Part shown: in pieces, positions 1 through 64,000 of the stretch | How the letters are laid out: each line of letters begins with the position of its first letter | Numbering within the stretch: the stretch's first letter is position 1 | Assembly: GCA_016873675.1 (NCBI GenBank) | Contig: VGWG01000005.1 | Location: 5,648-69,647 of the forward strand | DNA from: Lentisphaerota bacterium | Lineage (GTDB): Bacteria; Verrucomicrobiota; Kiritimatiellia; RFP12; JAAYNR01 | Direction of reading: 5' to 3' | DNA: 64,000 bases | Notes under the pieces: model-generated | Seen by the model: the letters and a program-made list of their open reading frames with translations, nothing else | The model's database searches: none | Told to the model about the DNA's origin: nothing | Program-made: the position numbers and the translations under genes

Positions 1-504
1 CTCGCCCGTCTTCAGCGGATAGACATACGTGTAGAGGCCGCCATCGAACGCCAGGGTCTGCGAATACTCCAGCTCGATTTTCTGAAGGCCGTTGGCCGGA
101 ACCGGAAACACGCTGATGCGGAACAGGTTGCCGCCGATGTGCTCCAGCAGCCCCGGATCCTTCATGCGGCGCACGATGTCCTCATAAATCCCCCGCGCCT
201 TGCCTTTTTCCACAAGCTCGCCGCTCATCCGCTTGCCGTTGATCATCATGGCGAAGTCGGAGATGCTGGCGTTCGCGGGAAGCGGGAAGATGAAGACGGC
301 CTCCAAGTCGCGGCCGACGCTGTTGCGGAAGACCTGTTCGATCTTGGCCGTGGCGACGCCGTCCTTGATGCGGATATCGACGCGCTGGCTCTCAATGGCC
401 AGCGGCGGGATGGACGCGTCCTTGGGGATCAGCATGCCCGCAGCAAAGCTGCGCGCGGCGCCGAGCGTTCCCAAACAAGCAAGCATCAGCAGCGTGCGTT
501 TCAT
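1..504 (-). CDS. VIT-domain protein, N-terminal part (probably VIT+vWA); the gene runs off the window start
   Basis: The reverse strand from 504 translates to MKRTLLMLACLGTLGAARSFAAGMLIPKDASIPPLAIESQRVDIRIKDGVATAKIEQVFRN...GELVEKGKARGIYEDIV...VFPVPANGLQKIELEYSQTL. This is a signal peptide followed by the classic vault/inter-alpha-trypsin (VIT) fold pattern. RBS GGAGGA lies 6 nt upstream of the ATG (revcomp of 511-516). It is absent from the ORF track because it has no in-window stop. Confidence 0.7.
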   Translation of the reverse strand, partial: MKRTLLMLACLGTLGAARSFAAGMLIPKDASIPPLAIESQRVDIRIKDGVATAKIEQVFRNSVGRDLEAVFIFPLPANASISDFAMMINGKRMSGELVEKGKARGIYEDIVRRMKDPGLLEHIGGNLFRISVFPVPANGLQKIELEYSQTLAFDGGLYTYVYPLKTGE

Positions 505-681
505 GATATGTCCTCCCGTATTCTGACTCCTGACTCCTGACTTGCAAACGTCCCTGAGGGGTTTTGTAAGAGAGCCTGCAGTTGTTAAGACGTTTGTGGC
601 CGCTCTTTTGTTCCCGCGTTACACGAAATTTTTCTTAATAGGCTTGACGTGCAGGCACCGTATGCCTATCATGCATGCATC

Positions 682-939
682 ATGAAAACAAAGTCCCTTC
701 AGTACACGATTCGCAATGTTCCGGATCGCACCGACCGGCGTCTTCGAGAAGCTGCGGTTGAGTACGGCACCAGCCTCAACAGCGTCACTCTGCAGGCCCT
801 CAACCAGGGCCTGGGCCTGTCTGACAAGTCCGTTATGCACCACGATCTGGATGATTTGATCGGGAGTTGGGTGCCGGACAGCGAATGCGACAAGGCGCTT
901 GAAGAAATGGACCGTACCGATCCGGAGTTGTGGAAATGA
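682..939 (+). CDS. vapB: Ribbon-helix-helix antitoxin (VapB/FitA-like)
   Basis: An 85-aa protein MKTKSLQYTIRNVPDRTDRRLREAAVEYGTSLNSVTLQAL, an RHH N-terminus. Its stop overlaps the start of the downstream PIN gene (ATGA). The ORF-track start at 649 is less likely. Confidence 0.6.
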   Translation: MKTKSLQYTIRNVPDRTDRRLREAAVEYGTSLNSVTLQALNQGLGLSDKSVMHHDLDDLIGSWVPDSECDKALEEMDRTDPELWK

Positions 940-1325
940 AAATCGCCATAGACACCAACCGCTACCGGGACTTCTGTGAAGGAAAGGACGATGCCGTCGA
1001 ACAGTTGAGAGCCGCGTCCCGGATTTACCTTCCGTTCACGGTACTGGCTGAACTGCGGGCCGGATTCGAGTGTGGGACCCTGGCGCGCCGCAACGAAAGT
1101 GCCCTGTCTCGCTTCCTCAATAGTCATCGCGTTTCCATTCTCTTTCCCGACGAACAGACCACATTCCACTATGCCCGGATCTTTCACCAACTTCGGGTCC
1201 AGGGCACACCCATCCCCACCAATGACATCTGGATTGCGGCACTCGTCCAACAGCACAATCTCATCCTCTACTCTCGTGATCGACATTTTGACGTCCTGCA
1301 CCAGCTTGGGAGAGTGCCGTCGTGA
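930..1325 (+). CDS. vapC: PIN-domain toxin VapC
   Basis: MEMKIAIDTNRYRDFCEG...TNDIWIAALVQQHNLILYSRDRHF. The PIN-domain acidic residues (D8, E42, D-like positions) fit, and it is paired with the upstream antitoxin. Confidence 0.75.
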   Translation: MEMKIAIDTNRYRDFCEGKDDAVEQLRAASRIYLPFTVLAELRAGFECGTLARRNESALSRFLNSHRVSILFPDEQTTFHYARIFHQLRVQGTPIPTNDIWIAALVQQHNLILYSRDRHFDVLHQLGRVPS

Positions 1326-1360
1326 TCCTGACGAGCCTCCCTTAGAAACGGGCGCGGGGT

Positions 1361-2485
1361 TCAACGGAGGTCTATCTCCCGATAGTCCCCCGCCGCAAAA
1401 ACGGCCGCATGCACCAGGCCGCCCTTCCACGTCAGCACCTGCCCGTCCATCCGGCCCCGGATGGCGAACGATTCGCCGGCACCGGGCGTGTGCTGCCGCG
1501 ACAGCCCGGTCCGGGAGAGCTCATCCAGAAAGCGCTTGACCGTAGCGGCGTGGTTATCATACACCATTTCCCGGTCTTTGCGCCAATGCTCTTCCTGCGG
1601 ATAGTCGGCCACGTGGGAGCGCATGATCTTATCCCACAGCGCCGCACACAGATCCGCGTCTCCGAACAGATCGGCGCTCACGACGCGGCCCGAGGCGACG
1701 GTGACCAGCCCGACCGTGCGGCGGGTGCGGATGTGGCGGAACCGTTCCACCCGATCGGTAATGCGTCGACCCACATCGGGGTCGTTGTAGAGCGACTGGT
1801 AGCTGCGGGTCGGGGCGGACACGCCGGCCGCCTTGATCTGCTGGTCGATCTCGGTCCAGATCGCCGATTGAGAATTCTCGCGAACGGCCAGTCTGCGGAG
1901 GGTCTGTCCGGCCATCTCAGGCGCGCGATCAAAAGAATCCCGGGTCCCCTTCCACCGATCTTGCTCGCCGCAGTAGACCGGCACCGCGATCGCGCCCAGG
2001 CCGGGCGTCAGCAGGACGTCTTTTTGAAGGATGCGGTCCTGACGGCCGCCGCCGAGAATCTCTCCAGCCATCATGAAGACGGTCTGCCGGGATTCATTGC
2101 GAACGATCACCGCCGAGACGCGGGACTCCTCATACTCGCGAATGGTGATCCAGTTCTGGCTCAACGCCTCGTCCAGTGAACGGATCGCGGGCGGGCCCAT
2201 CGGATCGCCGATCTCCAGCGGGAACACGGTCAGCCGGCCGTAGGCTGCGGGACGACCGATCTCGACCTGACGCAGCATCCGGCGCAACGGGTTGTCGGTG
2301 TCGGGCGGCGGCAACGGCGGCCGCGGCATCGGCCTGTGTATGGGCGGCGCAATCTCGACATCCCGCGTCACTGGACTGCCGCTGTCATCTTCCAGATAGG
2401 CGCCGCAGACCGGAATCGACGACACCCGCATCCACACGGTCAGAAGCAGGGTGACTGTTGCGATCCAATGGATTTTCATGGGCAA
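1361..2485 (-). CDS. Secreted hypothetical protein (ARPP-1/DUF6569-like pattern)
   Basis: N-terminal signal peptide, a Pro-rich linker, then GRLTVFPLEIGDP...IREYEES...VIVRNESRQTVFMMAGEILGGGRQDRIL. I recall this pattern from ARPP-1-family secreted proteins. The family call rests on memory only. Confidence 0.35.
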   Translation of the reverse strand: MPMKIHWIATVTLLLTVWMRVSSIPVCGAYLEDDSGSPVTRDVEIAPPIHRPMPRPPLPPPDTDNPLRRMLRQVEIGRPAAYGRLTVFPLEIGDPMGPPAIRSLDEALSQNWITIREYEESRVSAVIVRNESRQTVFMMAGEILGGGRQDRILQKDVLLTPGLGAIAVPVYCGEQDRWKGTRDSFDRAPEMAGQTLRRLAVRENSQSAIWTEIDQQIKAAGVSAPTRSYQSLYNDPDVGRRITDRVERFRHIRTRRTVGLVTVASGRVVSADLFGDADLCAALWDKIMRSHVADYPQEEHWRKDREMVYDNHAATVKRFLDELSRTGLSRQHTPGAGESFAIRGRMDGQVLTWKGGLVHAAVFAAGDYREIDLR

Positions 2486-2626
2486 CCCTCCTAAGGCTTA
2501 CACCCCTTTAGACGTGGGCACGCCCGAAAAAGTTCCCATTCTGAAGCATGCACGGGGCCAACCGACGTCGAAGGCTTTTGCAGGCGCCTCACGCATTCCT
2601 AAAAAGCGCAGGCGCGAACTCGCTCG

Positions 2627-3568
2627 TCAGGCGGCTCCGGGTTCTCCCACTGACTGTGATCGAAGCGGCTGGGCGGGCAGCGGCCTGAGCACCCAGCGCT
2701 TGTTGTACCAGAACCATTGATCGGGGTTTTGGCGGATGGCAGCCTCGACATGCTCCATCACCGTCCGGGTCATGCGGAGGAGGTCGGCATCCCGATCAGC
2801 GGTTGGATCGGCCAAAACGGGGGAATAGGCAACCATGCGATGGCGAAACCAGCCGACACGGCTGAGGATCACGGGCAGCACGGGGACATGCGCGGTGCGC
2901 GCAAATTGGGCCATGCCGCGGCCCAGATTGGCCTGCGCGCCGAGAAACGGAACCAGAAGATCGGGCGTCGGCATCCGCACGTCGGGAAGGATGGCAAACA
3001 CCCCCCGGTGTTGCAGCCGGCGCAGGATGACGCGCAGGACCGATGACCCGCGCTCCAGCACGTCCATGCTGTAGCCACGAATGTGGTTGAGCCAACGGTT
3101 GACATGCGGATTCTTCTGTTTACCCGCGATCGAAAAGATATCAAATCCCGCCTGTTTGCCGGCGACCCCGGCCAAATCCCAGTTGCCCATGTGCGGGACG
3201 GCGATGACGAGTCCGCCGTGCGCCTCGATCAGCGCCTGCATGCGGATCAGGACCTCGTCCAGCCCCTCCACGTGGCGGCGCAGCCAGACGGGCGAGATCC
3301 GGGTCACCCGCATCATTTCCGCCGCATTGAAGAACAGGTTGCGCCACGAGCGCCAGGCGATCCACTCAGCCTGTCGGGGGGTCACCGCGCCGCCGAACAC
3401 GCTGACAATGCGCCGCACCGCCTCGGCCCGGCGGAAGCGGACGACATGGAATCCCACCCCGGCCACACCCCAAGCCAGCGCCAATGCGGCACCGTGAGGC
3501 AGCGCCCGGCATACGCCAGCGGTCGCGCGCAGGGCGAAATATTCGATCAGGTACCGGATGCGTCGCAT
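2627..3568 (-). CDS. Lipid A late acyltransferase / lysophospholipid acyltransferase (LpxL/HtrB family)
   Basis: MRRIRYLIEYFALRATAGV...RFRRAEAVRRI...HMGNWDL...ILPDVR...WFWYNKRW. HtrB/MsbB family motifs (the HxxxxD-like HMGNWD, C-terminal WYxKRW). The ORF-track start at 3772 is an upstream extension; I prefer the Met at 3568. Confidence 0.6.
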   Translation of the reverse strand: MRRIRYLIEYFALRATAGVCRALPHGAALALAWGVAGVGFHVVRFRRAEAVRRIVSVFGGAVTPRQAEWIAWRSWRNLFFNAAEMMRVTRISPVWLRRHVEGLDEVLIRMQALIEAHGGLVIAVPHMGNWDLAGVAGKQAGFDIFSIAGKQKNPHVNRWLNHIRGYSMDVLERGSSVLRVILRRLQHRGVFAILPDVRMPTPDLLVPFLGAQANLGRGMAQFARTAHVPVLPVILSRVGWFRHRMVAYSPVLADPTADRDADLLRMTRTVMEHVEAAIRQNPDQWFWYNKRWVLRPLPAQPLRSQSVGEPGAA

Positions 3569-3608
3569 GGAGGCAGACTCGATTGGAATTGGGCGAAAGC
3601 CTGCACAC

Positions 3609-3899
3609 CTATTTCTCAGCGTCGTAGACGAAGACAATCTCGTTGGGCCGGATAAGGCGGCCCTGCCGGGCCACCTGCTCGACAAACGAGGGATCCGTCT
3701 GCAACCGCTGTTGGCGCACACGGATACGCTTGATCTCCTGCTGCTTGGCATCGATGAGGCGCTGCATCTCATCGCAGCGCGCTTCGCGGTTTTTCAGCTC
3801 ATGATACTTCGGCAGAAAAAACAAGACCGCGCCGATCAGGCCCAGCACAACCGCCGTGACACAGGTTGTTTTGCACAAAATCCGCAAGAAATCGGCCAT
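3609..3899 (-). CDS. ftsB: Septum formation initiator (FtsB/DivIC-like)
   Basis: MADFLRILCKTTCVTAVVLGLIGAVLFFLPKYHELKNREARCDEMQRLIDAKQQEIKRIRVRQQRLQTDPSFVEQVARQG. One TM helix plus a coiled coil, the FtsB architecture. Confidence 0.5.
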   Translation of the reverse strand: MADFLRILCKTTCVTAVVLGLIGAVLFFLPKYHELKNREARCDEMQRLIDAKQQEIKRIRVRQQRLQTDPSFVEQVARQGRLIRPNEIVFVYDAEK

Positions 3900-3981
3900 A
3901 CGCGAGTCCCCCGGAAAAGGGATGAATAAATAGAACCGGCGCAATTAAAACACCCTTCGTACAAACGGTCAATAGAATTTA

Positions 3982-4971
3982 TTAAGCGATCGGTAACGGC
4001 GGGCGGGCGCTCACCCCCGCCGGCCGGTCCGCTACCGCCAGAAGCGCGCGTGGCAGATTGAAATGAATGTTTTCGGAAACGGTCTCAATGTGCTCGGTGC
4101 GGTCAAAACCTTCTGCAGCGAGGTGTTCGAGAACCTGTGTCATGAAGGATGCGGGCGTCGATGCGCCTGCCGTGACGCCGACTTCCATCCGGTTGGCGAT
4201 CCCGGCGGCGGCGATATCCTCGATGCGGCTGACCAGCACGGCCTCCGCGCCAGCATCGCGGGCGACTTCGGCCAGACGCCGGGTGTTGGAACTGTTTTGC
4301 GCGCCCAGGACGAGGATCATGCCGACCCGCCGGGCAAGCGCCTTGACCGCCTGCTGCCGGTTGGTCGTTGCGTAACAGATATCGTCTGTGGCCGGTGCGC
4401 GGAGGCTGGGGAAACGGCGACGCAGAACCGCGAGCATCCGTCCGGCCTCCTCCGCGCTCAGCGTGGTCTGCGTCACCACAGCCACGCGCGCGGGATCCGT
4501 CGGCGCGAACGCCTCCGCCTCTGCAACAGTCTCGACGACCGTCACCCGGTCGGGCGCCTCGCCCGCGACGCCAATCACCTCGTCGTGGGTGCGATGCCCG
4601 ACGATGACGATGGAATACCCCTCGCGCGCAAAACGAAGGACCTCGACATGGACCTTCAGGACGAACGGACAGGTGGCGTCGATCACCTCCAGACGCCGGG
4701 CGACCGCGGCAGCGCGCACGGCGGGCGGCACGCCGTGGGCGCTGAAGAGCACCGCGCGCCCCTCGGGAACCTCGTCAATGGTGGTGACGAAGGAAACGCC
4801 CCGGCGCTCGAACGATTCGACGACTTGGCGGTTGTGAACGATCTCGTTCAACGCATACAAGGGGAGGGGCCGCAGGCGCAACGCCGCCTCGGCAATCTCG
4901 ACGGCATGCCGCACGCCCGCGCAAAAACCGCAGGGACTGACCAGGACAACGGTTTTGTGTGGTGTGGCCAT
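3982..4971 (-). CDS. ispH: 4-hydroxy-3-methylbut-2-enyl diphosphate reductase
   Basis: VSPCGFCAGVRHAVEI, HNRQVV, TCPFVLKVH, VTQTTLS and SSNTRRL are all canonical IspH/LytB motifs, including the three [4Fe-4S] cysteines. Confidence 0.9.
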   Translation of the reverse strand: MATPHKTVVLVSPCGFCAGVRHAVEIAEAALRLRPLPLYALNEIVHNRQVVESFERRGVSFVTTIDEVPEGRAVLFSAHGVPPAVRAAAVARRLEVIDATCPFVLKVHVEVLRFAREGYSIVIVGHRTHDEVIGVAGEAPDRVTVVETVAEAEAFAPTDPARVAVVTQTTLSAEEAGRMLAVLRRRFPSLRAPATDDICYATTNRQQAVKALARRVGMILVLGAQNSSNTRRLAEVARDAGAEAVLVSRIEDIAAAGIANRMEVGVTAGASTPASFMTQVLEHLAAEGFDRTEHIETVSENIHFNLPRALLAVADRPAGVSARPPLPIA

Positions 4972-5109
4972 TGTTCAACCGCCACGAGAGTAGCGCAGGT
5001 TGTACGCGCCGGTCAAGGAAGAGAAAGTTCTCTCACCTTTGCGCTTGAAATCGCGGCGGTATCGTCGTACGCTGAACCCCGAACCCTGAACTCTTTTTTT
5101 GGGACTCCC

Positions 5110-6396
5110 ATGTCACGTTTTACCATCCGGGGCGGACGCCGCATCACGGGCGCCCACGCCGTTTCCGGCAATAAAAATGCCGCGTTGCCGATGCTGGCCG
5201 CCGCCCTGCTCACGGATGAGCCGGTCACGCTCACCAATCTGCCCCTCATTCAGGATGTCCGCACCATGCTGGACCTCCTCGACGCCATGGGCGTTGCGGT
5301 CTCCCTCGACGAGGCCGCCCGCACGGTCACCCTGCATGCGCGGCGGATCCGTTCGACCACGCTCGACCGCGCACTGTGCGGCCGGGTCCGCTCCTCGATT
5401 CTCTTCGCGGGCCCGCTGCTCGCCCGCTGCGGCGCGGCGCGGATCTATCCGCCCGGCGGCGACGTGATCGGCCGCCGCCGTGTGGACACCCATCTCGACG
5501 GACTGCGCCAGCTCGGCGCCAGCGCCCGCGCCAACGGCTGCTATGCCTTCAAGGCTGCCAAGGGCCTCGCCGGCGCGCGCATCCTCCTCGATGAGTCCAG
5601 CGTCACCGCGACCGAAAACATCCTGATGGCCGCCGTCCGGGCACGGGGCCGAACCACGCTTTACAACGCCGCCTGCGAGCCGCACGTTCAGGACCTCTGC
5701 GCCCTGCTCAACACCATGGGCGCCGCCATCAGCGGCGCTGGCACCAACCTCCTCGTCATTGACGGCGTCGACCGCCTGCACGGCGTCACCCACGCCATCG
5801 GTTCCGACACCATCGAGGCTGGCAGCTACATCGCCGCCGCCCTCGCCACCGGCGGCGAGCTGACTCTCACCGGCATCTCAGCCTCCGACTTCGAGGTCCT
5901 CGAACGCCCCTTCCATCGCTTTGGCGCCCGCTGGACGATCACCGGCACGACGCTCCAGCTCCCCGGCGACCAGAAGCTCCGCACCACCTACGACCTCGGC
6001 GACGCCATCCCCAAAATCGAGGACGGCCCGTGGCCGGCCTTCCCCTCGGACCTGATGAGCGTCCTGATCGTCCTCGCCACCCAGACGCGGGGAACGACCC
6101 TGTTTTATGAGAAGATGTTTGAAAGCCGCATGTATTTCGTGGATCATCTCATCGGCATGGGCGCGCGCATCGTGCAGTGCGACCCCCACCGCGTCGTCGT
6201 GACCGGCCCGACGCGCCTGCAAGGGACGCGCGTCGTCTCCCCCGACATCCGCGCGGGGATGGCGCTCCTGATTGCGGCCCTCTGCGCCCGCAAGGAAACC
6301 GTGATCCTCAACGCTGAAAGCGTGGATCGCGGCTATGAACGGATCGACGCCACCCTGCGCAGCCTCGGTGCCGCCATTGAGCGCACGTCCGACTGA
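5110..6396 (+). CDS. murA: UDP-N-acetylglucosamine 1-carboxyvinyltransferase
   Basis: MSRFTIRGGRRITGAHAVSGNKNAALPMLAAALL...YFVDHLIGMGARI. MurA is full length (428 aa). The 777-aa ORF-track entry is an artefactual N-terminal extension that is antisense to ispH. Confidence 0.9.
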   Translation: MSRFTIRGGRRITGAHAVSGNKNAALPMLAAALLTDEPVTLTNLPLIQDVRTMLDLLDAMGVAVSLDEAARTVTLHARRIRSTTLDRALCGRVRSSILFAGPLLARCGAARIYPPGGDVIGRRRVDTHLDGLRQLGASARANGCYAFKAAKGLAGARILLDESSVTATENILMAAVRARGRTTLYNAACEPHVQDLCALLNTMGAAISGAGTNLLVIDGVDRLHGVTHAIGSDTIEAGSYIAAALATGGELTLTGISASDFEVLERPFHRFGARWTITGTTLQLPGDQKLRTTYDLGDAIPKIEDGPWPAFPSDLMSVLIVLATQTRGTTLFYEKMFESRMYFVDHLIGMGARIVQCDPHRVVVTGPTRLQGTRVVSPDIRAGMALLIAALCARKETVILNAESVDRGYERIDATLRSLGAAIERTSD

Positions 6397-6405
6397 TCGC
6401 TTTCC

Positions 6406-7353
6406 ATGAACAAACCCATTCTCATCATCGGCGACGGCAAGGCCGGGCACGTCAATCAGTCCAAGGCGTTTTGTGACAGCCTCGGCCAGCCGTTCGTGAT
6501 TGCCGACGTCGTCTACCGCGCCAGGTGCTGCAAGGCACTGGCCTATCTGGCTGATCGCTGTCGGCTGAGGCTCGCGTGCCTCTATCGATTCACGGCCCCC
6601 CTTCCTGCGGGCCCCTTCGCGGCCGTGGTCTGCACTGGGTCGACGGCCTTCTATCCCGGCAAAGTCACCGCTCGCCGTCTCGGGATTCCGGTCGCCGCGA
6701 TCCTGAACCCCAGAGGCTGGCGACCCGATTTCGACGTGATTCTCGCGCCCGCCTTCGACAATCCCCGCCCGCGCCCCAACCTCATCACCCTGCCGGTCAA
6801 CCTCACCTCGGTCAACCCGGCGTTCTATGCCGCCGGCGTCGCCGCATTTCGCGAACGACACACGTGGGAAAAGCCCGCCGTCGGCGTCATCATCGGCGGA
6901 CCCAACGACGTGGCCGAAATGACCGCTCGGGGCATGAAGATTCACCTGGATCGCGTATTCGCCGCTACCGAAGGGTGTGAGCGATGGGTCACCACCTCGC
7001 GCCGCACGCCGCCCGAGGTTGAGGCGTTGGTCGATTCCTATCCCTTTGACTACAAGCTCCTGTTCTCACACAATAACTTCAACCCGATCCCCGCCTTCGT
7101 CTCCCTCTGCCACACCCTGTTCGTGACGGCCGACTCGACCGGCATGATCAGCGAGGCGGTCACCCGCGGCAGCGCATCGGTCGAAATCCTCATGACTCTG
7201 CGCGATCCCGCCTCCAAGTTCGCCCGGTTTGTGCGAAACATCGAGACGGCGGGCGCCGCCCATGTCTTCGACGGCGCCTGCGCCGCCGCCCGCACGAAAA
7301 TTGACCTCTCCCCCGCCCTCCGCGCCGCCGCCGCCCGACTGGGGATCGGCTAG
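6406..7353 (+). CDS. ELM1/DUF1022-family protein (putative glycosyltransferase-like)
   Basis: A 315-aa protein MNKPILIIGDGKAGHVNQSKAF...PNLITLP...GVIIGGPN. The pattern matches bacterial ELM1/GtrOC1-type proteins as I recall them. Confidence 0.45.
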   Translation: MNKPILIIGDGKAGHVNQSKAFCDSLGQPFVIADVVYRARCCKALAYLADRCRLRLACLYRFTAPLPAGPFAAVVCTGSTAFYPGKVTARRLGIPVAAILNPRGWRPDFDVILAPAFDNPRPRPNLITLPVNLTSVNPAFYAAGVAAFRERHTWEKPAVGVIIGGPNDVAEMTARGMKIHLDRVFAATEGCERWVTTSRRTPPEVEALVDSYPFDYKLLFSHNNFNPIPAFVSLCHTLFVTADSTGMISEAVTRGSASVEILMTLRDPASKFARFVRNIETAGAAHVFDGACAAARTKIDLSPALRAAAARLGIG

Positions 7354-7596
7354 ACAATCAAGACCGACGGACGCCGCTCGACGCGCGAGATCGTGCGCCA
7401 CCGGGGCGCGGCGGTCGTCCTCGGTGAACGGCCGGACGGGCGCTACGTCTGGGTGCGCCAATACCGCCGCGCCGTCAGCGAGACGCTGCTGGAGGCGGTG
7501 GCCGGCTGTCTGGAGCCGGGCGAGGCGCCCGAGGCCTGCGCGCGCCGCGAGATGGAGGAGGAGAGCGGCTATACCGTGCAGGCTAAAGGGATCTAA
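7354..7596 (+). pseudogene. NUDIX hydrolase gene remnant, truncated at the C-terminus (~80 codons)
   Basis: The full NUDIX box GCLEPGEAPEACARREMEEESGY (GX5EX7REUXEEXGU) is preceded by VVLGERPDGRYVWVRQYR. The ORF stops 7 codons after the box (a normal NUDIX enzyme continues ~60 aa further), and an in-frame stop sits immediately upstream at 7351-7353. Confidence 0.55.
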
Positions 7597-7657
7597 AAAA
7601 TAGTGCGTTTGCCCTTGGCGCTTGAACCGCCAGCCCTGGCAATGTTATAGTGACCGC

Positions 7658-9715
7658 ATGAGCACCACACGAAGAATCGTTGTCACCTCCGCGCTGCCGT
7701 ATGCCAATGGCGACATCCACATCGGCCATCTGGTGGAGTATGTGCAGACCGATTTCTGGGTCCGCTTTCAAAACATGCGCGGCCATGCGTGTGTCTATGT
7801 CTGCGCCGACGACACCCACGGCACGCCGATCATGGTCCGCGCCCGCAACGAGGGGATCACCCCCGAGGCGCTGATCGCCCGCAGCCACGAGCAGCATGTC
7901 CGCGACTTCACCGATTTCGAGGTGGCCTTTAACCACTACGGCTCGACCAACTGCGAAGAGAATCGCGCCTTCAGCACCCGCATCTTTTCCCGGATGGAGT
8001 CGGGCGGCCACGTCTCCTCCCGCCTCGTCCCCCAACTCTACTGCGAGCACGACGGCATGTTCCTTCCCGACCGCTTCGTCAAGGGCGGCTGCCCCGCCTG
8101 CGGCGCGCCCGGTCAGTACGGCGATTCGTGCGACACCTGCGGCGCGACCTATGCCGCCGAAGAGCTGAAGGAACCGGCCTGTACCGTCTGTGGCCGCCCC
8201 CCCGTGACGCGCGACAGCGAACACCTCTTCTTCGAACTCGACCACTTCCGCGATTACCTCCAGACCTGGATTCCGGCCCATACCGCCAAGGACGTGGCGA
8301 ACAAGCTGCTGGAATGGTTCGGCGAGTCGCTGCGCGGGTGGGACATTTCGCGCGACACGCCCTATTTCGGCTTTGAGATCCCCGGCCACCCCGGCAAGTT
8401 CTTTTATGTCTGGGTCGATGCGCCGATCGGCTACATGGCCTCGCTGGAGAATTGGTGCAAGCAGAACAACGCGCAGTTCGAGGACTGGTGGAACAACCCC
8501 GATGTCGAACTCGTCCACTTCATCGGCAAGGATATCGTCCGATTCCACTGCCTCTTTTGGCCCGCTATGCTGGCCTGCAGCGGGTTCAAGGGCCCCAATC
8601 AGGTCTTCGTCCACGGATTTCTGACCGTCAATGGCGAGAAGATGAGCAAATCCAAGGGGACGTTCATCAGCGCGCGAACCTTTCTGGACCATCTGGAGGC
8701 GCAAACCCTCCGCTTCTACTATGCCTGCAAGCTCAACGGCACGACCGACGATGTTGATCTCAACTTCGACGATTTCATCAACCGCGTCAACTCCGATCTG
8801 GTCGGCAAGATCACCAACCTCGCCTCGCGCGGCGCGCAGATGCTCCATAAGCATCTCGACGGCAAGGCTGGCGTGTGTGACGCCGCAGGCGCCGAGGTGC
8901 TCGCTCACGCGCAAGGCCGCGCCGACGCCATCGCCGACGCCTATGAAAAGCGCGACTTCGCGCGCGTGATGGTCGAGGTGCGCGACCTCGCCGACCGCGC
9001 CAACCAATACTTTGACGCCCAGGCGCCCTGGGCGCTGATCAAACGCGACCCCGAGGCCACCCGCCGCGTGCTCACCGCCACACTCAACCTCTTCCGCACC
9101 CTCGCGATCTACCTCAAGCCGGTCCTGCCTGGCTACGCTGCCAAGGTCGAGACACTCTTCGGCGAGCCACCCTATCGCTGGGCCGACGCCCAAACGCGCG
9201 TCGAGAACCGGGCGATCGCGCCGTATGCCTACCTCGCCACGCGGGTCGAACGCGAACCCATTGATCGCATGATCGAGGCCAGCCGGAGCCGCGCGCAACC
9301 CCCCGCTCCACACACCCACACACCCACGCACCCACACACTCACACACCCACTCCCACACCCCCGGCAAAGCCGCTCGCCGCGCCAGCGATCATTCCGTTT
9401 GAGACTTTTGCGCAAACCGATTTGCGGGTCGCGCGGGTGCTCTCGGCCGAAACGGTTGAGGGCTCCGACAAGCTCCTGCGCTTGATGCTCGATCTGGGCG
9501 ATGGCAAACCGCGCCAAGTCTTTTCGGGTATCCGCAAGGCTTATGCGCCTGAAACGCTGGTCGGCCGCAGCGTCGTGGCGGTCGCCAACCTCGCGCCCCG
9601 CAAGATGCGCTTCGGCGTGTCCGAGGGGATGGTTCTCGCCGCGTCCAATCCCGATGGCACGCTCTTCCTCGTCACTCCCGACCCCGGGGCCGCTCCCGGC
9701 GCATCCGTGGCCTGA
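7658..9715 (+). CDS. metG: Methionine--tRNA ligase with C-terminal EMAP/Trbp111-type tRNA-binding domain
   Basis: HIGH motif ([12 protein letters not shown]), KMSKS (EKMSKSKG), the zinc knuckle CPACGA...CDTCG, and a C-terminal [15 protein letters not shown]...MVLA domain. An unusual His/Thr/Pro linker [22 protein letters not shown] separates the two. Confidence 0.92.
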
Positions 9716-9753
9716 ACAGCCTATTTCTCACTGACCGCCGACACTCGCATACC

Positions 9754-10773
9754 ATGAACTACTCCCTCACGCTGACCAAACTGATCGCTCGCATCGACCT
9801 GACTGAGGGCGAGGCCGCCGACTTGGTGGACGCCATCCTCGCAGGGGAGCTGACCGAGGCACAGATCGGCGCGGCTCTGGCTGCGGCTGCGGCCAAGGGC
9901 GAGTCGGTCGCCGAGGTTGCCGGCGCGGCCCGAGCCATGCGCCGCCGCGCGACGCGCATCCAGCCGCTGGTCGCCAACACCCTCGACACCGTGGGGACCG
10001 GCGGCGACGGCGGCATGACCTTCAACGTTTCAACGACGGTTGCCTTTGTCGCCGCAGGCGCGGGGGCGGTCGTCGCCAAGCACGGCAACCGCGCCAGTTC
10101 GGGCAAGAGCGGCAGCGCTGACTGCCTCGAGCAGCTCGGCTTCAACCTGGCCGCCGAGCCCGACCTCATGGAACAGGCGCTGAACGACATCGGCATCTGC
10201 TTCCTTTTTGCCCAGAACTTTCACCGCGCCATGAAATTCGCCGCCCCGGTTCGGAAGCAGCTCGGCGTCCGCACCCTCTTCAACCTCCTCGGCCCGCTCA
10301 CCAACCCGGCGGGGGCGTCCTGCCAGTTGATCGGCGTCTTCAAGCCCGAGCTCACCGAGATGTTCGCCCACGTGCTCAAAATCCTCGGCTCGCGCCGCGT
10401 CCTCGTCGTCCACGGCCATGACGGCATGGACGAGATCACGCTCACAGCCCCCACGCGCTGCTCGGAGCTGAAAGACGGCGTCATCCGCACCTATGACATT
10501 GATCCGACCCGCTATTTCGGCGATTTCTGCGCCCCCGACGAGCTTGCGGGCGGCACCCCCGCCGACAACGCCGCCATCACCCGCGGCATGCTTCGCGGCG
10601 ACATCCGCGGCCCCAAGCGCAACATCGTTTTGATCAACGCTGCCGCCTCGCTGCTCGCCGCCGGTTTGGCCGGATCGATCGAGGAGGGCATCCGAAAAGC
10701 CGAGGCTTCCATCGACTCCGGCGCCGCCCTGGACAAGCTGGATCGCCTGATCGCCTATTCGCGCCAACCATGA
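9754..10773 (+). CDS. trpD: Anthranilate phosphoribosyltransferase
   Basis: DTVGTGGDGGMTFNVST, HGNRASSGKSGSAD and LGVRTLFNLLGPLTNP are TrpD signatures. Confidence 0.9.
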   Translation: MNYSLTLTKLIARIDLTEGEAADLVDAILAGELTEAQIGAALAAAAAKGESVAEVAGAARAMRRRATRIQPLVANTLDTVGTGGDGGMTFNVSTTVAFVAAGAGAVVAKHGNRASSGKSGSADCLEQLGFNLAAEPDLMEQALNDIGICFLFAQNFHRAMKFAAPVRKQLGVRTLFNLLGPLTNPAGASCQLIGVFKPELTEMFAHVLKILGSRRVLVVHGHDGMDEITLTAPTRCSELKDGVIRTYDIDPTRYFGDFCAPDELAGGTPADNAAITRGMLRGDIRGPKRNIVLINAAASLLAAGLAGSIEEGIRKAEASIDSGAALDKLDRLIAYSRQP

Positions 10774-11558
10774 ACATTCTGGACCAGATCGTGGCGGCCA
10801 GACGCGCGGAGGTCGCCGCCGCCAAACAGCGCTTGCCGCTGGCAGCCTGCCGTGCCGCCGCCGCGTCTGCGCCGCGTGACCGCCGTGATTTTGCGGCCGC
10901 TATCCGCGCTCCCGGCATCCGAATCATTGCCGAGATCAAGCGCGCCTCGCCCTCCCGGGGCGACATCGACATCGGCCTCGATCCCGCCACCGTCGCCCGC
11001 GCCTATGCCGCAGGTGGCGCGGTCGCGCTGTCGGTGCTCACCGAGCCGGCCTTTTTCAAGGGCGCGACCGCCGACCTGCAGGCCGCGCGCCGCGCCGTCA
11101 CCCTTCCCGTGTTGCGCAAAGACTTCATCCTCGACCCCTATCAGCTCTACGAAACCGCCGCTCTGGGTGCCGACGCCGTGCTGCTCATCGTCCGCATCCT
11201 CCCCGATCCCCTCCTCGGCGACTTGCATGCCCTCGCCCGCGAGCTTGGCCTCGACGTGCTCACCGAGGTCTACGACGCCGACGACGCACGCCGCGCCAAT
11301 GCCATCGGCGCCGATCTGGTCGGCATCAACAACCGGAATCTTGCCTCGTTCGACACCGACGTCGACCAGGCCTCGCGTCTCGCCGCGCACATCCGCCCGG
11401 GCGCCTGTGTGGTGGCGCTCAGCGGCATCGCCTCGGCCGACGACATCCGCCGCAATGGGACGGCAGGGATCACCCGTTTTCTCGTCGGCGAAACGCTGGT
11501 TCGCGCCCCCGATCCGGCCGCGCTGCTGCGATCCTGGACCTCCATTCATGCCCATTGA
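10770..11558 (+). CDS. trpC: Indole-3-glycerol phosphate synthase
   Basis: IIAEIKRASPSRG, LSVLTEPAFFKG, LRKDFI, GINNRNL. Its start overlaps the trpD stop. Confidence 0.9.
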   Translation: MNILDQIVAARRAEVAAAKQRLPLAACRAAAASAPRDRRDFAAAIRAPGIRIIAEIKRASPSRGDIDIGLDPATVARAYAAGGAVALSVLTEPAFFKGATADLQAARRAVTLPVLRKDFILDPYQLYETAALGADAVLLIVRILPDPLLGDLHALARELGLDVLTEVYDADDARRANAIGADLVGINNRNLASFDTDVDQASRLAAHIRPGACVVALSGIASADDIRRNGTAGITRFLVGETLVRAPDPAALLRSWTSIHAH

Positions 11559-12216
11559 AATCAAAATCTGCGGACTCACCGACCCGGCCGAGGCGCGCGC
11601 GTGCGCCGAGGCTGGCGCCGACGCCATCGGCCTGGTCTTCCATCCGCCCAGCCCGCGGAATCTGGAGCTCGCCCGCGCCCGCGCGATCAGCGACAGCCTG
11701 CCGCCGCGCGTTGCTCGGGTTGGCGTCTTTGCCGATGCCGATGCCGACACCATCCTGCGCATCGCCGCTGTGGCGGGGCTCACCGCGATCCAGCTCCACG
11801 GCGCCGAATCACTGGCCGCCCTGCCTCGTCTCCTTGGTGCCCCCTACCGCATCATCGCCGTTCTGCGCTCGACGGCGGGGCTGATTCAGGCGGCTCGCGC
11901 GCTACCCGAAACCGTCGGCATTCTGGTCGAGTGCGGCCGGGGCGTTTTGCCCGGCGGCAACGGCGCCACCTGGGAGTGGGCCGCCGCCGCACCCCTCGCC
12001 TCCGTCCGCCCTTTCGCCCTCGCCGGCGGCCTCTCGCCCGATACGGTCGTCGAAGCCGTCCGCGACGCGCGCGCCGCCGCTGTGGACATCAGCTCCGGTG
12101 TGGAGTCATCGCCCGGCCGGAAGGATGTGGTCCGCGTCCGTCTCCTCATCCGCCGTCTCACGGAGGCCTTCATCGACCTTCCCGGCCCCGCACACGCCGT
12201 CTTTCGCAGCCTGTGA
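11548..12216 (+). CDS. trpF: Phosphoribosylanthranilate isomerase
   Basis: MPIEIKICGLTDPAEARACAEAGADAIGLVF...IQLHGAE. It overlaps the trpC stop by 11 nt. The ORF-track entry 10852..12216 is an upstream extension. Confidence 0.85.
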   Translation: MPIEIKICGLTDPAEARACAEAGADAIGLVFHPPSPRNLELARARAISDSLPPRVARVGVFADADADTILRIAAVAGLTAIQLHGAESLAALPRLLGAPYRIIAVLRSTAGLIQAARALPETVGILVECGRGVLPGGNGATWEWAAAAPLASVRPFALAGGLSPDTVVEAVRDARAAAVDISSGVESSPGRKDVVRVRLLIRRLTEAFIDLPGPAHAVFRSL

Positions 12217-12288
12217 CGCTCAGGCAGAAATCCAGCAATCGCGATTTGACAATCGGTGATCCCTGTGCGAAAATGCGGCCTCTTTTTT

Positions 12289-12364
12289 GGCGGGTTAGCT
12301 CAGTTGGTAGAGCAACGGAATCATAATCCGTCTGTCGGGGGTTCAAGTCCCTCACCCGCCACCA
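12289..12364 (+). tRNA. tRNA-Met (anticodon CAT; could be tRNA-Ile2/lysidine type)
   Basis: GGCGGGTTAGCTCAGTTGGTAGAGCAACGGAATCATAATCCGTCTGTCGGGGGTTCAAGTCCCTCACCCGCCACCA. The 7-bp acceptor is GGCGGGT/ACCCGCC, the D-arm AGCTCAGTTGGTAGAGC, the anticodon stem ACGGA/TCCGT with loop ATCATAA, the T-arm GGGGGTTCAAGTCCCTC, and CCA is encoded. It is followed by a hairpin AAAACCCCGGCGTTGCTGGGGGTTTTT. Confidence 0.85.
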
Positions 12365-12640
12365 GCCAAAAAGCCCCACAAAACCCCGGCGTTGCTGGGG
12401 GTTTTTCATTTTACGCCCCGGTTTGCGGGCAAGCCCCGGTTGAGTGGCGTTCGTTCTTGTCCGATTCGTTTCTGACGTGGTATCCTTTCCGGTCTATGAC
12501 CGTGTCAGCATTCATTTCCAAGTGGCGTAAGGTGGAATTGAAGGAGCGCTCCGCCGTTTACGGCTGGTCCGCCGACCTCACCGACGATGCAATCCTCGAA
12601 CGGCTTATGCGTTGAATTCGGGGAATGCAAAAGGATGCCC

Positions 12641-14098
12641 ATGTTTGAACAAGCCTTCAAAAACATCGACGACGTCCTCTGGAAAGACGCTGGCTGCACC
12701 AGCGAACTCGATTACACCGAGCAGACCTCCTGGTTGCTCTTCCTGAAGTACCTCGACGCCCTGGAGACCGATCGCGCCACGGCGGCCGCCCTGAACGGCA
12801 AGACCTATACCCACATCCTCGACGCCCCCTTTCGCTGGGCCACGTGGGCCGCCCCCAAGGGCAAGGACGGCAGGATCGACCACAACACCGCCCTCTCCAG
12901 CGACGACCTCATCGCCTTCGTCAACGGCAAGCTCTTTCCCTACCTGCACGGCTTCAAGGCCAAGGCCACCGGCCCGAACACCATCGAATACAAGATCGGC
13001 GAAATCTTCGGCGAGATCAAGAACCGCATCCAGAGCGGCTACAACCTGCGCGAGATCATTGATCACATCGACGAACTCCGCTTCCAGTCCCAGACCGAGA
13101 AGCACGAGCTCTCGCACCTCTACGAAGCCAAGATCAAAAACATGGGCAACGCCGGGCGCAACGGCGGCGAGTATTACACCCCGCGCCCGCTCATCCGCGC
13201 CATCGTCGCCGTCACCGCGCCCCGGCTCGGTGAGACCCTCTGCGACCCCGCCGTCGGCTCGGCCGGCTTCCTCTGCGAATCCTTCGAGTACCTCCGTGTC
13301 CAGAACCCCCAGCGCACCACCGCCCAGGACCGCACCCTGCAAGAGCGCACCTTTTACGGGAAGGAAAAGAAGTCCCTCGCCTACGTCATCGCGATCATGA
13401 ACATGATCCTGCACGGCATCGAGGCGCCCAACATCATCCACACCAACACGCTCGCCGAGAACCTCGCCGACGTGCAGGAAAAGGACCGCTTCGACATCAT
13501 CCTCGCCAATCCGCCCTTCGGCGGCAAGGAGCGCAAGGAGGTGCAGCAGAACTTCCCCATCCGCACCGGCGAGACCGCCTTCCTCTTCCTCCAGCACTTC
13601 ATCAAATTCCTCAAGGCCGGCGGCCGCGCCGGCGTCGTCATCAAGAACACCTTCCTCTCCAACACCGACAACGCCTCCGTCAGCCTGCGCCGGAAGCTGC
13701 TGGAGGAGTGCGACCTCCACACCGTGCTCGACTGCCCCGGCGGCACGTTCATCGGCGCCGGCGTCAAGACCGTGGTCCTCTTCTTCCAGAAGGGCGCCAA
13801 GACGCGCAAGGTCTGGTTCTACCAGCTCGACCCCGGCCGCAACATGGGCAAGACCAACCCGCTCAACGACGCCGACCTCGCCGAGTTCGTCGCGCTCCAG
13901 AAGACCAAGGCCGACTCGCCCAAGAGCTGGAGCGTGGACGCGGCGGCCATCGATCCGCAGACCTTTGACCTCTCCGTCAAGAACCCCAACGCTGGCGAGG
14001 CGGTCGCCCACCGCACCCCGCAGGAGATCATGGACGAAATCGCCGCGCTGGATGCCGAGAGCGCCGAGGTGCTGGCCAACATCCGAGGGCTGCTATGA
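12641..14098 (+). CDS. hsdM: Type I restriction-modification N6-adenine DNA methyltransferase subunit
   Basis: MFEQAFKNIDDVLWKDAGCTSELDYTEQTSWLLFLKYLD is the HsdM N-domain. Motif I is DPAVGSAGFL and motif IV is NPPFGG. Alternative in-frame starts are 12635 and 12587. The stop overlaps the next gene. Confidence 0.9.
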   Translation: MFEQAFKNIDDVLWKDAGCTSELDYTEQTSWLLFLKYLDALETDRATAAALNGKTYTHILDAPFRWATWAAPKGKDGRIDHNTALSSDDLIAFVNGKLFPYLHGFKAKATGPNTIEYKIGEIFGEIKNRIQSGYNLREIIDHIDELRFQSQTEKHELSHLYEAKIKNMGNAGRNGGEYYTPRPLIRAIVAVTAPRLGETLCDPAVGSAGFLCESFEYLRVQNPQRTTAQDRTLQERTFYGKEKKSLAYVIAIMNMILHGIEAPNIIHTNTLAENLADVQEKDRFDIILANPPFGGKERKEVQQNFPIRTGETAFLFLQHFIKFLKAGGRAGVVIKNTFLSNTDNASVSLRRKLLEECDLHTVLDCPGGTFIGAGVKTVVLFFQKGAKTRKVWFYQLDPGRNMGKTNPLNDADLAEFVALQKTKADSPKSWSVDAAAIDPQTFDLSVKNPNAGEAVAHRTPQEIMDEIAALDAESAEVLANIRGLL

Positions 14099-15162
14099 GC
14101 GAACTGCCGGCCAGGGACTACGGCGACTTTCTGGTTGCAGTCAAGACCCGCATCCGGCAGGCGCAATACCAAGCGTTGCGGGCGACGAACAAGGAGCTTC
14201 TGACGCTCTACTGGGACCTGGGCGAGTCCATCCACCGCAAGCAGGATGCGCTGGGATGGGGCCGATCCGTGGTTGAGACGCTTGCCAGCGACCTCCAGGC
14301 TGAGTTCCCGGGGCGGAACGGTTTCTCAGCCCGCAACCTCTGGAACATGAGGGACTTCTACACCGAATATTCCGCCAGGCCAAAACTGCAACCGCTGGTT
14401 GCAGAAATCAGTTGGGCTAAAAACCTGGTCATCATGGCCCGTTGCAAGGATGACTTGGAGAGGGAGTTCTACCTCCGCGCCACCGCGCGCTTCGGCTGGA
14501 CCAAGGCCGTGCTCCAGCACCAGATCGACAACAAGAGCTACGAGAAATACCTGCTCAACCAGACCAACTTCGACGCGACCCTGCCCGCCGAGATCAAGGC
14601 GCAGGCGGCGCTGGCGGTCAAGGACCACTACACCTTCGATTTTCTCGACCTGGCCGAGGAGCACTCCGAGCGCGAACTGGAGCGGTCCCTGGTCAACAAC
14701 ATCCGCCGATTCCTCGCCGAAATGGGCGGTGCCTTCACCTTTGTCGGCAACCAGCACCGCCTGGAGGTGGGCGGACAGGAATACTTCATCGACCTCCTGC
14801 TGTTCCACCGCCGCCTCCGCTGCCTGGTGGCGATCGAGCTGAAGATCGGCAGTTTCGAGCCGGAGCACAAGGGCAAGATGGAGTTCTACCTGGAGGCGCT
14901 CGACGCGCAGGAGCGCATCGACGGCGAAAACCCGCCCGTCGGCATCATCATCTGCCGCGACAAAAACAAGACCGTGGTCGAATACGCCCTGCGCACCGCG
15001 GGCCGCCCCATCGGCGTCGCCACCTACACCGTCGTCCCCCAACTGCCCGCAACCTACCGCGACCAGCTCCCCAGTCCCGAAGCCATCGCCGAACGCCTCC
15101 GCCTGTGGGCCGCCGAGAGCGCCCGACAAGCCGCCGCTGACCAGGCGGAGGGGGCGGGATGA
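14095..15162 (+). CDS. PDDEXK-nuclease-fold protein YhcG/DUF1016, embedded in the type I R-M operon
   Basis: A 355-aa protein with ...YWDLG..I...W..NLVIMARCKD..EREFYL...GWTKAVLQHQI...FDFLDL...ELE..L...FLAEMGGAFTFVGNQHRLEVGGQEYFIDLLLFHRRLRCLVAIELKIG, the DUF1016 pattern. Its location between hsdM and hsdS is classic. Confidence 0.75.
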   Translation: MSELPARDYGDFLVAVKTRIRQAQYQALRATNKELLTLYWDLGESIHRKQDALGWGRSVVETLASDLQAEFPGRNGFSARNLWNMRDFYTEYSARPKLQPLVAEISWAKNLVIMARCKDDLEREFYLRATARFGWTKAVLQHQIDNKSYEKYLLNQTNFDATLPAEIKAQAALAVKDHYTFDFLDLAEEHSERELERSLVNNIRRFLAEMGGAFTFVGNQHRLEVGGQEYFIDLLLFHRRLRCLVAIELKIGSFEPEHKGKMEFYLEALDAQERIDGENPPVGIIICRDKNKTVVEYALRTAGRPIGVATYTVVPQLPATYRDQLPSPEAIAERLRLWAAESARQAAADQAEGAG

Positions 15163-16322
15163 AGAAGGGGTGGCAGACAAAGACGCTGGGGGACGTCTGC
15201 GCTTTCGACAAAGCGCAAGGCATCCACCGGGGTTTGCCTTACGTCGGGCTTGAACACATCGAGTCTCACACAGCGCGTTTTATCGGCTCAAGCGAGCCGC
15301 AGCCTGTCAAAAGCTCGACGTTTCGATTTTCCGACGAGCACGTTCTCTACGGGCGGCTTCGACCTTATCTGAACAAGGCACTCGCGCCGGATTTCGAGGG
15401 CCATTGCTCAACGGAAATCTTCCCACTGAAGCCGCGCCCTGAACTCTCGCGGGAATATCTGCTGTTTTGGCTGCTGGCTGATGAGACGTGTGACCGCATC
15501 AACGAGACTTGCACGGGCGCACGAATGCCACGCGCTCAGATGAACGACGTGCTCGGCTTTGAGATTCCCGTCCCCCCCCTCCCCGAACAGCGGCGGATCG
15601 TCGGCCTGCTCGACGAAGCGTTTGCGGGCCTCGCCACCGCCAAAGCCAACGCCGAAAAGAACCTCCAGAACGCCCGCGCCCTCTTCGAAAGCCACCTCCA
15701 ATCCGTCTTCGCTGACCAATGGCATGTTGGTAAGTTGGTTACACTCTCGGAGTTGGCCACTGACATCACGGACGGCGACCATCTGCCACCGCCGAAGTCT
15801 CCAACCGGTGTACCATTCATCACCATAGGAAACATCGTGAAGGAGACCCGCGAGATTGATTTTAGCGACACCTTCATGGTGCCTCGCGCTTACTTTGACG
15901 CTCTTAAAACCTACAAGAAGCCTCGGCGGGGAGACGTTCTTTATACCGTCACCGGTTCATTCGGAATCCCCGTCATTGTCCGTGATGACGCCGAATTTTG
16001 CTTCCAGCGGCACATTGGCCTTGTTCGTCCGAAGCCCGAGATAAGCAGTTCCTGGCTCTACTATCTCCTCATGTCTCCACAGTTGCTCAAACAGGCAAAT
16101 GAAGGTGCCACGGGCACGGCACAAAAGACTGTTTCATTAAAACTCCTCCGCAGTTTCATGGTGCCCAAGGTTGCGCCGAACCAACAGAGGCAAGCTGTGG
16201 GAAAACTTGACGCCCTCAATGCCGAAACCCGCCACCTCGCCGCCATCTACTCCCGCAAGCTCGCGGTGCTGGAGGCGTTGAAGAAGTCGCTGCTGCACCA
16301 AGCCTTCACCGGAGAACTCTGA
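15159..16322 (+). CDS. hsdS: Type I R-M specificity subunit (two target-recognition domains)
   Basis: The conserved central repeat is LPPLPEQRRIVGLLDEAFAGL and the C-terminal repeat is LRSFMVPKVAPNQQRQAVGKLDAL...LKKSLLHQAFTGEL, separated by two variable TRDs. It is translationally coupled on both sides. Confidence 0.85.
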   Translation: MKKGWQTKTLGDVCAFDKAQGIHRGLPYVGLEHIESHTARFIGSSEPQPVKSSTFRFSDEHVLYGRLRPYLNKALAPDFEGHCSTEIFPLKPRPELSREYLLFWLLADETCDRINETCTGARMPRAQMNDVLGFEIPVPPLPEQRRIVGLLDEAFAGLATAKANAEKNLQNARALFESHLQSVFADQWHVGKLVTLSELATDITDGDHLPPPKSPTGVPFITIGNIVKETREIDFSDTFMVPRAYFDALKTYKKPRRGDVLYTVTGSFGIPVIVRDDAEFCFQRHIGLVRPKPEISSSWLYYLLMSPQLLKQANEGATGTAQKTVSLKLLRSFMVPKVAPNQQRQAVGKLDALNAETRHLAAIYSRKLAVLEALKKSLLHQAFTGEL

Positions 16323-16324
16323 CC

Positions 16325-16999
16325 ATGCCCAATGCCCCAATCACAGAACGCACTTCCAATCCTGCCGAAATCACCACGGTCGGCATCGATGTGGGCGGCG
16401 AACGCAAGGGTTTTCACGCCATCGCGATTACCAACGGAGATTATTCGAGCCACCTTGCCACAAAGGACGTGCAGGAACTTTCCTGCTGGTGTCGTGATAC
16501 GGTGCGAGCACAAGTCATCGCTGTGGATGCACCGTGCGGCTGGAGCATCGACGGACATTCACGCCCCGCCGAGCGCGAGCTAATGCAAAAGAGCATCTGG
16601 TGTTTCTCAACGCCGACGCGAGAGAAGGCAGTCGGGCATCCCACCAATTACTTCGGCTGGATGCTGCGGGGCGAGGCGTTGTTTCGTGCGCTCGAAAATG
16701 ACTTCCCCCTTTGTCGCAAACTGCCCGCAACAAACCGGAAGTGCTGCTTCGAGACTTTCCCGCACGCCATCACCTGGCATCTGCGGGGTGGCAATGCCGA
16801 TGCTCGGCGTAAGCGTGAACAACGCCGGGCCTTGCTGACGCAGGCGAGAATCGACATCACCGGGTTGACAAACATCGACCTCGTTGATGCCGCGCTCTGC
16901 GCCCTCACGGCTAACCGCGCCGCCACGGGCGGTGCGTGCGTGAGTTTCGGTGAGCAGAACACCGGATTGATCATCGTACCCACCCAACCCAACCTATGA
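16325..16999 (+). CDS. DUF429-like predicted RNase-H-fold nuclease, embedded in the R-M operon
   Basis: A 224-aa protein with VGIDVGGERKGFHAIAI...VIAVDAPCGW...DLVDAALCALTA. Size and motif spacing match DUF429 as I recall it. It starts 3 nt after the hsdS stop. Confidence 0.5.
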   Translation: MPNAPITERTSNPAEITTVGIDVGGERKGFHAIAITNGDYSSHLATKDVQELSCWCRDTVRAQVIAVDAPCGWSIDGHSRPAERELMQKSIWCFSTPTREKAVGHPTNYFGWMLRGEALFRALENDFPLCRKLPATNRKCCFETFPHAITWHLRGGNADARRKREQRRALLTQARIDITGLTNIDLVDAALCALTANRAATGGACVSFGEQNTGLIIVPTQPNL

Positions 17000-17106
17000 A
17001 CACCACCGAACCCCAGCGCCTCACCGCCATCTGCACCCGAAAGCGCGCCACGCTGGGGCAGTTGAAGAAGTCGGTGCTGCACCAAGCCTTCACCGGAGAA
17101 CTTTAG
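16996..17106 (+). pseudogene. Orphan 3' fragment of a second hsdS allele (36 codons)
   Basis: It encodes MNTTEPQRLTAICTRKRATLGQLKKSVLHQAFTGEL. The hsdS C-terminus at 16250-16322 reads ...LAAIYSRKLAVLEALKKSLLHQAFTGEL. The final ~43 nt are near-identical (gaagaagtcgGtgctgcaccaagccttcaccggagaactTtag versus ...tcgCtg...actCtga). Confidence 0.65.
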
Positions 17107-17116
17107 GAGACGCCCC

Positions 17117-18157
17117 ATGAGCAGGGAAAAGAAACTCCAGATTCGTAACAGCACCGCCGAGTTCCTGATCTTCACCCGGCAGGCGGGCGAGGACGGCATC
17201 GAGGTGCGCGTCGAAGACGAGACCGTCTGGCTGACGCAGAAGCTGATGGCGGCGCTGTTCGAGGTGACCGTTCCGACCATCAGCGAGCATCTGGCCAACC
17301 TATATGCCCAAGGTGAAATCTCCGAACCGGCAACTCTTCGGAATTTCCGAACAGTTCAAAAGGAGGGTGCCCGCGATGTCGCCCGGAATATGGATTTCTA
17401 CAACCTCGACGCCATCATCGCCGTAGGCTTCCGGGTGAACTCCGTCCGCGCCATCCAGTTCCGGCAATGGGCCACAGGCGTCTTGCGGGATTTCGCGATC
17501 CGCGGCTACGTGCTGGACAAGGAGCGGCTGAAGAACGGGGCGTTCCTGAGCAAGGAGTATTACGAAAACCTGCTGGCGGAGATTCGCGAGATCCGGGCGA
17601 GCGAGCGGAAGTTCTACCAAAAGATCACCGACATCTACGCCACGGCGATGGATTACAGCCCGGAGGCGGAGACGACCCAGACATTTTTCGCCACAGTGCA
17701 GAACAAGCTGCATTTCGCCATCCATGGCCGTACCGCCGCCGAACTGATTGTGGAACGGGCGGACAGCAAAAAGGAGCGCATGGGCCTGACGACCTGGAAG
17801 AACGCGCCGCACGGGAAGATCCTCAAGCCGGACGTCGTGGTGGCAAAGAACTACCTCACCGAAAAGGAACTGAAGTCACTGGATCGGATCGTGACGATGT
17901 ATCTGGATTACGCGGAAGATCAAGCCGAGCGCGGCATCCCAATGACCATGCGGGACTGGGCGACCAAGCTGAACGCGTTCCTCCAGTTCAACGAACGGGA
18001 CATTCTCGATCATCCGGGGAAGGTGAGCCAGGCGGTGGCCAAGGCCTTTGCCGAAAGCGAGTTCGAGAAGTACCGGATCGTACAGGATCGCCTGTTTGAG
18101 TCGGACTTCGACCGGCATATCAGGAAGGCTTTGGAAGGCGGCAAGGAAGAATCATGA
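17117..18157 (+). CDS. rhuM: RhuM-family protein (R-M/island-associated DNA-binding protein)
   Basis: ETVWLTQKLMAALFEV, FYNLDAIIAVGFRVNS, RASERKFYQKITDIYATAMDYS and IVTMYLDYAEDQAERG closely follow the RhuM consensus. RBS AGGAGA is present. Confidence 0.8.
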   Translation: MSREKKLQIRNSTAEFLIFTRQAGEDGIEVRVEDETVWLTQKLMAALFEVTVPTISEHLANLYAQGEISEPATLRNFRTVQKEGARDVARNMDFYNLDAIIAVGFRVNSVRAIQFRQWATGVLRDFAIRGYVLDKERLKNGAFLSKEYYENLLAEIREIRASERKFYQKITDIYATAMDYSPEAETTQTFFATVQNKLHFAIHGRTAAELIVERADSKKERMGLTTWKNAPHGKILKPDVVVAKNYLTEKELKSLDRIVTMYLDYAEDQAERGIPMTMRDWATKLNAFLQFNERDILDHPGKVSQAVAKAFAESEFEKYRIVQDRLFESDFDRHIRKALEGGKEES

Positions 18158-20646
18158 ACGAAGCCGAAACCAGAGCCGAGCACATCGACCCCGCACTTGC
18201 CGCGGCGGGTTGGGGCGTCGTTGAGGGGAGCCGCATCCGGCGCGAGTACCCGATCGCGCCGGGCCGCATCGAGGGGCTCGGCCGGCGCGGCAAGCCGCTC
18301 ATCGCCGACTACATCCTGGAGTACCGCAACCGCAAGCTGGCCGTGGACGAGGCCAAGGCATGGGATGTTGAGTTGACCGAGGGGGTGGCGCAGGCCAAGA
18401 ACTACGCCGGCAAGCTCGCCGTCCGTTTCGCCTACGCCACCAACGGCCGTGGCATCTACGCCGTGGACATGCAGACCGGCAGGGAAGGCGAGATCGCCCG
18501 CTATCCGACCCCCGACGAACTCTGGGCCATGACCTTCGCCGGGGAGAACGCTTGGCGGGACCGGTTCACGGCCGTGCCGTTCGAGGACAAGGGCGGCTCG
18601 CACCCGACCCGGTACTATCAGGACACCGCCATCGAGCGGGTGATGGATGCCATCGCGGCGAACCAGCCGCGCATCCTGCTCACGCTCGCCACGGGCACGG
18701 GCAAGACCTTCATCGCCTTCCAGATCGCCTGGAAGCTCTTCCACTCCCGCTGGAACCTCTCCCGCGAGCCTTCCCGCCGGCCGCGCATCCTGTTCCTCGC
18801 CGACCGGAACATCCTGGCGAACCAGGCCTACAACGCCTTCTCCGCCTTCCCCGAGGATGCGCTGGTGCGGATCGAGCCGGACGACATCCGCAGGAAGGGC
18901 AAGGCGCCGAAGAACGGCAGCCTGTTCTTCACCATCTTCCAGACCTTCATGACCTCCGGCGCCCAGGCGTCCGATGAAGTCAATACGGTCAACGCGGTCA
19001 AACCCGCCGTCGCCCCGCCGCCGATCTATCCGCTGGCGGAGGACGAGGTCGCCCCCTTGGACATGGCGGCGGAACCGCCCGCGCTCTTCGGCGAATACCC
19101 GCCGGACTTCTTCGACTTCATCGTCATTGACGAGTGCTACCGCGGCGGCGCGAACGACGAGAGCGCCTGGCGCGGCATCCTCGAATACTTCGCCCCGGCG
19201 GTGCAGATGGGGATGACCGCCACGCCCAAACGCGAGGAGAACGTGGACACCTACCGCTACTTCGGCGACCCGGTCTACATCTACTCCCTCAAGGACGGCA
19301 TCAACGACGGCTTCCTGACGCCATTCAAGGTGAGGCAAATCCAGACCACGCTTGACGAGTACGTCTACACGCCCGATGATTGCGTTTTGGAAGGAAGCAT
19401 CGAAGAGGGCAAGCTTTACGACGAGGAAGACTTCAATCGCATCATCGAGATCAAGGAACGGGAGAAGAAGCGGGTTGAAATCTTCATGGCGCTGATTGAC
19501 CAAAAGGAAAAGACCCTCGTCTTTTGTGCGAGTCAAATTCACGCGTTGGCCGTCCGCGACCTGATCAACCAGATGAAGACCAGCGCCGACCCGAACTACT
19601 GCCAGCGGGTGACGGCGAACGACGGCGCGCTCGGCGAGCAGCACCTGCGCGACTTCCAGGACAACGAGAAGACGATCCCGACGGTCTTGACCACGTCGCA
19701 GAAGCTTTCGACCGGCGTGGACGCCCGCAACGTCCGCAACATCGTCCTGATGCGGCCCATCAGGCGGATCATCGAGTTCAAGCAGATCATCGGGCGCGGC
19801 ACGCGGCTTTACGACGGCAAGGACTACTTCACGATCTACGACTTTGTGAAGGCGTGCCAGCATTTCAGCGATCCCGAGTGGGACGGCGAGCCGCTCGAAC
19901 CGGAGCCCTGCCCGAAGTGCGGCTGCCAGCCGTGCGCGTGCGTAAAGCCGCCGCCGCAAGCGTGCCCCGTCTGCGGCCAGGCGCCCTGCGTCTGCCCGCC
20001 GGGTCCCTGCCCGAGATGCGGCCAGCGGCCATGCGTATGCAAAAAGCGGGAAAGGGTGAAGGTAAAACTGGCGGACGGCAAGGAGCGCACCATCCAGCAC
20101 ATGATGATGACCAGCTTCTGGCACCCCGACGGCACGCCCATGTCCGCGCAGCAGTTCATGGAACTGCTCTTCGGCAAGCTCCCGGACTTCTTCAAAGACG
20201 AAGCCGAACTCCGCGCCATCTGGAGCGCTCCCGACACGCGCAAGAAGCTCTTGCAAGGGCTGGCCGAGAAAGGTTTTGGCCACGACCAACTATCCGAAAT
20301 GCAGAAGATCATCGACGCCGAAAAGAGCGACCTGTTCGATGTGCTGGCCCATGTGGCCTACGCCTTGCCGCCGGTCACCCGCGAAGTGCGGGCCGCGAAC
20401 GCCAAAGTCCACATCAACGCCCAGTTCAATGCCAAGCAGCAACTCTTCCTTGATTTTGTGCTCCAGCACTACATCACGGTCGGCGTGGAAGAACTGGACC
20501 AGGAAAAACTCACGCCGCTGCTCCTCCTCAAATACCACAACTCCCTCGCGGATGCCGTCGCTGACCTCGGCGGCCGGCCCGAAGAAATCAACAAAACCTT
20601 CGCCGGTTTCCAGAAGTATCTTTATCAACAAACGGCTGCGGCGTGA
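18154..20646 (+). CDS. hsdR: Type I restriction endonuclease R subunit (EcoEI-like C-terminal domain) with a Cys-rich insertion
   Basis: N-terminal HSDR_N (ETRAEHIDPALAAAGW...IADYILEY), helicase motifs (LATGTGKT, DEC, MTATP, TGVD, QIIGRGTR) and a C-terminal EcoEI_R_C-like region. Between them sits 3x CPxCGQxPCxC (CPKCGCQPCACV / CPVCGQAPCVCP / CPRCGQRPCVCK), encoded by a ~45-nt tandem repeat at 19905-20040. The start overlaps the rhuM stop. Confidence 0.85.
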   Translation: MNEAETRAEHIDPALAAAGWGVVEGSRIRREYPIAPGRIEGLGRRGKPLIADYILEYRNRKLAVDEAKAWDVELTEGVAQAKNYAGKLAVRFAYATNGRGIYAVDMQTGREGEIARYPTPDELWAMTFAGENAWRDRFTAVPFEDKGGSHPTRYYQDTAIERVMDAIAANQPRILLTLATGTGKTFIAFQIAWKLFHSRWNLSREPSRRPRILFLADRNILANQAYNAFSAFPEDALVRIEPDDIRRKGKAPKNGSLFFTIFQTFMTSGAQASDEVNTVNAVKPAVAPPPIYPLAEDEVAPLDMAAEPPALFGEYPPDFFDFIVIDECYRGGANDESAWRGILEYFAPAVQMGMTATPKREENVDTYRYFGDPVYIYSLKDGINDGFLTPFKVRQIQTTLDEYVYTPDDCVLEGSIEEGKLYDEEDFNRIIEIKEREKKRVEIFMALIDQKEKTLVFCASQIHALAVRDLINQMKTSADPNYCQRVTANDGALGEQHLRDFQDNEKTIPTVLTTSQKLSTGVDARNVRNIVLMRPIRRIIEFKQIIGRGTRLYDGKDYFTIYDFVKACQHFSDPEWDGEPLEPEPCPKCGCQPCACVKPPPQACPVCGQAPCVCPPGPCPRCGQRPCVCKKRERVKVKLADGKERTIQHMMMTSFWHPDGTPMSAQQFMELLFGKLPDFFKDEAELRAIWSAPDTRKKLLQGLAEKGFGHDQLSEMQKIIDAEKSDLFDVLAHVAYALPPVTREVRAANAKVHINAQFNAKQQLFLDFVLQHYITVGVEELDQEKLTPLLLLKYHNSLADAVADLGGRPEEINKTFAGFQKYLYQQTAAA

Positions 20647-20711
20647 CGAATCGGGTCGCCCGCCGCGAGCCCCCCTTTCCCCTTTTCAGCTTTCCTCTTT
20701 CGGCCAGACAA

Positions 20712-20893
20712 GGGACGGGCCTGAATGGCGTGAATGGCGCTAAGTTAAGGGGCTATTGCCATCTTAATCGTAATCGTAATCTTGATCTTAATATTAATCT
20801 TAATCTCTTGGTGGAGAACGGATTACGATTATGATTATGATTATGATTATGATCGGAAGCATCGCTTTACTTAGCGCCATTCGGGACGGGCCT
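20712..20893. mobile_element. MITE-like non-coding element: 10-bp direct repeats flanking 14-bp terminal inverted repeats and an AT-rich palindromic core
   Basis: Direct repeat GGGACGGGCC at 20712-20721 and 20884-20893. Inverted repeat GAATGGCGCTAAGT (20731-20744) versus CTTAGCGCCATTC (20870-20882). The core is (TAATC/GATTA)-type pentamer runs arranged as an imperfect palindrome around a 15-nt centre, locally AT-rich in a 65% GC genome. It lies 70 bp after the hsdR stop. Confidence 0.5.
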
Positions 20894-20989
20894 TGCATCT
20901 CTCCGGGTGCCTGCAGAACCGACGAAGGAAATGTTGCAATCGCCTCGTAGGGTAACACCCCATCGCCAAAAAAAAGCACGCCGTGCATC

Positions 20990-22042
20990 ATGACGCCCAT
21001 GACCATAGACATCGACAAGCGATCCACGGTGCTCATGCTGTTGACACTGCTCCTTCCCGCACTGACACGTGGCGCGGGCTCGGACATCTCGGCAGGCACC
21101 TTCGGCGTGTACATGGAGAACGACATGTATGCCGGCACGGACCACTACTACACCAGTGGTTCCAAGCTCACGTGGAGTTCTCCCAATCTCGAAACGCTCA
21201 GCGACTCCCCGTATGCCAGCCCGTTCCTGCCGATGTTTGATCGGTTGCCCTACATCAACGCAAGCGACTATCAAAAGAACCTCGTTTTCGCACTTGGGCA
21301 GAACATCTACACGCCCGACGACACCGAGTCGTCTGGGCTGCTCGGCGATGATCGCCCCTACGCGGGCTGGCTTTACATGGGGCTCGGCATCGTGTGGAAA
21401 GATGCGCGGGTGAGAAACTCGCTCGTGCTGAGTATCGGCGTCGTCGGCCCATGGGCCTACGCGCATGAAACCCAGCGCCTGATCCATGATGCGCTTGATC
21501 AAGATCATCCGAATGGATGGGAGAATCAACTACACAATGAACTCGGTGTGAACCTCGCGTACGAACGGATTTGGCGTCTTCCCAAGCTCACGAAACGCAG
21601 CGGGCTTGACTGGGAGCTCCTGCCCCATGGAGGCGCGGTGGTAGGAAACGTCTATACCTATGTCAACCTCGGCGCCGAACTGCGCGCTGGCTTGAATCTG
21701 CCCGATGATTTCGGAACCGGAGTGATCGGTCCGGTGGCCACCACCTCGACGCCCGTCGATGGCATGATGGGCGCAGATCGTTCCCGCTTTGATCTGGGGA
21801 TGTATGTCTTCGCCCGAGCCGATGGCCGCGCGGTGGGACGCAACATTTTGCTGGATGGAAACACCTTTGGGAGTGGCCCATCCGTGGGGCATAATCCCTT
21901 CGTCGCTGATCTCAGCCTCGGCGTGGCCCTGAACATTAAGAATACCAAGATCGCCTACGCCTCTGTCTATCGGACCCGTGAGTTCGACAGCCAGCAGGAC
22001 GCCCAAATCTTCAACATGGTCTCACTCAACTGGACCTTCTAA
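20990..22042 (+). CDS. lpxR: LpxR-family outer-membrane lipid A 3'-O-deacylase (DUF2219)
   Basis: Signal peptide, then GVYMENDMYAGTDHYYTSG (LpxR starts ENDxxxxxDxxYTxG), an OMP beta-barrel with C-terminal ...SLNWTF. Confidence 0.6.
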   Translation: MTPMTIDIDKRSTVLMLLTLLLPALTRGAGSDISAGTFGVYMENDMYAGTDHYYTSGSKLTWSSPNLETLSDSPYASPFLPMFDRLPYINASDYQKNLVFALGQNIYTPDDTESSGLLGDDRPYAGWLYMGLGIVWKDARVRNSLVLSIGVVGPWAYAHETQRLIHDALDQDHPNGWENQLHNELGVNLAYERIWRLPKLTKRSGLDWELLPHGGAVVGNVYTYVNLGAELRAGLNLPDDFGTGVIGPVATTSTPVDGMMGADRSRFDLGMYVFARADGRAVGRNILLDGNTFGSGPSVGHNPFVADLSLGVALNIKNTKIAYASVYRTREFDSQQDAQIFNMVSLNWTF

Positions 22043-22150
22043 ATCACCGTCCATGAATCGTTGAGGCGCTTGAACGACGCGTATGTTTTCGAACGGCACG
22101 CTTGTGCTCCATGGGGGTGCAACCCCACCAAACCGCGAGGCGTCTGGGCC

Positions 22151-25100
22151 TCAGCAGACGCTGACTGCGACGGCGTGCTCGCGGCGGTCGTCAACCAGCG
22201 GGACGATGCCATCAGCTTGTTCCAGGCCGTCGAGCACCACCCGGAACGGCCGCGCGAGGGCCGCTGCGGACCGCGTAACATGAATATGGTAAAACGTGTC
22301 GCGGTAGCGGTAGTGCAGCTTCAGCGCTGTCCAGGCGCGCGGCAGTTGCGGATTGAGCCGCAATTGCTCGGCTTCAAGCCGCACGCCAAGCAGGGTCTCG
22401 ACGAGCAGCCGGTACATCCAACCGGCCGCGCCCGTGTACCAGGTCCAACCGCCGCGCCCGACATGGGGCACGGCGCCGTAAACATCGGCGGCCATGACAT
22501 AGGGTTCGACCTTGTAACACTCCACCCCGGCCGCGTTGGCCGTATGCCGGATCGGGTTGAGCCGCGAGAACAATTCCCAGGCGCGCTCGGTTTCGCCAAG
22601 CTGCGCGAACGCCATGACGGCCCAGATGGCGCCGTGGGTGTACTGGCCGCCGTTTTCGCGCACACCGGGCGGGTAGCTCTTGATGTAACCGGGCTCCATC
22701 GCCGATGTCTCGAAGGGCGGATCGAGGAGCCGGATCAGCCGGTCGTCGTGCCGGACCAGACGCTGATAGACGTGCTCCATAGCCTGACGCGCCCGCGCCG
22801 GCTCCGCCGCGCCGGACAGCACCGCCCAGCTCTGGGCGAGGGAGTCAATCTGGCACTCCTCGTTGGCAGCCGAACCGAGCGGGGTGCCGTCATCGAAGGT
22901 CGCACGCCGATACCATTCGCCATCCCACCCGTGTGCTTCGATGTTCCGCTGCAAGCGCGCCGCTTGCTCGCGGCAACGGTCGGCCAACACCGTATCGTGG
23001 CGGCGGCGGGCGAGTTCCTCGAACCGCTGCAACACGTGGTAAAGAAAGAACGCCAGCCACACGCTTTCACCCCGACCGTGCGCTCCGACCAGATTCATGC
23101 CGTCGTTCCAGTCGCCGCTGCCGATCAATGGCAGTCCATGTTCACCAAAACGCAGGCCATATTCGATCGCCAGCACGCAATGCTCGTAGAGCGTTCCGGA
23201 TTTTCCAGAAAGGCGCGGCAGATCATAGTACGATTCCTCATCGGCGTTTACCGGGCGGCCGTCGAGATACGGCGCACGCTCGTCGAGAACGCCGGTGTCG
23301 CCAGTCATCGTCACGTAGCGACAGGTGGCGTAGGGCAACCAGAGGTAATCGTCGGAGCAGTGCGTGCGCACGCCGCGTCCGCTGGGCGGATGCCACCAGT
23401 GTTGCACGTCGCCTTCGCTGAACTGGCGACTGGCGCACCGCAACAGATGCTCGCGGGCGATCCATGGCGCGGCGTGCAGCAGCGCCATCGTGTCTTGGAG
23501 CTGATCGCGAAACCCGTACGCCCCGCCGGACTGGTAATAGCCGCTCCGCCCCCAATAGCGCGCGGCCAAAACCTGATACTCCAGCCACCCATTGACCAGC
23601 AGGTTCAGGGCCGGGTCGGGCGTCTCGGCGTACACGACGCCCAAGGTGCGCTTCCAGAACTCCCAGACGCTCTCCAGAGCGAGCCGCGCGCCAGCCGGAT
23701 CGCCGAAGCGCCGGATGAGCTGGTGCGCCTCTTCGACATCATTCCCGGCCCCGAGCGTAAAGACCAGTTCGTGTTCCTCGCCATCGGCCAACGCGATACC
23801 CGCTTGCATCGCCGCGCAGGGATCGAGCCCCGCGCCCGTGCGACCCGAAAGACGCGCCCGGCGCATCGCCGCCGGACTGGCCATCATGCCGTTGCGCCCC
23901 AGAAATTCCGCGCGGCTTCCGGTGACGGTCCGCGCGGCGTCGCTGACGTTGACGAAAACGGTTTTGTCGGCAAACTCGCGATTGTACACGGTGCGCGCGA
24001 AGAGCGCGCCCGTGGCCGGGTCCAGGGAGGTGACCACGTGCATCAGGTTCGTGTGGCGCCACTGACCCAAGACCAGCTCCCAGTAGCCGGTGACCGACAA
24101 CCGCCGGGTTCGGCCCGAGCGATTGCGGAGCTTGATCGTCACCACTTTCACGGGTGCATCTTGCGCCACATAGGTCCAGAGTTCCGACTCGATGCCCAAC
24201 TGCGCGTACTCGAACACGCTGTACCCAAACCCGTGACGGCAGACATAGGTTCCGCTTCCCCGCGCGGGCAAAGGCGTGGGCGACCAGAACTGGCCGGTTT
24301 CTTCGTCCCGAATGTAGAAAGCCTCGCCGCTCAGATCTCCCACCGGATCGTTGTGCCAGGGTGTCAGCCGGAATTCATGGGCGTTGTCCACCCAGGTATA
24401 GGCCCCGCCACTTTCGCTGACCACCGAACCGATGCGGGCGTTGGCGAGCACATTGGACCAGGGCGCGGGGGTGGCCCGACCCGGCGCGAGCGAGATCACG
24501 TATTCCCTGCCGTCGGGTGTAAACCCCCCCAGCCCGTTGAAGAAGATACGTTCACGCGGCGGCAGCGCAGACGCGGCGGCCGTCAAGGGGGAGCGGCTCG
24601 GCGTGAAGCGAGGCATTACCCGCTCCAGCGGGGCCTGCCGCTCGACTTGCCCGGTGAGCGTCTCCGCGCTGTCGGTGATGATCACCCGCGCAACCGTTTG
24701 CAGCAGAATCCGCTGCTCCTCCGACAACTGTTCGCTGCGCCGCGGGAAGATGCCGCCTGGCTTATCCACCCGGTGCGCCTCCGTACCTGCGGCAATCAAG
24801 CTCAAAACCTGTTCCTGAAGCACCTGACGATATCCGGAAAAGTCCTCGTTCAAGATAATCAGATCGGTCTTCAAGCCTTTCTCGCGCCAATAGGCGTGGG
24901 CCTTGAGCACCTCCCGCACCCGCTCGATCCGATGCACGTCGGCGATGCGCAGCAGCACGATCGGCAGATCGCCTGAAATGCCAAAGGCCCACAAGCCGGG
25001 CTGCCCGAGCCGATTGCGAACCAGGAGGCCGGCGTCGGCGCGGAGGCGCGGGTTCGCAAACAGCACCGCGCCCGCGAGCTCGACATAGACCTGCGCCTCG

Positions 25101-28100
25101 GCTTCGGTCGCCTGCAACTGGCGCAACACGAGTTGGCTGTGGGACCAGGCCATTTCGAACGCGCGCGCGGCGAAACTGGAATCGCGGTACTTATCGATCA
25201 GTACCAGCGCGGCCGCGCGCGTGTCGGCCATGCCGGAAATGATGTGCCACGTGGCAACGGTGTCGGCGGCGATGACCATGCCGCATCGGATGGCGACGAT
25301 CGGATCGAGCGTCGCGCCCTCCGTGCCCGACAGCGGCCCGGGGGCGTCAAACGCCGCTGGCGCGTCCACCGTGCGATTCCGTCCGATAAACCGCGCCCGG
25401 TCCGTCTCGTAGGAGGCGTCGCCGGCCAGCGCGCCCTGGGTGGTCATCAGGTGGAACATCCACGGCGGCTCCTCGCCCGGCGCACGCGGTCGGCGCATAC
25501 AGAGAATGGCCTGCGTGTCGCGGAGAATCTCCGTGCGCACGAACAAATTGCTGAAGGCCGGGTGCGCGAGATCCGCGTCCGGGGGCGCAAGCACGATCTC
25601 TGCGTAACTCGTCAGTTCGATGGTGCGAAGGCGGGATGAAAAATTCGTGAGTGTCACACGGCGGACTTCAACGTCATCCTCGGGTGACACGGCGATTTCC
25701 GTGTGCGCTTCAATCTCTTCGTCGCGCCGGCGATACTCGGCGCGCCCCTGCAGAAAAATCGCCTCGCCGTATTTCGCTGCGCGCCGCGTCGGTTGGTAAG
25801 CCGTTGACCACAGCACGCCCGTGACGGTGTCGCGCACATAGCAGAACAGGCCCCATCCGTCGCGAGTGGCGTCCTCGCGCCAGCGCGTGACCGCCAGATT
25901 TTTCCAGCGGCTGTACCCGCCGCCCGTGTGGGTGACCATCACGTGATAGCGTCCATTGGACAGCAGATGCACATGCGGCAGCGGCGTGTCCGGCGAGGGG
26001 AAGACGCGCATGAGGGCGGCGGCCGCCTCCGGCGGCTGGCGCGCGGCGCTCACCTCGGCCGCGTGGGGATGCAAGGGGGAGGCGATCTTAGGGATACGCT
26101 CGTGCAACAGCAATTCCGCCGCCTTGAAAGCCGGGTCGGAAAGAAACCGGCGCTGCATCGGCCGGTCCAGCAGCAGGTGCGTCAGCGCCAGCAGGCTCAT
26201 CCCCTGGTGATGCGCCATGTAACTGCGCAACAGGACCCCCTCCTTGCCCTGCGGCATGCGCGCGGGCGAGAAATCAATCGCTTCATACAATCCGTGAGCG
26301 CCGCCGTATCCTTTCTCCACCAGCGTCTGAAGATTTCGGCAGGCCTCGCGGGGCATGACCATCAACGCCAGTGCCGAGGCGTACGGCGCGACAACCAGAT
26401 TCTCCGCCAGGCCGCGCTTGAACCCCAGTCCCGGCACGCCGAAAGCCCCATACTGGTAGACCCCCTGCGCGTCGGTGGCGTTGTAGCACGATTCGGAAAT
26501 CCCCCACGGCACACCGCGCTGGCGTCCGTATTCAATCTGCCGGGCCACGACCGCCCGGTAGGATTGATCGAGCAACGTGTGCTCGTACGTCGGCATCACG
26601 AGCAGGGGCATCAGGTACTCGAACATCGAACCGCTCCACGACAACAAAGCCATCGCGCCGACGTGGGTGGTCACCTGTCGGCCCAGGGCAAACCAATGCT
26701 CCTGCGGCAGCCGATCCTGGGCGATGAGCATGAAACTGGCCAAACGCGCCTCCGAGGCGAGCAGGTCGTAATACGCCGGATCGCGGCGCCGCTCGCTGAC
26801 GTTGTAGCCAATCACCAGCAAAGCGCGGGCGGGATCGTAGAGAAAAGCGAAGTCCATCTCCGCCTGCGCGGCACAACTCCGGGCGAGCCGATCAATCCGA
26901 CGGAGGCGCTCGGCGGCGCGTGGTCCACCGGCGGCCTCGCCGGCCAAATCCTGCAGCGTCGGAATGCCTTCGAACGGGCGGGTATCGGGCACGAGCAACA
27001 GCAAATCGTCGCGCACAGCCCGGCACTGCCGCGCGAATGCGTGCCGCCACGCCTGCCGGTTCGCATCACCGTCGGCGGGCAGCGTCTCGATCTCACGGCC
27101 GAGTTCCTGAAGCAGCGTCATCGTGGCGGACAGGGTCGCCGGCGGGGTCGCATTCAGTTTCGTCCGCAGGGACGCGAGGGGCGGGGCACCCGCCCTGTCC
27201 AGCGTGTCCCGCAGTCCAGAGAGCAGCCGGGGCGAGACGACGGGCTGCGTTTTCAACTCCAGCAGACCGCTGCGCAAGACGGCCAACGCCCCGGCGAGGT
27301 TACCGCTGTCCACGCTCGACACATAAAGCGGCCGAAGCGGCACCAGCGTGCGCGTGTCGTACCAGTTGTAGAAATGGCCATGGTAGCGTTCGAGACGCTC
27401 CATAGCGCCAAGGGTCTGTTCCGTGCGTTCGAGCAATTCACCGGTGGAGAGGTAACCAAAATCCCACGCCGACAGATTGGCCAGCAAGGCCATGCCGATA
27501 TTGGTCGGCGAGGTTCGTGAGGCGACGAGGCGCGTCGGGGTTTCCTGAAGATTGTCAGGCGGCAGCCAGTTTTCCTGAGCGTTGACGAGCGTTTCGAAGT
27601 AGCTCCAGGTTTGGCGGGCCAGCCCGTGCAGGAACACGTGTTGAGCCTCGGAGAGGACCGGTTGGGGGGTCGTCAGCGGCCGGCTGATCCACCAGCCGAC
27701 GGCGGGCGCGATGAGCCACAGCAGCAGCAGCGGCCCGCTGAAGAGCAACTCGGCGGGATGCGCCAGCGCCAGCCACACGCCGGCGATCGCTCCGAACAGC
27801 GGCGCGACCCACATCTCCGAGAAGAAGTCAGCCGGCGTCTTGCAGCCGTTGCGCCGCGCATAGCGCGGCGTGTGCCAGAGCAACAGGCCTCGCCGCGTGA
27901 ACGCCATGCGACCGGCGGAAACAAGGATCGCGTCCAGATGGACCACGGCCCGATACGGCAGGCTGCAAAGCGCAAGCGCGGCCTCAGCCCCCTGTCGGCC
28001 AATCGCTCCGAAGATGGCGTTACGATGGACGGCCCACGTCCGTTCGCGGGGTTTTTGAAGCGCTTCAACCAACACGGTGACGCCCACGGGCAGCAGCAGC

Positions 28101-30670
28101 AGAGCGAACGCAAACAGCGTCCAATACCCCGTCAGCGCGGGGACGCCCATCACCCAACCGCCGAGCAGCAGGAGAAACAGGGCCGGGGGCACCAGACTTC
28201 GGCGCAGGTTGTCGAAGATCTTCCACCACGCGAGCGCGGTCAGCGTATTGGGCACCCGCTTGCTGGACGACCCAAGCACCCGCGGCAGGAGCCATCCGGC
28301 GATCTGCCAGTCGCCACGAATCCAGCGATGACGCCGGCTCATCTCGGCGGTGAAACTCGCGGGATGGTCCTCATGCAACTCCACGTCCGTCACCAATGCC
28401 GACCGGGCATAACCGCTTTCCACCAAGTCGTGACTCAGAATCAGGTTTTCCGGAAACCGCCCGGCTGTGGCCTGCCGGAAGGCGTTTACGTCATAAAGAC
28501 CTTTGCCCACATACGACCCCTCCGCAAACAGGTCCTGGTACACGTCCGACACTTCGCGCGTGTAGGGATCAATGCCCGCTTCGCCGACGCTGAGCTGGGC
28601 AAAGCGCGAACGATGGGCCGCGAGCAGACTGATGGGCGTGCGCGGCTGTAGGATGGCATACCCCTCGACCACGCGCCCGGTGGATGGATCGAAGCGCGGT
28701 CGGTTCAGCGGATGCACCAGCGTGCCGACGAGTTTGCGGGCGGCATCGCGCGGCAAGGCGGTGTCTGTGTCCAACGTCAACACGTAGCGAATCGTGGGCA
28801 GCACCGCCAGATCGGCGATGATCTCGGAGAACGGCGTGCGCGGCCCGCCGCAGAGCAGCGCGTTGAACTGTTCCAGCTTGCCCCGTTTGCGTTCGTAACC
28901 CATCCAGAGGCGCTCGTGCGGGTTCCAGACCCGCGGCCGGTGAAAGAGGTAGAAGCCGGGCGCGTCCACGAAACCATACCGCTCGTTCAACGCGCGGATC
29001 CCGTCACGCACCAGACGCACCAGTTCTGCGTCGTCGTCTTGCGTCGCGGCGGGCGCATCACGAAAGTCGGTCAGCAGTGCGAAGAACAGATGCGGATCGC
29101 GATTTCCCAGAAATCGGACCTCCAGTCCTTCCAGTAAATCGGCGACGGCCCGTGCATCGGTCAGGAGCGTGGGGATCGCCACCAGGGTGCGATCCGTGTC
29201 TGGTATCCCTTTCGATAAGTCCATCCGCGGCAGGGCGCGTGGCCCGACCAAGAGACTCGTCGCCAGGTTCACCAGCGCGACGGCCATCTGGGACGCCACG
29301 AGGATGCCCAGCGCCGCTAGCAGCCAGACCCGCCAGTCGCCCCAGCCCAACAGCCGGAGCGGCTCCAGCAGCGGGCTGGTGGCGACCGCCGTGACCCCAG
29401 CCAGCGCTCCGACATAGAGACCGACCGGAAAGCGGCGCGCCATCCGCGAAAATGACCGGCGCAGCGACCAGCGGACGCGGACGAGGCGCTCCAGCCGATC
29501 ACACCCCTGGTCGATGAGATAGTAGCCCACATGGGCGGTGCGCGACAGCGGGCCGTCACGGCGCAGAGCTTCCGCGGCAAGATCGACGACCGTGCGGGCC
29601 ACCGTCTCCTCGGCGGTTTGGGACCGCCGCGCCAGATCTTCGACGACATGGCGATACCGGTCGCGCGTCAAGAAGTCCATGTCGGCATACACGCCGAGAG
29701 GATCGGCGCGCAGCGCCTGTTCGGTCGCGCTCGACGTTTCCACGAAGGTCCGCCAGTTGATCGCGCCCAACGCGCGCAGACTGCCGATGCAGTTGCCGAT
29801 GGAAACCTGATCAGCCGCCTGGCTCTGGGTGTCGGCCCGCTGCAGGCGCTCGCGGGTCACGCCCTGCTCGGCGAGCCGGTGTTGCACCCAGCTCTCGACG
29901 GTAGCCATGGCCGGCCCTTGCCCCTGCAATCGTTCGCAGAATTCCTCGACAAACGGGCTGCTGAACGACGGCTCGGACTCTGCCATCTCCGCCAGCACCC
30001 GCAGGACCGTCGCTGAATTCTCCTCCGTCGCCGTCAGCAGGCGAGCGGCCCACCGTTTGGCCAGAACCAAATCGCTACGACGTCCGGCGATATGCGCCGA
30101 GACGCGTCGCAAGTTCTCGATCAGCCCCAAACGCAGCATGATCGGCACGGCCCACAGCTCGCCCAGGATCAGCGTTTTGACGGACTGGTAGGCCGCAACG
30201 AAGTGGCTGACGTTTTCGGCGTCCACGCGTCCGTCAGCGTGAGCGATCAGCTCCAGGGCGATGTCATACACGCGGGGAAATCCGGCCGCCGCGCCATGCG
30301 CCAGTCGGGGCAGCTCCCGACTGTAGGTCCGAGGGAAGTGCAGACGCGCGAGACGGATTTGCTCCTCAACCAGGTAAAAATTATCCAGGAGCCACTCGCC
30401 TGCCGGGCTGCCACGCCGCCCTTCGGCCTCCGCGCCGGTCATCATATCATAGGCCTGAATCAGCATCCGTTCGTTGTCCGCCAAACGCGGCAGCAGCCGG
30501 TTCGGACCCGACTGCGGGTCTAGCTGATGTCGCCCCGCCAGGGCAACGGCATGCCGACGCAACTGCTCGACGCTGAACAATTCGGCGCGCAGAGGCCCTT
30601 CCGTCGCGCGAGCGCGCGGCGAAGACCGCCTTTCTTGCCACCGTGTGCGACCTAACCGTGTCGTTTGCAT
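22151..30670 (-). CDS. cgs: Cyclic beta-1,2-glucan synthase (Cgs/NdvB/ChvB), 2839 aa
   Basis: A single giant ORF with an N-terminal multi-TM region, a GT84 glycosyltransferase core (…LDTDT…, QPR, RWIRGDWQ) and a C-terminal GH94-like glucan phosphorylase domain. Size and architecture are diagnostic. Confidence 0.85.
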   Translation of the reverse strand: MQTTRLGRTRWQERRSSPRARATEGPLRAELFSVEQLRRHAVALAGRHQLDPQSGPNRLLPRLADNERMLIQAYDMMTGAEAEGRRGSPAGEWLLDNFYLVEEQIRLARLHFPRTYSRELPRLAHGAAAGFPRVYDIALELIAHADGRVDAENVSHFVAAYQSVKTLILGELWAVPIMLRLGLIENLRRVSAHIAGRRSDLVLAKRWAARLLTATEENSATVLRVLAEMAESEPSFSSPFVEEFCERLQGQGPAMATVESWVQHRLAEQGVTRERLQRADTQSQAADQVSIGNCIGSLRALGAINWRTFVETSSATEQALRADPLGVYADMDFLTRDRYRHVVEDLARRSQTAEETVARTVVDLAAEALRRDGPLSRTAHVGYYLIDQGCDRLERLVRVRWSLRRSFSRMARRFPVGLYVGALAGVTAVATSPLLEPLRLLGWGDWRVWLLAALGILVASQMAVALVNLATSLLVGPRALPRMDLSKGIPDTDRTLVAIPTLLTDARAVADLLEGLEVRFLGNRDPHLFFALLTDFRDAPAATQDDDAELVRLVRDGIRALNERYGFVDAPGFYLFHRPRVWNPHERLWMGYERKRGKLEQFNALLCGGPRTPFSEIIADLAVLPTIRYVLTLDTDTALPRDAARKLVGTLVHPLNRPRFDPSTGRVVEGYAILQPRTPISLLAAHRSRFAQLSVGEAGIDPYTREVSDVYQDLFAEGSYVGKGLYDVNAFRQATAGRFPENLILSHDLVESGYARSALVTDVELHEDHPASFTAEMSRRHRWIRGDWQIAGWLLPRVLGSSSKRVPNTLTALAWWKIFDNLRRSLVPPALFLLLLGGWVMGVPALTGYWTLFAFALLLLPVGVTVLVEALQKPRERTWAVHRNAIFGAIGRQGAEAALALCSLPYRAVVHLDAILVSAGRMAFTRRGLLLWHTPRYARRNGCKTPADFFSEMWVAPLFGAIAGVWLALAHPAELLFSGPLLLLWLIAPAVGWWISRPLTTPQPVLSEAQHVFLHGLARQTWSYFETLVNAQENWLPPDNLQETPTRLVASRTSPTNIGMALLANLSAWDFGYLSTGELLERTEQTLGAMERLERYHGHFYNWYDTRTLVPLRPLYVSSVDSGNLAGALAVLRSGLLELKTQPVVSPRLLSGLRDTLDRAGAPPLASLRTKLNATPPATLSATMTLLQELGREIETLPADGDANRQAWRHAFARQCRAVRDDLLLLVPDTRPFEGIPTLQDLAGEAAGGPRAAERLRRIDRLARSCAAQAEMDFAFLYDPARALLVIGYNVSERRRDPAYYDLLASEARLASFMLIAQDRLPQEHWFALGRQVTTHVGAMALLSWSGSMFEYLMPLLVMPTYEHTLLDQSYRAVVARQIEYGRQRGVPWGISESCYNATDAQGVYQYGAFGVPGLGFKRGLAENLVVAPYASALALMVMPREACRNLQTLVEKGYGGAHGLYEAIDFSPARMPQGKEGVLLRSYMAHHQGMSLLALTHLLLDRPMQRRFLSDPAFKAAELLLHERIPKIASPLHPHAAEVSAARQPPEAAAALMRVFPSPDTPLPHVHLLSNGRYHVMVTHTGGGYSRWKNLAVTRWREDATRDGWGLFCYVRDTVTGVLWSTAYQPTRRAAKYGEAIFLQGRAEYRRRDEEIEAHTEIAVSPEDDVEVRRVTLTNFSSRLRTIELTSYAEIVLAPPDADLAHPAFSNLFVRTEILRDTQAILCMRRPRAPGEEPPWMFHLMTTQGALAGDASYETDRARFIGRNRTVDAPAAFDAPGPLSGTEGATLDPIVAIRCGMVIAADTVATWHIISGMADTRAAALVLIDKYRDSSFAARAFEMAWSHSQLVLRQLQATEAEAQVYVELAGAVLFANPRLRADAGLLVRNRLGQPGLWAFGISGDLPIVLLRIADVHRIERVREVLKAHAYWREKGLKTDLIILNEDFSGYRQVLQEQVLSLIAAGTEAHRVDKPGGIFPRRSEQLSEEQRILLQTVARVIITDSAETLTGQVERQAPLERVMPRFTPSRSPLTAAASALPPRERIFFNGLGGFTPDGREYVISLAPGRATPAPWSNVLANARIGSVVSESGGAYTWVDNAHEFRLTPWHNDPVGDLSGEAFYIRDEETGQFWSPTPLPARGSGTYVCRHGFGYSVFEYAQLGIESELWTYVAQDAPVKVVTIKLRNRSGRTRRLSVTGYWELVLGQWRHTNLMHVVTSLDPATGALFARTVYNREFADKTVFVNVSDAARTVTGSRAEFLGRNGMMASPAAMRRARLSGRTGAGLDPCAAMQAGIALADGEEHELVFTLGAGNDVEEAHQLIRRFGDPAGARLALESVWEFWKRTLGVVYAETPDPALNLLVNGWLEYQVLAARYWGRSGYYQSGGAYGFRDQLQDTMALLHAAPWIAREHLLRCASRQFSEGDVQHWWHPPSGRGVRTHCSDDYLWLPYATCRYVTMTGDTGVLDERAPYLDGRPVNADEESYYDLPRLSGKSGTLYEHCVLAIEYGLRFGEHGLPLIGSGDWNDGMNLVGAHGRGESVWLAFFLYHVLQRFEELARRRHDTVLADRCREQAARLQRNIEAHGWDGEWYRRATFDDGTPLGSAANEECQIDSLAQSWAVLSGAAEPARARQAMEHVYQRLVRHDDRLIRLLDPPFETSAMEPGYIKSYPPGVRENGGQYTHGAIWAVMAFAQLGETERAWELFSRLNPIRHTANAAGVECYKVEPYVMAADVYGAVPHVGRGGWTWYTGAAGWMYRLLVETLLGVRLEAEQLRLNPQLPRAWTALKLHYRYRDTFYHIHVTRSAAALARPFRVVLDGLEQADGIVPLVDDRREHAVAVSVC

Positions 30671-30742
30671 ATCTTTCCTTCATCCAAGCCTTGCCGACTG
30701 AAGGTTACAACACCAATCACGCAAACGATATGGGGTAAAACC

Positions 30743-31456
30743 CTATTTCACCTGCGATGCCGCGAAATCCCAATTTACCAGATGGTCCAGGAATGCCTGG
30801 ACGAAATCTTTGCGGCGGTTCAGGTGGTCGAGATAGTAGGCGTGCTCCCAGACGTCACAGGTCAGGAGCGCGGTTTGCCCGTGCGCGAGAGGCGTATCCG
30901 CATTAGACGTCTTGATGATCTTCAGCGTGTCGCCCTCCTGCACCAGCCAAGCCCATCCGCTCCCGAACTGGGTCAGGGCGGCTTCGCTAAAGGCGGCCTT
31001 GAAGGCATCGAAACTGCCGAATGTGGCGGTGATTCGCTCCGCCAGCTTACCGGTCGGCGCGCCTCCGCCATTGGGCTTCATGCTCTTCCAGAAGAACGTG
31101 TGATTCCAGACCTGGGCGGCGTTGTTGAACAGACCCGCCTGATCCGGTTTGCCCGCCGTCTGCCGAATGATCTCTTCCAGAGGCAAACCGGCCATCTTCG
31201 TGTCAGCCGCGAGTGTGTTCAGATTGTCCACATAGGTCTGATAGTGCTTGCCGTAGTGAACGCTCAGCGTCCGCGCCGATAGGTGCGGCTCCAACGCATC
31301 CTGCGCGTAGGGCAGCGTCGGCAGTACGAAAGCGGGATCGTCTCCGCCTGCGGCCAGAGTCTTCGCGGGTACCTGCGCATTCGCTGCGAGCAACAGGCCT
31401 GTCAACGGAAGCAGGCTCACCATCGCCAACCTACTCTTACTCAAATGCGGATTCAT
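30743..31456 (-). CDS. sodB: Periplasmic iron superoxide dismutase
   Basis: An N-terminal signal peptide, then LPYAQDALEPHLSARTLSVHYGKHYQTYV...FNNAAQVWNHTFFW...DVWEHAYYLD. The AAQVWNHTFFW motif indicates Fe-type. Confidence 0.88.
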   Translation of the reverse strand: MNPHLSKSRLAMVSLLPLTGLLLAANAQVPAKTLAAGGDDPAFVLPTLPYAQDALEPHLSARTLSVHYGKHYQTYVDNLNTLAADTKMAGLPLEEIIRQTAGKPDQAGLFNNAAQVWNHTFFWKSMKPNGGGAPTGKLAERITATFGSFDAFKAAFSEAALTQFGSGWAWLVQEGDTLKIIKTSNADTPLAHGQTALLTCDVWEHAYYLDHLNRRKDFVQAFLDHLVNWDFAASQVK

Positions 31457-31521
31457 GTGTGGATCTCCTTGTTTGGATTTGATGATACCTAATTACTGCA
31501 ATGCAATAGTTTAGACACACA

Positions 31522-32193
31522 TTACCCGAGACCTGTTTCGAGACCGGCTAGATCAGTTGCCGGGTCGATCGATCTGGGCGCCCGAGCGTTCCACGAGGCG
31601 ATGGCGGGTTGGTCGGGGCGATTATGTTCATAGCAGAGCACGCTGACCGATGCGGTGTTTAGTAAAAAATGTTGTGCATGCGCGACGGTCAAGCCGATCC
31701 ACCGCGCGGCGAGCACGCGGCCAACGTGGCCGTGGGAGAAGAGCGCGACATTGCCATCGAGCGTGCGGAGATGGGCAATCACGCGATCCGCGCGGGCGGA
31801 CAGTTGAGCGGGCGTCTCTCCGTTGGGCGCGCCATCGCGAAAGAGATTCCAGCGTGGCCGCGATGCGGCTATCTCAGCAGGTGTACGCCCCTCATCATCC
31901 CCGTTGTCCCACTCCGCCAGATCCGGCACGATTGTCGGCGGCGGCTTCAGCCCCGCCAGCGCGCACGTCTGTCGCGCACGTTGGAGCGGGCTGGTCAGCA
32001 CGTGGGTGAATAGGATGTTCCGGAGCCGCAGCCCCACCTCTCGCGCCTCGTCTTCGCCATGGGCGGTCAGTGGAATGTCCGTGCTCCCGGTGTATTGGCC
32101 GGAGCGTGACCACGCGGTTTCGCCATGGCGGATGAAGTAGATGTTGAGCGACTGAGGAGCACAACCATATTCACTGGTCTTGCGGTTTGTCAT
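31522..32193 (-). CDS. Histidine phosphatase family protein (phosphoglycerate-mutase-like)
   Basis: IYFIRHGETAWSRSGQYTGSTDIPLTAHGEDEAR...LTSPLQRARQT...SHG. The RHG catalytic motif is present. The ORF-track start at 32541 is an extension. Confidence 0.7.
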   Translation of the reverse strand: MTNRKTSEYGCAPQSLNIYFIRHGETAWSRSGQYTGSTDIPLTAHGEDEAREVGLRLRNILFTHVLTSPLQRARQTCALAGLKPPPTIVPDLAEWDNGDDEGRTPAEIAASRPRWNLFRDGAPNGETPAQLSARADRVIAHLRTLDGNVALFSHGHVGRVLAARWIGLTVAHAQHFLLNTASVSVLCYEHNRPDQPAIASWNARAPRSIDPATDLAGLETGLG

Positions 32194-32249
32194 GACGGCT
32201 TTGTCGTCAGCCACCCGCGCCGTTGCGGTGGCGATCAATACGCGGGTAC

Positions 32250-34619
32250 TCATGATCGATCGCCCCACTTCCAGTTCCGCACGTCCGGCATGTCCACACC
32301 ATGCTGGTCGATGTAGCGCGTATGCTCGCTCAGCTTGTCGGTCATCAGCGCGTGCAGCGTTGCGCCTCGATTTCCAAGCGAGCCAACCCGACGAATCGCG
32401 TCCTGCACCAAGTGGAAACGGTCCAGATCGTTCAGCACGGTCATGTCGAAAGTGGTGGTGATGGTGCCTTCTTCCTTGTAGCCGCGCACATGGAGCTGTC
32501 CGTGGTTCGTGCGGCGATAGGTCAACCGGTGGATCAGCCACGGGTAGCCGTGAAAGGCGAAGAGGATCGGTTTGTCCTTCGTGAACAGGGCGTCGAAGTC
32601 CCGATCACTCAGCCCGTGCGGGTGTTCGCTTTCCGGCTGCAGCTTCATCAAGTCCACAATGTTGACCACGCGAATTTTCAGCTCGGGCAGGTGGTTCCGA
32701 AGGATGGAAACGGCGGCGAGCGTTTCCAGCGTGGGCACGTCGCCGCAACAGGCCATCACGATGTCCGGTTCTGTTGCCCGAGCGCATCCCGCCCATTCCC
32801 AGATCCCGATCCCCCGGGTGCAGTGCTCCACGGCCTCGTCCATCGTTAGCCATTGCGGTGCCTGGTATTTGCCGGCGACCACCACGTTGACGTAGTGGCG
32901 GCTCCTGAGGCAATGGTCCCACACCGATAACAGGCAGTTGGCGTCGGGCGGCAGGTACACACGCACGACCGACGCCTTCTTATTGACCACATGATCGATG
33001 AAGCCGGGGTCCTGATGCGTAAAGCCGTTATGAGCCTGCTGCCAGACATGCGAGGCGAGCAAGTAATTCAGCGAGGCGATCTTGCGCCGCCAGGGAAGCT
33101 CGGCACTGACCTTCAACCACTTGGCATGCTGGTTGAACATCGAATCGATGATGTGGATGAACGCCTCGTAACAGTTGAAGAGGCCATGCCGCCCGGTGAG
33201 CAAATAGCCTTCGAGCCAGCCCTCGCATTGATGCTCGCTGAGCATTTCCATCACGCAGCCGTCTGTTGCCAGAAACTCATCATTGTCCCTTGTTCGGGCT
33301 TCCCACTGCCGGTTGGTTACCTCAAAAACGCAATTTAACCGGTTGGACAGCGTTTCGTCGGGGCCGAAGATGCGGAAATTCCGTTGCTTGCTGTTGAGGC
33401 TCACCACCTCGCGCAGAAACTCCCCCAGTTCGTGCGTGTCGGCGGCTTGAACGGCGCCCGGCGCCGGGACCACTACCGCATAGTCGCGAAAGTCGGGCAT
33501 CATCAGGTCGCGCAACAGCAGACCGCCGTTCGCGTGAGGATTGGCCCCCATGCGGCGGTCGCCCGTGGGCGCAAGCTCGGCCAGTTCGGGGATAAGACGC
33601 CCGCTCTGATCGAAGAGTTCTTCCGGCCGATAGCTCTTCATCCAGTCTTCAAGAAGCTTGAGATGGTCAGGATGCTCCGCATCAATCAGGATGGGGATCT
33701 GGTGCGCCCGGAAGGTGCCCTCGATCTGCAGTCCATCGACCTCCTTCGGTCCTGTCCAGCCTTTGGGGGATCTGAGGACGATCATCGGCCAGCGCGGACG
33801 GTCGGGTGCCCCGTTTTCCCGTGCGCAGCGTTGAATCTGGCGGATTTCCTGAACGGCTCTGTCCAGGACTTCGGCCATGCGTTGGTGCATGGTTTTGGGA
33901 TCGTCGCCCTCCACGAAGTAGGGCGTCCAGCCATAGCCGCGGAACAGTTGCTCCAGCTCTTCCGGTTCGATGCGCGCCAGGACAGCCGGATTGGCGATCT
34001 TGTAGCCGTTGAGATGCAGGATCGGCAGCACGGCCCCGTCAGTGATCGGGTTGAGGAACTTGTTGGAGTGCCAGGCCGTGGCCAGCGGGCCGGTTTCGGC
34101 TTCGCCATCCCCGACTACGCAGGCGACGATCAGTTCCGGATTATCGAACGCGGCGCCGAAGGCATGGCTGAGCGAATAGCCGAGTTCGCCGCCCTCGTGA
34201 ATCGAGCCCGGGCACTCCGGAGACACATGGCTGGGAATGCCGCCGGGGAACGAAAACTGCTTAAACAGCTTTTGGAGTCCGGCCTCATCCTGGCTGATGT
34301 CGGGGTAGATCTCGCTGTAGGTACCCTCCAAATACGTGTTGCCCACCAGCGCCGGACCACCATGGCCGGGGCCGGAGATGTAGATCATGTCCAGATCGTG
34401 TTCCGTGATGACCCGGTTGAGGTGCACATAGATGAAATTCTGACCCGGCGTGGTCCCCCAATGGCCGAGCAGCATCGCTTTCACATGGGCGGACTTCAGC
34501 GGCTCACGCAGTAGCGGGTTGTCACGCAGATAGAGCTGGCCGACCGAGAGATAGTTCGCCGCGCGCCAATAGGCATCCATCTTGTGGAGCAGGTCGAGCG
34601 TCAGCGTATCTGTTTTCAT
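32250..34619 (-). CDS. xfp: Xylulose-5-phosphate/fructose-6-phosphate phosphoketolase
   Basis: [25 protein letters not shown] and the [15 protein letters not shown] ThDP motif. A 789-aa full-length XFP. Confidence 0.9.
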
Positions 34620-34622
34620 GGT

Positions 34623-35186
34623 TCAGTTCTCCTTTTTCATCTGACTCGGTTTCATTCTTCTCGCCGGGCGTGGCGCCCAAGTTTGACCATCTCCAGAACG
34701 AGCAACGGGATGGCTCCCACGGCGAGCAGCAACAGGCAATCGGTGAATGGCATGTGTGACGTCTTCAGAAAGCGCCCCAGCATCGCGCTGTGTTGGCTCC
34801 ACACCTGAAGGGTGAAGGAAAGGGCAACCACGAGCATGAGATTGACGTTTGTGAATAGGGAGATGCGCCAGACCGGCTTCGCCGAGCAGGCCGGAGATAA
34901 CACCGGCCGCGATGAGAATCCAGATCAGGAGGCTCTTGAACTGGCCGAGCACAATCCGAAGCGGGCTGATGGGTTTGCCTTCCTTCAGTTCGTTCGGGCC
35001 GCTGGTCGAAAGGCGCTGCGCCGCTTCCTGCGAAGAGAGCCCAACCGCCGCGGACTCAAGCCGGCTCAGCACATCCTCAGCCGACTGGCTGTGCCAAGCT
35101 GTGTTCGCCGGCTGTGCGGCGAACCCCTCGCTATCTGCGGGCAGAAGGCTGTAAGTCGTTGGGTCTGCACCAACCGGATTGTTCAT
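34623..35186 (-). pseudogene. P-type cation ATPase remnant: the N-terminal ~80 aa joined out of frame to the C-terminal ~80 aa
   Basis: The 35186-downward frame gives HSQSAEDVLSRLESAAVGLSSQEAAQRLSTSGPNELKEGKPISPLRIVLGQFKSLLIWILIAAGVISGLLGE (Cation_ATPase_N plus TM1). The second frame (34903-34652) gives ...FTNVNLMLVVALSFTLQVWSQHSAMLGRFLKTSHMPFTDCLLLLAVGAIPLLVLEMVKLG, the last TM helices of P2-type ATPases. About 2.2 kb of the expected core (DKTGT, TGDN and others) is missing. Confidence 0.65.
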
Positions 35187-36322
35187 GCCTTTCCCTTTGG
35201 CTGCTGTTTTGACGACCGTTGCATCAGGTTCTCCATCAATTTGTCGAACGGCTGATTGAACTTCGTGACGCCTTCGTCCTCCAATTGCTGAGTAACCGCA
35301 TCGAGACTGATTCCGATATCCGACAATCGCTTCAAGATCCGTGCCGCATGGGCAACATCTTTCTCGAGACGGGCTTGCGCGTCTCCATGGTCGCGATAGG
35401 CGTCGAACGTTTCGACCGGAGCCGTGTTCACCGTGTCCGGTCCGATGAGGGCCTCAACGTATTTCACGTCGCTGTAATCGGGATTCTTTGTGCCCGTGCT
35501 GGCCCAGAGCAACCGCTGAACGTGAGCGCCCTGCGCCGCCAGACTCCTGAACCGGTCGCCGTCGAAGATCTCTTTGAATATCTGATAGGCCATCTTCGCG
35601 CTGGCGATTGCGACTTGCCCGAGCGCCTCCTTCGCGACATCTGCCGCTGGGCCGTTTTTCTCGATGATTGGTTTCAGCAGCGGGTCCACTAGCACATCGA
35701 TACGGCTCACAAAGAAACTGGCCACCGAGGCCACGTGGTTCACCGCTTGCCTTTGGCTCAACCGCGCTTCGATGCCAGCGATGTAGGCTTCCGCCACCTG
35801 CCGGTAACGAGACAGCCCAAAGATCAAGGTCACATTGACGTTGATTCCTTCCCCTATCAGTTGCCGGATGGCGGGCAGTCCTTCGACTGTGGCGGGCACT
35901 TTGATGAAGACGTTGGGCCGGTTCAGGGCACTCCACAACCGGCGGGCTTCCATCAGCGTGCCAGGAGTGTTATGCGCCAGATGAGGGTTGACCTCCAAGC
36001 TGATGTAACCGTCTTTACCGTCGGTCCGGTCATAAAGCGGCCGGAACGCATCGGCGGCGCTTTGAACATCGCGCCGGGTGATCGCTTCATAGATATCCTG
36101 AGCGCCCTTCCCTTTAACCGCCAAGTCGCGAATATCCTCGTCGTAATCGTGACTCTCCACAATAGCCTTCTCGAAGATGGCGGGATTGGAGGTCATCCCC
36201 CGGAGTCCATCCTCTTCGATCAGACGCCGGAGCTCGCCGCCTGCGATCAGGTCGCGTCGGATGTAGTCCAGCCAAATGGACTGCCCGAGTGTTTCCACGT
36301 GTTTTACAGGATTGATCTTCAT
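35183..36322 (-). CDS. tal: Transaldolase
   Basis: MKINPVKHVETLGQSIWLDYIRRDLI...MTSNPAIFEKAI...ISLEVNP...FIKVPAT are transaldolase signatures, including the Schiff-base Lys region. It is translationally coupled to the P-ATPase remnant. Confidence 0.88.
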   Translation of the reverse strand: MKINPVKHVETLGQSIWLDYIRRDLIAGGELRRLIEEDGLRGMTSNPAIFEKAIVESHDYDEDIRDLAVKGKGAQDIYEAITRRDVQSAADAFRPLYDRTDGKDGYISLEVNPHLAHNTPGTLMEARRLWSALNRPNVFIKVPATVEGLPAIRQLIGEGINVNVTLIFGLSRYRQVAEAYIAGIEARLSQRQAVNHVASVASFFVSRIDVLVDPLLKPIIEKNGPAADVAKEALGQVAIASAKMAYQIFKEIFDGDRFRSLAAQGAHVQRLLWASTGTKNPDYSDVKYVEALIGPDTVNTAPVETFDAYRDHGDAQARLEKDVAHAARILKRLSDIGISLDAVTQQLEDEGVTKFNQPFDKLMENLMQRSSKQQPKGKA

Positions 36323-36351
36323 GGGGTTGCCTCGGTAACACGGTCGTGGAA

Positions 36352-36639
36352 TCAGGCACGGCGTGACTTACGACGGTACGTATGGCCACCACCGCCCCAA
36401 TGAACAATGTCGACAACACAGGCGGCGATGAAGAGCGCCAGCCATCCGCCGGTCAACGTGTGATTGTTGTTCAGCATGGCCGCGACGTAGGCGAGGGTGG
36501 TATACGGCATGAACACAAAGCCCACGAGCGGCCACAACCGGGTTTCAAACGCGCGTTTGAACCAGTCCGTCATCAAGAAAGCGATGACCATCAAAACGCG
36601 AGGCACGGCCAAAGCAATAACTACAAGTAGACATCCCAT
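36352..36639 (-). CDS. Small integral membrane protein (hypothetical)
   Basis: A 95-aa protein with three predicted TM helices. There is no recognisable family. Confidence 0.3.
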   Translation of the reverse strand: MGCLLVVIALAVPRVLMVIAFLMTDWFKRAFETRLWPLVGFVFMPYTTLAYVAAMLNNNHTLTGGWLALFIAACVVDIVHWGGGGHTYRRKSRRA

Positions 36640-36795
36640 CGCTCTTCTCCGTTATGATATCGTAACAACACATCCCAGCCCCTTCTTTTTCTCAGAAGCC
36701 AAGAATAAACGGGCACCCTTTTTAGCAGCACCTATCCTGATGCGCCGTTGATGGCACGCCCGTCTCTGTCGCCGGGGCTACAGGAGAGCGGTCGG

Positions 36796-37023
36796 CTATA
36801 CTGTGTCCCCCGCTTCATCCACGGTCTGCTTGGCAATATCCTTTGCTTTCGCCACGAACTTACGAGCGTTGTCCTTGGCTTTCCGGACGCCAGCCTCCGC
36901 GCTCTGCTTGACGTGTCCCATGGCCTGATCCATCTGGCCCTTGGCGCGCAATTTGTCGTTGTTGACCAGCGTACCCGCCGCTTCTTCGATTCGGCCCTTC
37001 GCTACTTCTATCGATCCATTCAT
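36796..37023 (-). CDS. CsbD-family general stress protein
   Basis: MNGSIEVAKGRIEEAAGTLVNNDKLRAKGQMDQAMGHVKQSAEAG…K..AKD is the CsbD repeat pattern. RBS AAGAGAGGGAATC is present. The ORF-track start at 37086 is an extension. Confidence 0.6.
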   Translation of the reverse strand: MNGSIEVAKGRIEEAAGTLVNNDKLRAKGQMDQAMGHVKQSAEAGVRKAKDNARKFVAKAKDIAKQTVDEAGDTV

Positions 37024-37422
37024 GATTCCCTCTCTTTTCTTGTTTCGAACGTTGGTTCTTTCGTTGGTGACGAGAGCGTACACCATCGGCTGAACACACG
37101 GGTATAGGGTGTAACCCTACGCGCGTATCCCCGGCGTGTCGATCAACATGGCGCCACCCTCCAGAACAAGCAACGGGCGTCGGGAGGTGGTAGAAAAACC
37201 CTCGGGACGACGCTATGAATCATGGCGGGGCCGCCCGATGCGTGGCACTGCACACACACCCAGTCGCCCACACACGGCAGGTCACTGGCGGACTCGACTG
37301 CGAAACGGAACTTGCCCGCGAGCTCCGCAAAGGTGTCGGCCCCTGTGAAAGATATTCTGGACATCTTTACCCGTTTCTGGCACGGTAGCCTCATGCATTC
37401 CCTGCTCCCATCCGGTTCCGGG

Positions 37423-38721
37423 ATGATTTCGGCCAATGCGGACCGATGCCAGCCGAAATGTGATTTGTTATCCATAGCCTTTCAAGCCGTGAGGCGGATC
37501 GCAGAAACACTGATTGTCTTTGCAGTCGGGGCCGGGAGCGTGAGGACCCTGGCCGCCGGGGAGGATCCCTTTGCGGACGTTGTGGCCGCGCCACAGGTCG
37601 TGGTGAACGCCGCCGCCCTGTCGGAACCGCAGTGGACGGATAATCTGCTCCTCCGCAAGGAGGTGTATCTGCTGTTTGCCACGAGTGACGAGACGGACGG
37701 CATCATGTCGCGACTGTCGGCGGGGTTTGAGGTGCAGAAGCGATTCTCCACGGCGACGCGCACGCTGGCATCGGTCGACTATCAGGGACGTCTCGTTTAC
37801 CGGGATCGCATGCGGGATACATCTGTCGACCCGATGGGGCATGACGCATCGCCGTGGGAGTACGAAACGCATAATGCGTATCTTGACTTCTATAACCTGT
37901 TTGGCGGCCCCGGTCGCTTCAATCTCCGGTGCGGCTATTTCTATCAGCCTTTTGGCCTCAACCAGCAGACCGATACGCATGGGACGATCCTGCAACTGTC
38001 CAATGACCGCCTGTTTGGTTCGGATCGCGACGGTCAGGCGATTCTGTACGGCACGTTGACGGACGATCTGGATTACACCGTCGGCTACCTGCTGGGCGCA
38101 GGACCGGATTTCAAGCTGGCGGGTCAGACGGGCATGGGGATCGCACGCGTGGCGCTAAACAGTGATTGGCTCTTCCGCCGCGGACTTGAGGTCGGGATGA
38201 GCGTTGCGGCCGGCGAGCGTGTTTCCGAGTACGACCGGATGCGCATGGAATCGTCTGTGACGAACAACCCGGCCATGGCACGACGCGCCGATACCCCGGC
38301 GCGCAACGCGATGGCCGGGTCAATGATCGGCAACGACCCCCTGATTACGACCTTCCGCGCGGGTCTGGACGTGCGCAAACGGATGGATTCCACGATCGGC
38401 CCCTTTACGCTGACCGGCGAGGCTGCGATGGGCACGGATGACGGCGATCCCATCCTGTCGGGACTGACGCAGGCGGACTGGCTCAATCCCGGGCGGCGCT
38501 GGGGCGTGGCGGCACACGTGCAATACTTCCGGCGCGAGGGTTCAGAGGAACACGACCATGCGGAGGAATCGCGGGCAACCTTTGTGCTTACGCGGTACTT
38601 CCGAAACGACGTGGGCAATGCGTCCTTGCACTGGGTCGCCCTGGCGGTGGCGCAAGATCTCCAGCCGTCTGACGGTCCAGACGACACGCTGGCCATGGTT
38701 CACTATTACCGGTATTGGTGA
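37423..38721 (+). CDS. Putative outer-membrane beta-barrel protein (hypothetical)
   Basis: A signal-like N-terminus (RRIAETLIVFAVGAGSVRTLAA), alternating hydrophobic/aromatic strands, and a C-terminal ...HYYRYW aromatic terminus typical of OMPs. The start is uncertain (37393 or 37423). Confidence 0.4.
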   Translation: MISANADRCQPKCDLLSIAFQAVRRIAETLIVFAVGAGSVRTLAAGEDPFADVVAAPQVVVNAAALSEPQWTDNLLLRKEVYLLFATSDETDGIMSRLSAGFEVQKRFSTATRTLASVDYQGRLVYRDRMRDTSVDPMGHDASPWEYETHNAYLDFYNLFGGPGRFNLRCGYFYQPFGLNQQTDTHGTILQLSNDRLFGSDRDGQAILYGTLTDDLDYTVGYLLGAGPDFKLAGQTGMGIARVALNSDWLFRRGLEVGMSVAAGERVSEYDRMRMESSVTNNPAMARRADTPARNAMAGSMIGNDPLITTFRAGLDVRKRMDSTIGPFTLTGEAAMGTDDGDPILSGLTQADWLNPGRRWGVAAHVQYFRREGSEEHDHAEESRATFVLTRYFRNDVGNASLHWVALAVAQDLQPSDGPDDTLAMVHYYRYW

Positions 38722-38726
38722 GCGTG

Positions 38727-39425
38727 ATGACTGCACACATGCTGCTGTTGACAGGGATTCTGGCGTTGGCTCCGATGATGTCGCGCGCGGCGGTCGGATG
38801 TACGCTCAGCAATCCGGCGCGAGACCTCCAGTCCCTTTTCCCTGAGATGACCTCGTATCGCGAGGATGTGAAGGAACTGCCGAAGTTCCCGCAGGGGCGG
38901 GAGCTGTATGAAGCGCTCCACGCACGCATGGGCGGCGAACTCGATCCGGTCTACGAAGCCTTCGATACGCCTTACACCCTCTATTCGGTCTTCAAAGGCG
39001 AGGAACGGATTGGCTACGTCCACGGCGTCAATGTGCCGGGGCGCGGCGGCGTGATCCAGGTCTTTGTGTCAGCCGAGCCCGCCACAGGGGCGATCAGCAA
39101 GCTCTTTTTCCAGCGCCTGGAGAGTCCGGGCGGCGCGATCCTGCGGGCCCGGGAGACGCGCGATCAGTTCACCGGACTTTCGCTGGCCGATTTCTACAAG
39201 CACGATTATTATGCGGAGGTCGAGCCCGGCAACACGGCCGACAAGATCGCCCGGATCAAGCCGCCGGCCGCGCTGCCCGAGGATGCGAAACCGGATTGGG
39301 ACGCGACCTTGCGCGGACTTCGCAAGAATCTGATCCTGCTGGACATCTTTGCGTTCGACCGGCGCTATGAACCGTTTTTCAAACGTGCCGAAGAGGCGCG
39401 CCAAAAGAAAGGGAACAAACCATGA
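38727..39425 (+). CDS. Secreted protein with possible degenerate FMN-binding-domain-like core
   Basis: A signal peptide, then GYVHGVNVPGRGGVIQVFVSAEPATGAISKLFFQRLESPGG, which resembles the G..G.I.V.V....G.I....ETPG pattern of FMN_bind domains. The downstream S/TGAT flavinylation motif is not intact (PGNTADKIA). The assignment is weak. Confidence 0.3.
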   Translation: MTAHMLLLTGILALAPMMSRAAVGCTLSNPARDLQSLFPEMTSYREDVKELPKFPQGRELYEALHARMGGELDPVYEAFDTPYTLYSVFKGEERIGYVHGVNVPGRGGVIQVFVSAEPATGAISKLFFQRLESPGGAILRARETRDQFTGLSLADFYKHDYYAEVEPGNTADKIARIKPPAALPEDAKPDWDATLRGLRKNLILLDIFAFDRRYEPFFKRAEEARQKKGNKP

Positions 39426-39829
39426 AACCTATCCGCAGCGTCGCATGGATGCTATTGGCCACAGCCGTCGCGGGCGTGCTGATCGCCGGATGCGGGCGCA
39501 AGGCCGGTCACGGAACGCATTTTGGCGAGCCGTTCACATCCGCGCCGGTTGTGACGATTGCGCAACTGCTGGAAACGCCGGAGGCCTTTCAGCGGAAGCC
39601 GGTGCGCGTGCAGGGAACCATCGAACGGCAGTGTCCCATGGCGGGGTGCTGGTTCTTCATACACGACGGGCAGGGCCGTTCCATCAAGGTGGAACTTGGC
39701 GACTACCTGCCCAAGTTGCCGCAAAACATCGGCAACATCGCCGAGGCTGAAGGCGAGTTGATCAAAAAAGGGGCTGCCTACGAATTCATCGGCACACGCG
39801 TAACGTTCACAAAAAAGGACGCTCCATGA
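39422..39829 (+). CDS. Small lipoprotein with a CPMAGC pair
   Basis: Lipobox LIAGC, 135 aa, with QCPMAGCWFFIHDGQGRSIKVE. It is translationally coupled to both neighbours. Confidence 0.4.
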   Translation: MKPIRSVAWMLLATAVAGVLIAGCGRKAGHGTHFGEPFTSAPVVTIAQLLETPEAFQRKPVRVQGTIERQCPMAGCWFFIHDGQGRSIKVELGDYLPKLPQNIGNIAEAEGELIKKGAAYEFIGTRVTFTKKDAP

Positions 39830-41073
39830 CGTTCACGGCTTTCGCATGGAAAAATCTGGTCCGCCGTCCGGTGCGCACGGCGTTGACGGCGGGCGGGGTT
39901 GCGCTGGCTGTCGCGGTGTCGGTGAGTCTGGGCGGGTTCAATCTGGGCTACAAGCGGGCCATTGCCGGGAGCATTGAGCAACTCGGTTTTCAGGTGATGG
40001 TCATGGCCAAGGGTTGTCCGTATGAGGCGGCGACGATGATGCTCAAGGGCGGCACGGGTTTGCTCTATCTGCCCGAAGATGCACACGCGAAGATCAAGAA
40101 TGACCCCGATATTGAGGCGATCACTCCGATCTTCATCGGCATCGCCGAAAAACAGGGATCGTCGATCGACGACGCGCCATCAGCCGCATCCTGGACCATC
40201 CTGTCGGGTGTGGACGAGGTTTCGTTCCGGGTGATGAAACCCTGGCTGACTTTCAAGCAGGGGCCTGGATATGACGGCGGGCGGTGGTTTTCTGCGGATG
40301 CGACCAATGAGGTGGTCATGGGGTTTGAGGCGGCGGAGTACGAGCAGCGCAAGGTGGGCGATGTGTTGTATGCATCCATCACGCCCAATGGCAAAACGGT
40401 GCCGGTGATGCATGCCTTCCGGGTGATCGGTGTGCTCGAGCGGAGCGGCTCCCAGGACGACGGCACGGTCTTTCTGCCGCTGAAGACGGCCCAGCAGATT
40501 TTTGGGCGCGAGGGGCAACTCACGATCATCGGCATCAAGCTGCGCGAGTTCAACGGCATCCGCATGCGCGAATTTGAGGGGCGATGGATGAGCATTCCCG
40601 AGGTGCAGGTGGTGAGCCTGGAGCAGGTGAAAGGCGCGCTGGTGTCGCTCGTCGGCACGGCGCAGACCATGGTGGCGGCGGTGGCCGTGATTGCTGTTAT
40701 TGTGGCGGTGATTGGCGTGATCAACGCGATTCTGATGAGTGTCTACGAGCGCATGGGCGAGATCGGCATCATGAAGGCCGTCGGTGCGACGCGCATTCAG
40801 ATCTTCCGGTTGATCTGGACGGAGACCTTGCTGATCTGTCTGGCCGGGGCGGTTGTCGGCTGCCTGCTGGCGGCCATGGGCGCCGGGGCCACGGATGCCG
40901 CGCTGCGCCATCTGTTGAACATCGGCGTGACGCAGGGGCTGGTCCGCATCACCCCGGGCCTGCTGGGCGCGGCTGTGTCGGGGTCCGTCATGCTCGGCTT
41001 GTTGGCGGGCATCTGGCCGGCGCGCCGCGCGGCGGAATTGCATCCGGTGGAGGCGATTCGCGCCAACGAATAA
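39826..41073 (+). CDS. ABC transporter permease, FtsX/MacB/LolC family
   Basis: An N-terminal TM, a large periplasmic MacB_PCD-like domain, then three C-terminal TM helices of the FtsX fold (…ILMSVYERMGEIGIMKAVGATR…). Confidence 0.75.
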   Translation: MTFTAFAWKNLVRRPVRTALTAGGVALAVAVSVSLGGFNLGYKRAIAGSIEQLGFQVMVMAKGCPYEAATMMLKGGTGLLYLPEDAHAKIKNDPDIEAITPIFIGIAEKQGSSIDDAPSAASWTILSGVDEVSFRVMKPWLTFKQGPGYDGGRWFSADATNEVVMGFEAAEYEQRKVGDVLYASITPNGKTVPVMHAFRVIGVLERSGSQDDGTVFLPLKTAQQIFGREGQLTIIGIKLREFNGIRMREFEGRWMSIPEVQVVSLEQVKGALVSLVGTAQTMVAAVAVIAVIVAVIGVINAILMSVYERMGEIGIMKAVGATRIQIFRLIWTETLLICLAGAVVGCLLAAMGAGATDAALRHLLNIGVTQGLVRITPGLLGAAVSGSVMLGLLAGIWPARRAAELHPVEAIRANE

Positions 41074-41083
41074 GGGGGCATCG

Positions 41084-41764
41084 ATGAACGGAGACGTGAT
41101 TGTCGCGGGACGTGGTCTGTGCCGCTTCTATCTGCGGGGCAGCGAAACGGTGCGTGCGCTCGATGGCGTGGATATCGATGTTCGCCCTGGCGAGTCCGTC
41201 TGCATTCTCGGGCCATCCGGTTCGGGAAAAACGACGCTGATCAATTTGCTTTCGGCTTTGGACGCGCCGACCGCCGGCACGCTGACCATCAATGGCCGGC
41301 GCGTCGACGGGCTGCCCGAAAACGAGCTGGTGAACATCCGGCGCGGCACCCTGGGGTATGTCTTCCAAAAATTTCATCTGATCCCGACGCTGACCGTGGC
41401 CGAGAATGTCGCCCTGCCTCTTTTATTCCTGGGGCGGAAAGCCGATCCAGACGCTCTGGCGCGGGTACTGGATGCGGTGGGCTTGGCTGACCGGGCAACC
41501 CATCTTCCAAAAGAACTTTCGGGCGGCCAGATGCAACGGGTGGCCATCGGGCGGGCGCTTGTCACGGGGCCGCGCGTGCTGATCGCCGATGAGCCCACGG
41601 GCAACCTGGACAGTCAGACGGGCGGTGCGATCATGGATCTGTTTGTCAAGGCCGTGCGCGAGGAGGGCGTTGCGCTCGTGCTGACCACGCACAACCTGGC
41701 GCTTGCGTCCCGATGCGATCACCGTGTCACACTGGAAGACGGACGTGTGAAACAGGGCGCGTGA
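41084..41764 (+). CDS. ABC transporter ATP-binding protein (MacB/LolD type)
   Basis: Walker [12 protein letters not shown]-loop, signature [15 protein letters not shown], Walker [13 protein letters not shown]-loop TTHN. Confidence 0.85.
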
Positions 41765-41986
41765 GGATGCTGCGCGTCCTGTCAGCCCGCCGGTGCAGCA
41801 GGTGCCGCACTTTGGGGAGAAGAAAGAAAGGTGTCGCTTGTCATCCTTCAGTTTTCATGCGATACTTGCCCCGCTGCTTGCTTTGGGTCTTTTGTCGCTC
41901 GAACAGCGCGCAATTATCCAAACGGGGGGCACTGCTGTCAACGCAATCACAACAGGTTCAACCTGTGTGTTGTATTGGGGTTATAC

Positions 41987-42039
41987 TCAACGCAATCCTA
42001 ATCGGTCTGTCGGGGGTGCGCGTCCCTCACCCGCCACCG
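41987..42039 (+). repeat. Degenerate copy of the 3' two-thirds of tRNA-Met (candidate attR / island boundary)
   Basis: tcaacgcaatcctaatcggtctgtcgggggtgcgcgtccctcacccgccaccga versus tRNA 12315-12364 gcaacggaatcataatccgtctgtcgggggttcaagtccctcacccgccacca. About 47/53 nt are identical. The T-loop is mutated, and there is no 5' acceptor or D-arm, so it is not a functional tRNA. Confidence 0.7.
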
Positions 42040-42073
42040 ATCAAACCGGGTTTCGGGGCCCGTCCGGGCAGCC

Positions 42074-42853
42074 ATGATGGTTAAATCTCAGGCGATCGCG
42101 CTTAAAATCCGCCCCTGGTCTCGCACGTCCCATGTGGTGACTTGGCTGACCCCGGATCACGGTCGGACGGTGACCTCGGTCAAGGGCGCCTGCCGGCCCA
42201 AAAGCGCTTTTCTGGGTCAATACGACGTCGGCGCGACCTGCGAGCTGCTCTTCTATGCGCGCGACCGGGGCGGCATCCACGCCATCCGAGAATGCACGCC
42301 ATCGGAAATCCGCGAACCGCTCCACGCCGATTGGCGCGCGGGAGCGGCAGCTTCCTATTTCTGCGATCTGACCGCCTCGGTCACCGTCCCCATGCAGGAG
42401 GCGCAGGCCCTCTTCGCCCTGTTAAGCCAGTCACTCGATGCCCTGTGCGCGCAGACTCCGGGAACCGGACACCTGCTCGCCTTTGAGATCGCCATGCTCG
42501 ACCGGCTGGGCATTCTCCCCGACCTCGCGCGCTGCCCGGGCTGTCACACCCCGGAACGCGACTGGCTCCGGTTTTCACTCGCCTCGGGCCGGCTGCTCTG
42601 CGCCCATGCATCGGCCGCCGCCATCCTGGAACCCTCGATCACCCTCCACCGCGACGTTGTGGCGGCCTTGAGCGGCCACCTGTCTCCGGAATCGGCCCTG
42701 CAGCTCCCGCACAGCGGCGACGTTGCGCTGGGCATACGCCGGTTCCTGGGACTGTTCATCCGCTACCACCTCGATCTTCCGCCCGCCGCTCGGCAGGTGA
42801 CGTTTGACCTGCTCGCCGAACCGCCTGTGTCCGGCGCGACCGCTGACCTGTGA
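42074..42853 (+). CDS. recO: DNA repair protein RecO
   Basis: An N-terminal OB fold (VKSQAIALKIRPWSRTSHVV), a C-terminal CPGC...C zinc motif, ~258 aa. Confidence 0.8.
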   Translation: MMVKSQAIALKIRPWSRTSHVVTWLTPDHGRTVTSVKGACRPKSAFLGQYDVGATCELLFYARDRGGIHAIRECTPSEIREPLHADWRAGAAASYFCDLTASVTVPMQEAQALFALLSQSLDALCAQTPGTGHLLAFEIAMLDRLGILPDLARCPGCHTPERDWLRFSLASGRLLCAHASAAAILEPSITLHRDVVAALSGHLSPESALQLPHSGDVALGIRRFLGLFIRYHLDLPPAARQVTFDLLAEPPVSGATADL

Positions 42854-42864
42854 AAGGACTGCCC

Positions 42865-43593
42865 ATGAAACGCATCCCGATGATTTCCACCACGCTCGCT
42901 TTGGCGCTCGTCGCCGTCACCCTGGCCACGGGGTGTTCGAACAAGGGGACGCTGGCCGACCCGCAGTCGTTGAAGAACCATCCCGAGAGCCTCGCCGTGA
43001 TCATCAACGGCTTTGCGGTGACCTGGGAAGCGGTTGATCGCCGCGCCCGGGCCTTTCTTCAGGACGAGAAGACCTTCAACCATCTGGCGTTTGCCCCGGA
43101 ACAAGAACCCGAGGCGCTCGACCATTTCCGACGCCGCGCCGTGAAGATCGAGGTGATGCGCCAGTTGCTGCTGGAAGAAGCGCGGCAGCAGCGGATCGTG
43201 GTGACTGAACAGGACCGCCAGATCGCCCTTGCGCGACTCGTTCCGCTGATGGCCCGGCGGAATTGGACGACGAACGACTTCTTCACCCGTTCTCCGCTGG
43301 GGCCGGAACAGACGCGCGCCGAGTTCGAGGAGAGTCTCTACATTGACAAGCTGCTGAATGAGCAGGTGCCTCGAACGGTGTCGGCCACGACGGAAGAGAT
43401 TGCGGCTGCCACCGCTGAATTGGCGCGCCTCCGTCCCGATGCCCAGCCGAAGCCGGCTGAAATCCGCCAGTTCGTCATCCGAAGCAAGGCCAAACAGGCG
43501 GCAAACGACTATTACCGGAAACTCGTCGCAAGCGCCACCATCCAATGCGCCTTCCCGGATCTGGTCTTCGAAGAGGTCATGGCCGCCGAGTAA
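42865..43593 (+). CDS. SurA-N-domain lipoprotein (periplasmic chaperone-like)
   Basis: Lipobox LATGC and RBS AAAGGA. The helical SurA_N-like pattern is PESLAVIINGFAVTWEAVD...EIR.FVI. The ORF-track start at 42850 overlaps the recO stop. Confidence 0.45.
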   Translation: MKRIPMISTTLALALVAVTLATGCSNKGTLADPQSLKNHPESLAVIINGFAVTWEAVDRRARAFLQDEKTFNHLAFAPEQEPEALDHFRRRAVKIEVMRQLLLEEARQQRIVVTEQDRQIALARLVPLMARRNWTTNDFFTRSPLGPEQTRAEFEESLYIDKLLNEQVPRTVSATTEEIAAATAELARLRPDAQPKPAEIRQFVIRSKAKQAANDYYRKLVASATIQCAFPDLVFEEVMAAE

Positions 43594-43603
43594 CCAGCCA
43601 CCA

Positions 43604-44887
43604 CTATCCCGAAAACTTCGCCCGGTATGCCCAGAGGCCGAGCGCGGGGTTGCTAATGAAAAAGACCTCTTCTCCATCCGGCATCCGGTTCCAGCCATTC
43701 TGGAGCCGATCTAGATTGTAGCGCGCGGCCATCTCCGCGTACGGACTGGCATCAAACCCGACGGCGCGCACCGCGTCCAGTCCCATCCCGTCGCCCGGAC
43801 AATAGGTGATGTGGAAGCGGTCCTCCGACGAGCCGTGGATCAAATGGGCCGCCGCGCCCAGGTTGCCGCGCAGGTCCTCATTCTCCTCAACCGCCTTCAA
43901 CGTGGCGGGAGTTCCGCGATAGCCGTATTTGCGGATCAGCCCGTCGATCTTCGGGTCCTCACCGAATTCTTTGAGCGCCGGGGCGAGCACGACCAACTCG
44001 CCGCCGTCGGCGATCGCCATGCGCGTGCGGTAGATCGCCTTGTTGCCGAGCCAGGTGCTCTGAAACTCATGCGGATCGAGATAGACCACCACTTTCCGGG
44101 GCTCGCGTTCGAGCAGGTTGATGTTTACCCGGGCCGCCAGCGCGCAGGCCTCGCGATACACCTGCGCATCATCCCCGGCATAAAAACCGCGCAGATGCAT
44201 CTGCCGCGTGACGGCATCCTGCTCAACCACCGTGAGTATGTAAGTAATCGGCAGATCCTTTAAAAACGTCTCAACGGCCGTGTTGAAAAGCCGGCGCACC
44301 GGCGTATCAGCCCGGCCGAGGATGGTCTCCATGTTGCAGACCGCGCCCAAGAAGTGAGATTTGTTGATGATGTCCGCCCCGCCCGCGCCCACGACGATAT
44401 TCTTGGTGTAGTTGGCCATGCCGACCACCTCGTGCGGCACGACCTGCCCGATCGACACGATCAGGTCGTAACCCTTGAACAGCCGTTGGCTCACCTCCAC
44501 CCCGACCGAATACGCAACCTTGCCGCCGGAAAGCTCGGCGAGCAGCGATCCCGGAAGCTCGCCTGCGCGGACAATCCCGTTGCGCCAGTCATGCACCAGG
44601 AATGCCGTCAACGGAATCGTGTCGCCAAACATGAGGCGAAGCTGCTTCTCGGTCATGGCATTGTGCGTGCCCAGCGTCGGCATCACGTCCACCCGCACGC
44701 CCCGGGCCGTCAGCGCCTCGTAGGCCATCGCGGTGATCGGCCCCGCCTGCGAATTGAGACGGGTGTGATCCGGTGGCAGCAGAAGCACGCGGCGCAGGGG
44801 TTCGGGGCGCGAATCCAGGGTCTTTAACACCAGCGCGCGCAGTTCCTCGCTCGAAATAGAAACCTGTTCTCCGCACTGTATGATCAT
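43604..44887 (-). CDS. LarA-family (nickel-pincer-dependent) racemase/epimerase, DUF2088
   Basis: LLLPPDHTRLNSQAGPI, PTLGTHNAMTE and IGQVVPHEVVGMANYTKNIVVGAGG follow LarA N-domain motifs (PDxTR, GTH, the PHE...G pattern). It is 427 aa from the Met at 44887. The ORF-track start at 45088 is an extension. Confidence 0.65.
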   Translation of the reverse strand: MIIQCGEQVSISSEELRALVLKTLDSRPEPLRRVLLLPPDHTRLNSQAGPITAMAYEALTARGVRVDVMPTLGTHNAMTEKQLRLMFGDTIPLTAFLVHDWRNGIVRAGELPGSLLAELSGGKVAYSVGVEVSQRLFKGYDLIVSIGQVVPHEVVGMANYTKNIVVGAGGADIINKSHFLGAVCNMETILGRADTPVRRLFNTAVETFLKDLPITYILTVVEQDAVTRQMHLRGFYAGDDAQVYREACALAARVNINLLEREPRKVVVYLDPHEFQSTWLGNKAIYRTRMAIADGGELVVLAPALKEFGEDPKIDGLIRKYGYRGTPATLKAVEENEDLRGNLGAAAHLIHGSSEDRFHITYCPGDGMGLDAVRAVGFDASPYAEMAARYNLDRLQNGWNRMPDGEEVFFISNPALGLWAYRAKFSG

Positions 44888-44903
44888 AGGCGCAGGACTC
44901 CCG

Positions 44904-46355
44904 TCACACGACGTAGGTGGATGCGGCGGTGCTGCCGCCGCGGCCGGTCCAATTGGTGTGGAAGAACTGGCCCCGCGGCGCATCCGTGCGCTCATAGGTA
45001 TGGGCGCCGAAATAATCGCGCTGGGCCTGCAGCAGGTTCGCCGGCAGTCGCGCGCAGCGGTAGCCGTCATAATAGGCCAGCGCCGCACTGATGGCAGGGG
45101 TCGGAATCCCCAGCTTCACGGCCATGCGGACGACCCGCCGCCAGCCACCCTGGGCGCGCCGCATCTTGCCGCTGAAGAACGGGTCGAGCAGCAGGTTGGT
45201 CAAACCCGGATTGTGGTCAAACGCCTTCTTGATCTTGCCGAGAAACACCGAGCGGATGATGCAGCCGCCGCGCCACATCAACGCGATGCCGCCGTAGTTG
45301 AGGTTCCAGCCGTAGGACTGGGCGGCCGCGCGCATGAGTTGATACCCCTGCGCATAGCTGACCAGCTTCGAGGCGTAGAGCGCCTGCTTCAGGTCATTGA
45401 CAAAGCGCTGACGGGAACCGGTGAACGTCGTCGCTGCCGGGCCGGCGAGCTGCGCCGAAGCCGCCACACGCTCGTCCTTGAGCGCCGAGAGACAGCGGGC
45501 GAAGACCGCCTCGCCGATCAGCGTGAGCGGCTGGCCTTCGTCGAGCGCGGCCACGGCCGTCCATTTTCCGGTGCCCTTCTGACCGGCGGTGTCCAAAATG
45601 TTCTCCAGCACCGCTTCGCCCGCCTCGGTCCGGTACCCCAGGATGTCGCGGGTGATCTCGATCAGGTAGCTGTCCAGTTCCCCCGTGTTCCAGTCGGCAA
45701 AGATGGCGTGCATCTCATCGGCGGTGAGGCCGAGGCCATCCTTCATCACCTGGTAAACCTCGCAGATCATCTGCATGTCGCCGTATTCGATGCCGTTGTG
45801 AACCATCTTCACAAAATGACCGGCGCCGCCCTCGCCGACCCACTCGCAGCAGGGCTTGCCGGAGTCGGTCTGCGCCGCGATCTTCTGAAAGATCGGCTTC
45901 ACGGCGGGCCAGGCTGCGGGTGAACCGCCGGGCATGATCGACGGGCCAAGCAGCGCGCCCTCCTCGCCACCCGAGACGCCCGTGCCGACATACAGCAGCC
46001 CCCGGCTTTCCACGTATTGCGCGCGGCGAATGGTGTCGGGAAAATGACTGTTGCCGCCGTCAATGATAATGTCGCCGGGCTCGAGATGGGGAATGATCTG
46101 CTCGATGAATTCGTCCACGGCCCGGCCCGCCTTGACCAGCATCATCACCTTGCGCGGACGCTCCAAGCTGGCGCACAACGCCGCGATGCTGTGGCACCCG
46201 ATGAACTTCTTGCCGGCCCCGCGTCCGCCGATAAACGCATCCACCTTCTCAACCGTGCGGTTGAACACCGCCACCGTAAACCCCTTGCTCTCCATGTTGA
46301 GCACCAGGTTCTCGCCCATTACCGCCAAGCCAATCAAGCCGATGTCTGCCTTCAT
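44904..46355 (-). CDS. gnd: 6-phosphogluconate dehydrogenase (decarboxylating)
   Basis: MKADIGLIGLAVMGENLVLN (Rossmann fold), GTGVSGGEEGA, and WRGGCIIRS. Confidence 0.9.
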   Translation of the reverse strand: MKADIGLIGLAVMGENLVLNMESKGFTVAVFNRTVEKVDAFIGGRGAGKKFIGCHSIAALCASLERPRKVMMLVKAGRAVDEFIEQIIPHLEPGDIIIDGGNSHFPDTIRRAQYVESRGLLYVGTGVSGGEEGALLGPSIMPGGSPAAWPAVKPIFQKIAAQTDSGKPCCEWVGEGGAGHFVKMVHNGIEYGDMQMICEVYQVMKDGLGLTADEMHAIFADWNTGELDSYLIEITRDILGYRTEAGEAVLENILDTAGQKGTGKWTAVAALDEGQPLTLIGEAVFARCLSALKDERVAASAQLAGPAATTFTGSRQRFVNDLKQALYASKLVSYAQGYQLMRAAAQSYGWNLNYGGIALMWRGGCIIRSVFLGKIKKAFDHNPGLTNLLLDPFFSGKMRRAQGGWRRVVRMAVKLGIPTPAISAALAYYDGYRCARLPANLLQAQRDYFGAHTYERTDAPRGQFFHTNWTGRGGSTAASTYVV

Positions 46356-46379
46356 GTGATTCTCCCGTGTTAATTGAAA

Positions 46380-47462
46380 TTACCGTTGGATCCGAGCCGA
46401 GCCGCCTGCGGCCAACGCCTTCACCTGGTCCAGCGTCGCCATCGTGGTGTCGCCGGGGTAGGTGGTGAGCAGCGCGCCGTGTGCCCAGCCGAGACGCACC
46501 GCGTCGTCAGCCGACACGCCGTTCAGCAGGCCATAGAACAGGCCGGCCGCAAAGCCGTCGCCGCCGCCGACCCGGTCGTACACATCCAGATCGAGCACCG
46601 GTGCCTGAGCGACGGTCCCGTTGATCCAGGCCACGGCGCTCCACCGGTGGCGATTCGTCGAGTGCACCTCGCGCAGGGTCGTCGCGACGACTTTGATGTT
46701 CGGGTGCTTCCGGACAACCGTGTCGATCATGCCGATGAACGCAGCGGAGTCGAGACCCGTCCGGGCGCTCGCTTCCGGTCCGGGGATGCCGAGCCCAAGC
46801 TGCAGGTCCTCCTCGTTGCCGACCAGCACATCCACGTGGCGGAGGATCGGGTCGAGCACGCTCACGGCCCGCTGGTTCCCGCCGAGGATATTCCACAGCT
46901 TTGCGCGATAGTTCAGATCAAAGGAAACCACCGCGCCGGCGGCTTTGGCCGCCTTCATCCCCTCCACGATCACCGCAGGCGTCGTGGCGGAGAGCGCGGC
47001 AAAGATGCCGCCGCTGTGAAACCAGCGCACGCCGTCGGCAAAGATGGCCCTCCAGTCGAAGTCGCCGGGTTGGAGCCGGGCGGCGGCCTCGTTGCAGCGG
47101 TTGTAAAACACCACCGGCGCCCGCGCGCCGCAGCCTCGGTCGCTGAAAACCGTCGCCATGTTCGGACCGTTCACGCCATCGTGCTCGAAGCGCTTGTAGA
47201 ACGGACGGACGCCCATGGCGCGCACGCGCTCGGCAATCAGATCGCCGACGGGATAATCCACCATCGCCGCCGTGATGCCGGTCTTAAGCCGGAAGCAGTC
47301 CGACAAATTGGCCGCGACATTGAATTCGCCGCCGCTGACATGAATCCGGCATTCCGTCGCCTTGCGAAACGGAACCACACCCGAATCGAGCCGATGCACC
47401 AGCGCGCCAAGGGAAACAAAATCCAGCGCGCCAACCGGCTTGATGGCCATTCCATAATCCAT
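46380..47462 (-). CDS. PfkB-family sugar kinase (2-dehydro-3-deoxygluconokinase-like)
   Basis: The VSGGEFNVA (GG motif) and C-terminal DRVGGGDGFAAGL (the DxxGAGD anion hole of ribokinase/KdgK enzymes). Confidence 0.7.
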   Translation of the reverse strand: MDYGMAIKPVGALDFVSLGALVHRLDSGVVPFRKATECRIHVSGGEFNVAANLSDCFRLKTGITAAMVDYPVGDLIAERVRAMGVRPFYKRFEHDGVNGPNMATVFSDRGCGARAPVVFYNRCNEAAARLQPGDFDWRAIFADGVRWFHSGGIFAALSATTPAVIVEGMKAAKAAGAVVSFDLNYRAKLWNILGGNQRAVSVLDPILRHVDVLVGNEEDLQLGLGIPGPEASARTGLDSAAFIGMIDTVVRKHPNIKVVATTLREVHSTNRHRWSAVAWINGTVAQAPVLDLDVYDRVGGGDGFAAGLFYGLLNGVSADDAVRLGWAHGALLTTYPGDTTMATLDQVKALAAGGSARIQR

Positions 47463-47683
47463 TGTAAGCTCCTTATTATTAAATACTTAAGAATATACGA
47501 AAACAAACGTCATGGGGTCTGCGCCCCGCTCTGCAGGCGGGGGGTATTATGCGGGGGAACAAATCAACAGTCAACGGGTTTTTCTATCCCAAGAGGCGCG
47601 TGCAAAACCTCCTTCGTCGGTTCTGCACTCAGTATGCCCAAGAATTCACTTGAATCCAAAACGCACAAGGGCTACAATCAAAC

Positions 47684-48859
47684 ATGATTATGATTCCACT
47701 TTCCGCACACCTGTCCACCCGGCTCGCCCATGCGGGTTCACGCCACGATCTGGTGGCCGGTGCATCGAGCGTTCCCATCTATCAGGTGTCAACCTTCCAC
47801 CAGGAGGATCCGGAGCACCTCGGACGCTACGACTACGCCCGCAGCAGCAACCCGACCCGCGCCGCGCTGGAGGAGACGGTCGCCAGCCTTGAGAACGGCG
47901 CGCAGGGACTCGCTTTCGCTTCGGGCATGGCCGCCATCTCCTCCACCCTGCTCCTCTTTGCTCCCGGCGACCATCTGATCGTGGGGCGTGACATTTATGG
48001 TGGCACCTACCGCATTCTGACCACCCTCTTCAGGCGGTGGAAGTTGGATGTCACGTTTATTGACACCACCGACCCGGAGCAGGTCCGCCGCGCAGTCACC
48101 CCCGCCACACGCGCCCTTTTCGTCGAGTCTCCCGCCAATCCGCTCCTGCAAATCACCGACCTGCGGGCCATGGCCGCCATCGCCCGCGAACACGGCCTGC
48201 TGGCCATTACCGACAACACCTTCATGACCCCCTTGCTGCAGCGGCCGCTCGACCTGGGTTTCGACATCGTCCTGCACAGCGCCACCAAATTCCTCGGCGG
48301 CCACAGCGACCTGATCGCCGGTTTGGCCATAACGCGCGAGGCCGAACTGGGCCGCCGCCTGCGCACCATCCAAAACGCCTTTGGCGCGATCCTCGGTCCG
48401 CAGGACGCCTGGCTCCTCCTCCGCGGCATCAAGACCCTCGCCGTTCGCCTCGAGGCGCAGCAGCGCACCGCCACTGCCGTGGCCGCCTGGCTACGGCAGC
48501 GCCCCCAGGTGCGGCGCATCTTTTACCCCGGACTGGCCGACCACCCGGGCTGCGCGATTCACGCCGGCCAGGCATCGGGTCCTGGTGCCGTGGTGTCGTT
48601 CGAACTGGCCGACCGCGCCGCCGCCGTCGACTTCCTGAAGCGCGTGCGGCTGCCGCTGGTGGCGGTCAGCCTCGGCGGTGTCGAGAGCATCCTCTCCTAT
48701 CCCGCAACGATGTCGCACGCCGCCATGCCATCCGCCGAACGTCTGGCGCGCGGCATTTCCGACGGCCTCATCCGCTTCTCCGCAGGCCTCGAAACCGTCG
48801 AAGACCTGACCGCTGACTTTTCCGCCGCATTCGAGCGAAAGACGGATTTGCGCGTTTGA
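47684..48859 (+). CDS. metB: Cystathionine gamma-synthase/beta-lyase-family PLP enzyme
   Basis: SSNPTR, the HSATKFLGGHSD PLP-lysine motif, and VSLGGVESIL. Confidence 0.85.
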   Translation: MIMIPLSAHLSTRLAHAGSRHDLVAGASSVPIYQVSTFHQEDPEHLGRYDYARSSNPTRAALEETVASLENGAQGLAFASGMAAISSTLLLFAPGDHLIVGRDIYGGTYRILTTLFRRWKLDVTFIDTTDPEQVRRAVTPATRALFVESPANPLLQITDLRAMAAIAREHGLLAITDNTFMTPLLQRPLDLGFDIVLHSATKFLGGHSDLIAGLAITREAELGRRLRTIQNAFGAILGPQDAWLLLRGIKTLAVRLEAQQRTATAVAAWLRQRPQVRRIFYPGLADHPGCAIHAGQASGPGAVVSFELADRAAAVDFLKRVRLPLVAVSLGGVESILSYPATMSHAAMPSAERLARGISDGLIRFSAGLETVEDLTADFSAAFERKTDLRV

Positions 48860-48946
48860 CGAAGATCTGCTAGCTTCTCGCGGTGACTCCTTTGAAAATG
48901 ATCGACACGGGTGCGTCTGCCTGCCGACAGGAGATCGTGGGGGTCT

Positions 48947-51166
48947 ATGAAAGCGATAGAAGAATCGCAAGAGGCGCGCGGTGAGGAGCAACAGGCCAAG
49001 GATCTGCTGCGGATCAAGAACCTGGTCTTCAATGATTCCATCACTGCCATCAGCATCGCCAATCTGGACGGCCTGCTCATGGATGTCAATGTGGCGTTCC
49101 TGCGCCTCTGGCGGTATGCAGACCGGGATGACGTGATCGGCAAGCCTATCTCCCATTTTCTCGACGATCCGAGTGAGTGCGCGATCATTCTGGCGTCTCT
49201 CAATGAGACCGGCTGCTGGGAGGGGGACTATACCGCGAGGCGTGGCGACGGTACGACCTTCCTGGCCAATGGGCTGGCCACGGTCGTGCACGAGAGAGAT
49301 GGTCGCGTGATCGGTTACCAGTCATCCGTTCTGGATGTCACCGCGCGCAAGCGGGCCGAGACCTATCGCGGCATCGGCAGCAGGATCCTGCAACTCCTCA
49401 ACCAGACCGGCACGCTGCAGGAGACCATCCCGCTCGTCGTCGCCGAAGTGAAGCGCCGTGCCGGAGTCGATGCCGTGGGCATTCGCCTGCATGACGGGGA
49501 GGACTTTCCCTATTTCGCCCAGGAGGGATTCTCCGATGATTTTCTGCGCACGGAGAACTCGCTGATCGCGCGTGACGCGGAAGTCACGGCATGCTGTGAT
49601 CGGGAGGGCCGCGTCCAACTGGAATGCGCCTGCGGTCTGGTCCTGACCGGAAAGACCAACCCGGCCCATCCGCTCTTCACGCCCTGGGGCAGCTTCTGGA
49701 CCGACGATGCGCGGTCGTTGCTGGATCTTCCAGCCGAGCAGGATCCGCGCCTGCACCCGCGCAATGTCTGCATTCATCAGGGCTTCGCCTCCATGGCGCT
49801 GGTGCCCATCCGCAACAAGGACCAGATCATGGGTTTGATCCAGCTCAACGACCGCCGTCCGGGACGATTCACGATCGAGACCGTGGAACTCCTGGAAGAG
49901 GCAGCGGCGTACATCGGTGCCGGGCTGATGCGCAGACAGACGGATGAGGAGAAGACCCTGTACGCTGTTCAGAGGTCCAAACTGTTGAAAGCTGAAGGGC
50001 TGAATCGCATGGCCGGCGCCGTTGCCCACCACTTCAACAACAAGTTGATGGTGGTGATGGGCAACCTGGAGCTCGCCATGCGTGCGATGCCCGAGGATTC
50101 GGAACCGGGATCGTATCTGATCCAGGCCATGCAGGGCGCCCGCCAAGCGGCGGATATCAGCACGTTGATGATGACTTACCTCGGCCAGATGAACGGCGTT
50201 CATGAGCCGATGGATCTGGCCGGACTCTGCCGGCAACGCCTGCCGGAAATCCGGCGCGATCTGCCCACCCACATTCATTTCAGAACCGATCTGCCCGATC
50301 CGGGCCCCATCGTTCTGGGGGACTCGCGCCAGATCCGGCAAATCCTGATCAACCTGATTGCCAACGCCCAGGAGGCCATCGGCACCCAGGCGGGGACCAT
50401 CCGTCTGGCCGTCAAGACGGTTTCACGGGTGGACATTCCGGACACCGACCGGTTCCCCTTGGAATGGGAGCCGCAGGCCGGCCGGTACGCTTGCCTGGAA
50501 ATCGAGGATTCGGGCTGCGGCATTGCCGACTCCGACAAGGAAAAGCTGTTTGATCCGTTCTTCTCCACCAAGTTCACTGGCCGGGGTCTGGGCCTGCCCG
50601 TGGTGATCGGCATGCTCCGCGGCAACGACGCGGGCATCACGGTTATGAGCGCGATACGGAAGGGCAGTACGTTCCGCGTCTATATGGCGTTGGCCTCAGC
50701 CGGCCTCAACCGGCCCGAGCGCACGATCCCGCCCCCGCAACAGGCCCCGGGCGAGCTGGCGGCTCGTAGCGCGAAAACCGGCCCGGTGCTGGTGATCGAG
50801 GACGTCCCGGCCATACGCGATGTGGTCGCGATCATGCTCCAGAATCTCGGGCTGACGGTCCTGCTTGCGGACAACGGCGCGGCGGCGGTGGAGCTGTTCC
50901 AGCAACATCGATCCGAAATTGGCTGCGTCCTCTGCGACCTGACCATGCCGCACATGGATGGCTGGGCGACGCTGACCGCGCTCCGGGCGCTGCGTCCCGA
51001 TGTGCCTGTCATACTGGCCAGCGGTTATGACGAGGCGCGGGCTCTGGCGGGCGATCATCCGGAAAGCCCCCAAGCCTTCATCGGCAAGCCGTACAACATG
51101 CGGGAACTGCGCGACACGATTGAAAGGGTGCTGGGCGTTCGCCTCACGGACTCATTGGCCGGATGA
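48947..51166 (+). CDS. Hybrid sensor histidine kinase (PAS + GAF + HisKA/HATPase + receiver)
   Basis: A PAS domain (…ITAISIANLDGLLMDVNVAFLRLW…), a GAF-like middle, the H-box AHHFNNKL, G1/G2 boxes (DSGCGI, GRGLGL), and a C-terminal REC with D (VLCDLTMP) and K (IGKPY). Confidence 0.75.
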   Translation: MKAIEESQEARGEEQQAKDLLRIKNLVFNDSITAISIANLDGLLMDVNVAFLRLWRYADRDDVIGKPISHFLDDPSECAIILASLNETGCWEGDYTARRGDGTTFLANGLATVVHERDGRVIGYQSSVLDVTARKRAETYRGIGSRILQLLNQTGTLQETIPLVVAEVKRRAGVDAVGIRLHDGEDFPYFAQEGFSDDFLRTENSLIARDAEVTACCDREGRVQLECACGLVLTGKTNPAHPLFTPWGSFWTDDARSLLDLPAEQDPRLHPRNVCIHQGFASMALVPIRNKDQIMGLIQLNDRRPGRFTIETVELLEEAAAYIGAGLMRRQTDEEKTLYAVQRSKLLKAEGLNRMAGAVAHHFNNKLMVVMGNLELAMRAMPEDSEPGSYLIQAMQGARQAADISTLMMTYLGQMNGVHEPMDLAGLCRQRLPEIRRDLPTHIHFRTDLPDPGPIVLGDSRQIRQILINLIANAQEAIGTQAGTIRLAVKTVSRVDIPDTDRFPLEWEPQAGRYACLEIEDSGCGIADSDKEKLFDPFFSTKFTGRGLGLPVVIGMLRGNDAGITVMSAIRKGSTFRVYMALASAGLNRPERTIPPPQQAPGELAARSAKTGPVLVIEDVPAIRDVVAIMLQNLGLTVLLADNGAAAVELFQQHRSEIGCVLCDLTMPHMDGWATLTALRALRPDVPVILASGYDEARALAGDHPESPQAFIGKPYNMRELRDTIERVLGVRLTDSLAG

Positions 51167-51191
51167 AAGTCGATGAAGGCGTATCCGCCGG

Positions 51192-52163
51192 TCACAGCCC
51201 GCAGAGGGCGTTCATCATCGCGATGATGAGGCTTCCGGTGATCTGGAAGCTTTTGGGGTCGAGCTTGTCCATCGTGTCCTGGAGCGTGTGCCAGTAGTCG
51301 TTCAGGCCCGGGGCGCTGCCAAAGGCGAAATCGATCAGATTGATCGCCGGGAATCCCTGGTCGAGGAAGGGCTGGTGGTCGTCGAGGATGATGCTGCTGC
51401 CGAGCGTGACGTGCTGGCGGATACCGAGGCGTTCGGCGCACGCGAGGGCGAGCAGGCGCAAATCCGGTGTTCCGTTCCGGGGGATCTCCAGCAGCAGGTC
51501 ACGGTCGCCGATCATGTCGGCGAGGATGACCGCGCGCACGGGCAGGCCCTCGCGCCGGAGGTCGCGGGCGAGACGGCGGCTGCCATGGAGACCGTCACGG
51601 TCGCTGTACGCGACCGCGCATTCCTCGCCGTCGAGAAAGGCGATCATGATGTTGCACGGCGGGGGCTGGGTCGGGAACTGGCGAGCAAAACGGGCGGCGA
51701 GTGCCAGCAGCAGCCCGGTGGATGAGCCGCTGTCGTTGGCGCCGACAAAGGGGGTCTCGTCTGTGTCGCCGGGGACATCGCGCTTGGTGTCGAAGTGCGA
51801 GAGCAGAACGATCCAGGGGGCTTGCGGGTTCGCGGCCGGAAAGGTCGCCAGCACGTTGTGAAAGGTGCGGACGCCGGACGGGGTGGCGTCCTCAAATGAC
51901 GCGATCCGGGCCGTGGAGGCACCCGCCGTCCGCAGCACGCGCTCCAGATAGTCGGCAGCGCGGCGCCCCCCCGGCGTGCCGGCGGCGCGCGGACCGAGGG
52001 CGACAAACCGGGCCGTCTGATCAAATGCATCGGCTGCCTCCGCAGCGGTAAACGGCGAAAGGACCTCAGTGATTGGGGCCTGCCGACGGCAACCGCAGAC
52101 GAGCGCGACCAGCAGTGCGAGGGCAAGCCTGCGGAAAAGCGGGACGGGATGGCGTCGACTCAT
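51192..52163 (-). CDS. M28-family aminopeptidase lipoprotein
   Basis: Lipobox LVCGC, HFDTK, GANDSGSSTG, DGEE and ADMIG are Zn-ligand motifs of the M28 family. The ORF-track start at 52370 is an extension through the palindrome. Confidence 0.75.
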   Translation of the reverse strand: MSRRHPVPLFRRLALALLVALVCGCRRQAPITEVLSPFTAAEAADAFDQTARFVALGPRAAGTPGGRRAADYLERVLRTAGASTARIASFEDATPSGVRTFHNVLATFPAANPQAPWIVLLSHFDTKRDVPGDTDETPFVGANDSGSSTGLLLALAARFARQFPTQPPPCNIMIAFLDGEECAVAYSDRDGLHGSRRLARDLRREGLPVRAVILADMIGDRDLLLEIPRNGTPDLRLLALACAERLGIRQHVTLGSSIILDDHQPFLDQGFPAINLIDFAFGSAPGLNDYWHTLQDTMDKLDPKSFQITGSLIIAMMNALCGL

Positions 52164-52247
52164 CGTTCGGAGACTATCGATCCAAATGCGCATGGCGGAT
52201 AGCGTAGGCGCAAGGCTGCGGGATGTCAATCCCCGGGACGGGGCGTG

Positions 52248-52384
52248 CAGCAATTCTAATTTTGAGCACATCCGTACAGTCGAAATCGAAATCGCTATCG
52301 GGGGCGAATTTCTTGCTTTCTCGTCGATTTCGGTCTCGATCCCGATTTGGATCCCGATAGCGGCTGCCATAATTAGAATTGCTG
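52248..52384. repeat. 137-bp palindromic element: perfect 14-bp inverted repeats flanking (GAAATCG)n-type internal repeats
   Basis: CAGCAATTCTAATT (52248-52261) versus AATTAGAATTGCTG (52371-52384). Internal tcgaaatcgaaatcgctatcggg versus cccgatttggatcccgatagcgg are partly complementary. It lies in the divergent promoter region between the M28 peptidase and the CBM9-like gene. GGGACGGGG sits 7 bp to its left. Confidence 0.5.
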
Positions 52385-52497
52385 GAGGTCTTCATATCCG
52401 TCTTGCGCTCAGCCCCGTCTATGCCGTATCCTCACGTGCGTGACCGACGCACGGGTCAGGTGGCCCGGGCAAACAGTCCAAACGATAGGAAGTGGCT

Positions 52498-53313
52498 ATG
52501 CGTATTCACAGGTCTCAAACACGTCTTTTCCGCATGGGAGTTGTTTCGACGCTGGCGTGCGGGCTTGGCGCCGCCGGGTGTGCGATGGCCGACGCCGGGG
52601 AGCGGATGCCGGCGCAGGAGGCGACGATTCAGAAAGCGGCCGGTGCGATGGTCGTGGACGGCAAGTTGGACGAGCAGGCGTGGCAGACCGCCGCGAAGCT
52701 CCCGATCGCCGTGCTGCACAACAAGAACGGGAAGACGCTGGAGACGCCCATTGGTTATGCGCGCCTCACATGGGATGATGCGAATGTCTACGTGGCGTTT
52801 GATGTGACCGACGACGACATCCGAGCGGTGGGCGCCGGACGTGACGACGTGAACCTGGATGCCCCGAATGATCTCGTCGAAGTCTTTCTCGACGTCCATA
52901 ACGACGACCACCATTTCTTTGAATTTCACGTCAATCCGTTAAACGGGTTCACCGATCTATTCATCCTGCGACCAGCCAAAGACACTCCGCTCTATCAGCG
53001 GCTGCCGCCGTACAAGATCCTGTTCATGAAGGAATATAATCTGCCCGCCTACGAGACGGCCGTCCAGATTCAGGGGACGCTGAACGATTCCGAGCAGAAA
53101 GACGCTGGCTGGACAGCGGAGATCCGCTTGCCGTACACGTCGCTGATGCTGCCCAACGGGCAAAAAAAACCGAAAGTTGGCGACCTGTGGCGCGTCCAGC
53201 TTGTCATCCAGAACGGCGGAGCGGACAACCGGTATGTGAATTGGTCTCCCACGTATGACAACTGGTACCACCACAGTATTGCGACGTGGGGTCGCATCCG
53301 CTTTTCCGAATAA
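52498..53313 (+). CDS. Secreted carbohydrate-binding (CBM9/DOMON-like) domain protein
   Basis: A signal/lipobox ([11 protein letters not shown]), then [19 protein letters not shown]...[21 protein letters not shown]...WRVQL, the CBM9-like beta-sandwich pattern. RBS AGGAAG is present. Confidence 0.45.
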
Positions 53314-53348
53314 CACGGCCCGAAGCCCGTTGCGTCAAAAGAAAACGG

Positions 53349-53391
53349 TGCCGCTATCCGGCGCCGTTTTTTTTTGACGTCGGGCCATTGG
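53349..53391 (+). terminator. Rho-independent terminator
   Basis: ACGGTGCCG-CTATC-CGGCGCCGT forms a 9-bp stem with one G-U pair, followed by T9. Confidence 0.6.
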
Positions 53392-53519
53392 GAAAGGGGA
53401 CGGGAGACCGTCCGCAATCCCCGTTGACCCGGGAGACGACTCAACGATCAAAAATCAGGTATTGCAGCCCGTCAAAATCTGCCTTATACTCATGCCTCAT
53501 TTTTTTAAGGAGACTCCTT

Positions 53520-55607
53520 ATGGCGCGCAGCACCCCATTAACTCACGTACGTAACATCGGCATCATGGCTCACATTGACGCCGGCAAAACCACCTGCAGC
53601 GAACGCATCCTGTTTTATTCGGGAAAGAACTACAAGATCGGTGAAGTGCATGACGGCGCCGCCACCATGGATTATATGGTTCAGGAGCAGGAGCGCGGCA
53701 TCACCATCACGTCGGCGGCAACGGTCGTCACCTGGCGCGACCATCAGATCAGCCTGATCGACACCCCTGGCCACGTGGATTTCACGGCTGAGGTCGAGCG
53801 GTCGTTGCGCGTGCTCGACGGCGCGGTCGCGCTGTTTTGTGCCGTGGGCGGCGTCCAGCCGCAGAGCGAACAAGTGTGGCGGCAGTCCGAGAAATACGAA
53901 GTGCCGAAACTCTGCTTCATCAACAAGATGGATCGCGTCGGCGCCAATTATTTCGAGGTGATCGACGAAATCCGCAGCGAATTGGGCGGCAATCCTGTGC
54001 CGATGGTCTATCCGGTCGGGCAGGGCGAGGCGTTCGCGGGCGTCATCGATCTCCTGAACATGCGGCGGTGCATCTTTGATGAGGCGTCCAAGGGCGTGAA
54101 GATTGTCTATGCGGAGATTCCTGCTGAGTTGCTGGAGGAGTGCCGGAAATGGCGCAAGAATATTGTTGAGAAGGCCGCCGAGCAGGATGACGCCCTGATG
54201 GAGAAGTACTTTGCCGAGGGCGATCTCCCCATGGCGGACATCCTGGCCGGTCTACGGAAGGGAACGGTATCCCGTGCGATCGTCCCCGTCTATTGCGGAA
54301 CAGCCTTCAAAAACAAGGGCGTCCAGTTGCTGCTGGATGCCGTGTGCGATTTTCTCCCCTCGCCGTTGGATGTCGGCGCGGTCCATGCCAACGATGATCA
54401 GACGAAGGTGCGGCAGCCCGACGACAATGAGCCGTTCTCAGCCCTCGCGTTCAAGGTGATGTCGGACAAGCATATGGGCCGGATCATTTTCATCCGCATT
54501 TATTCAGGGACCCTGCGGATCGGCGACACACTCAAGAACAGCTCGCAGGACATCGATGTGCGCGTCGGCCGCCTGCTGCGCATGCATGCCAACCGGCAGG
54601 AGGCGATCGACGAGGCGAACGCAGGCGAAATTGTCGCCGTGGTCGGCCTCGGCAAGACGCGCACGGGCGACACGCTGTGTGATCGCGCACACCCGATCAT
54701 TCTGGAGAACATCGAGTTCCCGGCGCCGGTGATTTCGATCGCCATCCGGCCGGGGACGCGGAATGACAACGATAAACTGGGCGCGTCGCTGCACACGCTG
54801 GCCGAGGAAGACCCGACCTTCTTTGTGAAGTATGACCGCGAGACCGGCGAGACCGTCATCTCGGGAATGGGCGAACTGCATCTCGAAATCATTGTTGATC
54901 GCCTGCGCCGGGAATTCAACGTGGCCTGCGAGGTTGGCCGCCCCGAGGTCGCCTTCCGCGAGACGATCACCCAAGCGGTCGATGGCGAATACAAGCATGT
55001 CAAGCAGTCGGGCGGCCGCGGTCAGTATGCCCATGTCTGTCTGAAGATCGTCCCGCAGCCGGCCGGCACGGGCTTCTCGTTTGTCAGCGAGGTCAAGGGC
55101 GGAACGATTCCTACCGAGTACATTCCTGCTGTGGAGAAGGGGGTCATCAAGGCGCTGGAATCCGGCCCGTATGCGGGATATCCAGTGGTCGATGTGCAGG
55201 TCATCGTCTACGACGGCTCCTATCACGAGGTTGACTCGAACGAGTTTGCGTTCATCGAGGCGGCCCGCGTCTGCTTCCGCCAGGCTTTTATGCAAGGCGC
55301 TCCGGAGTTGCTCGAACCGGTCATGGCGGTCGAAGTGACGGTACCCGAAGACTACATGGGCGCGGCCACGGGCTCGCTCTGCCAGCGCCGCGGACGCGTC
55401 GAGGGCATGGAGGACAAGGGGGGCGCGAAGCTGGTCAACGGCACGGTGCCGCTTGGCGAGATGTTCGGCTATTCCAACACGATCCGCACGCTCACGCAGG
55501 GCCGCGGCTCGTTTGTGATGGCGTTCGAACGCTACGAGGCGGTGCCCTACGAGCTGACGGAGACGATCATCGAGAAGCGCCGCAAGGAAAACAAGATCCG
55601 CGGCTAG
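53520..55607 (+). CDS. fusA: Translation elongation factor G
   Basis: [15 protein letters not shown] (G1), DTPGHVDF (G3), NKMD (G4), and full domains II-V. RBS AAGGAG lies 7 nt upstream. Confidence 0.9.
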
Positions 55608-56374
55608 CCCTTTCGATAATACCCGCCCGTGGTGACGGTGCGGAAGCCGAACCGGTTGTAAAACGCCTCCAGCGGCTTGTCCCGTTCGGTGAGCAGGAAG
55701 AAGCGCGTGGCCCCGCGCCGCGCCTCTTCCGCCAACCCCATCTGCAGCAGCGCGCGGCCCAGGCCGCGCCCGCGTTCCGAGCGGAGCGTGCCGACATTGT
55801 AGAGCCCGGTCAGGCCGCCTCGAGACACGGCTGAGAGCAGACCCTTCGGCACCCCCGATTCTCGGACGAGCCAGTGGCGGATTTCCATCCATCCGCCTGC
55901 GTCCGGCACGCTGTCCGGTATCGGCACAGACGCGCCGGGGTCGGGATCCCCGTCCCAGAACGCATCGGCGTAAAGCCGGTTGAAGATCTCAGCGTCGGCC
56001 GCCGTCTCAACCCGCGTGAGCGAGAGGCCGGGCATCGGGGGCGCCGGGTCGGCGCCGTCGCGCGCCATCCAGCGGTCGGCGCTGAAACGACGCCACGGGG
56101 CGGGCAGCGGATGGGTCTGCGCGGCCTCGTCACGGTCCGCGAGATACCAGATCGGCTCGCGGCCCCGCGCCTCAAATTCGCGGGCGATGCGAGCTTCGTG
56201 TCGTAGGGCCACGTCGGCATCGAGCACGGCAAACAGATTCCATGTCGGATCGGACTCGTGCGCAGAGAAGATCCACACGCCCGAACCGTCGGCGGCCCGC
56301 GCCGCCTCGTCGATGAACATGCCGCGCTGGGCCTCGATATGGAAAGCCAGTAGTTCCCGGAATGTGGTGTTCAT
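55604..56374 (-). CDS. GNAT-family N-acetyltransferase
   Basis: A C-terminal acetyl-CoA-binding motif [27 protein letters not shown]. Its stop overlaps the fusA stop (convergent). Confidence 0.7.
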
Positions 56375-57267
56375 GTGAAAAGCGGCTCCAACCGGTAGCG
56401 CGGCAGCCGCCGCTCGGGGAGGTAGGATCGTTTGGAGCGGCGCAAGCCCGGTATGCCCATGTCCTGCTCAATATTAAGCCAGACGCAGCGGTTCGCCAGA
56501 TGGCGTGCCACCGCCACCCGCATCGCCTGAGCCGCCCCCGGGATACGCCGATCGGCCTTCTCGAAATGGACATTGCCGATCTCGGACCGGGTGAAGCTGA
56601 AAAGCGAGCAGGCGAGAAGTGCGCCATCGGCGGCGGCGAGTGCCAGCCCTTCCAGACCGAGCGCATCAAAATGGGCGAAGGCTCGCCGCAAGGCGTCGGC
56701 TTCGTCGGACAGCGCGCCCGCCGGATGCGCGGCATCGGCTCGCAGGGCAAGCTCCAGCGTCTCCTGCCGATTGACCGGGGTGATCGGAACACCACGCCAC
56801 CCCGGGACGTGTTCGTCAAAGCGGCGGATGAGACGCCGGGTGTTCTGATGGCCACGGCCAGCAAGGGCCGCCACGCTGGCTGTCCGCAGCAGATAGTCGT
56901 CCTCGTCCTCCGTCGTGCTCACCGCATAACGCGCGGACAACGCATCGGCGTGGCGCGTGACATACTCCTGCGGCACATCGCCCCACGCCAGCCGCAAACC
57001 GGTGCGTTCGGCCATCTCAGCCCGAACGGCCTCCAGTTCTACAGGTTCGAACGGCTCGCCGAACGGAAACAGCAGCGTGCTGACACGGCGGTTGCAGACC
57101 ACGCGACGGCCGGCGATCCCGGTGTGGACGGTGTCGTATACCCCGCTCCAGATGAACAGGTTGCAGAAGTTGCATTCACAGCTCCAGCGGCCCTGCACCG
57201 CTAGGGCCGCCTCGAACAGGCCGCGCTGATCCAATGAAACGGGTTGTAGGGGTGTCGAATTCATCAC
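56371..57267 (-). CDS. DUF2156-like acyltransferase-fold protein (MprF C-terminal-like)
   Basis: A 298-aa protein with an FCNLFIW motif near the N-terminus, typical of the DUF2156/lysyl-PG-synthase C-domain as I recall it. Weak. Confidence 0.4.
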   Translation of the reverse strand: MMNSTPLQPVSLDQRGLFEAALAVQGRWSCECNFCNLFIWSGVYDTVHTGIAGRRVVCNRRVSTLLFPFGEPFEPVELEAVRAEMAERTGLRLAWGDVPQEYVTRHADALSARYAVSTTEDEDDYLLRTASVAALAGRGHQNTRRLIRRFDEHVPGWRGVPITPVNRQETLELALRADAAHPAGALSDEADALRRAFAHFDALGLEGLALAAADGALLACSLFSFTRSEIGNVHFEKADRRIPGAAQAMRVAVARHLANRCVWLNIEQDMGIPGLRRSKRSYLPERRLPRYRLEPLFT

Positions 57268-57538
57268 GGCTTAGACCGGCAGAAGGCGCTTCATGGGTCG
57301 AATGGTAACACAGCCACCCGCAACGGGCAATTCACGATTCGCGAATGCGCCACCCCGGGGTAGCGTTTTCCTTCGTTGCGTCGCATCTGGAAATCATTGG
57401 AAATCATTATTTCCACAAGGTTTGAAAATATATGCTACTATTTCTCTGTCCCTAGGATTCTGAGGATTCTAGCCCGGGGGTCTCGTGATTTCTGCGGCGG
57501 TGCACGGTGCACCGGGGCCGATGCGATAGGGAGAACAC

Positions 57539-58906
57539 ATGAAAAGAACGATCCGGATAGCGGCTGCGTCCTTGGGACTCGGCGCGGGTTTTTTGTCGGC
57601 CGGGACTGTCGGGTGGCGGGGTGACGGCACTGGACGCTTCCCCGGCGTGACCGCGCCGCTGCACTGGGACAAGGCCGAGTGCCTGGTGTGGAAGACGCCC
57701 ACGCCCAAGTGGTCGAACGCCAGCCCCATTCTGGTGGGCGACCGGATCTTCCTGTGCGCCGAGCCCGACAGCCTGCTCTGCCTGAATAAGCTCACCGGAG
57801 AGATCCTGTGGCAGCATTCGAACAGCTACGCAGACATCGCCCCGGAGGCGGATCGTGACGCGATCCGGACGAAGATGGTGCAGGTTGTCGCAATCGACAC
57901 ACGGATGAAAGAGCTCCAGAGCAAGCTGCGCCCACTCGAGAAGACGGCGAAAGAAAAGCCCGGCGATGCGGAGGTCCAGGCTGCGATCACCGCAAACAAA
58001 ACCGAGCAGAGTGTGCTGCGCGAGGAACGAAAGGCGGTTCAGGACTACGCCATGCCCAGTACCCACGCAGCCAACGGCTTTAGTTCATGCACCCCGGCGA
58101 CGGACGGGTCCCGCATCTTCGCCTTTTTCGGCAGCGGGGTCGCGGTCGCCTACGATCTCGAGGGAACGCGTCTATGGTCGCGCGTTGTCGAGAAACCAAC
58201 CGAAGGATGGGGCCACAGCGCGTCGCCGGTTCTGGCCGATGGCCGCCTCGTCATTCAGGTCCGCGATGTCCACGGACTCGATCCCGCCACTGGCAAGACC
58301 GTCTGGACGGTCAAATCGAAGCCCCGCTGGGGCGCCTGCGTGGGTGCTGTAATTGACGGTCAGGGGGTCGTGATCACCGCCAACGGCGAGCTCATCCGAG
58401 CAAAGGATGGCCTCGTTCTGGCCTCGGGACTGCACGGGCTGGAATACTGCGCGCCGCTGGTTCACGAAGGCGTGGTCTATTTCATCGAGAATGGCGGCAA
58501 GGCCTTCCGGCTGCCCGCGAAAGCGGATGGCTCTGAAAAGCCCGAGCTGTTGTGGCAGACTTCCCCCCCCAAAGATCGGTACTACGCCTCGCCGCTCTAT
58601 CACGACGGCGCAATTTACTGCATCAACCAGAATCGCGTGTATAGCATCATCGATGCGAAAGACGGAAAGGTGCTGAAGAGCCAAGCCATCAAGAGCCTGA
58701 AGCAAACGGTGTATCCGAGCGTCACCCTCGCTGGTACGTACATCGTGCTCGCCGCAGAGAGCGGAAGTGCCGTCATTCTGGAGCCTGGCGTCGCGATGAA
58801 GGAGGTCGCGACCTCCTCCATGGGGCCCTTCCGATCGACCCCGGTTTTTGACAATGACCGGGTCTACATCCGCACGCATGACGCGATGGTGTGCATTCAA
58901 CGGTGA
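57539..58906 (+). CDS. PQQ-like beta-propeller repeat protein (BamB-like) with a coiled-coil insert
   Basis: A signal peptide, then repeated ...DG.L.A.D..TGK..W motifs (LCLNKLTGEILWQ, LDPATGKTVWT), and a ~60-aa charged helical insertion (…RMKELQSKLRPLEKTAKEKPGDAEVQAAITANKTEQSVLREERKA…). Confidence 0.6.
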   Translation: MKRTIRIAAASLGLGAGFLSAGTVGWRGDGTGRFPGVTAPLHWDKAECLVWKTPTPKWSNASPILVGDRIFLCAEPDSLLCLNKLTGEILWQHSNSYADIAPEADRDAIRTKMVQVVAIDTRMKELQSKLRPLEKTAKEKPGDAEVQAAITANKTEQSVLREERKAVQDYAMPSTHAANGFSSCTPATDGSRIFAFFGSGVAVAYDLEGTRLWSRVVEKPTEGWGHSASPVLADGRLVIQVRDVHGLDPATGKTVWTVKSKPRWGACVGAVIDGQGVVITANGELIRAKDGLVLASGLHGLEYCAPLVHEGVVYFIENGGKAFRLPAKADGSEKPELLWQTSPPKDRYYASPLYHDGAIYCINQNRVYSIIDAKDGKVLKSQAIKSLKQTVYPSVTLAGTYIVLAAESGSAVILEPGVAMKEVATSSMGPFRSTPVFDNDRVYIRTHDAMVCIQR

Positions 58907-58921
58907 AGCCGGGAGCGCCCC

Positions 58922-59656
58922 ATGCAAACGGATCCCATTTTAATGTGCGCCTGTTCGCACGCAGATGTCATACCGGAAGAGAAGAAACGCGCGGTGGCCG
59001 CAGGACTGGAACGCTGCGGCCGCCCGGTGGTGATCGCGCCGGATTTGTGCGGCTGTGCTGCCCGGCGGGATCCGGTGTTGCGGGAGATCGCCGACGCCGC
59101 TCGCGCGACGGTCATCGCCTGTCATCCGCGGGCCGTCCATGGACTCTTCGCGTGGGCGGGCGCGCCACTCGACCCCGCCCGTGTCCAGTTCCTGGATATG
59201 CGCGCGGAGTCCGCCGCAACGCTGCTGGCCGCGATTACCTGCGGGAGCGACACTCCGGCGGCGATCCAGCGCGAACCCGACACGGCGGCCAGCGTTGGGG
59301 ATTTCTGGCGGCCGTGGTTTCCAGTCATCGATTACGCGCGATGCGTGAACTGCCGGCAGTGCCTCGAGTTCTGCCTCTTTGGCGTCTACGAGACCGATGC
59401 GGACGGCCGCGTCGCGGTCCGCCATCCGGATCACTGCAAAAACAACTGTCCGGCCTGCGCCCGCCTGTGTCCGCAGGCAGCGATCTTATTTCCCAAGATC
59501 GACGAGGAGTCGCCTGTGAGCGGCGCCCCCGACGATGCGGCGTCGGCGGCCGGAAAAGTACGGCTGACCCGCGAGCAATTGTTTGGCGCCAACGTCCTCG
59601 ACAAGCTGCGGGCGCGCCAGCAACGGCCGAGCCTGCTCAAGAACGAACACTACTGA
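58922..59656 (+). CDS. Ferredoxin-like protein, two [4Fe-4S] cluster motifs, with a Cys-rich N-domain
   Basis: CVNCRQCLEFC...CKNNCPACARLCP (2x CxxCxxCxxxCP-like), plus N-terminal MCACS...CGCAA...ACHPR. Its stop is 8 nt before the radical-SAM start. Confidence 0.6.
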   Translation: MQTDPILMCACSHADVIPEEKKRAVAAGLERCGRPVVIAPDLCGCAARRDPVLREIADAARATVIACHPRAVHGLFAWAGAPLDPARVQFLDMRAESAATLLAAITCGSDTPAAIQREPDTAASVGDFWRPWFPVIDYARCVNCRQCLEFCLFGVYETDADGRVAVRHPDHCKNNCPACARLCPQAAILFPKIDEESPVSGAPDDAASAAGKVRLTREQLFGANVLDKLRARQQRPSLLKNEHY

Positions 59657-59663
59657 GATCACC

Positions 59664-60860
59664 ATGATGTTTTCGCTCGCCAGACGGATGCTCGTCGAAC
59701 CGGATGCGCGCATTCTCGCAAAGTTTTCGTATCTCTTCGCCTGGAAAGGCTGCCGCTCCATGGCCGCGTTCCAACGGCGGGCCGCGCGCGGCGAGCGATC
59801 GCCCGCCGTGCTCTTCTTCTCCGTGACCGACCGCTGCAATCTGGCCTGCAGGGGGTGTTGGGTCACGCCCGGCCAACCGCCGCGCGAACTCGCTCCCGAA
59901 GCCCTGCACGCCGCGATCGGGGAATGGAAACGCGACAACCGGTCGCATTTCTTCGGGCTGCTGGGCGGGGAACCCCTGCTCTATCCGCACCTGATGGAGA
60001 TTCTCGCCAGCCACAGCGACTGCTATTTTCAAGTCCTCACCAACGGCATGCTGCTGGATAACGCCCGGGCCGCCGCCTTTCGCCGCCTGGGCAACGTGAC
60101 GCCCCTCATCAGCATCGAGGGCGACCGGCCGACGAGCGACGTGCGGCGCGGCGCGCGCGATGTCTGGCAGCGCGGCATGGATGCCATCGAGGCGTGCCGT
60201 CGGAACCGGCTGATCTTTGGCGTGGCGACCAGCATCTGCAAGAACAACCTGGCCGATCTGGCGTCAGACGCGTTTGTCGAGGACATGATCGCGCGCGGCG
60301 CGCATTATCTGTGGTACTACATCTACCGTCCGGTCGGCCCCGATCCCGCGCCTGAGCTGGCGCTCGACGAGGCCGACATTCTCACGCTACGACGCTTCCT
60401 GGTCGAGGCCCGCAGCCGCCACCCCATCCTGCTGGTGGACGCCTATTGGGATGCCGATGGGCGCGCAATCTGTCCCGCCGCCGAAGGCATCAGTCACCAC
60501 ATCGGCCCCGGTGGCGACATCGAGCCGTGTCCACCCGTGCAGTTCAGTTGTGAGACCCTCAGCGACGGAAACAGCCTCAACGCGCTGTTTCAGAACTCAG
60601 CTTTTCTGGAGCAGTTTCGGAAGCGGGCCGCCGCCGAGGGGCGCGGGTGTATCCTGCTGGCCAATCCGGCCGCATTAAGCGACGTGGTGAGCGCGGCGAA
60701 CGCCCGTGACACGAGCGGCCGAGGTTCGGGACGGCGGGAACTGGCCGCCATGGCTTGTCGGCCGTGTCATGATCTGCCCGGCCAAGAAATTCCTGAGAAG
60801 CATTGGCTGTACCGGTTCGCTAAGAAACGATGGTTCTGGGGATTTGGAACCTATGGATGA
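59664..60860 (+). CDS. Radical SAM enzyme
   Basis: The CNLACRGCW motif (CX3CX2C) 35 aa from the N-terminus, GGEPLL (SAM glycine-rich motif), and a TIM-barrel-like remainder. C-terminal Cys residues (CPAAEG, PCPPVQFSC, GRGC, CRPC) may form an auxiliary cluster. The stop overlaps the next start (ATGGATGA). Confidence 0.8.
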   Translation: MMFSLARRMLVEPDARILAKFSYLFAWKGCRSMAAFQRRAARGERSPAVLFFSVTDRCNLACRGCWVTPGQPPRELAPEALHAAIGEWKRDNRSHFFGLLGGEPLLYPHLMEILASHSDCYFQVLTNGMLLDNARAAAFRRLGNVTPLISIEGDRPTSDVRRGARDVWQRGMDAIEACRRNRLIFGVATSICKNNLADLASDAFVEDMIARGAHYLWYYIYRPVGPDPAPELALDEADILTLRRFLVEARSRHPILLVDAYWDADGRAICPAAEGISHHIGPGGDIEPCPPVQFSCETLSDGNSLNALFQNSAFLEQFRKRAAAEGRGCILLANPAALSDVVSAANARDTSGRGSGRRELAAMACRPCHDLPGQEIPEKHWLYRFAKKRWFWGFGTYG

Positions 60861-62523
60861 CGCGATCACACGGGACGCGCCGTCCGAAGGGGCGCACGCG
60901 CGGAAACGGCAAATCCGGCATTGGCGGGAATTGCGCCAGCACGCCGCTTGCGAAGTCGCCGGACTGAAGGACGTGCCTCCGTTTTCGCTGCGGCATCTGG
61001 TGGCGCTGGCTCGATCCCTGGCGAAGCGAATCGGGGTCTGCGACGAGACCGACATCAAACTGCTGGCGATCCTGATCCACAATGAAGCTTGGCGGGGAAC
61101 GGTTGCCAGAATCCCGTTCAGCAGGCGATTGCTGCTGCTGCCCCAATGTCTGCGGTCGCGCGATGCGTGTCCGGCGGGCCGGGACGAATTCGGATTGCTC
61201 TGCGACGCCTGCGGGCGCTGCGCGCTGGGGGCCCTGCAGAGCGAGGCGACGGCGCTGGGTTATGCCGTGCTGATCGCTGAGGGGGCGGAGGCCGTTGCCG
61301 GCATGCTCCGGGAGGGGCATGTGGACGCGGTCATCGGCGTGAGTTGTCTGCAGGCCCTGGAGCAGACCTTTTCGAGAATCGCCGACGAAGCGCTTCCCGC
61401 CATGGCCGTGCCGCTGCTGCGCGACGGATGCGACACCACTGACGTGGACGTGGATCTGCTGCTCGAATACATTCGTCTGACCGGCCCCGCCACCGACCCA
61501 CCGGGCCGCTCCGTGGACGCCATGCAGGCGGCCGTGCAGGCCTGGTTCAATCCCGAGGCGCTCCACTCGCTGCTGGGGCCCGAATCCAGCCACGCGCTCC
61601 ATAGTGCTCGGACGTGGCTGGCCGGATCGGGCAAACGCTGGCGACCGCTCCTGGCCGCTTCTGTGTATGACGCCCTCCAGTATCCCTCGGTCGAGGCCTC
61701 GCCGAAGCTGGTTCAGACCATCGCCGTCGCTGTGGAATGTTTTCACAAGGCCTCGCTGATCCACGACGACATCGAGGACAACGATGATTTCCGGAACGGC
61801 GCCCCGACGCTGCATCACGAGCACGGCGTGCCCATTGCGCTGAATGCGGGCGATCTGTTGATCGGGATCGGCTACCGGCTGCTCGCAACCTGTCCGGCGG
61901 ACGAAACCGCCCGCGTGCGGATGCTGACGGCCGCCGCGATGGCGCACTGCGACCTGTGTGTCGGACAAGGCGACGAGCTTCACTGGCGGGGCCGGTCAGA
62001 TGTGCCGGCATCCGCTGATCTGCTTCAGATGTTCAGCCGCAAGACGGCCCCCGCCTTTGAAGTGGCCCTTCTGATCGGCGCTATTGCCGGCGGTGCCGAT
62101 GCTGAAACGTGCGCAGCGCTGGCCGACTTCAGCCGCGCGCTCGGCGTTGCTTATCAGATCGGCGACGACCAGCAGGATGTCGAAGAGGATTCGGCCGGAG
62201 ACCTCGCATCGGGGCAGCAACCTTCCATGATGCTGGCGCTGCTGTTCGAGCGATGCACCGCCGCCGAGCGCCGGGCCATTCAGGATGCCTTGCTGGAGGC
62301 ACCCCGGTCCGCACGCACGCGGTCATTGACGCAGGCTCTGTTTGAACAGTACCAGGTGGCCGCCGCCGCCGAGGCGTTGCGGGAAGATTACCGTGACCGC
62401 GCCTTGCAGGCGCTGGCCCCGATCCGAGTCGTCCGGCTAAAGAGCCTGCTGACGCGGCTGGTCAAACGCATTCTCCCCCGAACTGAGCGAGGCGCCGATG
62501 TCCGCGAAAGCCCCCGTGCCTGA
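60853..62523 (+). CDS. Fusion protein: N-terminal DUF116-like Cys-rich domain + C-terminal trans-isoprenyl diphosphate synthase
   Basis: N-terminal ~250 aa with LLLLPQCLRSRDACPAG...CDACGRCALG...VIGVSCL, the DUF116 pattern from memory. C-terminal FARM LIHDDIEDNDDFRNG and SARM YQIGDDQQDVEED, plus KRWRP and GxxFQ-like regions of polyprenyl synthetases. It overlaps the upstream and downstream genes. Confidence 0.7.
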   Translation: MDDAITRDAPSEGAHARKRQIRHWRELRQHAACEVAGLKDVPPFSLRHLVALARSLAKRIGVCDETDIKLLAILIHNEAWRGTVARIPFSRRLLLLPQCLRSRDACPAGRDEFGLLCDACGRCALGALQSEATALGYAVLIAEGAEAVAGMLREGHVDAVIGVSCLQALEQTFSRIADEALPAMAVPLLRDGCDTTDVDVDLLLEYIRLTGPATDPPGRSVDAMQAAVQAWFNPEALHSLLGPESSHALHSARTWLAGSGKRWRPLLAASVYDALQYPSVEASPKLVQTIAVAVECFHKASLIHDDIEDNDDFRNGAPTLHHEHGVPIALNAGDLLIGIGYRLLATCPADETARVRMLTAAAMAHCDLCVGQGDELHWRGRSDVPASADLLQMFSRKTAPAFEVALLIGAIAGGADAETCAALADFSRALGVAYQIGDDQQDVEEDSAGDLASGQQPSMMLALLFERCTAAERRAIQDALLEAPRSARTRSLTQALFEQYQVAAAAEALREDYRDRALQALAPIRVVRLKSLLTRLVKRILPRTERGADVRESPRA

Positions 62524-63481
62524 CATCATCGCCGCCGCCGCCCAGGCCCGCATTCTGATCAGTTCGGAAGGCGCGGCTCGTGTGGCTGCCTTTTTTCTGT
62601 CGGCGCGCGGCGCGGCCGGTCTCTTTCGCGACCGGGCCGGCCGGCCGGATCTCTATTACTCGGTCTTCGGCCTCGGGGGGCTGATCGCGCTGGGGGTCGG
62701 CCTGCCGCAACCCCGTGACGTACGACGGTGTCTCGACGCGGAGGCCGGCGTCACGAAGGAAGAATCGTTCACAGACTGTGTTTCGCGCATCCGGTGTCTT
62801 CGCTGTCTGAATCTTCTGGGGGATGTGCAACCGGGAGACGCGCTGAAGTTCGAGCAATCCGTCGCCCGTCTGGAGCGCTATCGCAGCGCCGATGGTGGAT
62901 ACTCGCATGAACGCGAACACGCCCCACAGGGGACAGTCTACGCCGCCTATCTGGTCGAACAGGCCCATCGGGATGCCGGAATCGCCTGGCGCGATCCCGA
63001 GCGAACGATCACCGCACTCGACACGCTTTGCACACCCGACGGCGGCTACACCAATCATTCCGGAACACCGCGCGGCTCCACGACCGCCACCGCTGCCGCT
63101 GCGGTGCTGTTGATCCGGCATGGAAAATGCCAACCGGCGCGTCGGGCGGTGGACTATCTGGCGAGGCAGCGTCATCCCGACGGCGGCTACCGGGCATCGC
63201 AAGCGGCGCCGCTGCCCGACCTGCTCTCAACCGCAACCGCGCTCTACGCCGAAAGCCTGTGCGAACCGCTCACGGATAAACCGCCCTTTCGCCCGACCGC
63301 CGCTTTCATCGAAGGACTCTGGAACGGCGATAGCGGATTCCGCAGCCAGGCAGCCGATCCGGTCTCTGACGTCGAATACACCTTCTACGCGCTGCTCGCT
63401 CTCGGCGCGCTGGCGGCGATCCATCCGTCTCAACCGAAGGCCCTTCCCCCGGCAGCAGTGAGCTGTCAAACATCGTTGTAA
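62498..63481 (+). CDS. Prenyltransferase/squalene-oxidase-repeat (alpha/alpha toroid) protein
   Basis: Four spaced DGG(Y/F) repeats (SADGGYSH, TPDGGYTNH, HPDGGYRAS, NGDSGFRS), each followed by hydrophobic helices. This is the PF00432/PF13243-type repeat of protein prenyltransferase beta subunits and class II terpene cyclases. The start overlaps the previous gene by 26 nt. Confidence 0.6.
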   Translation: MSAKAPVPDIIAAAAQARILISSEGAARVAAFFLSARGAAGLFRDRAGRPDLYYSVFGLGGLIALGVGLPQPRDVRRCLDAEAGVTKEESFTDCVSRIRCLRCLNLLGDVQPGDALKFEQSVARLERYRSADGGYSHEREHAPQGTVYAAYLVEQAHRDAGIAWRDPERTITALDTLCTPDGGYTNHSGTPRGSTTATAAAAVLLIRHGKCQPARRAVDYLARQRHPDGGYRASQAAPLPDLLSTATALYAESLCEPLTDKPPFRPTAAFIEGLWNGDSGFRSQAADPVSDVEYTFYALLALGALAAIHPSQPKALPPAAVSCQTSL

Positions 63482-64000
63482 CGGAACGTGCGGGTGCCAG
63501 TGGCAGTTGTGATGGAAAGGGCGTACTGAAGCGATCGTTCCTTCCCCAGTCGGTGACCCATTCGGGAGATGGCCTTGCTCACCGCATGCGCGGACATCCC
63601 CGTGTGCTCCCCTAACTCGGCCAATGTGAGCGCACAGTGCCGCCGCCCCAGCCAGAGGGCGATGTCCCGCCCCCGTCCGTTACCCCAGCGCCAGACGGAA
63701 GCGTCCGCGCCCGCCGGGCTGCGGACGCCCGCCACAGCACGGGCGATCTCGCCGAAGGGCAGCAGTCGCCGCCACGCGCGCGCGTTGGTCCCCGGAGACG
63801 ACCGACCGAGGATCCCCGCGCGCACCCGCCGCACGAATTCAGTCCCGCCGATCACGAGGGCGCTACTCAAACGCGCGCCCGCGCCCTCTCGCACGCTTTG
63901 AGCCACCGCCCCCTCCGCCTGCCTGCGATACTCCGCCCTCACGCCCCCCGCGCTCGCTAGGAGCGTGCCACAGGTCAACCACTCCTGCGCCGACGCGTAG
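63466..64000 (-). CDS. DnaA-C-like helix-turn-helix protein, partial (N-terminus outside the window; possible transposase-family ORF)
   Basis: The C-terminal ...DIALWLGRRHCALTLAELGEHTGMSAHAVSKAISRMGHRL resembles the DnaA_C/Bac_DnaA_C HTH found at the C-terminus of IS200-like/REP-associated proteins. The frame is open to the window edge. Confidence 0.4.
   Translation of the reverse strand, partial: YASAQEWLTCGTLLASAGGVRAEYRRQAEGAVAQSVREGAGARLSSALVIGGTEFVRRVRAGILGRSSPGTNARAWRRLLPFGEIARAVAGVRSPAGADASVWRWGNGRGRDIALWLGRRHCALTLAELGEHTGMSAHAVSKAISRMGHRLGKERSLQYALSITTATGTRTFRYNDV

Follow-up and report, generated by a model that had tools for sequence, protein, structure and literature searches.

Cysteine-rich units in the interdomain linker of a type IB HsdR restriction subunit as candidate metal-binding mini-knuckles

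The HsdR restriction subunit encoded in the window (the whole 64,000-nucleotide stretch of DNA that was analysed) carries, in the linker between its motor and its C-terminal domain, three copies of an 11-residue unit with the pattern C-P-x-C-G-x-x-P-C-x-C. On balance, we favour reading these units as autonomous Cys4 mini-knuckles, most likely binding zinc, that form compact beads in an interdomain tether. Comparison with homologous sequences indicates that the units are genuine, ancient and widespread within this enzyme subfamily.

The window protein scored 779 bits against the NCBIfam family NF046051 (cut-off 550), with amino acids 1-825 covered, and Pfam placed ResIII, Helicase_C (aa 442-551) and EcoEI_R_C (aa 666-824) domains in it. 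The family score, the architecture (nuclease, SF2 motor, EcoEI_R_C) and the hsdM and hsdS genes alongside identify it as a type IB (EcoAI/EcoEI family) HsdR. In a PDB sequence search the best match was 3h1t, a crystallised fragment of V. vulnificus HsdR (1.7e-126), and the full AF2 model, with a mean pLDDT of 83, matched the same structure in Foldseek with a TM-score of 0.85 (normalised to 3h1t); the matches to this model were helicase cores only (3h1t, RadD and EcoR124I HsdR). The EcoEI_R_C domain is helical in the AF2 model (pLDDT 75-92), and contact with the methyltransferase core has been suggested for the helical C-terminal region of HsdR (PMC2777439). Motif II of the window protein reads DECY; DECH is found in 218 of 224 relatives.

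Table 1. Features of the type I operon and of the HsdR linker (nucleotide positions in the window)
Feature	Position	Strand	Remarks
hsdM, same type I operon	12587..14098	+	Pfam N6_Mtase + HsdM_N
hsdS, same type I operon	15159..16322	+	Pfam Methylase_S, two stretches
hsdR, type IB (EcoAI/FtnUII family) restriction subunit	18154..20646	+	830 aa; ORF translation
RecA-like domain 2 end, DPEWDGEP, N-terminal linker anchor	19870..19893	+	aa 573-580; last stretch aligned to 3h1t
Cys4 unit 1, CPKCGCQPCAC	19909..19941	+	aa 586-596; additional non-essential Cys, position 6
Pro-rich spacer 1, VKPPPQA	19942..19962	+	aa 597-603
Cys4 unit 2, CPVCGQAPCVC	19963..19995	+	aa 604-614
Pro-rich spacer 2, PPGP	19996..20007	+	aa 615-618
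Cys4 unit 3, CPRCGQRPCVC	20008..20040	+	aa 619-629
Basic stretch and first beta-strand of C-terminal region, KKRERVKVKLA, C-terminal linker anchor	20041..20073	+	aa 630-640
EcoEI_R_C helical C-terminal domain, tethered by linker	20149..20625	+	aa 666-824; PF08463 2.6e-32

The three units and their two spacers occupy aa 586-629 (nt 19909-20040; Table 1), and 13 of the 18 cysteines of the protein fall within this 44-residue segment, a clustering with a binomial probability of ~1e-18 given the cysteine frequency in the remainder of HsdR. The array begins 6 residues past the last residue aligned to 3h1t and follows the end of RecA-like domain 2, ahead of the EcoEI_R_C domain; translation and Pfam placement thus agree with the original observation of a cysteine-rich segment between the helicase C-domain and an EcoEI_R_C-like domain. 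Both anchors of the linker are recognisable, with D573, D577 and G578 on the N-terminal side nearly invariant (alignment A1) and, on the C-terminal side, a strand assigned by DSSP at aa 635-638 of the AF2 model and a KVKLADGK motif that is also kept in homologues without cysteine units.

At the DNA level, the segment had been described as a tandem 45-nt repeat encoding three units. The three cysteine units stand, but their starts are spaced 54 and 45 nt apart, their ungapped DNA identity is 71-73%, and Tandem Repeats Finder (minimum score 30, positions 19500-20500) reported no array at the site. This uneven spacing, the modest identity and the missing array indicate a repeat of a protein motif rather than a recent duplication of DNA, and the segment does not have the properties of a tandem DNA repeat or contingency locus. 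A direct-repeat search does find similarity at 45-nt and 99-nt spacing, and copy number differs among distant homologues, as would be expected if the segment were functionless and had arisen by recent repeat expansion, as a hypervariable contingency tract or through faulty assembly. Against such an origin, the units carry position-specific signatures that are conserved across phyla: K3 and C6 in unit 1 are conserved in 125 homologues with three units, V3 in unit 2 is present in 104 of the 125, and Q6-R7-V10 makes unit 3 the most conserved of the three. Exactly three units were found in 119 of the 120 closest HsdR homologue clusters and in 69 of 76 species genomes, which span many phyla. The low similarity between units, the signatures and this fixed number overturn the proposal of a recent in-frame expansion; that of a copy-number-variable region fails on the same counts of three, as the range of zero to five copies appears only over deep distances. 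Sequencing error is an unlikely source of the repeat, since the identical protein (P0001) is recorded from 3 contigs and hundreds of homologues carry the segment. We give an origin by expansion or artefact practically no credence and count it as refuted.

The segment had also been presented as unfamiliar in HsdR subunits, with its routine presence in homologues named as the observation that would turn it into a known subfamily feature. Comparison with other HsdR proteins shows that homologues do carry it as a matter of routine. Close relatives of the C-terminal region of the window HsdR occur in at least 557 species genomes. No account of the segment as a known feature was found, however, in Pfam, the PDB or the literature. 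Searches of Pfam with the whole HsdR and with the isolated segment at E<=10 returned no model of the unit beyond a chance match to Zn_ribbon_ISL3 (0.069); the segment, when compared with PDB sequences, matched only the cyanobacterial metallothionein SmtA (1jjd) at a non-significant E of 6.3; a Foldseek search of the PDB with a 100-residue AF2 model of the segment region gave 0 hits; and literature searches found no paper describing the segment or the unit.

Conservation within the units is concentrated on the cysteines. In an alignment of 56 sequences selected for carrying at least two units, all 12 core cysteines are invariant. Among 412 units gathered by a pattern in which the cysteines were fixed, G5 was present in 400, P8 in 389 and P2 in 319, whereas positions 3, 6, 7 and 10 are variable, with Lys or Arg recurrent at positions 3, 6 and 7. 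The cysteine codons of the units alternate between TGC (658) and TGT (226), and the DNA has therefore diverged while the cysteine residue was kept. Spacer 1, of 7 residues, is Pro-rich in nearly all homologues with three units, and the commonest forms of the 4-residue spacer 2 are PPEP and PKEP. That the putative ligands are conserved while other positions vary argues for the mini-knuckle reading, as does the identity of the first half of the unit with the published CPXCG consensus of the zinc knuckle turn, which in known folds supplies two cysteine ligands to a tetrahedral zinc site (PMC4999995). The units thus combine four conserved candidate ligands with a CPXCG turn, and on these sequence grounds the description as zinc-knuckle-like is borne out and a metal-binding module appears the most plausible of the explanations proposed originally.

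The unit nevertheless differs from the small zinc folds that it resembles. Its first five residues share CPxCG with the knuckle turns of zinc ribbons, treble clefs and rubredoxin-type sites, but there the remaining pair of ligands is supplied by a helix or another knuckle at a distance of 10-30 residues, in a domain of at least 25 residues, whereas in the HsdR unit they would come from a P-C-x-C just 4 residues downstream, making a self-contained unit of 11 residues. Retroviral-type CCHC knuckles (C-x2-C-x4-H-x4-C), which bind single-stranded nucleic acids, are likewise tiny and often arranged as tandem beads, and they have the same C-x2-C-x4 spacing as the HsdR unit; in the latter, the third ligand is Cys instead of His and the fourth lies at +2 instead of +5 (C-x2-C-x4-C-x-C). 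Given this different ligand pattern and the lack of a Pfam zf-CCHC match at E<=10, we rejected a zf-CCHC identity. Iron-sulphur binding was set aside on spacing, which is unlike the CxxCxxCxxxCP of ferredoxins, and the CxC pair suits a mononuclear site better.

In structure prediction, run without metal, the unit region has a pLDDT of 55-67 in the full-length AF2 model, compared with ~28 for a truly disordered insertion, and of 68-79 when modelled alone, with flanks at 52-60. This intermediate confidence, above that of the disordered insertion and of the flanks, lends some support to compact beads. DSSP assigned no regular structure to the unit region of these models of moderate confidence, and the moderate confidence, this lack of regular structure and the absence of a matching solved structure or Pfam family would count against the bead reading.

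The units behave as modules. Across clusters of type IB HsdR, their number is 1, 2, 3, 4 or 5, with spacers of 1-24 residues, some of the longer ones Gly-rich, and intact genes that are otherwise 72-80% identical differ by the gain or loss of whole units (L019, L052, L031 and L060). This variation in copy number and spacing, and the gain and loss of whole units in similar genes, suggest that each is independent. It also bears on whether the segment could be a polynuclear cluster of the metallothionein type, in which 12-13 cysteines jointly bind 3-4 metal ions through bridging thiolates. The cysteine content of ~30%, the CxC and CxxC motifs and the non-significant match to SmtA as the sole one in the PDB sequence search fit such a cluster. 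Shared metal binding, however, would call for an unvarying ligand set, and the one to five copies, the variable spacers and the gain or loss of whole units show that each four-cysteine unit stands alone. The segment has neither a fixed joint set of cysteines nor similarity to the metallothionein family, and we regard this possibility as very improbable.

Units are also interchangeable with linkers of other kinds. P0069 and L046, both of them close and intact homologues, have zero units and a Pro-rich linker instead, and in the wider EcoAI/type IB family the linker is hypervariable, being acidic, Pro-rich or built of 1-5 units. Acidic, charged or Pro-rich linkers occupy the same place in the HsdR proteins of PCC 7002 pAQ3, of Shewanella and of the EcoAI family of E. 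coli (L002); the last belongs to the same family (NF046051) and has its linker at the same position, from RecA-like domain 2 to the EcoEI_R_C-type region, but that linker is acidic, ~70 residues long and free of cysteine, where the window HsdR has three cysteine units. Since close intact homologues have Pro-rich or acidic linkers at the same site, the units appear to be exchangeable with disordered linkers. Because some lineages lose them, they are not essential, which would also fit a regulatory add-on, and because the linker varies from ~36 to ~80 residues across homologues, a role as a precise 'ruler' is unlikely.

The same alternation recurs outside HsdR. In HmaC/DUF499-like AAA+ ATPases (of Hma, a candidate defence system in PADLOC), a protein family unrelated to HsdR, 16 of 66 proteins have 3-4 CPxCGxxPCxC units with Pro-rich spacers in the equivalent C-terminal interdomain linker, and where the linker can be seen in the remaining proteins it is mostly rich in Pro/Gly/Thr, so that units alternate with P/G/T-rich linkers among homologues as they do in HsdR. 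A single frameshifted locus (L099) underlies the assignment to HmaC, and most of the HmaC/DUF499-like sequences found are fragments: the homologues retrieved with P0286 as query were for the most part incomplete and included no DUF499 protein of full length, and in their genomic contexts P0286 is a remnant beside a transposase and P0279 lies at a contig edge. In addition, 11 unrelated non-HsdR proteins on viral contigs have 2-4 units within acidic low-complexity stretches. Recurrence in unrelated ATPases, with the same exchange of units and linkers, and on viral contigs further supports the bead reading.

A different role is suggested by RadD, the closest non-HsdR relative of the helicase core (NCBIfam 1.7e-18; PDB 6jde/7r7j). 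E. coli RadD has tandem Cys4 metal sites right after RecA-like domain 2 and before its C-terminal domain (Zn(Cys)4 sites C384-C425 and C434-C451), and its C437A mutant is non-functional (PMC9049331). The two zinc fingers of RadD (ZF1 and ZF2, PDB 7r7j) thus resemble the HsdR units in being tandem Cys4 sites at the equivalent place of a related SF2 core, and the HsdR units could likewise be zinc modules that contact nucleic acid and help the motor to grip or guide DNA during translocation; the frequent Lys or Arg at positions 3, 6 and 7 and the basic stretch after unit 3 would suit such contacts. The fingers of RadD, however, are zinc ribbons of the conventional type, built on beta-hairpins with widely spaced ligands (CxxC...CxxC over 15-40 residues), and are conserved and required, whereas the HsdR units show no sequence similarity to them, are short and dispensable, differ in number and can be replaced by disordered linkers. 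As RadD-type ribbons have two CxxC knuckles 10-40 residues apart and all cysteines of an HsdR unit lie within 11 residues, this identity was rejected. Intact close homologues without any unit (P0069 and L046) and others with acidic linkers at the same site also speak against a DNA-contacting role, as do the frequent Glu in the spacers and at unit position 10, the strongly acidic tracts in which the units of the viral-contig proteins lie, and the persistence of the basic stretch where units are absent, which assigns it to the C-terminal region. We consider this role unlikely, although Lys and Arg at positions 3, 6 and 7 could reflect contact with nucleic acid and not the balancing of charge at a Zn(Cys)4 site.

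Under the favoured bead reading, each 11-residue unit would wrap one metal ion, most likely Zn2+, through four cysteines, two in the CPxCG knuckle and two in the PCxC half-site. Three such beads and their short Pro-rich spacers would take the place of the disordered stretch that otherwise connects the motor (RecA-like domain 2) to the helical C-terminal domain, through which HsdR is proposed to dock on the M2S methyltransferase core. We infer that the beads would render the tether compact, semi-rigid and probably protease-resistant without having a catalytic role. In the course of evolution they have been exchanged with Pro-rich or acidic linkers.

The beads might instead act as a redox- or zinc-sensitive switch, in which oxidation or loss of zinc unfolds them, alters the coupling of motor and methyltransferase and lowers restriction under stress. 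The Zn(Cys)4 centre of Hsp33, formed by a CxC and a CxxC, is an established redox switch and offers a precedent, and the presence of twelve thiolates in an exposed linker of 44 residues fits this reading. A further point in its favour is that DNA damage is known to trigger a post-translational alleviation of type IA/IB restriction; against it, the known mechanism is the action of ClpXP on translocating HsdR (PMC3874165), and the E. coli EcoAI-family protein L002 has no cysteine units. Nothing links the HsdR proteins considered here to redox control, and the unit is found in organisms of very different lifestyles; a switch therefore seems distinctly improbable. Scarcely less doubtful is the broadest reading, that the unit is an undescribed autonomous minimal Zn(Cys)4 fold spreading as a linker cassette among type IB HsdR, HmaC and viral-contig proteins, and that it makes the HsdR tether zinc- or redox-responsive, with restriction tuned by cell physiology.

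Should zinc binding by the units be confirmed, type I restriction subunits of a large and widespread group would have three unannotated metal sites, and a tiny self-contained metal-binding unit would be used repeatedly in place of disordered linkers, in defence ATPases as well as in viral proteins. This would bear on the tethering of the HsdR motor to the methyltransferase core, which no solved structure of a type IB enzyme covers, on annotation, as Pfam has no profile for the unit, and on the design of short metal-stapled linkers.

The form with three units also occurs in the HsdR of E. coli ET82 (L001). In a blastn comparison with 5426 complete E. coli genomes, 955 had a match, and ET82 alone was matched along the greater part of the gene (76% of the query). 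The presence of a three-unit HsdR in this strain makes the question testable in a standard host.

The window encodes an ordinary type IB HsdR (EcoAI/FtnUII family; NCBIfam score 779 bits, cut-off 550). Its nearest solved structure is a V. vulnificus HsdR fragment (3h1t, 1.7 × 10−126), and the alignment to it stops at residue 580 of the query, 6 residues ahead of the first of three 11-residue units, C-P-x-C-G-x-x-P-C-x-C. The ORF translation, the Pfam and NCBIfam placement and the end of the 3h1t alignment therefore bear out the original prediction with respect to the peptide and its location in HsdR. Thirteen of the 18 cysteines of the protein lie within the 44 residues of the three-unit segment (binomial P ~ 1 × 10−18, with the Cys frequency in the rest of HsdR as background). 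Databases list the identical protein from a Lentisphaerae MAG, on 3 contigs.

Coordinates of the three-unit HsdR, its surroundings and related loci (nt, window positions unless an accession or locus is named; aa, HsdR residues)
Feature	Position	Strand	Description
tRNA-Met gene	12289-12364		anticodon CAT; directly upstream of hsdM
Type I locus	12587-20646		GC 0.56-0.66
Accessory genes	14095-15162, 16325-16999, 17117-18157		interleaved in the hsdM-hsdS-hsdR operon
hsdR	18154-20646	+	ORF, 830 aa
ResIII	aa 151-360		Pfam
RecA-like domain 1 insertion	18952-19098 (~aa 267-315)		hypervariable, low complexity
Helicase motif II	19129-19140 (aa 326-329)		DECY
Helicase_C	aa 442-551		Pfam
Three-unit segment	19909-20040 (aa 586-629)	+	CPKCGCQPCAC-VKPPPQA-CPVCGQAPCVC-PPGP-CPRCGQRPCVC
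EcoEI_R_C	aa 666-824		Pfam
LpxR gene	20990-22042		outer-membrane lipid A deacylase
2839-aa ORF	22151-30670	-	GT2, glucoamylase-like, GH94 domains
L001, E. coli ET82 hsdR	NZ_CP101005.1 1257372-1259798		three units
Second-family member in Hma locus	L099:5710-8615		locus frameshifted
HmaC/DUF499-like unit proteins			P0279, P0285-P0287, P0292-P0300, P0312, P0316, P0317, P0332

Among 412 units gathered by a fixed-Cys pattern, the consensus was C-P-[KV]-C-G-[QCK]-x-P-C-[VEI]-C, with G5 present in 400, P8 in 389, and positions 3, 6, 7 and 10 variable. All 12 core cysteines were invariant in an alignment of 56 sequences selected for at least two units. Residues 1–5 agree with CPXCG, the consensus published for zinc knuckle turns (PMC4999995), and the remaining two cysteines follow as P-C-x-C, just four residues downstream. 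No Pfam family, zf-CCHC included, and no PDB entry, by sequence or fold, matched the unit, and type I enzyme reviews and the 3h1t paper mention neither Cys nor zinc in HsdR. Searching the literature for the motif notation found no paper, absence from the searched literature not being proof that the unit is undescribed. In function the unit would resemble a zinc knuckle, but it belongs to no family tested, and we rate it as a putative minimal Cys4 knuckle serving as a linker bead.

Three C-x2-C...C-x-C units occur at the same place in 119 of the 120 closest clusters (90%-identity clusters, 77–100% identical to the window's HsdR and named from at least 7 phyla); the exception, P0069, has a Pro-rich linker. 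With one genome taken per species, proteins closely related to HsdR over its last 281 residues are encoded in at least 557 species genomes. The best 76 loci parsed include 69 with three units, 3 with two, 2 with four and 1 with none, the remaining locus, L027, being a parsing error; in L046, the one without units, the ORF is intact (799 aa) and the linker Pro-rich. Each unit has its own conserved signature (K3 and C6 in unit 1, V3 in unit 2, Q6-R7-V10 in unit 3), and comparison of same-index units between proteins shows 72–80% likeness vs. 68% for different units of one protein, which indicates that the triplication predates the spread of this subfamily. At the DNA level, the predicted 'tandem 45-nt repeat' holds only loosely: the unit starts are spaced 54 and 45 nt, ungapped identity between units is 71–73%, and Tandem Repeats Finder (score 30) reported no array there. 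The proposed recent in-frame expansion or copy-number-variable (contingency) tract, like an assembly error, is ruled out by the fixed three units, their signatures, the synonymous variation of their Cys codons across loci (TGC 658, TGT 226) and conservation across the subfamily, and we assign a negligible probability to a recent repeat or artefact.

Across type IB HsdR, the linker is hypervariable and the units are modular. In 65 full-length proteins representing 50%-identity clusters, 57 had no unit, 4 had two, 3 had three and 1 had five; counts of one, four and five are seen in fragments. The shortest spacer has 1 residue (P0131, units abutting), and the longest, which are Gly/Pro-rich (P0143, P0144 and P0150), reach 24. 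The linker is acidic, ~70 aa long and without Cys in an E. coli EcoAI-family HsdR (L002), charged in Picosynechococcus pAQ3 and Pro-rich in Shewanella; three units occur in the HsdR of a Methylomagnum plasmid and of E. coli ET82. A blastn match is present in 955 of 5,426 complete E. coli genomes; only in ET82 does it cover most of the gene, and this locus is a convenient experimental handle; its island includes a DUF262 gene and adjoins IS1 and a recombinase. In intact genes that are otherwise 72–80% identical, a single whole unit is swapped for non-Cys sequence (L019, L052) or a whole unit is added (L031, L060). Such gain and loss, and the variation in spacers, speak for four-Cys units that each stand alone and against one joint cluster; a metallothionein-like cluster is, in our estimate, very improbable.

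The unit also occurs beyond HsdR. A two-unit DNA pattern search matched 12 viral contigs, of which one (L095) carries an HsdR and 11 carry unrelated proteins with 2–4 units, mostly embedded in acidic low-complexity stretches (L087, L088, L090, L091, L093, L094, L097). These seven are unannotated, and two of them are ~1000 aa long, on contigs of 175–231 kb. Four others (L089, L092, L096, L098) form a family of 49–51-aa proteins that contain little beyond two units (CPACGCDPCDCGWG...C-x-R-C-G-S-x-D-C-W-C); most have HWGDQ as their last residues, L098 has CWGDQ. No significant Pfam domain was found in the six of the eleven non-HsdR viral proteins scanned. A search with a synthetic query of eight units recovered HsdR fragments along with another family of cellular proteins (P0279, P0285–P0287). 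One member of this family lies in a frameshifted locus of the candidate defence system Hma, where pieces upstream match PADLOC HmaC/DUF499 (2.3 × 10−50) and HmaB/DUF1156 methylase (4.8 × 10−71). Among 66 relatives of this C-terminal region of HmaC/DUF499-like AAA+ ATPases, 16 have 3–4 units, which follow the motif D-L-D-x-G-F-L-M-V-P and precede the strand V-R-T-S-I-R-I; Pro/Gly/Thr-rich sequence replaces them in most other relatives showing this linker. HmaC-like linkers alternate as those of HsdR do; two defence ATPases that are unrelated have thus come to alternate between Cys4 beads and a disordered linker. What the analysis shows directly is the motif of the unit, its place, how far it is conserved, its modular behaviour and its recurrence.

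The full-length AF2 model (mean pLDDT 83, pTM 0.73) is confident for the motor and for the helical domain at the C terminus, and it matched 3h1t, RadD and EcoR124I HsdR in Foldseek; the unit region is coil of intermediate pLDDT (55–67). When aa 566–665 were modelled alone, the unit blocks reached 68–79 vs. 52–60 in the flanks, and Foldseek found no PDB analogue of this small model. These predictions allow for, but do not prove, a flexible chain carrying small ordered beads. We lean towards a reading in which the four cysteines of each unit coordinate a single metal ion, probably Zn2+, and the units are compact beads along the tether that joins RecA-like domain 2 to the helical C-terminal domain, through which HsdR is proposed to contact the methyltransferase core (PMC2777439). 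Such beads would make an otherwise disordered tether shorter, stiffer and better protected; we infer metal binding, metal identity and this mechanical or protective role alike. The Lys/Arg residues that recur at positions 3, 6 and 7 could offset the net 2− charge of a Zn(Cys)4 centre. The units are not essential, because intact close homologues are without them, and the three-unit linker, which is widespread, conserved and unannotated, is probably a structural accessory. A redox- or zinc-sensitive switch, by analogy with Hsp33, which has a CxC/CxxC zinc centre, seems to us quite improbable. The units might also be DNA-contacting zinc modules like those of RadD, whose two Cys4 ribbons, one of which is needed in vivo, take the same place in the topology (PMC9049331); however, the Cys spacing of the RadD ribbons differs, the HsdR units are optional and occur in acidic contexts, and we consider DNA contact unlikely.

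The insertion within RecA-like domain 1 is missing from 3h1t, and AF2 predicts aa 269–308 to be disordered (pLDDT ~28). It is 49 aa long here and 12–58 aa in close homologues, and explains most of their length variation (787–867 aa). Among 224 relatives with a recognisable helicase motif II, 218 have DECH and 4 have DEAH; DECY occurs only in the window's HsdR. This one C-to-T change (His to Tyr) may be a sequencing error or may impair ATPase coupling in this copy. Adjacency to tRNA-Met and a GC content below that of the upstream sequence (0.69–0.72) suggest that the type I locus is a horizontally acquired island. Its accessory genes, encoding a DUF1016/YhcG PD-(D/E)xK nuclease (PADLOC PDC-S02), DUF429 (PDC-S44) and RhuM (PDC-S05), are phage-defence candidates. 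The predicted domain architecture of the 2839-aa ORF is that of cyclic beta-1,2-glucan synthase.

What the first reader, a model, noticed from the sequence alone, without database searches (positions are those of the whole stretch)
20712..20893. MITE-like element downstream of hsdR: 10-bp direct repeats, 14-bp terminal inverted repeats and an AT-rich pentamer palindrome
GGGACGGGCC occurs at both ends (like a target-site duplication). Just inside are GAATGGCGCTAAGT / CTTAGCGCCATTC terminal inverted repeats. The ~125-bp interior is made of TAATC/GATTA-type pentamer runs forming an imperfect hairpin, which is strikingly AT-rich for this genome. No coding capacity exists; the poly-Ile ORF 20800..21138 is an artefact. 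It could be a non-autonomous transposable element, a recombination site marking the edge of the R-M cassette, or a structured regulatory or terminator element.
Basis: seen in the sequence. Interest (0 to 1): 0.6.

Follow-up and report, generated by a model that had tools for sequence, protein, structure and literature searches.

The report
IS4-family MITE with hexamer-repeat hairpin
The odd AT-rich hairpin between hsdR and lpxR is a 160-bp non-coding "hitch-hiker" transposon (a MITE) moved by IS4-type transposases and common in Verrucomicrobia-like bacteria; it is a new member of a well-known kind of element, not a new mechanism.

Summary
The element spans window 20723-20882 (160 bp). Its flanking direct repeat is 11 bp (GGGACGGGCCT), not 10. 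The conserved terminal inverted repeat is 18 bp (GAATGGCGCTAAGTTAAG), not 14. The interior is built of hexamers, not pentamers.

Among these were 145 MITE-sized elements with at least 47 unrelated cores. Of 154 unique elements, 106 carry an 11-12-bp flanking repeat with at most one mismatch, in 79 different sequences. Insertion prefers the near-palindrome GGGWCNGNCCY.

Full-length insertion sequences of about 1.5-1.9 kb have the identical 18-bp ends and perfect 11-bp duplications. They encode IS4-family DDE/YREK transposases (NCBIfam NF033592). The ends fit the published IS4-subgroup signature and match E. coli IS4 at 15 of 20 positions.

The hexamer subfamily has at least 32 close copies, mainly in PVC-group bacteria, and they differ only by whole hexamers. 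The window copy carries a 9-nt duplication in its left end and one substitution in its right end, so it may no longer move.

I found no support for an R-M boundary site, a conserved RNA family or a small ORF. Novelty: new member of a known kind.

The parts
20712..20722 (.). Left copy of the 11-bp target-site duplication, GGGACGGGCCT.
   Evidence: Exact direct repeat of 20883-20893 (D3). It abuts the element tip, as in other copies. It fits the family target consensus GGGWCNGNCCY.
20723..20749 (+). Left terminal inverted repeat, interrupted by a 9-nt tandem duplication: tip GAATGGCG (20723-20730), duplicated TGAATGGCG (20731-20739), then CTAAGTTAAG (20740-20749). The uninterrupted 18-nt copy GAATGGCGCTAAGTTAAG is 20732-20749.
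   Evidence: Tandem Repeats Finder reports period 9, 2.4 copies, at 20718-20739. In the alignment with 11 other copies, only the window has the 9 extra bases. The 18-nt consensus comes from 381 unique ends.
20750..20760 (+). Spacer next to the left terminal repeat on the 'A' side (GGGCTATTGCC).
   Evidence: Conserved among hexamer-subfamily copies.
20761..20806 (+). Left hexamer array, (N)TAATC-type units, 7.7 copies.
   Evidence: The unit number varies between copies only in whole hexamers.
20807..20820 (+). Central loop (CTTGGTGGAGAACG).
   Evidence: Apical, largely unpaired part of the predicted fold. Conserved among copies.
20821..20853 (+). Right hexamer array, GATTAY units, 5.5 copies, complementary to the left array.
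   Evidence: (I1-I4). Folds.
20854..20864 (+). Spacer next to the right terminal repeat on the 'B' side (CGGAAGCATCG).
   Evidence: Conserved among copies.
20865..20882 (-). Right terminal inverted repeat, CTTTACTTAGCGCCATTC. It has one substitution (T at 20868; consensus A).
20883..20893 (.). Right copy of the 11-bp target-site duplication, GGGACGGGCCT.
   Evidence: D3.
18154..20646 (+). Upstream neighbour (context, not part of the element): type I restriction subunit HsdR. Its stop codon lies 76 nt before the element.
   Evidence: Pfam EcoEI_R_C, ResIII, SWI2_SNF2.
20990..22042 (+). Downstream neighbour (context, not part of the element): lipid A deacylase LpxR. Its start lies 107 nt after the element.
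   Evidence: Pfam LpxR, E 3.9e-95.

Best explanation
[quoted passage not shown] It is a 160-bp, non-coding, non-autonomous DNA transposon mobilised in trans by transposases of the IS4 subgroup of the IS4 family.

**Shown here**
- The element ends in the 18-bp inverted repeat GAATGGCGCTAAG(T/A)TAAG.
- Complete insertion sequences of about 1.5-1.9 kb carry the same ends and encode IS4-type DDE/YREK transposases.
- Both the MITEs and these insertion sequences are flanked by 11-bp target-site duplications.
- Insertion favours the near-palindromic target GGGWCNGNCCY. In the host lineage of the hexamer subfamily this target often lies in a recurring motif, ...CGCAAGGGACGGGCCTTCC....
- Between the ends lies a core with no sequence similarity to the transposase gene. 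It consists of two mutually complementary arrays of AT-rich hexamers that gain and lose whole units, like a microsatellite.

**Inferred, not shown**
- The transposase binds the 18-bp ends, excises the element, makes cuts staggered by 11 bp in the target, and repair of the gaps creates the duplication. This follows from the behaviour of studied IS4-family members (Tn5, Tn10); it rests on general knowledge and was not tested here.
- This particular copy inserted between hsdR and lpxR. It has since acquired a 9-nt duplication in its left end and a point change in its right end, which may have immobilised it.
- No function for the host is demonstrated. The copy is most simply a selfish insertion in an intergenic spacer.
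For: **Many copies**
2. A scan of species-representative genomes for the 18-mer returned 120 loci, also at the limit.

**Independent insertions**
3. Of 154 unique end-pairs, 75 have an exact 11-bp flanking direct repeat and 106 have one of 11-12 bp with at most one mismatch. Shuffled left/right partners gave 36 of 3080.
4. The 106 duplications comprise 79 different sequences.
5. The target logo is G94 G94 G96 W90 C96 N G80 N C51 C60 T43, out of 106.

**Autonomous partners**
6. L153, L192, L245, L218 and L211 are 1521-1860 bp, carry the identical 18-bp ends and perfect 11-bp duplications, and hold single ORFs of 458-487 aa.
7. The L153 and L192 proteins score 208-229 bits on NCBIfam NF033592 'IS4 family transposase' (cut-off 115; E. 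coli InsG scores 300). They also match Pfam DDE_Tnp_1.
8. All five intact partner proteins share the invariant D, D and the Y-2-R-3-E-6-K motif with InsG.

**Ends**
9. The tip matches E. coli IS4 (TAATGCCGATCAGTTAAGGA) at 15 of 20 positions in register.
10. It fits the published IS4-subgroup end signature -AATR--------WTW---- and the 10-13-bp repeat length (PMC2266710).

**Subfamily**
11. There are 32 close hexamer copies, of 127, 133, 139, 145, 151 or 163 bp. All lengths are 1 mod 6; the window copy is 151+9.
12. The non-repeat parts are nearly identical across metagenomes and MAGs.
13. No long ORF spans any copy.
14. Unoccupied look-alike targets exist in the same contigs.
15. Two copies lie on one contig in L021 and in L113.
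Against: - No orthologous empty site was obtained for this exact locus. The closest LpxR relatives (96% and 80% identity) have different upstream genes, or no DNA was available.
- No IS4-type transposase lies in the 64-kb window. The rest of the source genome is not available, so the copy number and the presence of a partner in this very genome are unknown.
- Both collection scans were truncated, so the counts are lower bounds and the taxon sample is arbitrary.
- Mobility is inferred from sequence signatures only.
- A strand asymmetry in the hexamer arrays is not explained by simple selfish-element behaviour.
Confidence: 0.93

Rival explanations
1. The hairpin is primarily a functional structured RNA, or a single-stranded DNA structure: a terminator, a 3'-UTR stabiliser or a small RNA. 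On this view it was exapted from, or merely resembles, a mobile element, and it acts on hsdR or lpxR expression.
For: - The + strand RNA folds to -81.8 kcal/mol (z -7.0), against -61.3 for the - strand.
- The same 'A' strand is the more stable one in 30 of 32 copies, by 7.1 kcal/mol on average. This is because the variable hexamer position is pyrimidine-rich on that strand in both arms.
- The A strand tends to be co-oriented with the nearest ORF, about 17 to 4 by crude ORF calls.
- It lies between two co-directional genes.
Against: - No significant Rfam match; only sub-threshold miRNA look-alikes, best 27 bits against a 230-bit threshold.
- No terminator-like site and no T-run after the stem.
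- Arm lengths vary independently (left 4-8 units, right 3-9), so the hairpin is often lopsided.
- The copies share descent, and slippage amplifies a few unit types, so 30 of 32 is not 30 independent events.
- The target-site duplications and shared transposase ends explain the element's presence without any RNA role.
Confidence: 0.04
2. The element is a recombination or attachment site marking the edge of the type I R-M islet that sits next to tRNA-Met.
For: It lies just after the last gene of the R-M cassette. A tRNA-Met gene (12289-12364) lies just before the first.
Against: - No direct repeat joins the two edges of the cassette.
- The 11-bp repeats flank only the 160-bp element.
- No integrase or recombinase family matched any of the genes scanned across the cassette and its downstream neighbours.
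- Among about 240 other loci carrying these termini, only one has even a distant methylase gene nearby.
Confidence: 0.02
3. The interior encodes a small hydrophobic peptide (...ILIVIVILILILILISWWRTDYDYDYDYDYDRKHRFT), for example a type I toxin.
For: In the window copy the frame stays open through both arms. Gain or loss of hexamers preserves the frame.
Against: - There is no ATG or GTG and no ribosome-binding site in a usable position. The only start-like codon is a TTG deep in the array.
- Most copies have in-frame TAG or TAA from GATTAG or GATTAA units.
- Copies occur in both orientations relative to their neighbours.
Confidence: 0.01

Closest known systems
IS4 of Escherichia coli and the IS4 subgroup of the IS4 family (De Palmenaer, Siguier & Mahillon 2008, PMC2266710)
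   Same: - The ends begin xAATG and have WTA at positions 14-16.
- 15 of 20 tip positions are identical to IS4.
- Target duplication is 11 bp, against 12 bp at the K-12 copy and 10-13 bp for the subgroup.
- The partner elements encode a single-ORF DDE transposase with the YREK motif, which hits the same NCBIfam model as InsG.
- That paper also notes marked target specificity for some members of the subgroup.
   Different: - The window element has no transposase and is 160 bp long.
- The partner transposases are only 26-28% identical to InsG. Unlike InsG, they gave no Pfam Nterm_IS4 hit at E<=0.001.
- Some partners (1860-1906 bp) exceed the 1400-1650 bp typical of the subgroup.
- The hosts are mostly Verrucomicrobiota, Kiritimatiellia and Lentisphaerota, plus some Gammaproteobacteria and Cyanobacteria.
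Bacterial MITEs in general, such as MITEAba12 (PMC6382973); review PMC10969869
   Same: It is short and non-coding, with terminal inverted repeats and target-site duplications. It sits in intergenic DNA, is multi-copy, is more AT-rich than its host, forms a stable hairpin, and shares its ends with an autonomous insertion sequence.
   Different: - The 18-bp end is shared by at least 47 unrelated cores across several phyla.
- The target is a strongly preferred 11-bp near-palindrome.
- I found no paper containing this end sequence, and 'IS4' does not occur in the main text of the 2024 MITE review.
BrickBuilt MITE of Porphyromonas gingivalis (PMC4596501)
   Same: It is a MITE whose interior is a tandem-repeat array of variable unit number, lying between short leader and tail segments that carry the inverted repeats.
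   Different: BrickBuilt has one array of 23-nt direct repeats. Here there are two opposed arrays of 6-nt units that pair with each other to form a hairpin, and the ends differ from BrickBuilt's.
REP/BIME elements mobilised by RAYT (IS200/IS605-like) transposases (from general knowledge)
   Same: They are short, intergenic, hairpin-forming, highly repeated sequences.
   Different: REPs have no target-site duplication and no long terminal inverted repeat shared with a DDE insertion sequence. Here 11-bp duplications and DDE partners are shown.

Membership tests
[quoted passage not shown] | Small size (tens to a few hundred bp) and no transposase gene. | tested here: met
   The element is 160 bp. 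It has no ORF with a usable start, other copies carry stop codons in the frame, and no long ORF spans any copy.
[quoted passage not shown] | Terminal inverted repeats. | tested here: met
   The 18-nt ends are GAATGGCGCTAAGTTAAG / CTTTACTTAGCGCCATTC, with 1 mismatch; the left end is interrupted by a 9-nt duplication.
[quoted passage not shown] | Target-site duplication of fixed length directly abutting the ends, with a different sequence at different loci. | tested here: met
   The window has the 11-bp repeat GGGACGGGCCT. Across the family, 106 of 154 elements have an 11-12-bp repeat with at most 1 mismatch, in 79 distinct sequences; the shuffled control gave 36 of 3080.
[quoted passage not shown] | Multiple dispersed copies. 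| tested here: met
   At least 32 close copies of the hexamer subfamily and 145 MITE-sized elements with the same ends were found in two truncated scans. L021 and L113 each hold two copies on one contig. The copy number in the window's own genome could not be measured.
[quoted passage not shown] | An autonomous element with matching ends and the same duplication length that can supply transposase. | tested here: met
   L153, L192, L245, L218 and L211 have identical 18-bp ends, perfect 11-bp duplications and intact transposases of 458-487 aa.
[quoted passage not shown] | Presence/absence polymorphism (an empty site) or observed transposition. | tested here: inconclusive
   No orthologous empty site could be retrieved for this locus. 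Only paralogous unoccupied targets were found. Transposition itself cannot be tested with these tools.
IS4 family, IS4 subgroup (as the mobilising family) | End signature -AATR--------WTW---- (PMC2266710, Table 1). | tested here: met
   In GAATGGCGCTAAG(T/A)TAAG, positions 2-5 are AATG and positions 14-16 are (T/A)TA.
IS4 family, IS4 subgroup (as the mobilising family) | Direct repeats of 10-13 bp (about one helical turn). | tested here: met
   The repeats are 11 bp, occasionally 12. A related Nostoc plasmid IS has 10 bp.
IS4 family, IS4 subgroup (as the mobilising family) | Single-ORF transposase with the DDE triad and the Y(2)R(3)E(6)K motif. | tested here: met
   The alignment with E. coli InsG shows invariant D, D and YxxRWxxELxxRxxK in all intact partner proteins. 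L153 and L192 score 208-229 bits on NF033592, above the 115-bit cut-off.
IS4 family, IS4 subgroup (as the mobilising family) | Typical element size of 1400-1650 bp. | tested here: inconclusive
   Partners of 1485, 1521, 1566 and 1573 bp fit. Partners of 1860, 1906 and 2063 bp are longer.
Rfam RNA families (any) | Score at or above a family's gathering threshold. | tested here: not met
   The best hit scored 27 bits against a gathering score of 230, and all hits were miRNA-hairpin look-alikes.
Intrinsic terminator | GC-rich stem followed by a T-run. | tested here: not met
   No terminator-like sites were found in 20500-21100. The stem is followed by TTGCATCTCTCC.

The most novel reading that the evidence does not exclude
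The hairpin core may not be mere filler. It may be selected as a single-stranded structure, either RNA in a neighbouring gene's untranslated region, or an extruded DNA hairpin or cruciform that brings the two transposase-binding ends together.

Observations that hint at this:
- The same strand is the better folder in 30 of 32 copies.
- The variable hexamer position is pyrimidine-rich on that strand in both arms.
- That strand is co-oriented with the nearest ORF about 17 to 4 (crude ORF calls), and with the target orientation 22 to 9.
- Ten of the eleven core types with three or more members are strongly self-complementary even with the terminal repeats removed.

On this reading, these IS4-type ends act as a general 'cap' that makes hairpin modules mobile.
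Probability: 0.12. Interest if true: 0.5.

Novelty: new member of a known kind. Interest (0 to 1): 0.3.

Why it matters
- **For annotation.** It explains an odd AT-rich hairpin as an ordinary mobile-element insertion, and it removes a spurious ORF call (20800-21138 on the - strand).
- **For mobile-element biology.** It documents a widespread set of MITEs tied to the IS4 subgroup. As far as my searches show, this set is undescribed. It occurs mainly in Verrucomicrobiota, Kiritimatiellia and Lentisphaerota, with some Gammaproteobacteria and Cyanobacteria, and it has an unusually sharp 11-bp palindromic target preference. The 18-bp end and the target motif are simple search keys for finding these elements and their insertion sequences in metagenomes.
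- **For assembly.** The elements cause contig breaks; the Logan contigs L003 and L004 end inside this copy.
- **Limits.** It does not reveal a new mechanism.

Tried and rejected
- **Rfam** at a permissive E-value over 20400-21200 gave only sub-threshold miRNA-like hairpin hits.
- **BLASTN of the element against plasmids** gave only low-complexity hexamer matches.
- **Viral contigs** scanned for the end-pair pattern gave 0 hits.
- **A full-length IS in the metagenome loci**, sought with relaxed end matches and a duplication check, was not found. Full-length partners came only from the genome scan.
- **An orthologous empty site** was sought through LpxR homologues. The 96% relative had no DNA available and a different upstream gene layout. 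The 79-80% relatives have a different neighbour, DUF6600.
- **Empty-site queries against all fetched loci** returned only paralogous target look-alikes and self-matches ([timed out], 50, 51).
- **Small-ORF or toxin idea:** rejected.
- **R-M boundary idea:** rejected.
- **Promoter or terminator role:** one weak promoter-like match (9 of 12) inside the element, about what shuffles give, and no terminator.
- **IS4-like transposase in the window:** none found.
- **Host identity** could be narrowed only to probable Verrucomicrobiota or the PVC group. The LpxR protein is 71% identical to a Prosthecobacter entry. Hexamer copies occur in Kiritimatiellia MAGs and in MAGs labelled 'Akkermansia'.

Full report
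**1. What is in the sequence**

Between the stop of hsdR (20646) and the start of lpxR (20990) lies a stretch with these features.
- The 11-mer GGGACGGGCCT occurs at 20712-20722 and again at 20883-20893.
- Inside these repeats, GAATGGCGCTAAGT (20732-20745) and its exact reverse complement (20869-20882) are the only matches in 64 kb, even with two mismatches allowed.
- The interior consists of two arrays with a period of 6, not 5: ATCTTA x7.7 at 20761-20806 and GATTAT x5.5 at 20821-20853. They pair with each other (I1-I4).
- GC drops to 31% against about 55-65% around it.
- The 201-nt region folds far better than shuffles on both strands: -81.8 kcal/mol (z -7.0) on the + strand and -61.3 (z -6.4) on the - strand.
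- The sequence is identical in three independent JGI assemblies of Lake Tanganyika samples. Two Logan contigs break inside it.

**2. It is one of a very large family**

I scanned public metagenome contigs for the two 11-nt end cores (ATGGCGCTAAG ... The same pattern gave 0 matches in 100 shuffles of the window and none in the viral contigs.

The matches share GAATGGCGCTAAG(T/A)TAAG at both ends. Their interiors differ completely, and so do their flanks. Clustering 145 MITE-sized elements by interior gave 47 groups, the largest being the hexamer type with 39 members.

Most were MAGs of Verrucomicrobiota (Chthoniobacterales, Opitutales, 'Spartobacteria'), Kiritimatiellia and Lentisphaerota/Victivallales. 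There were also Gammaproteobacteria and a few Cyanobacteria and others.

**3. The flanking repeat is a true target-site duplication**

- Of 154 unique end-pairs, 75 are flanked by an exact 11-bp direct repeat. A further 31 have a repeat of 11-12 bp with one mismatch, giving 106.
- Pairing left flanks with random right flanks gave an 11-bp match in only 36 of 3080 trials. Those matches reflect recurrent targets.
- The 106 duplications comprise 79 different sequences.
- Their logo is GGG-W-C-N-G-N-C-C-Y. Read without orienting, it is the palindrome GGGnCnGnCCC.
- In the hexamer subfamily, GGGACGGGCCT is the commonest target and sits in a recurring host motif...CGCAAGGGACGGGCCTTCC.... Copies of this motif without an insertion occur in the same contigs.
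- Re-insertion next to an existing copy is seen in L153 (IS, 11 bp, IS) and in L038, L090 and L111. This fits a target that each insertion regenerates.

**4. The autonomous partners are IS4-subgroup insertion sequences**

In the genome loci, several elements of 1.5-1.9 kb carry the identical 18-bp ends and perfect 11-bp duplications:

| Locus | Length (bp) | Duplication |
|---|---|---|
| L153 | 1566 | GGGCCTGGCCC |
| L192 | 1860 | GGGTCAGTCAA |
| L245 | 1573 | GGGTCAGATCT |
| L218 | 1573 | GGGTCAGGCTT |
| L211 | 1521 | GGGCCTGACCG |
| L161 (frameshifted) | 1485 | CGGCCAGACCC |

L245 and L218 come from the same MAG, carry identical ends and near-identical transposases, and sit at different targets.

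- The L153 and L192 transposases (459 and 485 aa) match Pfam DDE_Tnp_1. They score 208-229 bits on NCBIfam NF033592 'IS4 family transposase', whose cut-off is 115; E. coli IS4 InsG scores 300 on the same model.
- Aligned with InsG, all five intact partner proteins (458-487 aa) show the invariant D, D and the Y-2-R-3-E-6-K motif.
- The E. coli K-12 IS4 ends read from the RefSeq record are TAATGCCGATCAGTTAAGGA... with a 12-bp duplication. The MITE tip matches them at 15 of 20 positions in register.
- De Palmenaer et al. 2008 define the IS4 subgroup by ends -AATR--------WTW----, a YREK motif and 10-13-bp repeats (PMC2266710). All three are met here.
- An annotated 'IS4 family transposase' on a Nostoc plasmid, 46% identical to the L192 protein, has ends GAATGGCACTAAGAAAAG and a 10-bp duplication. 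The clade therefore reaches cultured organisms.
- A more distant IS4-family element lies 220 bp from a hexamer MITE in L030. Its ends are CAATGCCACTAAC... and its 11-bp duplication is GGCGGGACGCC.

**5. Anatomy of the hexamer subfamily and of this copy**

- Thirty-two close copies have lengths of 127, 133, 139, 145, 151 or 163 bp, all 1 mod 6. The window copy is 160 bp, that is 151+9.
- Outside the arrays the copies are nearly identical, including the loop (CTCCTGGTGGAGAAYG) and the spacers next to the terminal repeats.
- Left and right arrays vary independently (4-8 and 3-9 units), as expected for slippage in two microsatellites and not for a tightly constrained helix.
- The window copy alone has a 9-nt tandem duplication, TGAATGGCG, in its left end, and T for A at 20868 in its right end. 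Both changes fall in the presumed transposase-binding site. I infer that the copy may be crippled; this was not tested.
- No IS4-type transposase is encoded in the window.

**6. Alternatives**

- *Structured RNA or terminator.* Rfam gives nothing near a threshold. No terminator-like site is found and no T-run follows the stem.
- *Small peptide.* The frame is open here, but it lacks a start and is closed by TAG or TAA in most copies.
- *R-M islet boundary.* A tRNA-Met gene (12289-12364) precedes the cassette. However, no repeat links the two edges, and other copies are not next to R-M genes.
- *Chance.* Excluded by sections 2-4.

One observation remains unexplained. The variable hexamer position is pyrimidine-rich on the same strand in both arms. 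As a result, that strand folds better in 30 of 32 copies. That strand also tends to match the orientation of the nearest ORF and of the target. Shared descent and slippage could produce this pattern, so I treat it only as a lead.

**7. Mechanism**

- *Shown:* the ends, the duplication length, the target preference, the partner transposases, and dispersal.
- *Inferred from what is known of IS4-family enzymes such as Tn5 and Tn10 (general knowledge):* transposase supplied in trans binds the 18-bp ends, excises the element, and integrates it with cuts staggered by 11 bp. Gap repair then creates the duplication.

**8. Comparison with what is known, and novelty**

This is a MITE in the ordinary sense, and its mobilising family is the known IS4 subgroup. 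What is new is limited:
- No paper in the searchable library contains the end sequence, and 'IS4' does not occur in the main text of a 2024 MITE review.
- One 18-bp end caps at least 47 unrelated cores, often hairpins.
- The core here is a pair of opposed hexamer microsatellites. The nearest precedent is the BrickBuilt MITE with its internal minisatellite (PMC4596501).

I rate it a new member of a known kind, of modest interest.

**9. Limits**

- Both large scans were truncated.
- The source genome beyond the 69-kb contig was not available.
- No orthologous empty site was recovered.
- The ORF-orientation analysis used crude stop-to-stop ORFs.

Noticed in passing
window 12289-12364 (tRNA-Met) and 12587-20646: A tRNA-Met (CAT) gene sits directly upstream of the type I R-M cassette. 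The cassette also carries extra genes: DUF1016/YhcG nuclease, DUF429 and RhuM. It looks like a small tRNA-linked defence islet, but no repeat of the tRNA 3' end was found at the far edge.
   Followed up: partly
window 16222-16318 and 17006-17102: A 97-nt direct repeat (84% identical): the 3' end of hsdS is repeated just after the DUF429 gene. This suggests the DUF429 gene was inserted with a duplication, or that a remnant of a second hsdS is present.
   Followed up: no
window 19900-19948 and 19999-20047: A 49-nt imperfect direct repeat (73%) inside hsdR, rich in TGC/TGT codons.
   Followed up: no
L040, L094, L160, L075, L069 and others: Nine of the 48 elements that lack a direct 11-bp duplication have flanks that are reverse complements of each other. 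Possible causes are inversion or recombination between copies inserted in the same recurrent target, or, for L069 (19 of 20 flank bases inverted), a fold-back assembly artefact.
   Followed up: partly
L153 ~180-3222; L038 ~1929-1945; L090 ~1680-1700; L111 ~725-743: Two IS copies in L153 are separated only by the 11-bp target. Fragments of the terminal repeat abut complete MITEs in the other three loci. The pattern suggests repeated insertion into the regenerated target, or abortive events at element tips. The window's 9-nt tip duplication may be of the same kind.
   Followed up: partly
L030 1219-3070: A different IS4-family element (ends CAATGCCACTAACTTTTTG, 11-bp duplication GGCGGGACGCC, 471-aa transposase) lies 220 bp from a hexamer MITE. 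The MITE copy L113 has the same 11-mer as its duplication.
   Followed up: partly
L003 and L004 (Logan contigs), ends at window 20802 and 20821: Two independent short-read assemblies break in the loop or at the start of the right hexamer arm. This shows that these MITEs fragment assemblies.
   Followed up: no
L036, L050, L091 (same sample series Ga0194125 as the window): A second MITE subfamily with the same ends occurs in the same metagenome. Its core is made of opposed arrays of a 12-mer (CTTTGTCGCGAG), again with a variable unit number.
   Followed up: partly
L252 8541-13044: Downstream of an LpxR homologue (79% identity) lie an HRDC-domain gene, a reverse transcriptase (RVT_1) and a large LRR/Roc-COR protein. 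This may be a retron-like or other defence locus.
   Followed up: no
IS ends in L192, L166, L152, L173, L146, L214, L210, L197 (positions ~24-38 from the tip): Many full-length ISs of this clade share a second conserved block near the tip, TTTGGGAYGATTTT. The MITEs lack it, so only the 18-bp tip seems to be needed for mobilisation, and the MITE cores do not look like simple deletion derivatives.
   Followed up: no

Follow-up and report, generated by a model that had tools for sequence, protein, structure and literature searches.

A conserved five-gene envelope operon with a MacB-type ABC motor and a possible role in periplasmic Cu(I) removal

The window, a 64,000-nucleotide stretch of DNA from a Lentisphaerota bacterium, carries five open reading frames on the forward strand at positions 37423–41764, here named g1 to g5 (Table 1). 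From g1/g2 to g4/g5, the successive junctions are a 5-nt gap, two 4-nt overlaps and a 10-nt gap. The tightly linked, same-strand module of five genes described in an earlier note on this DNA agrees with these coordinates, strand and junctions, and all five of its component labels hold. The genes form a real, uncharacterised operon. Neither DUF4920, the family of g3, nor the g1–g5 module is mentioned in the literature searched, in which no published description was found.

Table 1. Positions of the five genes and of three candidate sites in the window.
Feature	Position	Strand	Description
g1	37423..38721	+	outer-membrane 16-stranded porin-like β-barrel
g2	38727..39425	+	232 aa, secreted, RnfG/NqrC (FMN_bind) fold
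g3	39422..39829	+	135 aa, membrane-tethered, OB-fold-like DUF4920; lipoprotein in the window
g4	39826..41073	+	415 aa, MacB-type (type VII ABC) permease
g5	41084..41764	+	226 aa, ABC ATPase, LolD/FtsE/MacB-NBD type
g2 candidate site D196-A-T-L-R-G201	39300..39317	+	residues numbered from TTG 38715
g3 Cys pair C71-P-M-A-G-C76, then W77	39632..39649	+	candidate thiophilic-metal site
g4 periplasmic motif G54-FQVMVMAKGCPYEAATMM-73	39985..40044	+	directly after TM1; candidate soft-metal site on the motor

The ATG start of g1 (37423) is also used in the JGI gene call P0385 (100% identical, 432 aa), and starting instead at the in-frame GTG 37489 yields a more typical, classical signal peptide (MRRIAETLIVFAVGAGSVRTLAA, followed by GEDPF). 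The g1 fold is that of a general porin and not of TolC, and the C-terminus reads YYRYW. The most conserved stretch of g1, PFGLNxQTDTHGTxLQLSN, is located in a low-confidence loop.

The small protein g3 matches Pfam DUF4920 (PF16267) with 26.5 bits, just above the cut-off of 25, which gives the profile search proposed earlier for this protein a DUF family, and it shows weak OB-fold matches to CcmE and RPA14. It is 100% identical to the NCBI MAG protein 'DUF4920 domain-containing protein [Lentisphaerae bacterium]'. The lipobox of g3 in the window (LIAGC) and the position of CPMAGC inside an invariant QC-x3-GC motif bear out its earlier description as a Cys-pair lipoprotein. The family motif is QC[PKT]xxGC[WYF]F, frequently with CxxMGC. 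Among Cys, His, Met, Trp, Tyr and charged residues, only C71, C76 and E110 are retained in at least 95% of 78 orthologues. A lipobox anchor is present in 26 orthologues, all but one from loci labelled Lentisphaerae, Verrucomicrobia or Kiritimatiellia, and most of the other 56 are anchored by an uncleaved hydrophobic N-terminus.

The permease g4 is recognised by the Pfam models MacB_PCD (62.7 bits) and FtsX (65.9 bits), and g5 by ABC_tran (121 bits), as expected from their earlier assignment as an FtsX-type permease and an ABC ATPase. In g4, a periplasmic domain of ~230 aa separates TM1 from three further TM helices. Of the solved structures, MacB (5gko, E 5e-20) is the best match, and Spr0695, YtrF, LolF and LolC/E are also among the nearest relatives. 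The invariant periplasmic motif has the pattern MxM-x3-C-x7-M, and M58, M60, K62, C64, Y66, E67 and M72 are each found in at least 95% of orthologues across phyla; this insert of g4, GFQVMxMAKGCPYEAATMM, is not known from E. coli MacB. All conserved Cys residues of the module are extracytoplasmic (C29 of g2, C71/C76 of g3, and C64 of g4, flanked by M58, M60 and M72). The translation of g5 contains intact catalytic motifs, namely Walker A, signature, Walker B and H-loop (including THN), and scores 212 bits with NCBIfam LolD, under the cut-off of 308. A match to a well-characterised Lol or Mac system, which the earlier note had weighed against its own reading, was not found; the standard systems were rejected at 82 bits against a cut-off of 362 (lolCE) and at 72 against 966 (NCBIfam MacB). 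As that note observed, the membrane-fusion protein is absent: the operon includes neither its gene nor one for TolC, be it in the window or in any of the loci examined.

The mechanical start of the g2 open reading frame is a TTG at 38715, and the gene is listed from 38727. Its signal sequence is followed by A-[IV]-G-C-T-L, which could be a lipobox variant or could contain a functional N-proximal Cys, the invariant C29; the charged residues near this Cys are atypical of lipoproteins. Identity to RnfG/NqrC is only 11–18%, and the Pfam FMN_bind model does not match g2. From the sequence pattern and the position at the start of the long C-terminal helix, we infer that D196-A-T-L-R-G201 is the counterpart of the NqrC/RnfG flavinylation site, SGAT-LTS. 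Of SGATLTS, A-T-L is kept, and the T198 column holds Ser (37) or Thr (34) in 88% of the 81 orthologues and Ala (9) or Val (1) in 12% (10/81). The canonical ApbE motif, D-x-x-[S/T]-G-A-[S/T] (PMC12052999), is absent from g2, which reads K-P-D-W-D-A-T in this region and is missing the canonical Asp at −6 and Gly at −2. The search for an ApbE flavin transferase suggested earlier, covering the 64-kb window and 10 kb around the module in each locus, returned no homologue. Similarity to the FMN_bind fold, on which the earlier picture of an FMN-bind-like redox protein depended, was found in the form of the RnfG/NqrC fold. The case for a redox or FMN role is weak, given the missing motif, the Ala/Val orthologues, the missing Pfam match and the lack of a nearby ApbE.

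The order g1–g5 is identical in 80 of 80 species-level loci from public genomes, which answers the proposed co-occurrence analysis. The complete set is present in 68 loci, and the remaining 12 are cut by contig ends. The carriers are MAGs with taxonomic labels from about ten phyla (Kiritimatiellia/Lentisphaerae, Verrucomicrobia, Acidobacteria, Elusimicrobia, Nitrospira, Planctomycetota, Myxococcales, Bdellovibrionales, Omnitrophota and Riflebacteria), and g4 identity ranges over 59–91%. Because the gene order is common to all loci, the arrangement is far beyond chance, and the five genes are inherited together. In a distant variant operon, which at 39% identity still carries GCPYEAAT in g4, g2 and the g4 motif persist and the small periplasmic partner is a YtkA-domain protein with CC and M..M..H motifs. 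The small partner is therefore swappable, as one would expect of a substrate chaperone.

Copper-related genes recur beside the orthologous modules. In 13 species the module is directly preceded, on its own strand, by a CsoR-family gene (PF02583), and all 13 proteins carry the Y-C...H-x-x-x-C fingerprint. A palindrome just upstream of csoR, ATACCCC-N3-GGGGGTAT, is the canonical CsoR operator. The relaxed pattern TACCC-N(1-9)-GGGTA has just 12 matches in the 1.2 Mb of loci, all of them preceding a csoR gene, and the operator-bearing csoR heads a csoR-...-g1-g5 operon in 11 of these 12 cases (at least 11 species). Multicopper oxidase genes lie near the module in 10 loci, often divergently transcribed (Pfam-confirmed for two representatives), and P1B-type ATPase genes in two. 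The neighbours also include a secreted Met/His-rich protein (7 loci), a secreted CPV...CCxxC protein (12 loci) and, in 17 loci of acidobacterial type, a secreted HPCCPxKP...DDCARPGC protein whose gene is next to g1 on its upstream side. Recurrent secreted proteins of this Cys/Met/His-rich kind are encoded within the operon, either just before g1 or following g5. When CsoR, multicopper oxidases, P1B ATPases and small secreted proteins rich in Cys or Met/His are taken together, 27 of the 80 loci have one or more recognised copper genes within 10 kb; adding the HPCCPxKP...DDCARPGC family raises the number to 37. None was found within this range in the window or in about two-thirds of the loci; a search of the window for the CsoR operator was also negative, and the regulator is not seen in the genome to which the window belongs. 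The CsoR association shows regulation and not substrate, and the module neighbours point to periplasmic copper handling. The earlier suggestion of a metal or cofactor in the periplasm thus gains a copper context from the orthologous modules, although no copper gene adjoins the module of the window.

From these features, we tentatively favour a reading in which the module encodes an envelope machine dedicated to the ATP-driven removal of a thiophilic metal, most likely Cu(I), from the periplasm and not across the inner membrane. Periplasmic Cu(I) would be captured by the Cys pair of g3 and handed on to g4 at its Met/Cys site. By binding and hydrolysing ATP, g5 would produce a MacB-style periplasmic conformational change that forces off the tightly bound ion, and g2 would pass the ion to the g1 porin, or gate the porin, for the ion to leave the cell. 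Mechanotransmission of this kind is the mode of MacB, LolCDE and FtsEX. A general-porin barrel is no sealed exit duct, and this model does not account for directional export. The RnfG/NqrC fold of g2 and its many invariant polar residues suggest a cofactor or catalytic role that this metal-relay model does not use.

MacB-family systems have varied substrates, and the module could, with distinctly lower probability, be a general MacB-type exporter or extractor of a non-metal substrate (a peptide, a lipid, a toxin or a component of the envelope), with copper control in some lineages then reflecting envelope-stress co-regulation. It resembles MacAB-TolC in the MacB_PCD and FtsX matches of g4, the large periplasmic domain between TM1 and TM2, the position of MacB as best solved relative, the separate LolD/MacB-type ATPase and an outer-membrane component encoded in the operon. 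It differs in the absence of a MacA/HlyD-type adaptor, in a 16-stranded general porin instead of TolC, in two additional conserved periplasmic proteins (g2 and g3) and in a g4 score far under the MacB cut-off. The many loci without a nearby copper gene, the window included, and the RND efflux genes near 8 loci agree with a non-metal substrate, which leaves unexplained the invariant extracytoplasmic Cys/Met residues of three components and the recurring Cys/Met/His-rich secreted proteins; no biosynthetic or precursor-peptide gene is conserved beside the module. It is highly improbable that g4/g5 act as a Lol-like handler that extracts g2 and/or g3 from the inner membrane towards the g1 barrel, as a porin-lipoprotein biogenesis device. 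The module shares with LolCDE and FtsEX the ABC superfamily and would share periplasmic mechanotransmission without moving a substrate through the inner membrane, and action on membrane-tethered periplasmic partners; LolCDE and LolF are among the solved g4 relatives, lipobox-like signals occur in g3 of the window and possibly in g2, and g1 is paired with g2 by gene order. However, the partners differ, the scores are far under the curated cut-offs (lolCE as above; FtsX 39 against 255), the g3 anchor is hydrophobic and non-lipoprotein in most phyla, the g2 signal is atypical, and the invariant g4 Met/Cys motif is left unexplained.

A periplasmic redox relay is unlikely, a little more so than a non-metal exporter. 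Here a g2 flavin (covalent or not) or Cys29, together with the g3 dithiol, would pass electrons to an acceptor such as Cu(II), Fe(III) or protein disulfides, with the MacB-type ABC as an accessory, as in the P19/FTR1 clusters. These clusters (C. jejuni cj1660-1665; E. coli fetA-F) also contain FtsX-type ABC transporter genes without an adaptor. P19/FTR1 metal-homeostasis operons carry extracytoplasmic FMN-binding-domain or thioredoxin-like (Cys-pair) proteins (PMC8238504). The module resembles them in combining such proteins with an adaptor-free FtsX-type ABC. The g2 fold, the mostly Ser/Thr candidate site with its A-T-L and the conserved g3 Cys pair favour electron transfer. Against it stand the Ala/Val orthologues and the missing canonical motif, FMN_bind match and linked ApbE, by which g2 also differs from RnfG/NqrC; no membrane electron-input protein is conserved beside the module, no other Rnf/Nqr subunit was found in annotated contexts or among recurrent neighbours, and the Cys pair of g3, spaced C-x4-C on an OB-fold, differs from a thioredoxin-type motif. 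The module further departs from the P19/FTR1 clusters in its link to copper and not iron, in a DUF4920-like g3 (weak OB-fold signal) in place of a thioredoxin fold and in a dedicated porin; no P19 or FTR1 gene was found in annotated contexts or among recurrent neighbours. Copper delivery to periplasmic or outer-membrane cuproenzymes such as multicopper oxidases, as by NosL/NosDFY for N2O reductase, appears improbable. The adjacent multicopper oxidase genes and the Nos analogy of the earlier note argue for supply, and the logic of that analogy stands: like NosDFY-NosL-NosR/X, the module brings together in the envelope an ABC ATPase, an FMN_bind-fold protein and a lipoprotein linked to copper. 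Its components do not, since the transporter is MacB-type and not ABC-2 and no match to the NosL, NosD or NosY families was found in the module; nosZ was not found in the window or in annotated contexts, and most carriers lack an adjacent cuproenzyme. CsoR is a repressor released by Cu(I), so that copper excess raises expression, which is more in keeping with detoxification than with supply.

Removal of periplasmic Cu(I), the tentatively favoured reading, is also the job of CusCFBA, the copper/silver efflux system of E. coli. Both would use a small β-barrel-type periplasmic metal chaperone, an energised pump and an outer-membrane exit, and both are linked to copper control. No component is homologous (g3 against CusF, hhalign probability 0.1%, with no sequence relation). 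The energy source would be ATP, used by an ABC motor, where CusCFBA runs an RND pump on proton-motive force; the candidate ligands are Cys-based and not Met/His, and a porin would serve as exit in place of a TolC-family duct. If this reading is true, the module would be a functional counterpart of CusCFBA made of unrelated parts.

The envelope module comprises five open reading frames on the + strand: g1, an outer-membrane porin-like β-barrel; g2, a secreted protein of the RnfG/NqrC fold; g3, a DUF4920 lipoprotein with a Cys pair; g4, a MacB-type permease; and g5, an ABC ATPase. Both this same-strand arrangement and the assignment of all five components agree with the earlier note. Genes g1 and g2 are 5 nt apart, g2/g3 and g3/g4 each overlap by ATGA, and 10 nt separate g4 from g5; the tightly joined operon in the window contains g1 to g5 only. 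An alternative in-frame GTG start of g1 at 37489 yields a more classical signal peptide. The genes flanking the module are unrelated to it (see the table). Scanning the surroundings of the operon for promoters and terminators yielded nothing relevant to the module above shuffle expectation, and an Rfam scan revealed no regulatory RNA near it.

Several other features were observed in the window. The P-type cation ATPase remnant retains Cation_ATPase_N (74 bits) plus the final ~70 residues of Cation_ATPase_C (37 bits), encoded by two overlapping frames in a stretch of ~560 nt; it is probably a pseudogene, because the whole catalytic core is deleted. A type I restriction-modification system with extra ORFs between its genes directly follows a tRNA gene, and this region (12289-20646) may be an island inserted at the tRNA. 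The 2842-aa ORF, with GT2, glucoamylase-like, and GH94 supersandwich and catalytic domains, has the domain architecture of a cyclic β-1,2-glucan synthase and is adjoined by genes for an LpxR outer-membrane deacylase and a superoxide dismutase.

Features of the window and of orthologous loci (L numbers; positions within the named locus), with the range of identity to the window protein across 80 loci
Feature	Position	Strand	Identity	Remarks
tRNA gene	12289-12361	+		Rfam 69.8 bits
HsdM	12542-14098	+		
HsdS	15141-16322	+		
HsdR	18100-20646	+		
LpxR outer-membrane deacylase gene	20951-22042			
2842-aa ORF	22151-30679	-		
Fe/Mn superoxide dismutase gene	30743-31492			signal peptide
P-type cation ATPase remnant	34623-35186	-		
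csbD-like gene and small membrane-protein gene	upstream of module	opposite		
Inverted repeat, core TAGGGT-GTA-ACCCTA	~37098-37126			divergent region, csbD-like gene to g1
g1	37423-38721	+	35-62%	ATG start shared with JGI gene call P0385, 100% identical
g2	38727-39425	+	54-86%	mechanical ORF from TTG 38715; ATG start in close 232-aa homologues
g3	39422-39829	+	28-83%	
g4	39826-41073	+	59-91%	
g5	41084-41764	+	57-86%	
recO and SurA-like gene	downstream of module			
494-aa ORF	43604-45088	-		single weak match, LarA N-terminal (lactate racemase) domain, 37 bits
g1-g2 gap	L001/L012 8485-9978			~1.7 kb; also in L010
g2-like domain fused to DUF3179	L087 8001-9605			
Tandem g2-like domains	L088 1435-2781			448 aa
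39%-identity variant	L090 789-4859			
Canonical CsoR operator	L002 8420-8440			10-25 nt before csoR start codon; equivalents in L015, L019-L024, L026-L028
HPCCPxKP family	L033, L035, L038, L040-L042, L051, L052, L058, L061, L062, L067, L069, L072, L075, L081, L083			directly upstream of g1

Pfam and NCBIfam recognise g3, g4 and g5, whereas g1 and g2 have no match in either. The permease g4 matches PF12704 (MacB_PCD, 62.7 bits) and PF02687 (FtsX, 65.9 bits), both above cut-off, and displays the four TM helices and large periplasmic domain of type VII permeases; its best PDB sequence matches are MacB structures. The ATPase g5 matches PF00005 (ABC_tran, 121 bits) and has intact Walker A, Walker B, signature and H-loop (THN) motifs; it is LolD/FtsE/MacB-like, yet falls under every NCBIfam equivalog cut-off. 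The assignment of g3 to DUF4920 (PF16267) is close to threshold (26.5 bits vs a gathering threshold of 25), PF16267 matches are precomputed for most of its orthologues, and NCBI gives the name DUF4920 to the protein identical to it. Faint OB-fold signals (CcmE and RPA14) were also detected in g3. PDB sequence and profile searches with g1 and g3 retrieved no relatives. The description of g1 as an OMP-like barrel is supported at the fold level, and the same is true of g2 as an FMN-bind-like protein: g2 matched no Pfam family, the FMN_bind profile included, at E≤1 or E≤10, while its fold is that of the RnfG/NqrC-type FMN_bind proteins, with which it groups structurally.

Residue conservation was read from cross-phylum alignments, and all conserved Cys residues of the module are extracytoplasmic. 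In g3, just three residues of the Cys, His, Met, Trp, Tyr and charged classes (C71, C76 and E110) are retained by at least 95% of orthologues, and the Cys pair lies in a family motif QC[PKT]xxGC[WYF]F, frequently CxxMGC. A lipobox is present in 26 g3 orthologues, all but one labelled Lentisphaerae, Verrucomicrobia or Kiritimatiellia; most of the others carry an uncleaved hydrophobic N-terminus, and the two anchors together indicate that g3 is always membrane-tethered, at the inner membrane in most phyla. Directly after TM1 of g4 lies the stretch GFQVMVMAKGCPYEAATMMLKGG, and M58, M60, K62, C64, Y66, E67 and M72 are found in at least 95% of orthologues. To our knowledge, E. coli MacB has no stretch like it. 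In g2, the sequence A-[IV]-G-C-T-L-x-N-P-A-x-D-L is invariant after the signal sequence, and at least 95% of orthologues also retain H103, H163 and many closely set Asp, Glu, Tyr, Arg and Lys residues. Cys29 of g2 matches a relaxed lipobox; many orthologues are charged at -5, which is more like a signal peptidase I c-region.

The module is conserved as a unit. A total of 1237 close homologues of g2 were retrieved, every one unannotated and mostly from MAGs of Kiritimatiellia, Verrucomicrobiota and Lentisphaerae. When 1.84 billion library representatives were searched, g2 had just 172 clusters (50% identity). Scanning one genome per GTDB species yielded 115 relatives, the best 80 of which were kept as loci; gene order was determined by tblastn and blastp with the five window proteins. 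The order g1-g2-g3-g4-g5 was observed in all 80 of these loci, with the complete set in 68 and a contig end truncating the other 12. By submitter label, the carriers include Kiritimatiellia/Lentisphaerae, Verrucomicrobia, Acidobacteria (Bryobacterales, Terriglobia, Solibacteraceae), Elusimicrobia, Nitrospira, Planctomycetota, Myxococcales, Bdellovibrionales, Omnitrophota and Riflebacteria. The five proteins are not equally conserved (identity column of the table), which is informative. The sole interruption is the gap between g1 and g2 in one lineage, consisting of the 6.1-Mb assembly GCA_942493055.1 and a related MAG; in L001 this gap contains a gene for a GH10 glycoside hydrolase, an insert counted in three loci, and no other additional gene separates g1 from g5 in the loci. 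In more distant variants the partnership persists and its parts change. In L087, an N-terminal g2-like domain is fused to DUF3179 beside a DUF4920-FtsX-ABC operon, and in L088 the g2-like domain is tandemly duplicated. The L090 variant encodes a YtkA-domain protein, a 330-aa protein without a Pfam family, a g2-like protein, FtsX and ABC; here the YtkA-domain protein (GSCCNSPG and M..M..H motifs) replaces DUF4920, and g2 and the g4 motif persist. A tblastn search with g2 against 72,556 plasmids found no match, giving no sign of a mobile metal-resistance island.

The fold of g2 raises the question of a flavin. ApbE substrates bear the motif D-x-x-[S/T]-G-A-[S/T] (PMC12052999; PMC8238504). Judged by sequence pattern and helix position, the equivalent of this flavinylation site in g2 would be K-P-D-W-D-A-T-L-R-G at the start of helix 189-212. 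This stretch keeps A-T-L and lacks the canonical -6 Asp and -2 Gly, so that K-P-D-W-D-A-T departs from the canonical motif, and the acceptor column in 81 orthologues holds Ser (37), Thr (34), Ala (9) or Val (1). No match to E. coli Ftp/ApbE was obtained by blastp (E<1e-3) in the 64-kb window or in the loci up to 10 kb on either side. The degenerate motif, the variable acceptor and the lack of a nearby ApbE make covalent flavinylation unlikely to be essential to the family; flavinylation of most members is nevertheless conceivable, since an ApbE could be encoded elsewhere in the genome. Of the FMN-binding role proposed for g2, the fold thus stands, while the flavinylation motif and an ApbE within the window or loci are lacking.

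Copper-linked genes were observed around the module when all ORFs within 7 kb were clustered and whole loci were then scanned by seed searches. In 13 species, a CsoR-family gene (PF02583, 96 bits) immediately precedes the module in the same orientation, and one further species has it at a distance. All 14 CsoR proteins contain the pattern Y-C...H-x-x-x-C, which we take to correspond to the C-H-C ligands with which M. tuberculosis CsoR senses Cu(I). Upstream of csoR is a palindrome, ATACCCC-N3-GGGGGTAT (in L020, ATATACCCCTTGGGGGTATAT), presumably in essence the published operator consensus of Streptomyces and Bacillus CsoR, and another GGGGGTAT half-site often comes after it, overlapping the csoR start. 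Across the 1.2 Mb of loci, the looser pattern TACCC-N(1-9)-GGGTA has just 12 occurrences, all preceding a csoR gene, and at 11 of these sites csoR heads a csoR-...-g1-g5 operon. If a genome has one or two such genes, chance alone would, on a rough estimate, give less than one co-occurrence over the 80 loci. By repressor and operator, the module belongs to a CsoR regulon in orthologous loci; in the window, no copper gene adjoins it and the CsoR operator pattern is absent from all 64 kb. The inverted repeat beside the csbD-like gene, with its opposite polarity, was not counted as a CsoR site.

Further neighbours include secreted proteins rich in Cys, Met or His. In 10 loci, a gene for a small secreted protein with the pattern CPV...Y[IV]CCxGC separates csoR from g1, and two further loci encode this protein elsewhere; it looks YHS/TRASH-like by eye, and a YHS assignment was rejected, as Pfam gave nothing significant (single match Ta0938, E 0.047). 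In 17 acidobacterial-type loci, g1 is always preceded by an unannotated family of small, secreted, lipoprotein-like proteins with the pattern HPCCPxKPAPLPDDCARPGC and a C-terminal FHQxLI, which has no Pfam match. Ten loci encode multicopper oxidases, and two representatives were confirmed to bear all three Cu-oxidase Pfam domains. A Met/His-rich secreted protein of 125 aa is encoded in seven loci, directly 3´ of g5 in some, and P1B-type ATPases in two; in L084, small His/Cys-rich proteins lie beside the multicopper oxidase. At least one recognised copper gene is present in 27 of the 80 loci, or in 37 when the acidobacterial Cys-rich family is included.

MacB-family motors are not known to move substrate across the inner membrane; in MacB, LolCDE and FtsEX, ATP hydrolysis drives movement of a periplasmic domain. 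For the module, the most likely mechanism, to which we give somewhat less than an even chance, is a periplasmic Cu(I) relay running from g3 through g4/g5 and g2 to g1. The Cys pair of g3 would catch periplasmic Cu(I), and the Met/Cys site of g4 would be the docking place of g3. The ATP cycle of g5 would then force release of the ion, which g2 would take up, or whose way it would gate, into the g1 porin. Gene order (g1-g2, then g3-g4-g5) and anchoring suit an outer-membrane pair and an inner-membrane trio. The relay model is weak on three counts: a general porin does not form a sealed duct, the model makes no use of the enzyme-like invariant polar residues of g2, and copper neighbours are missing in about two-thirds of the loci.

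CusCFBA is the closest functional analogue, and MacAB-TolC and the FtsX-type ABC genes of P19/FTR1 clusters are architecturally closest; the module is a full member of none of CusCFBA, MacAB-TolC, P19/FTR1 or RnfG/NqrC. No relationship of g3 to CusF-type chaperones was found by sequence or profile (hhalign of the g3 alignment against E. coli CusF, probability 0.09%). A MacB-type exporter of a non-metal substrate, copper co-regulated in some lineages, is unlikely, though the diverse substrates of MacB-family systems and the many loci with no copper gene nearby speak for it. The canonical MacAB-TolC pump does not fit, as g1 is not TolC-like and the adaptor gene is absent: in agreement with the earlier note, no membrane-fusion (HlyD/MacA) gene lies within the window operon and no such cluster appears among recurrent neighbours.

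A redox relay, comparable to the FMN-bind/thioredoxin accessories in P19 clusters, is rather improbable; the fold of g2 speaks for it and its altered flavin site against it. The module is not itself a P19/FTR1 cluster: P19 (PF10634) and FTR1 (PF03239) are absent from Pfam-annotated contexts and recurrent neighbours. The redox and Nos-like interpretation of the earlier note survives only in part; the NosL, NosD and NosY families match none of the five proteins in Pfam or NCBIfam, which removes NosDFYL. Delivery of copper to cuproenzymes, for which the neighbouring multicopper oxidases could be recipients, has a small probability, these being confined to a minority of loci. Lol-like handling of lipoproteins is very improbable: despite the LolD-like character of g5, scores remain below the LolCDE cut-offs (TIGR02212, lolCE, 82 vs 362.45; TIGR02211, LolD, 212 vs 307.75). 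No description of DUF4920 or of the g1-g5 operon was found in the literature searched, nothing on the module turned up there under CsoR, FtsX, MacB and copper, and DUF3179 appeared only in selenoprotein surveys and a genome paper. The module is best described as an envelope system of the MacB type whose partners are non-canonical and whose predicted role involves copper.

It is conceivable, if somewhat doubtful, that the module represents a hitherto unrecognised class of machine that detoxifies copper or soft metals across the envelope, carried by MAGs with labels from about ten phyla. In it, a MacB-type motor with a periplasmic Met/Cys site of its own would strip Cu(I) from a membrane-tethered Cys-pair chaperone by ATP and expel the ion via a dedicated porin, helped by a repurposed RnfG/NqrC-fold protein with lost or changed flavin attachment. 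Such a machine would join P1B ATPases, Cus-type RND pumps and Pco/Cop systems. Should the copper reading prove correct, many environmental and gut-associated lineages, including Kiritimatiellia, Verrucomicrobia, Acidobacteria, Elusimicrobia and Nitrospira, would use an unannotated ATP-driven periplasmic copper system, two of whose five proteins have no Pfam family and a third of which is a DUF. It would also extend the MacB mechanotransmission paradigm to metal ions, give DUF4920 its first functional lead and point to a possible role of the RnfG/NqrC fold that needs no flavin. Whatever the substrate, the five genes are strictly conserved together and g2 and g4 are 54-91% identical across phyla, which marks the module as a well-defined, widespread and unannotated system that is directly testable.
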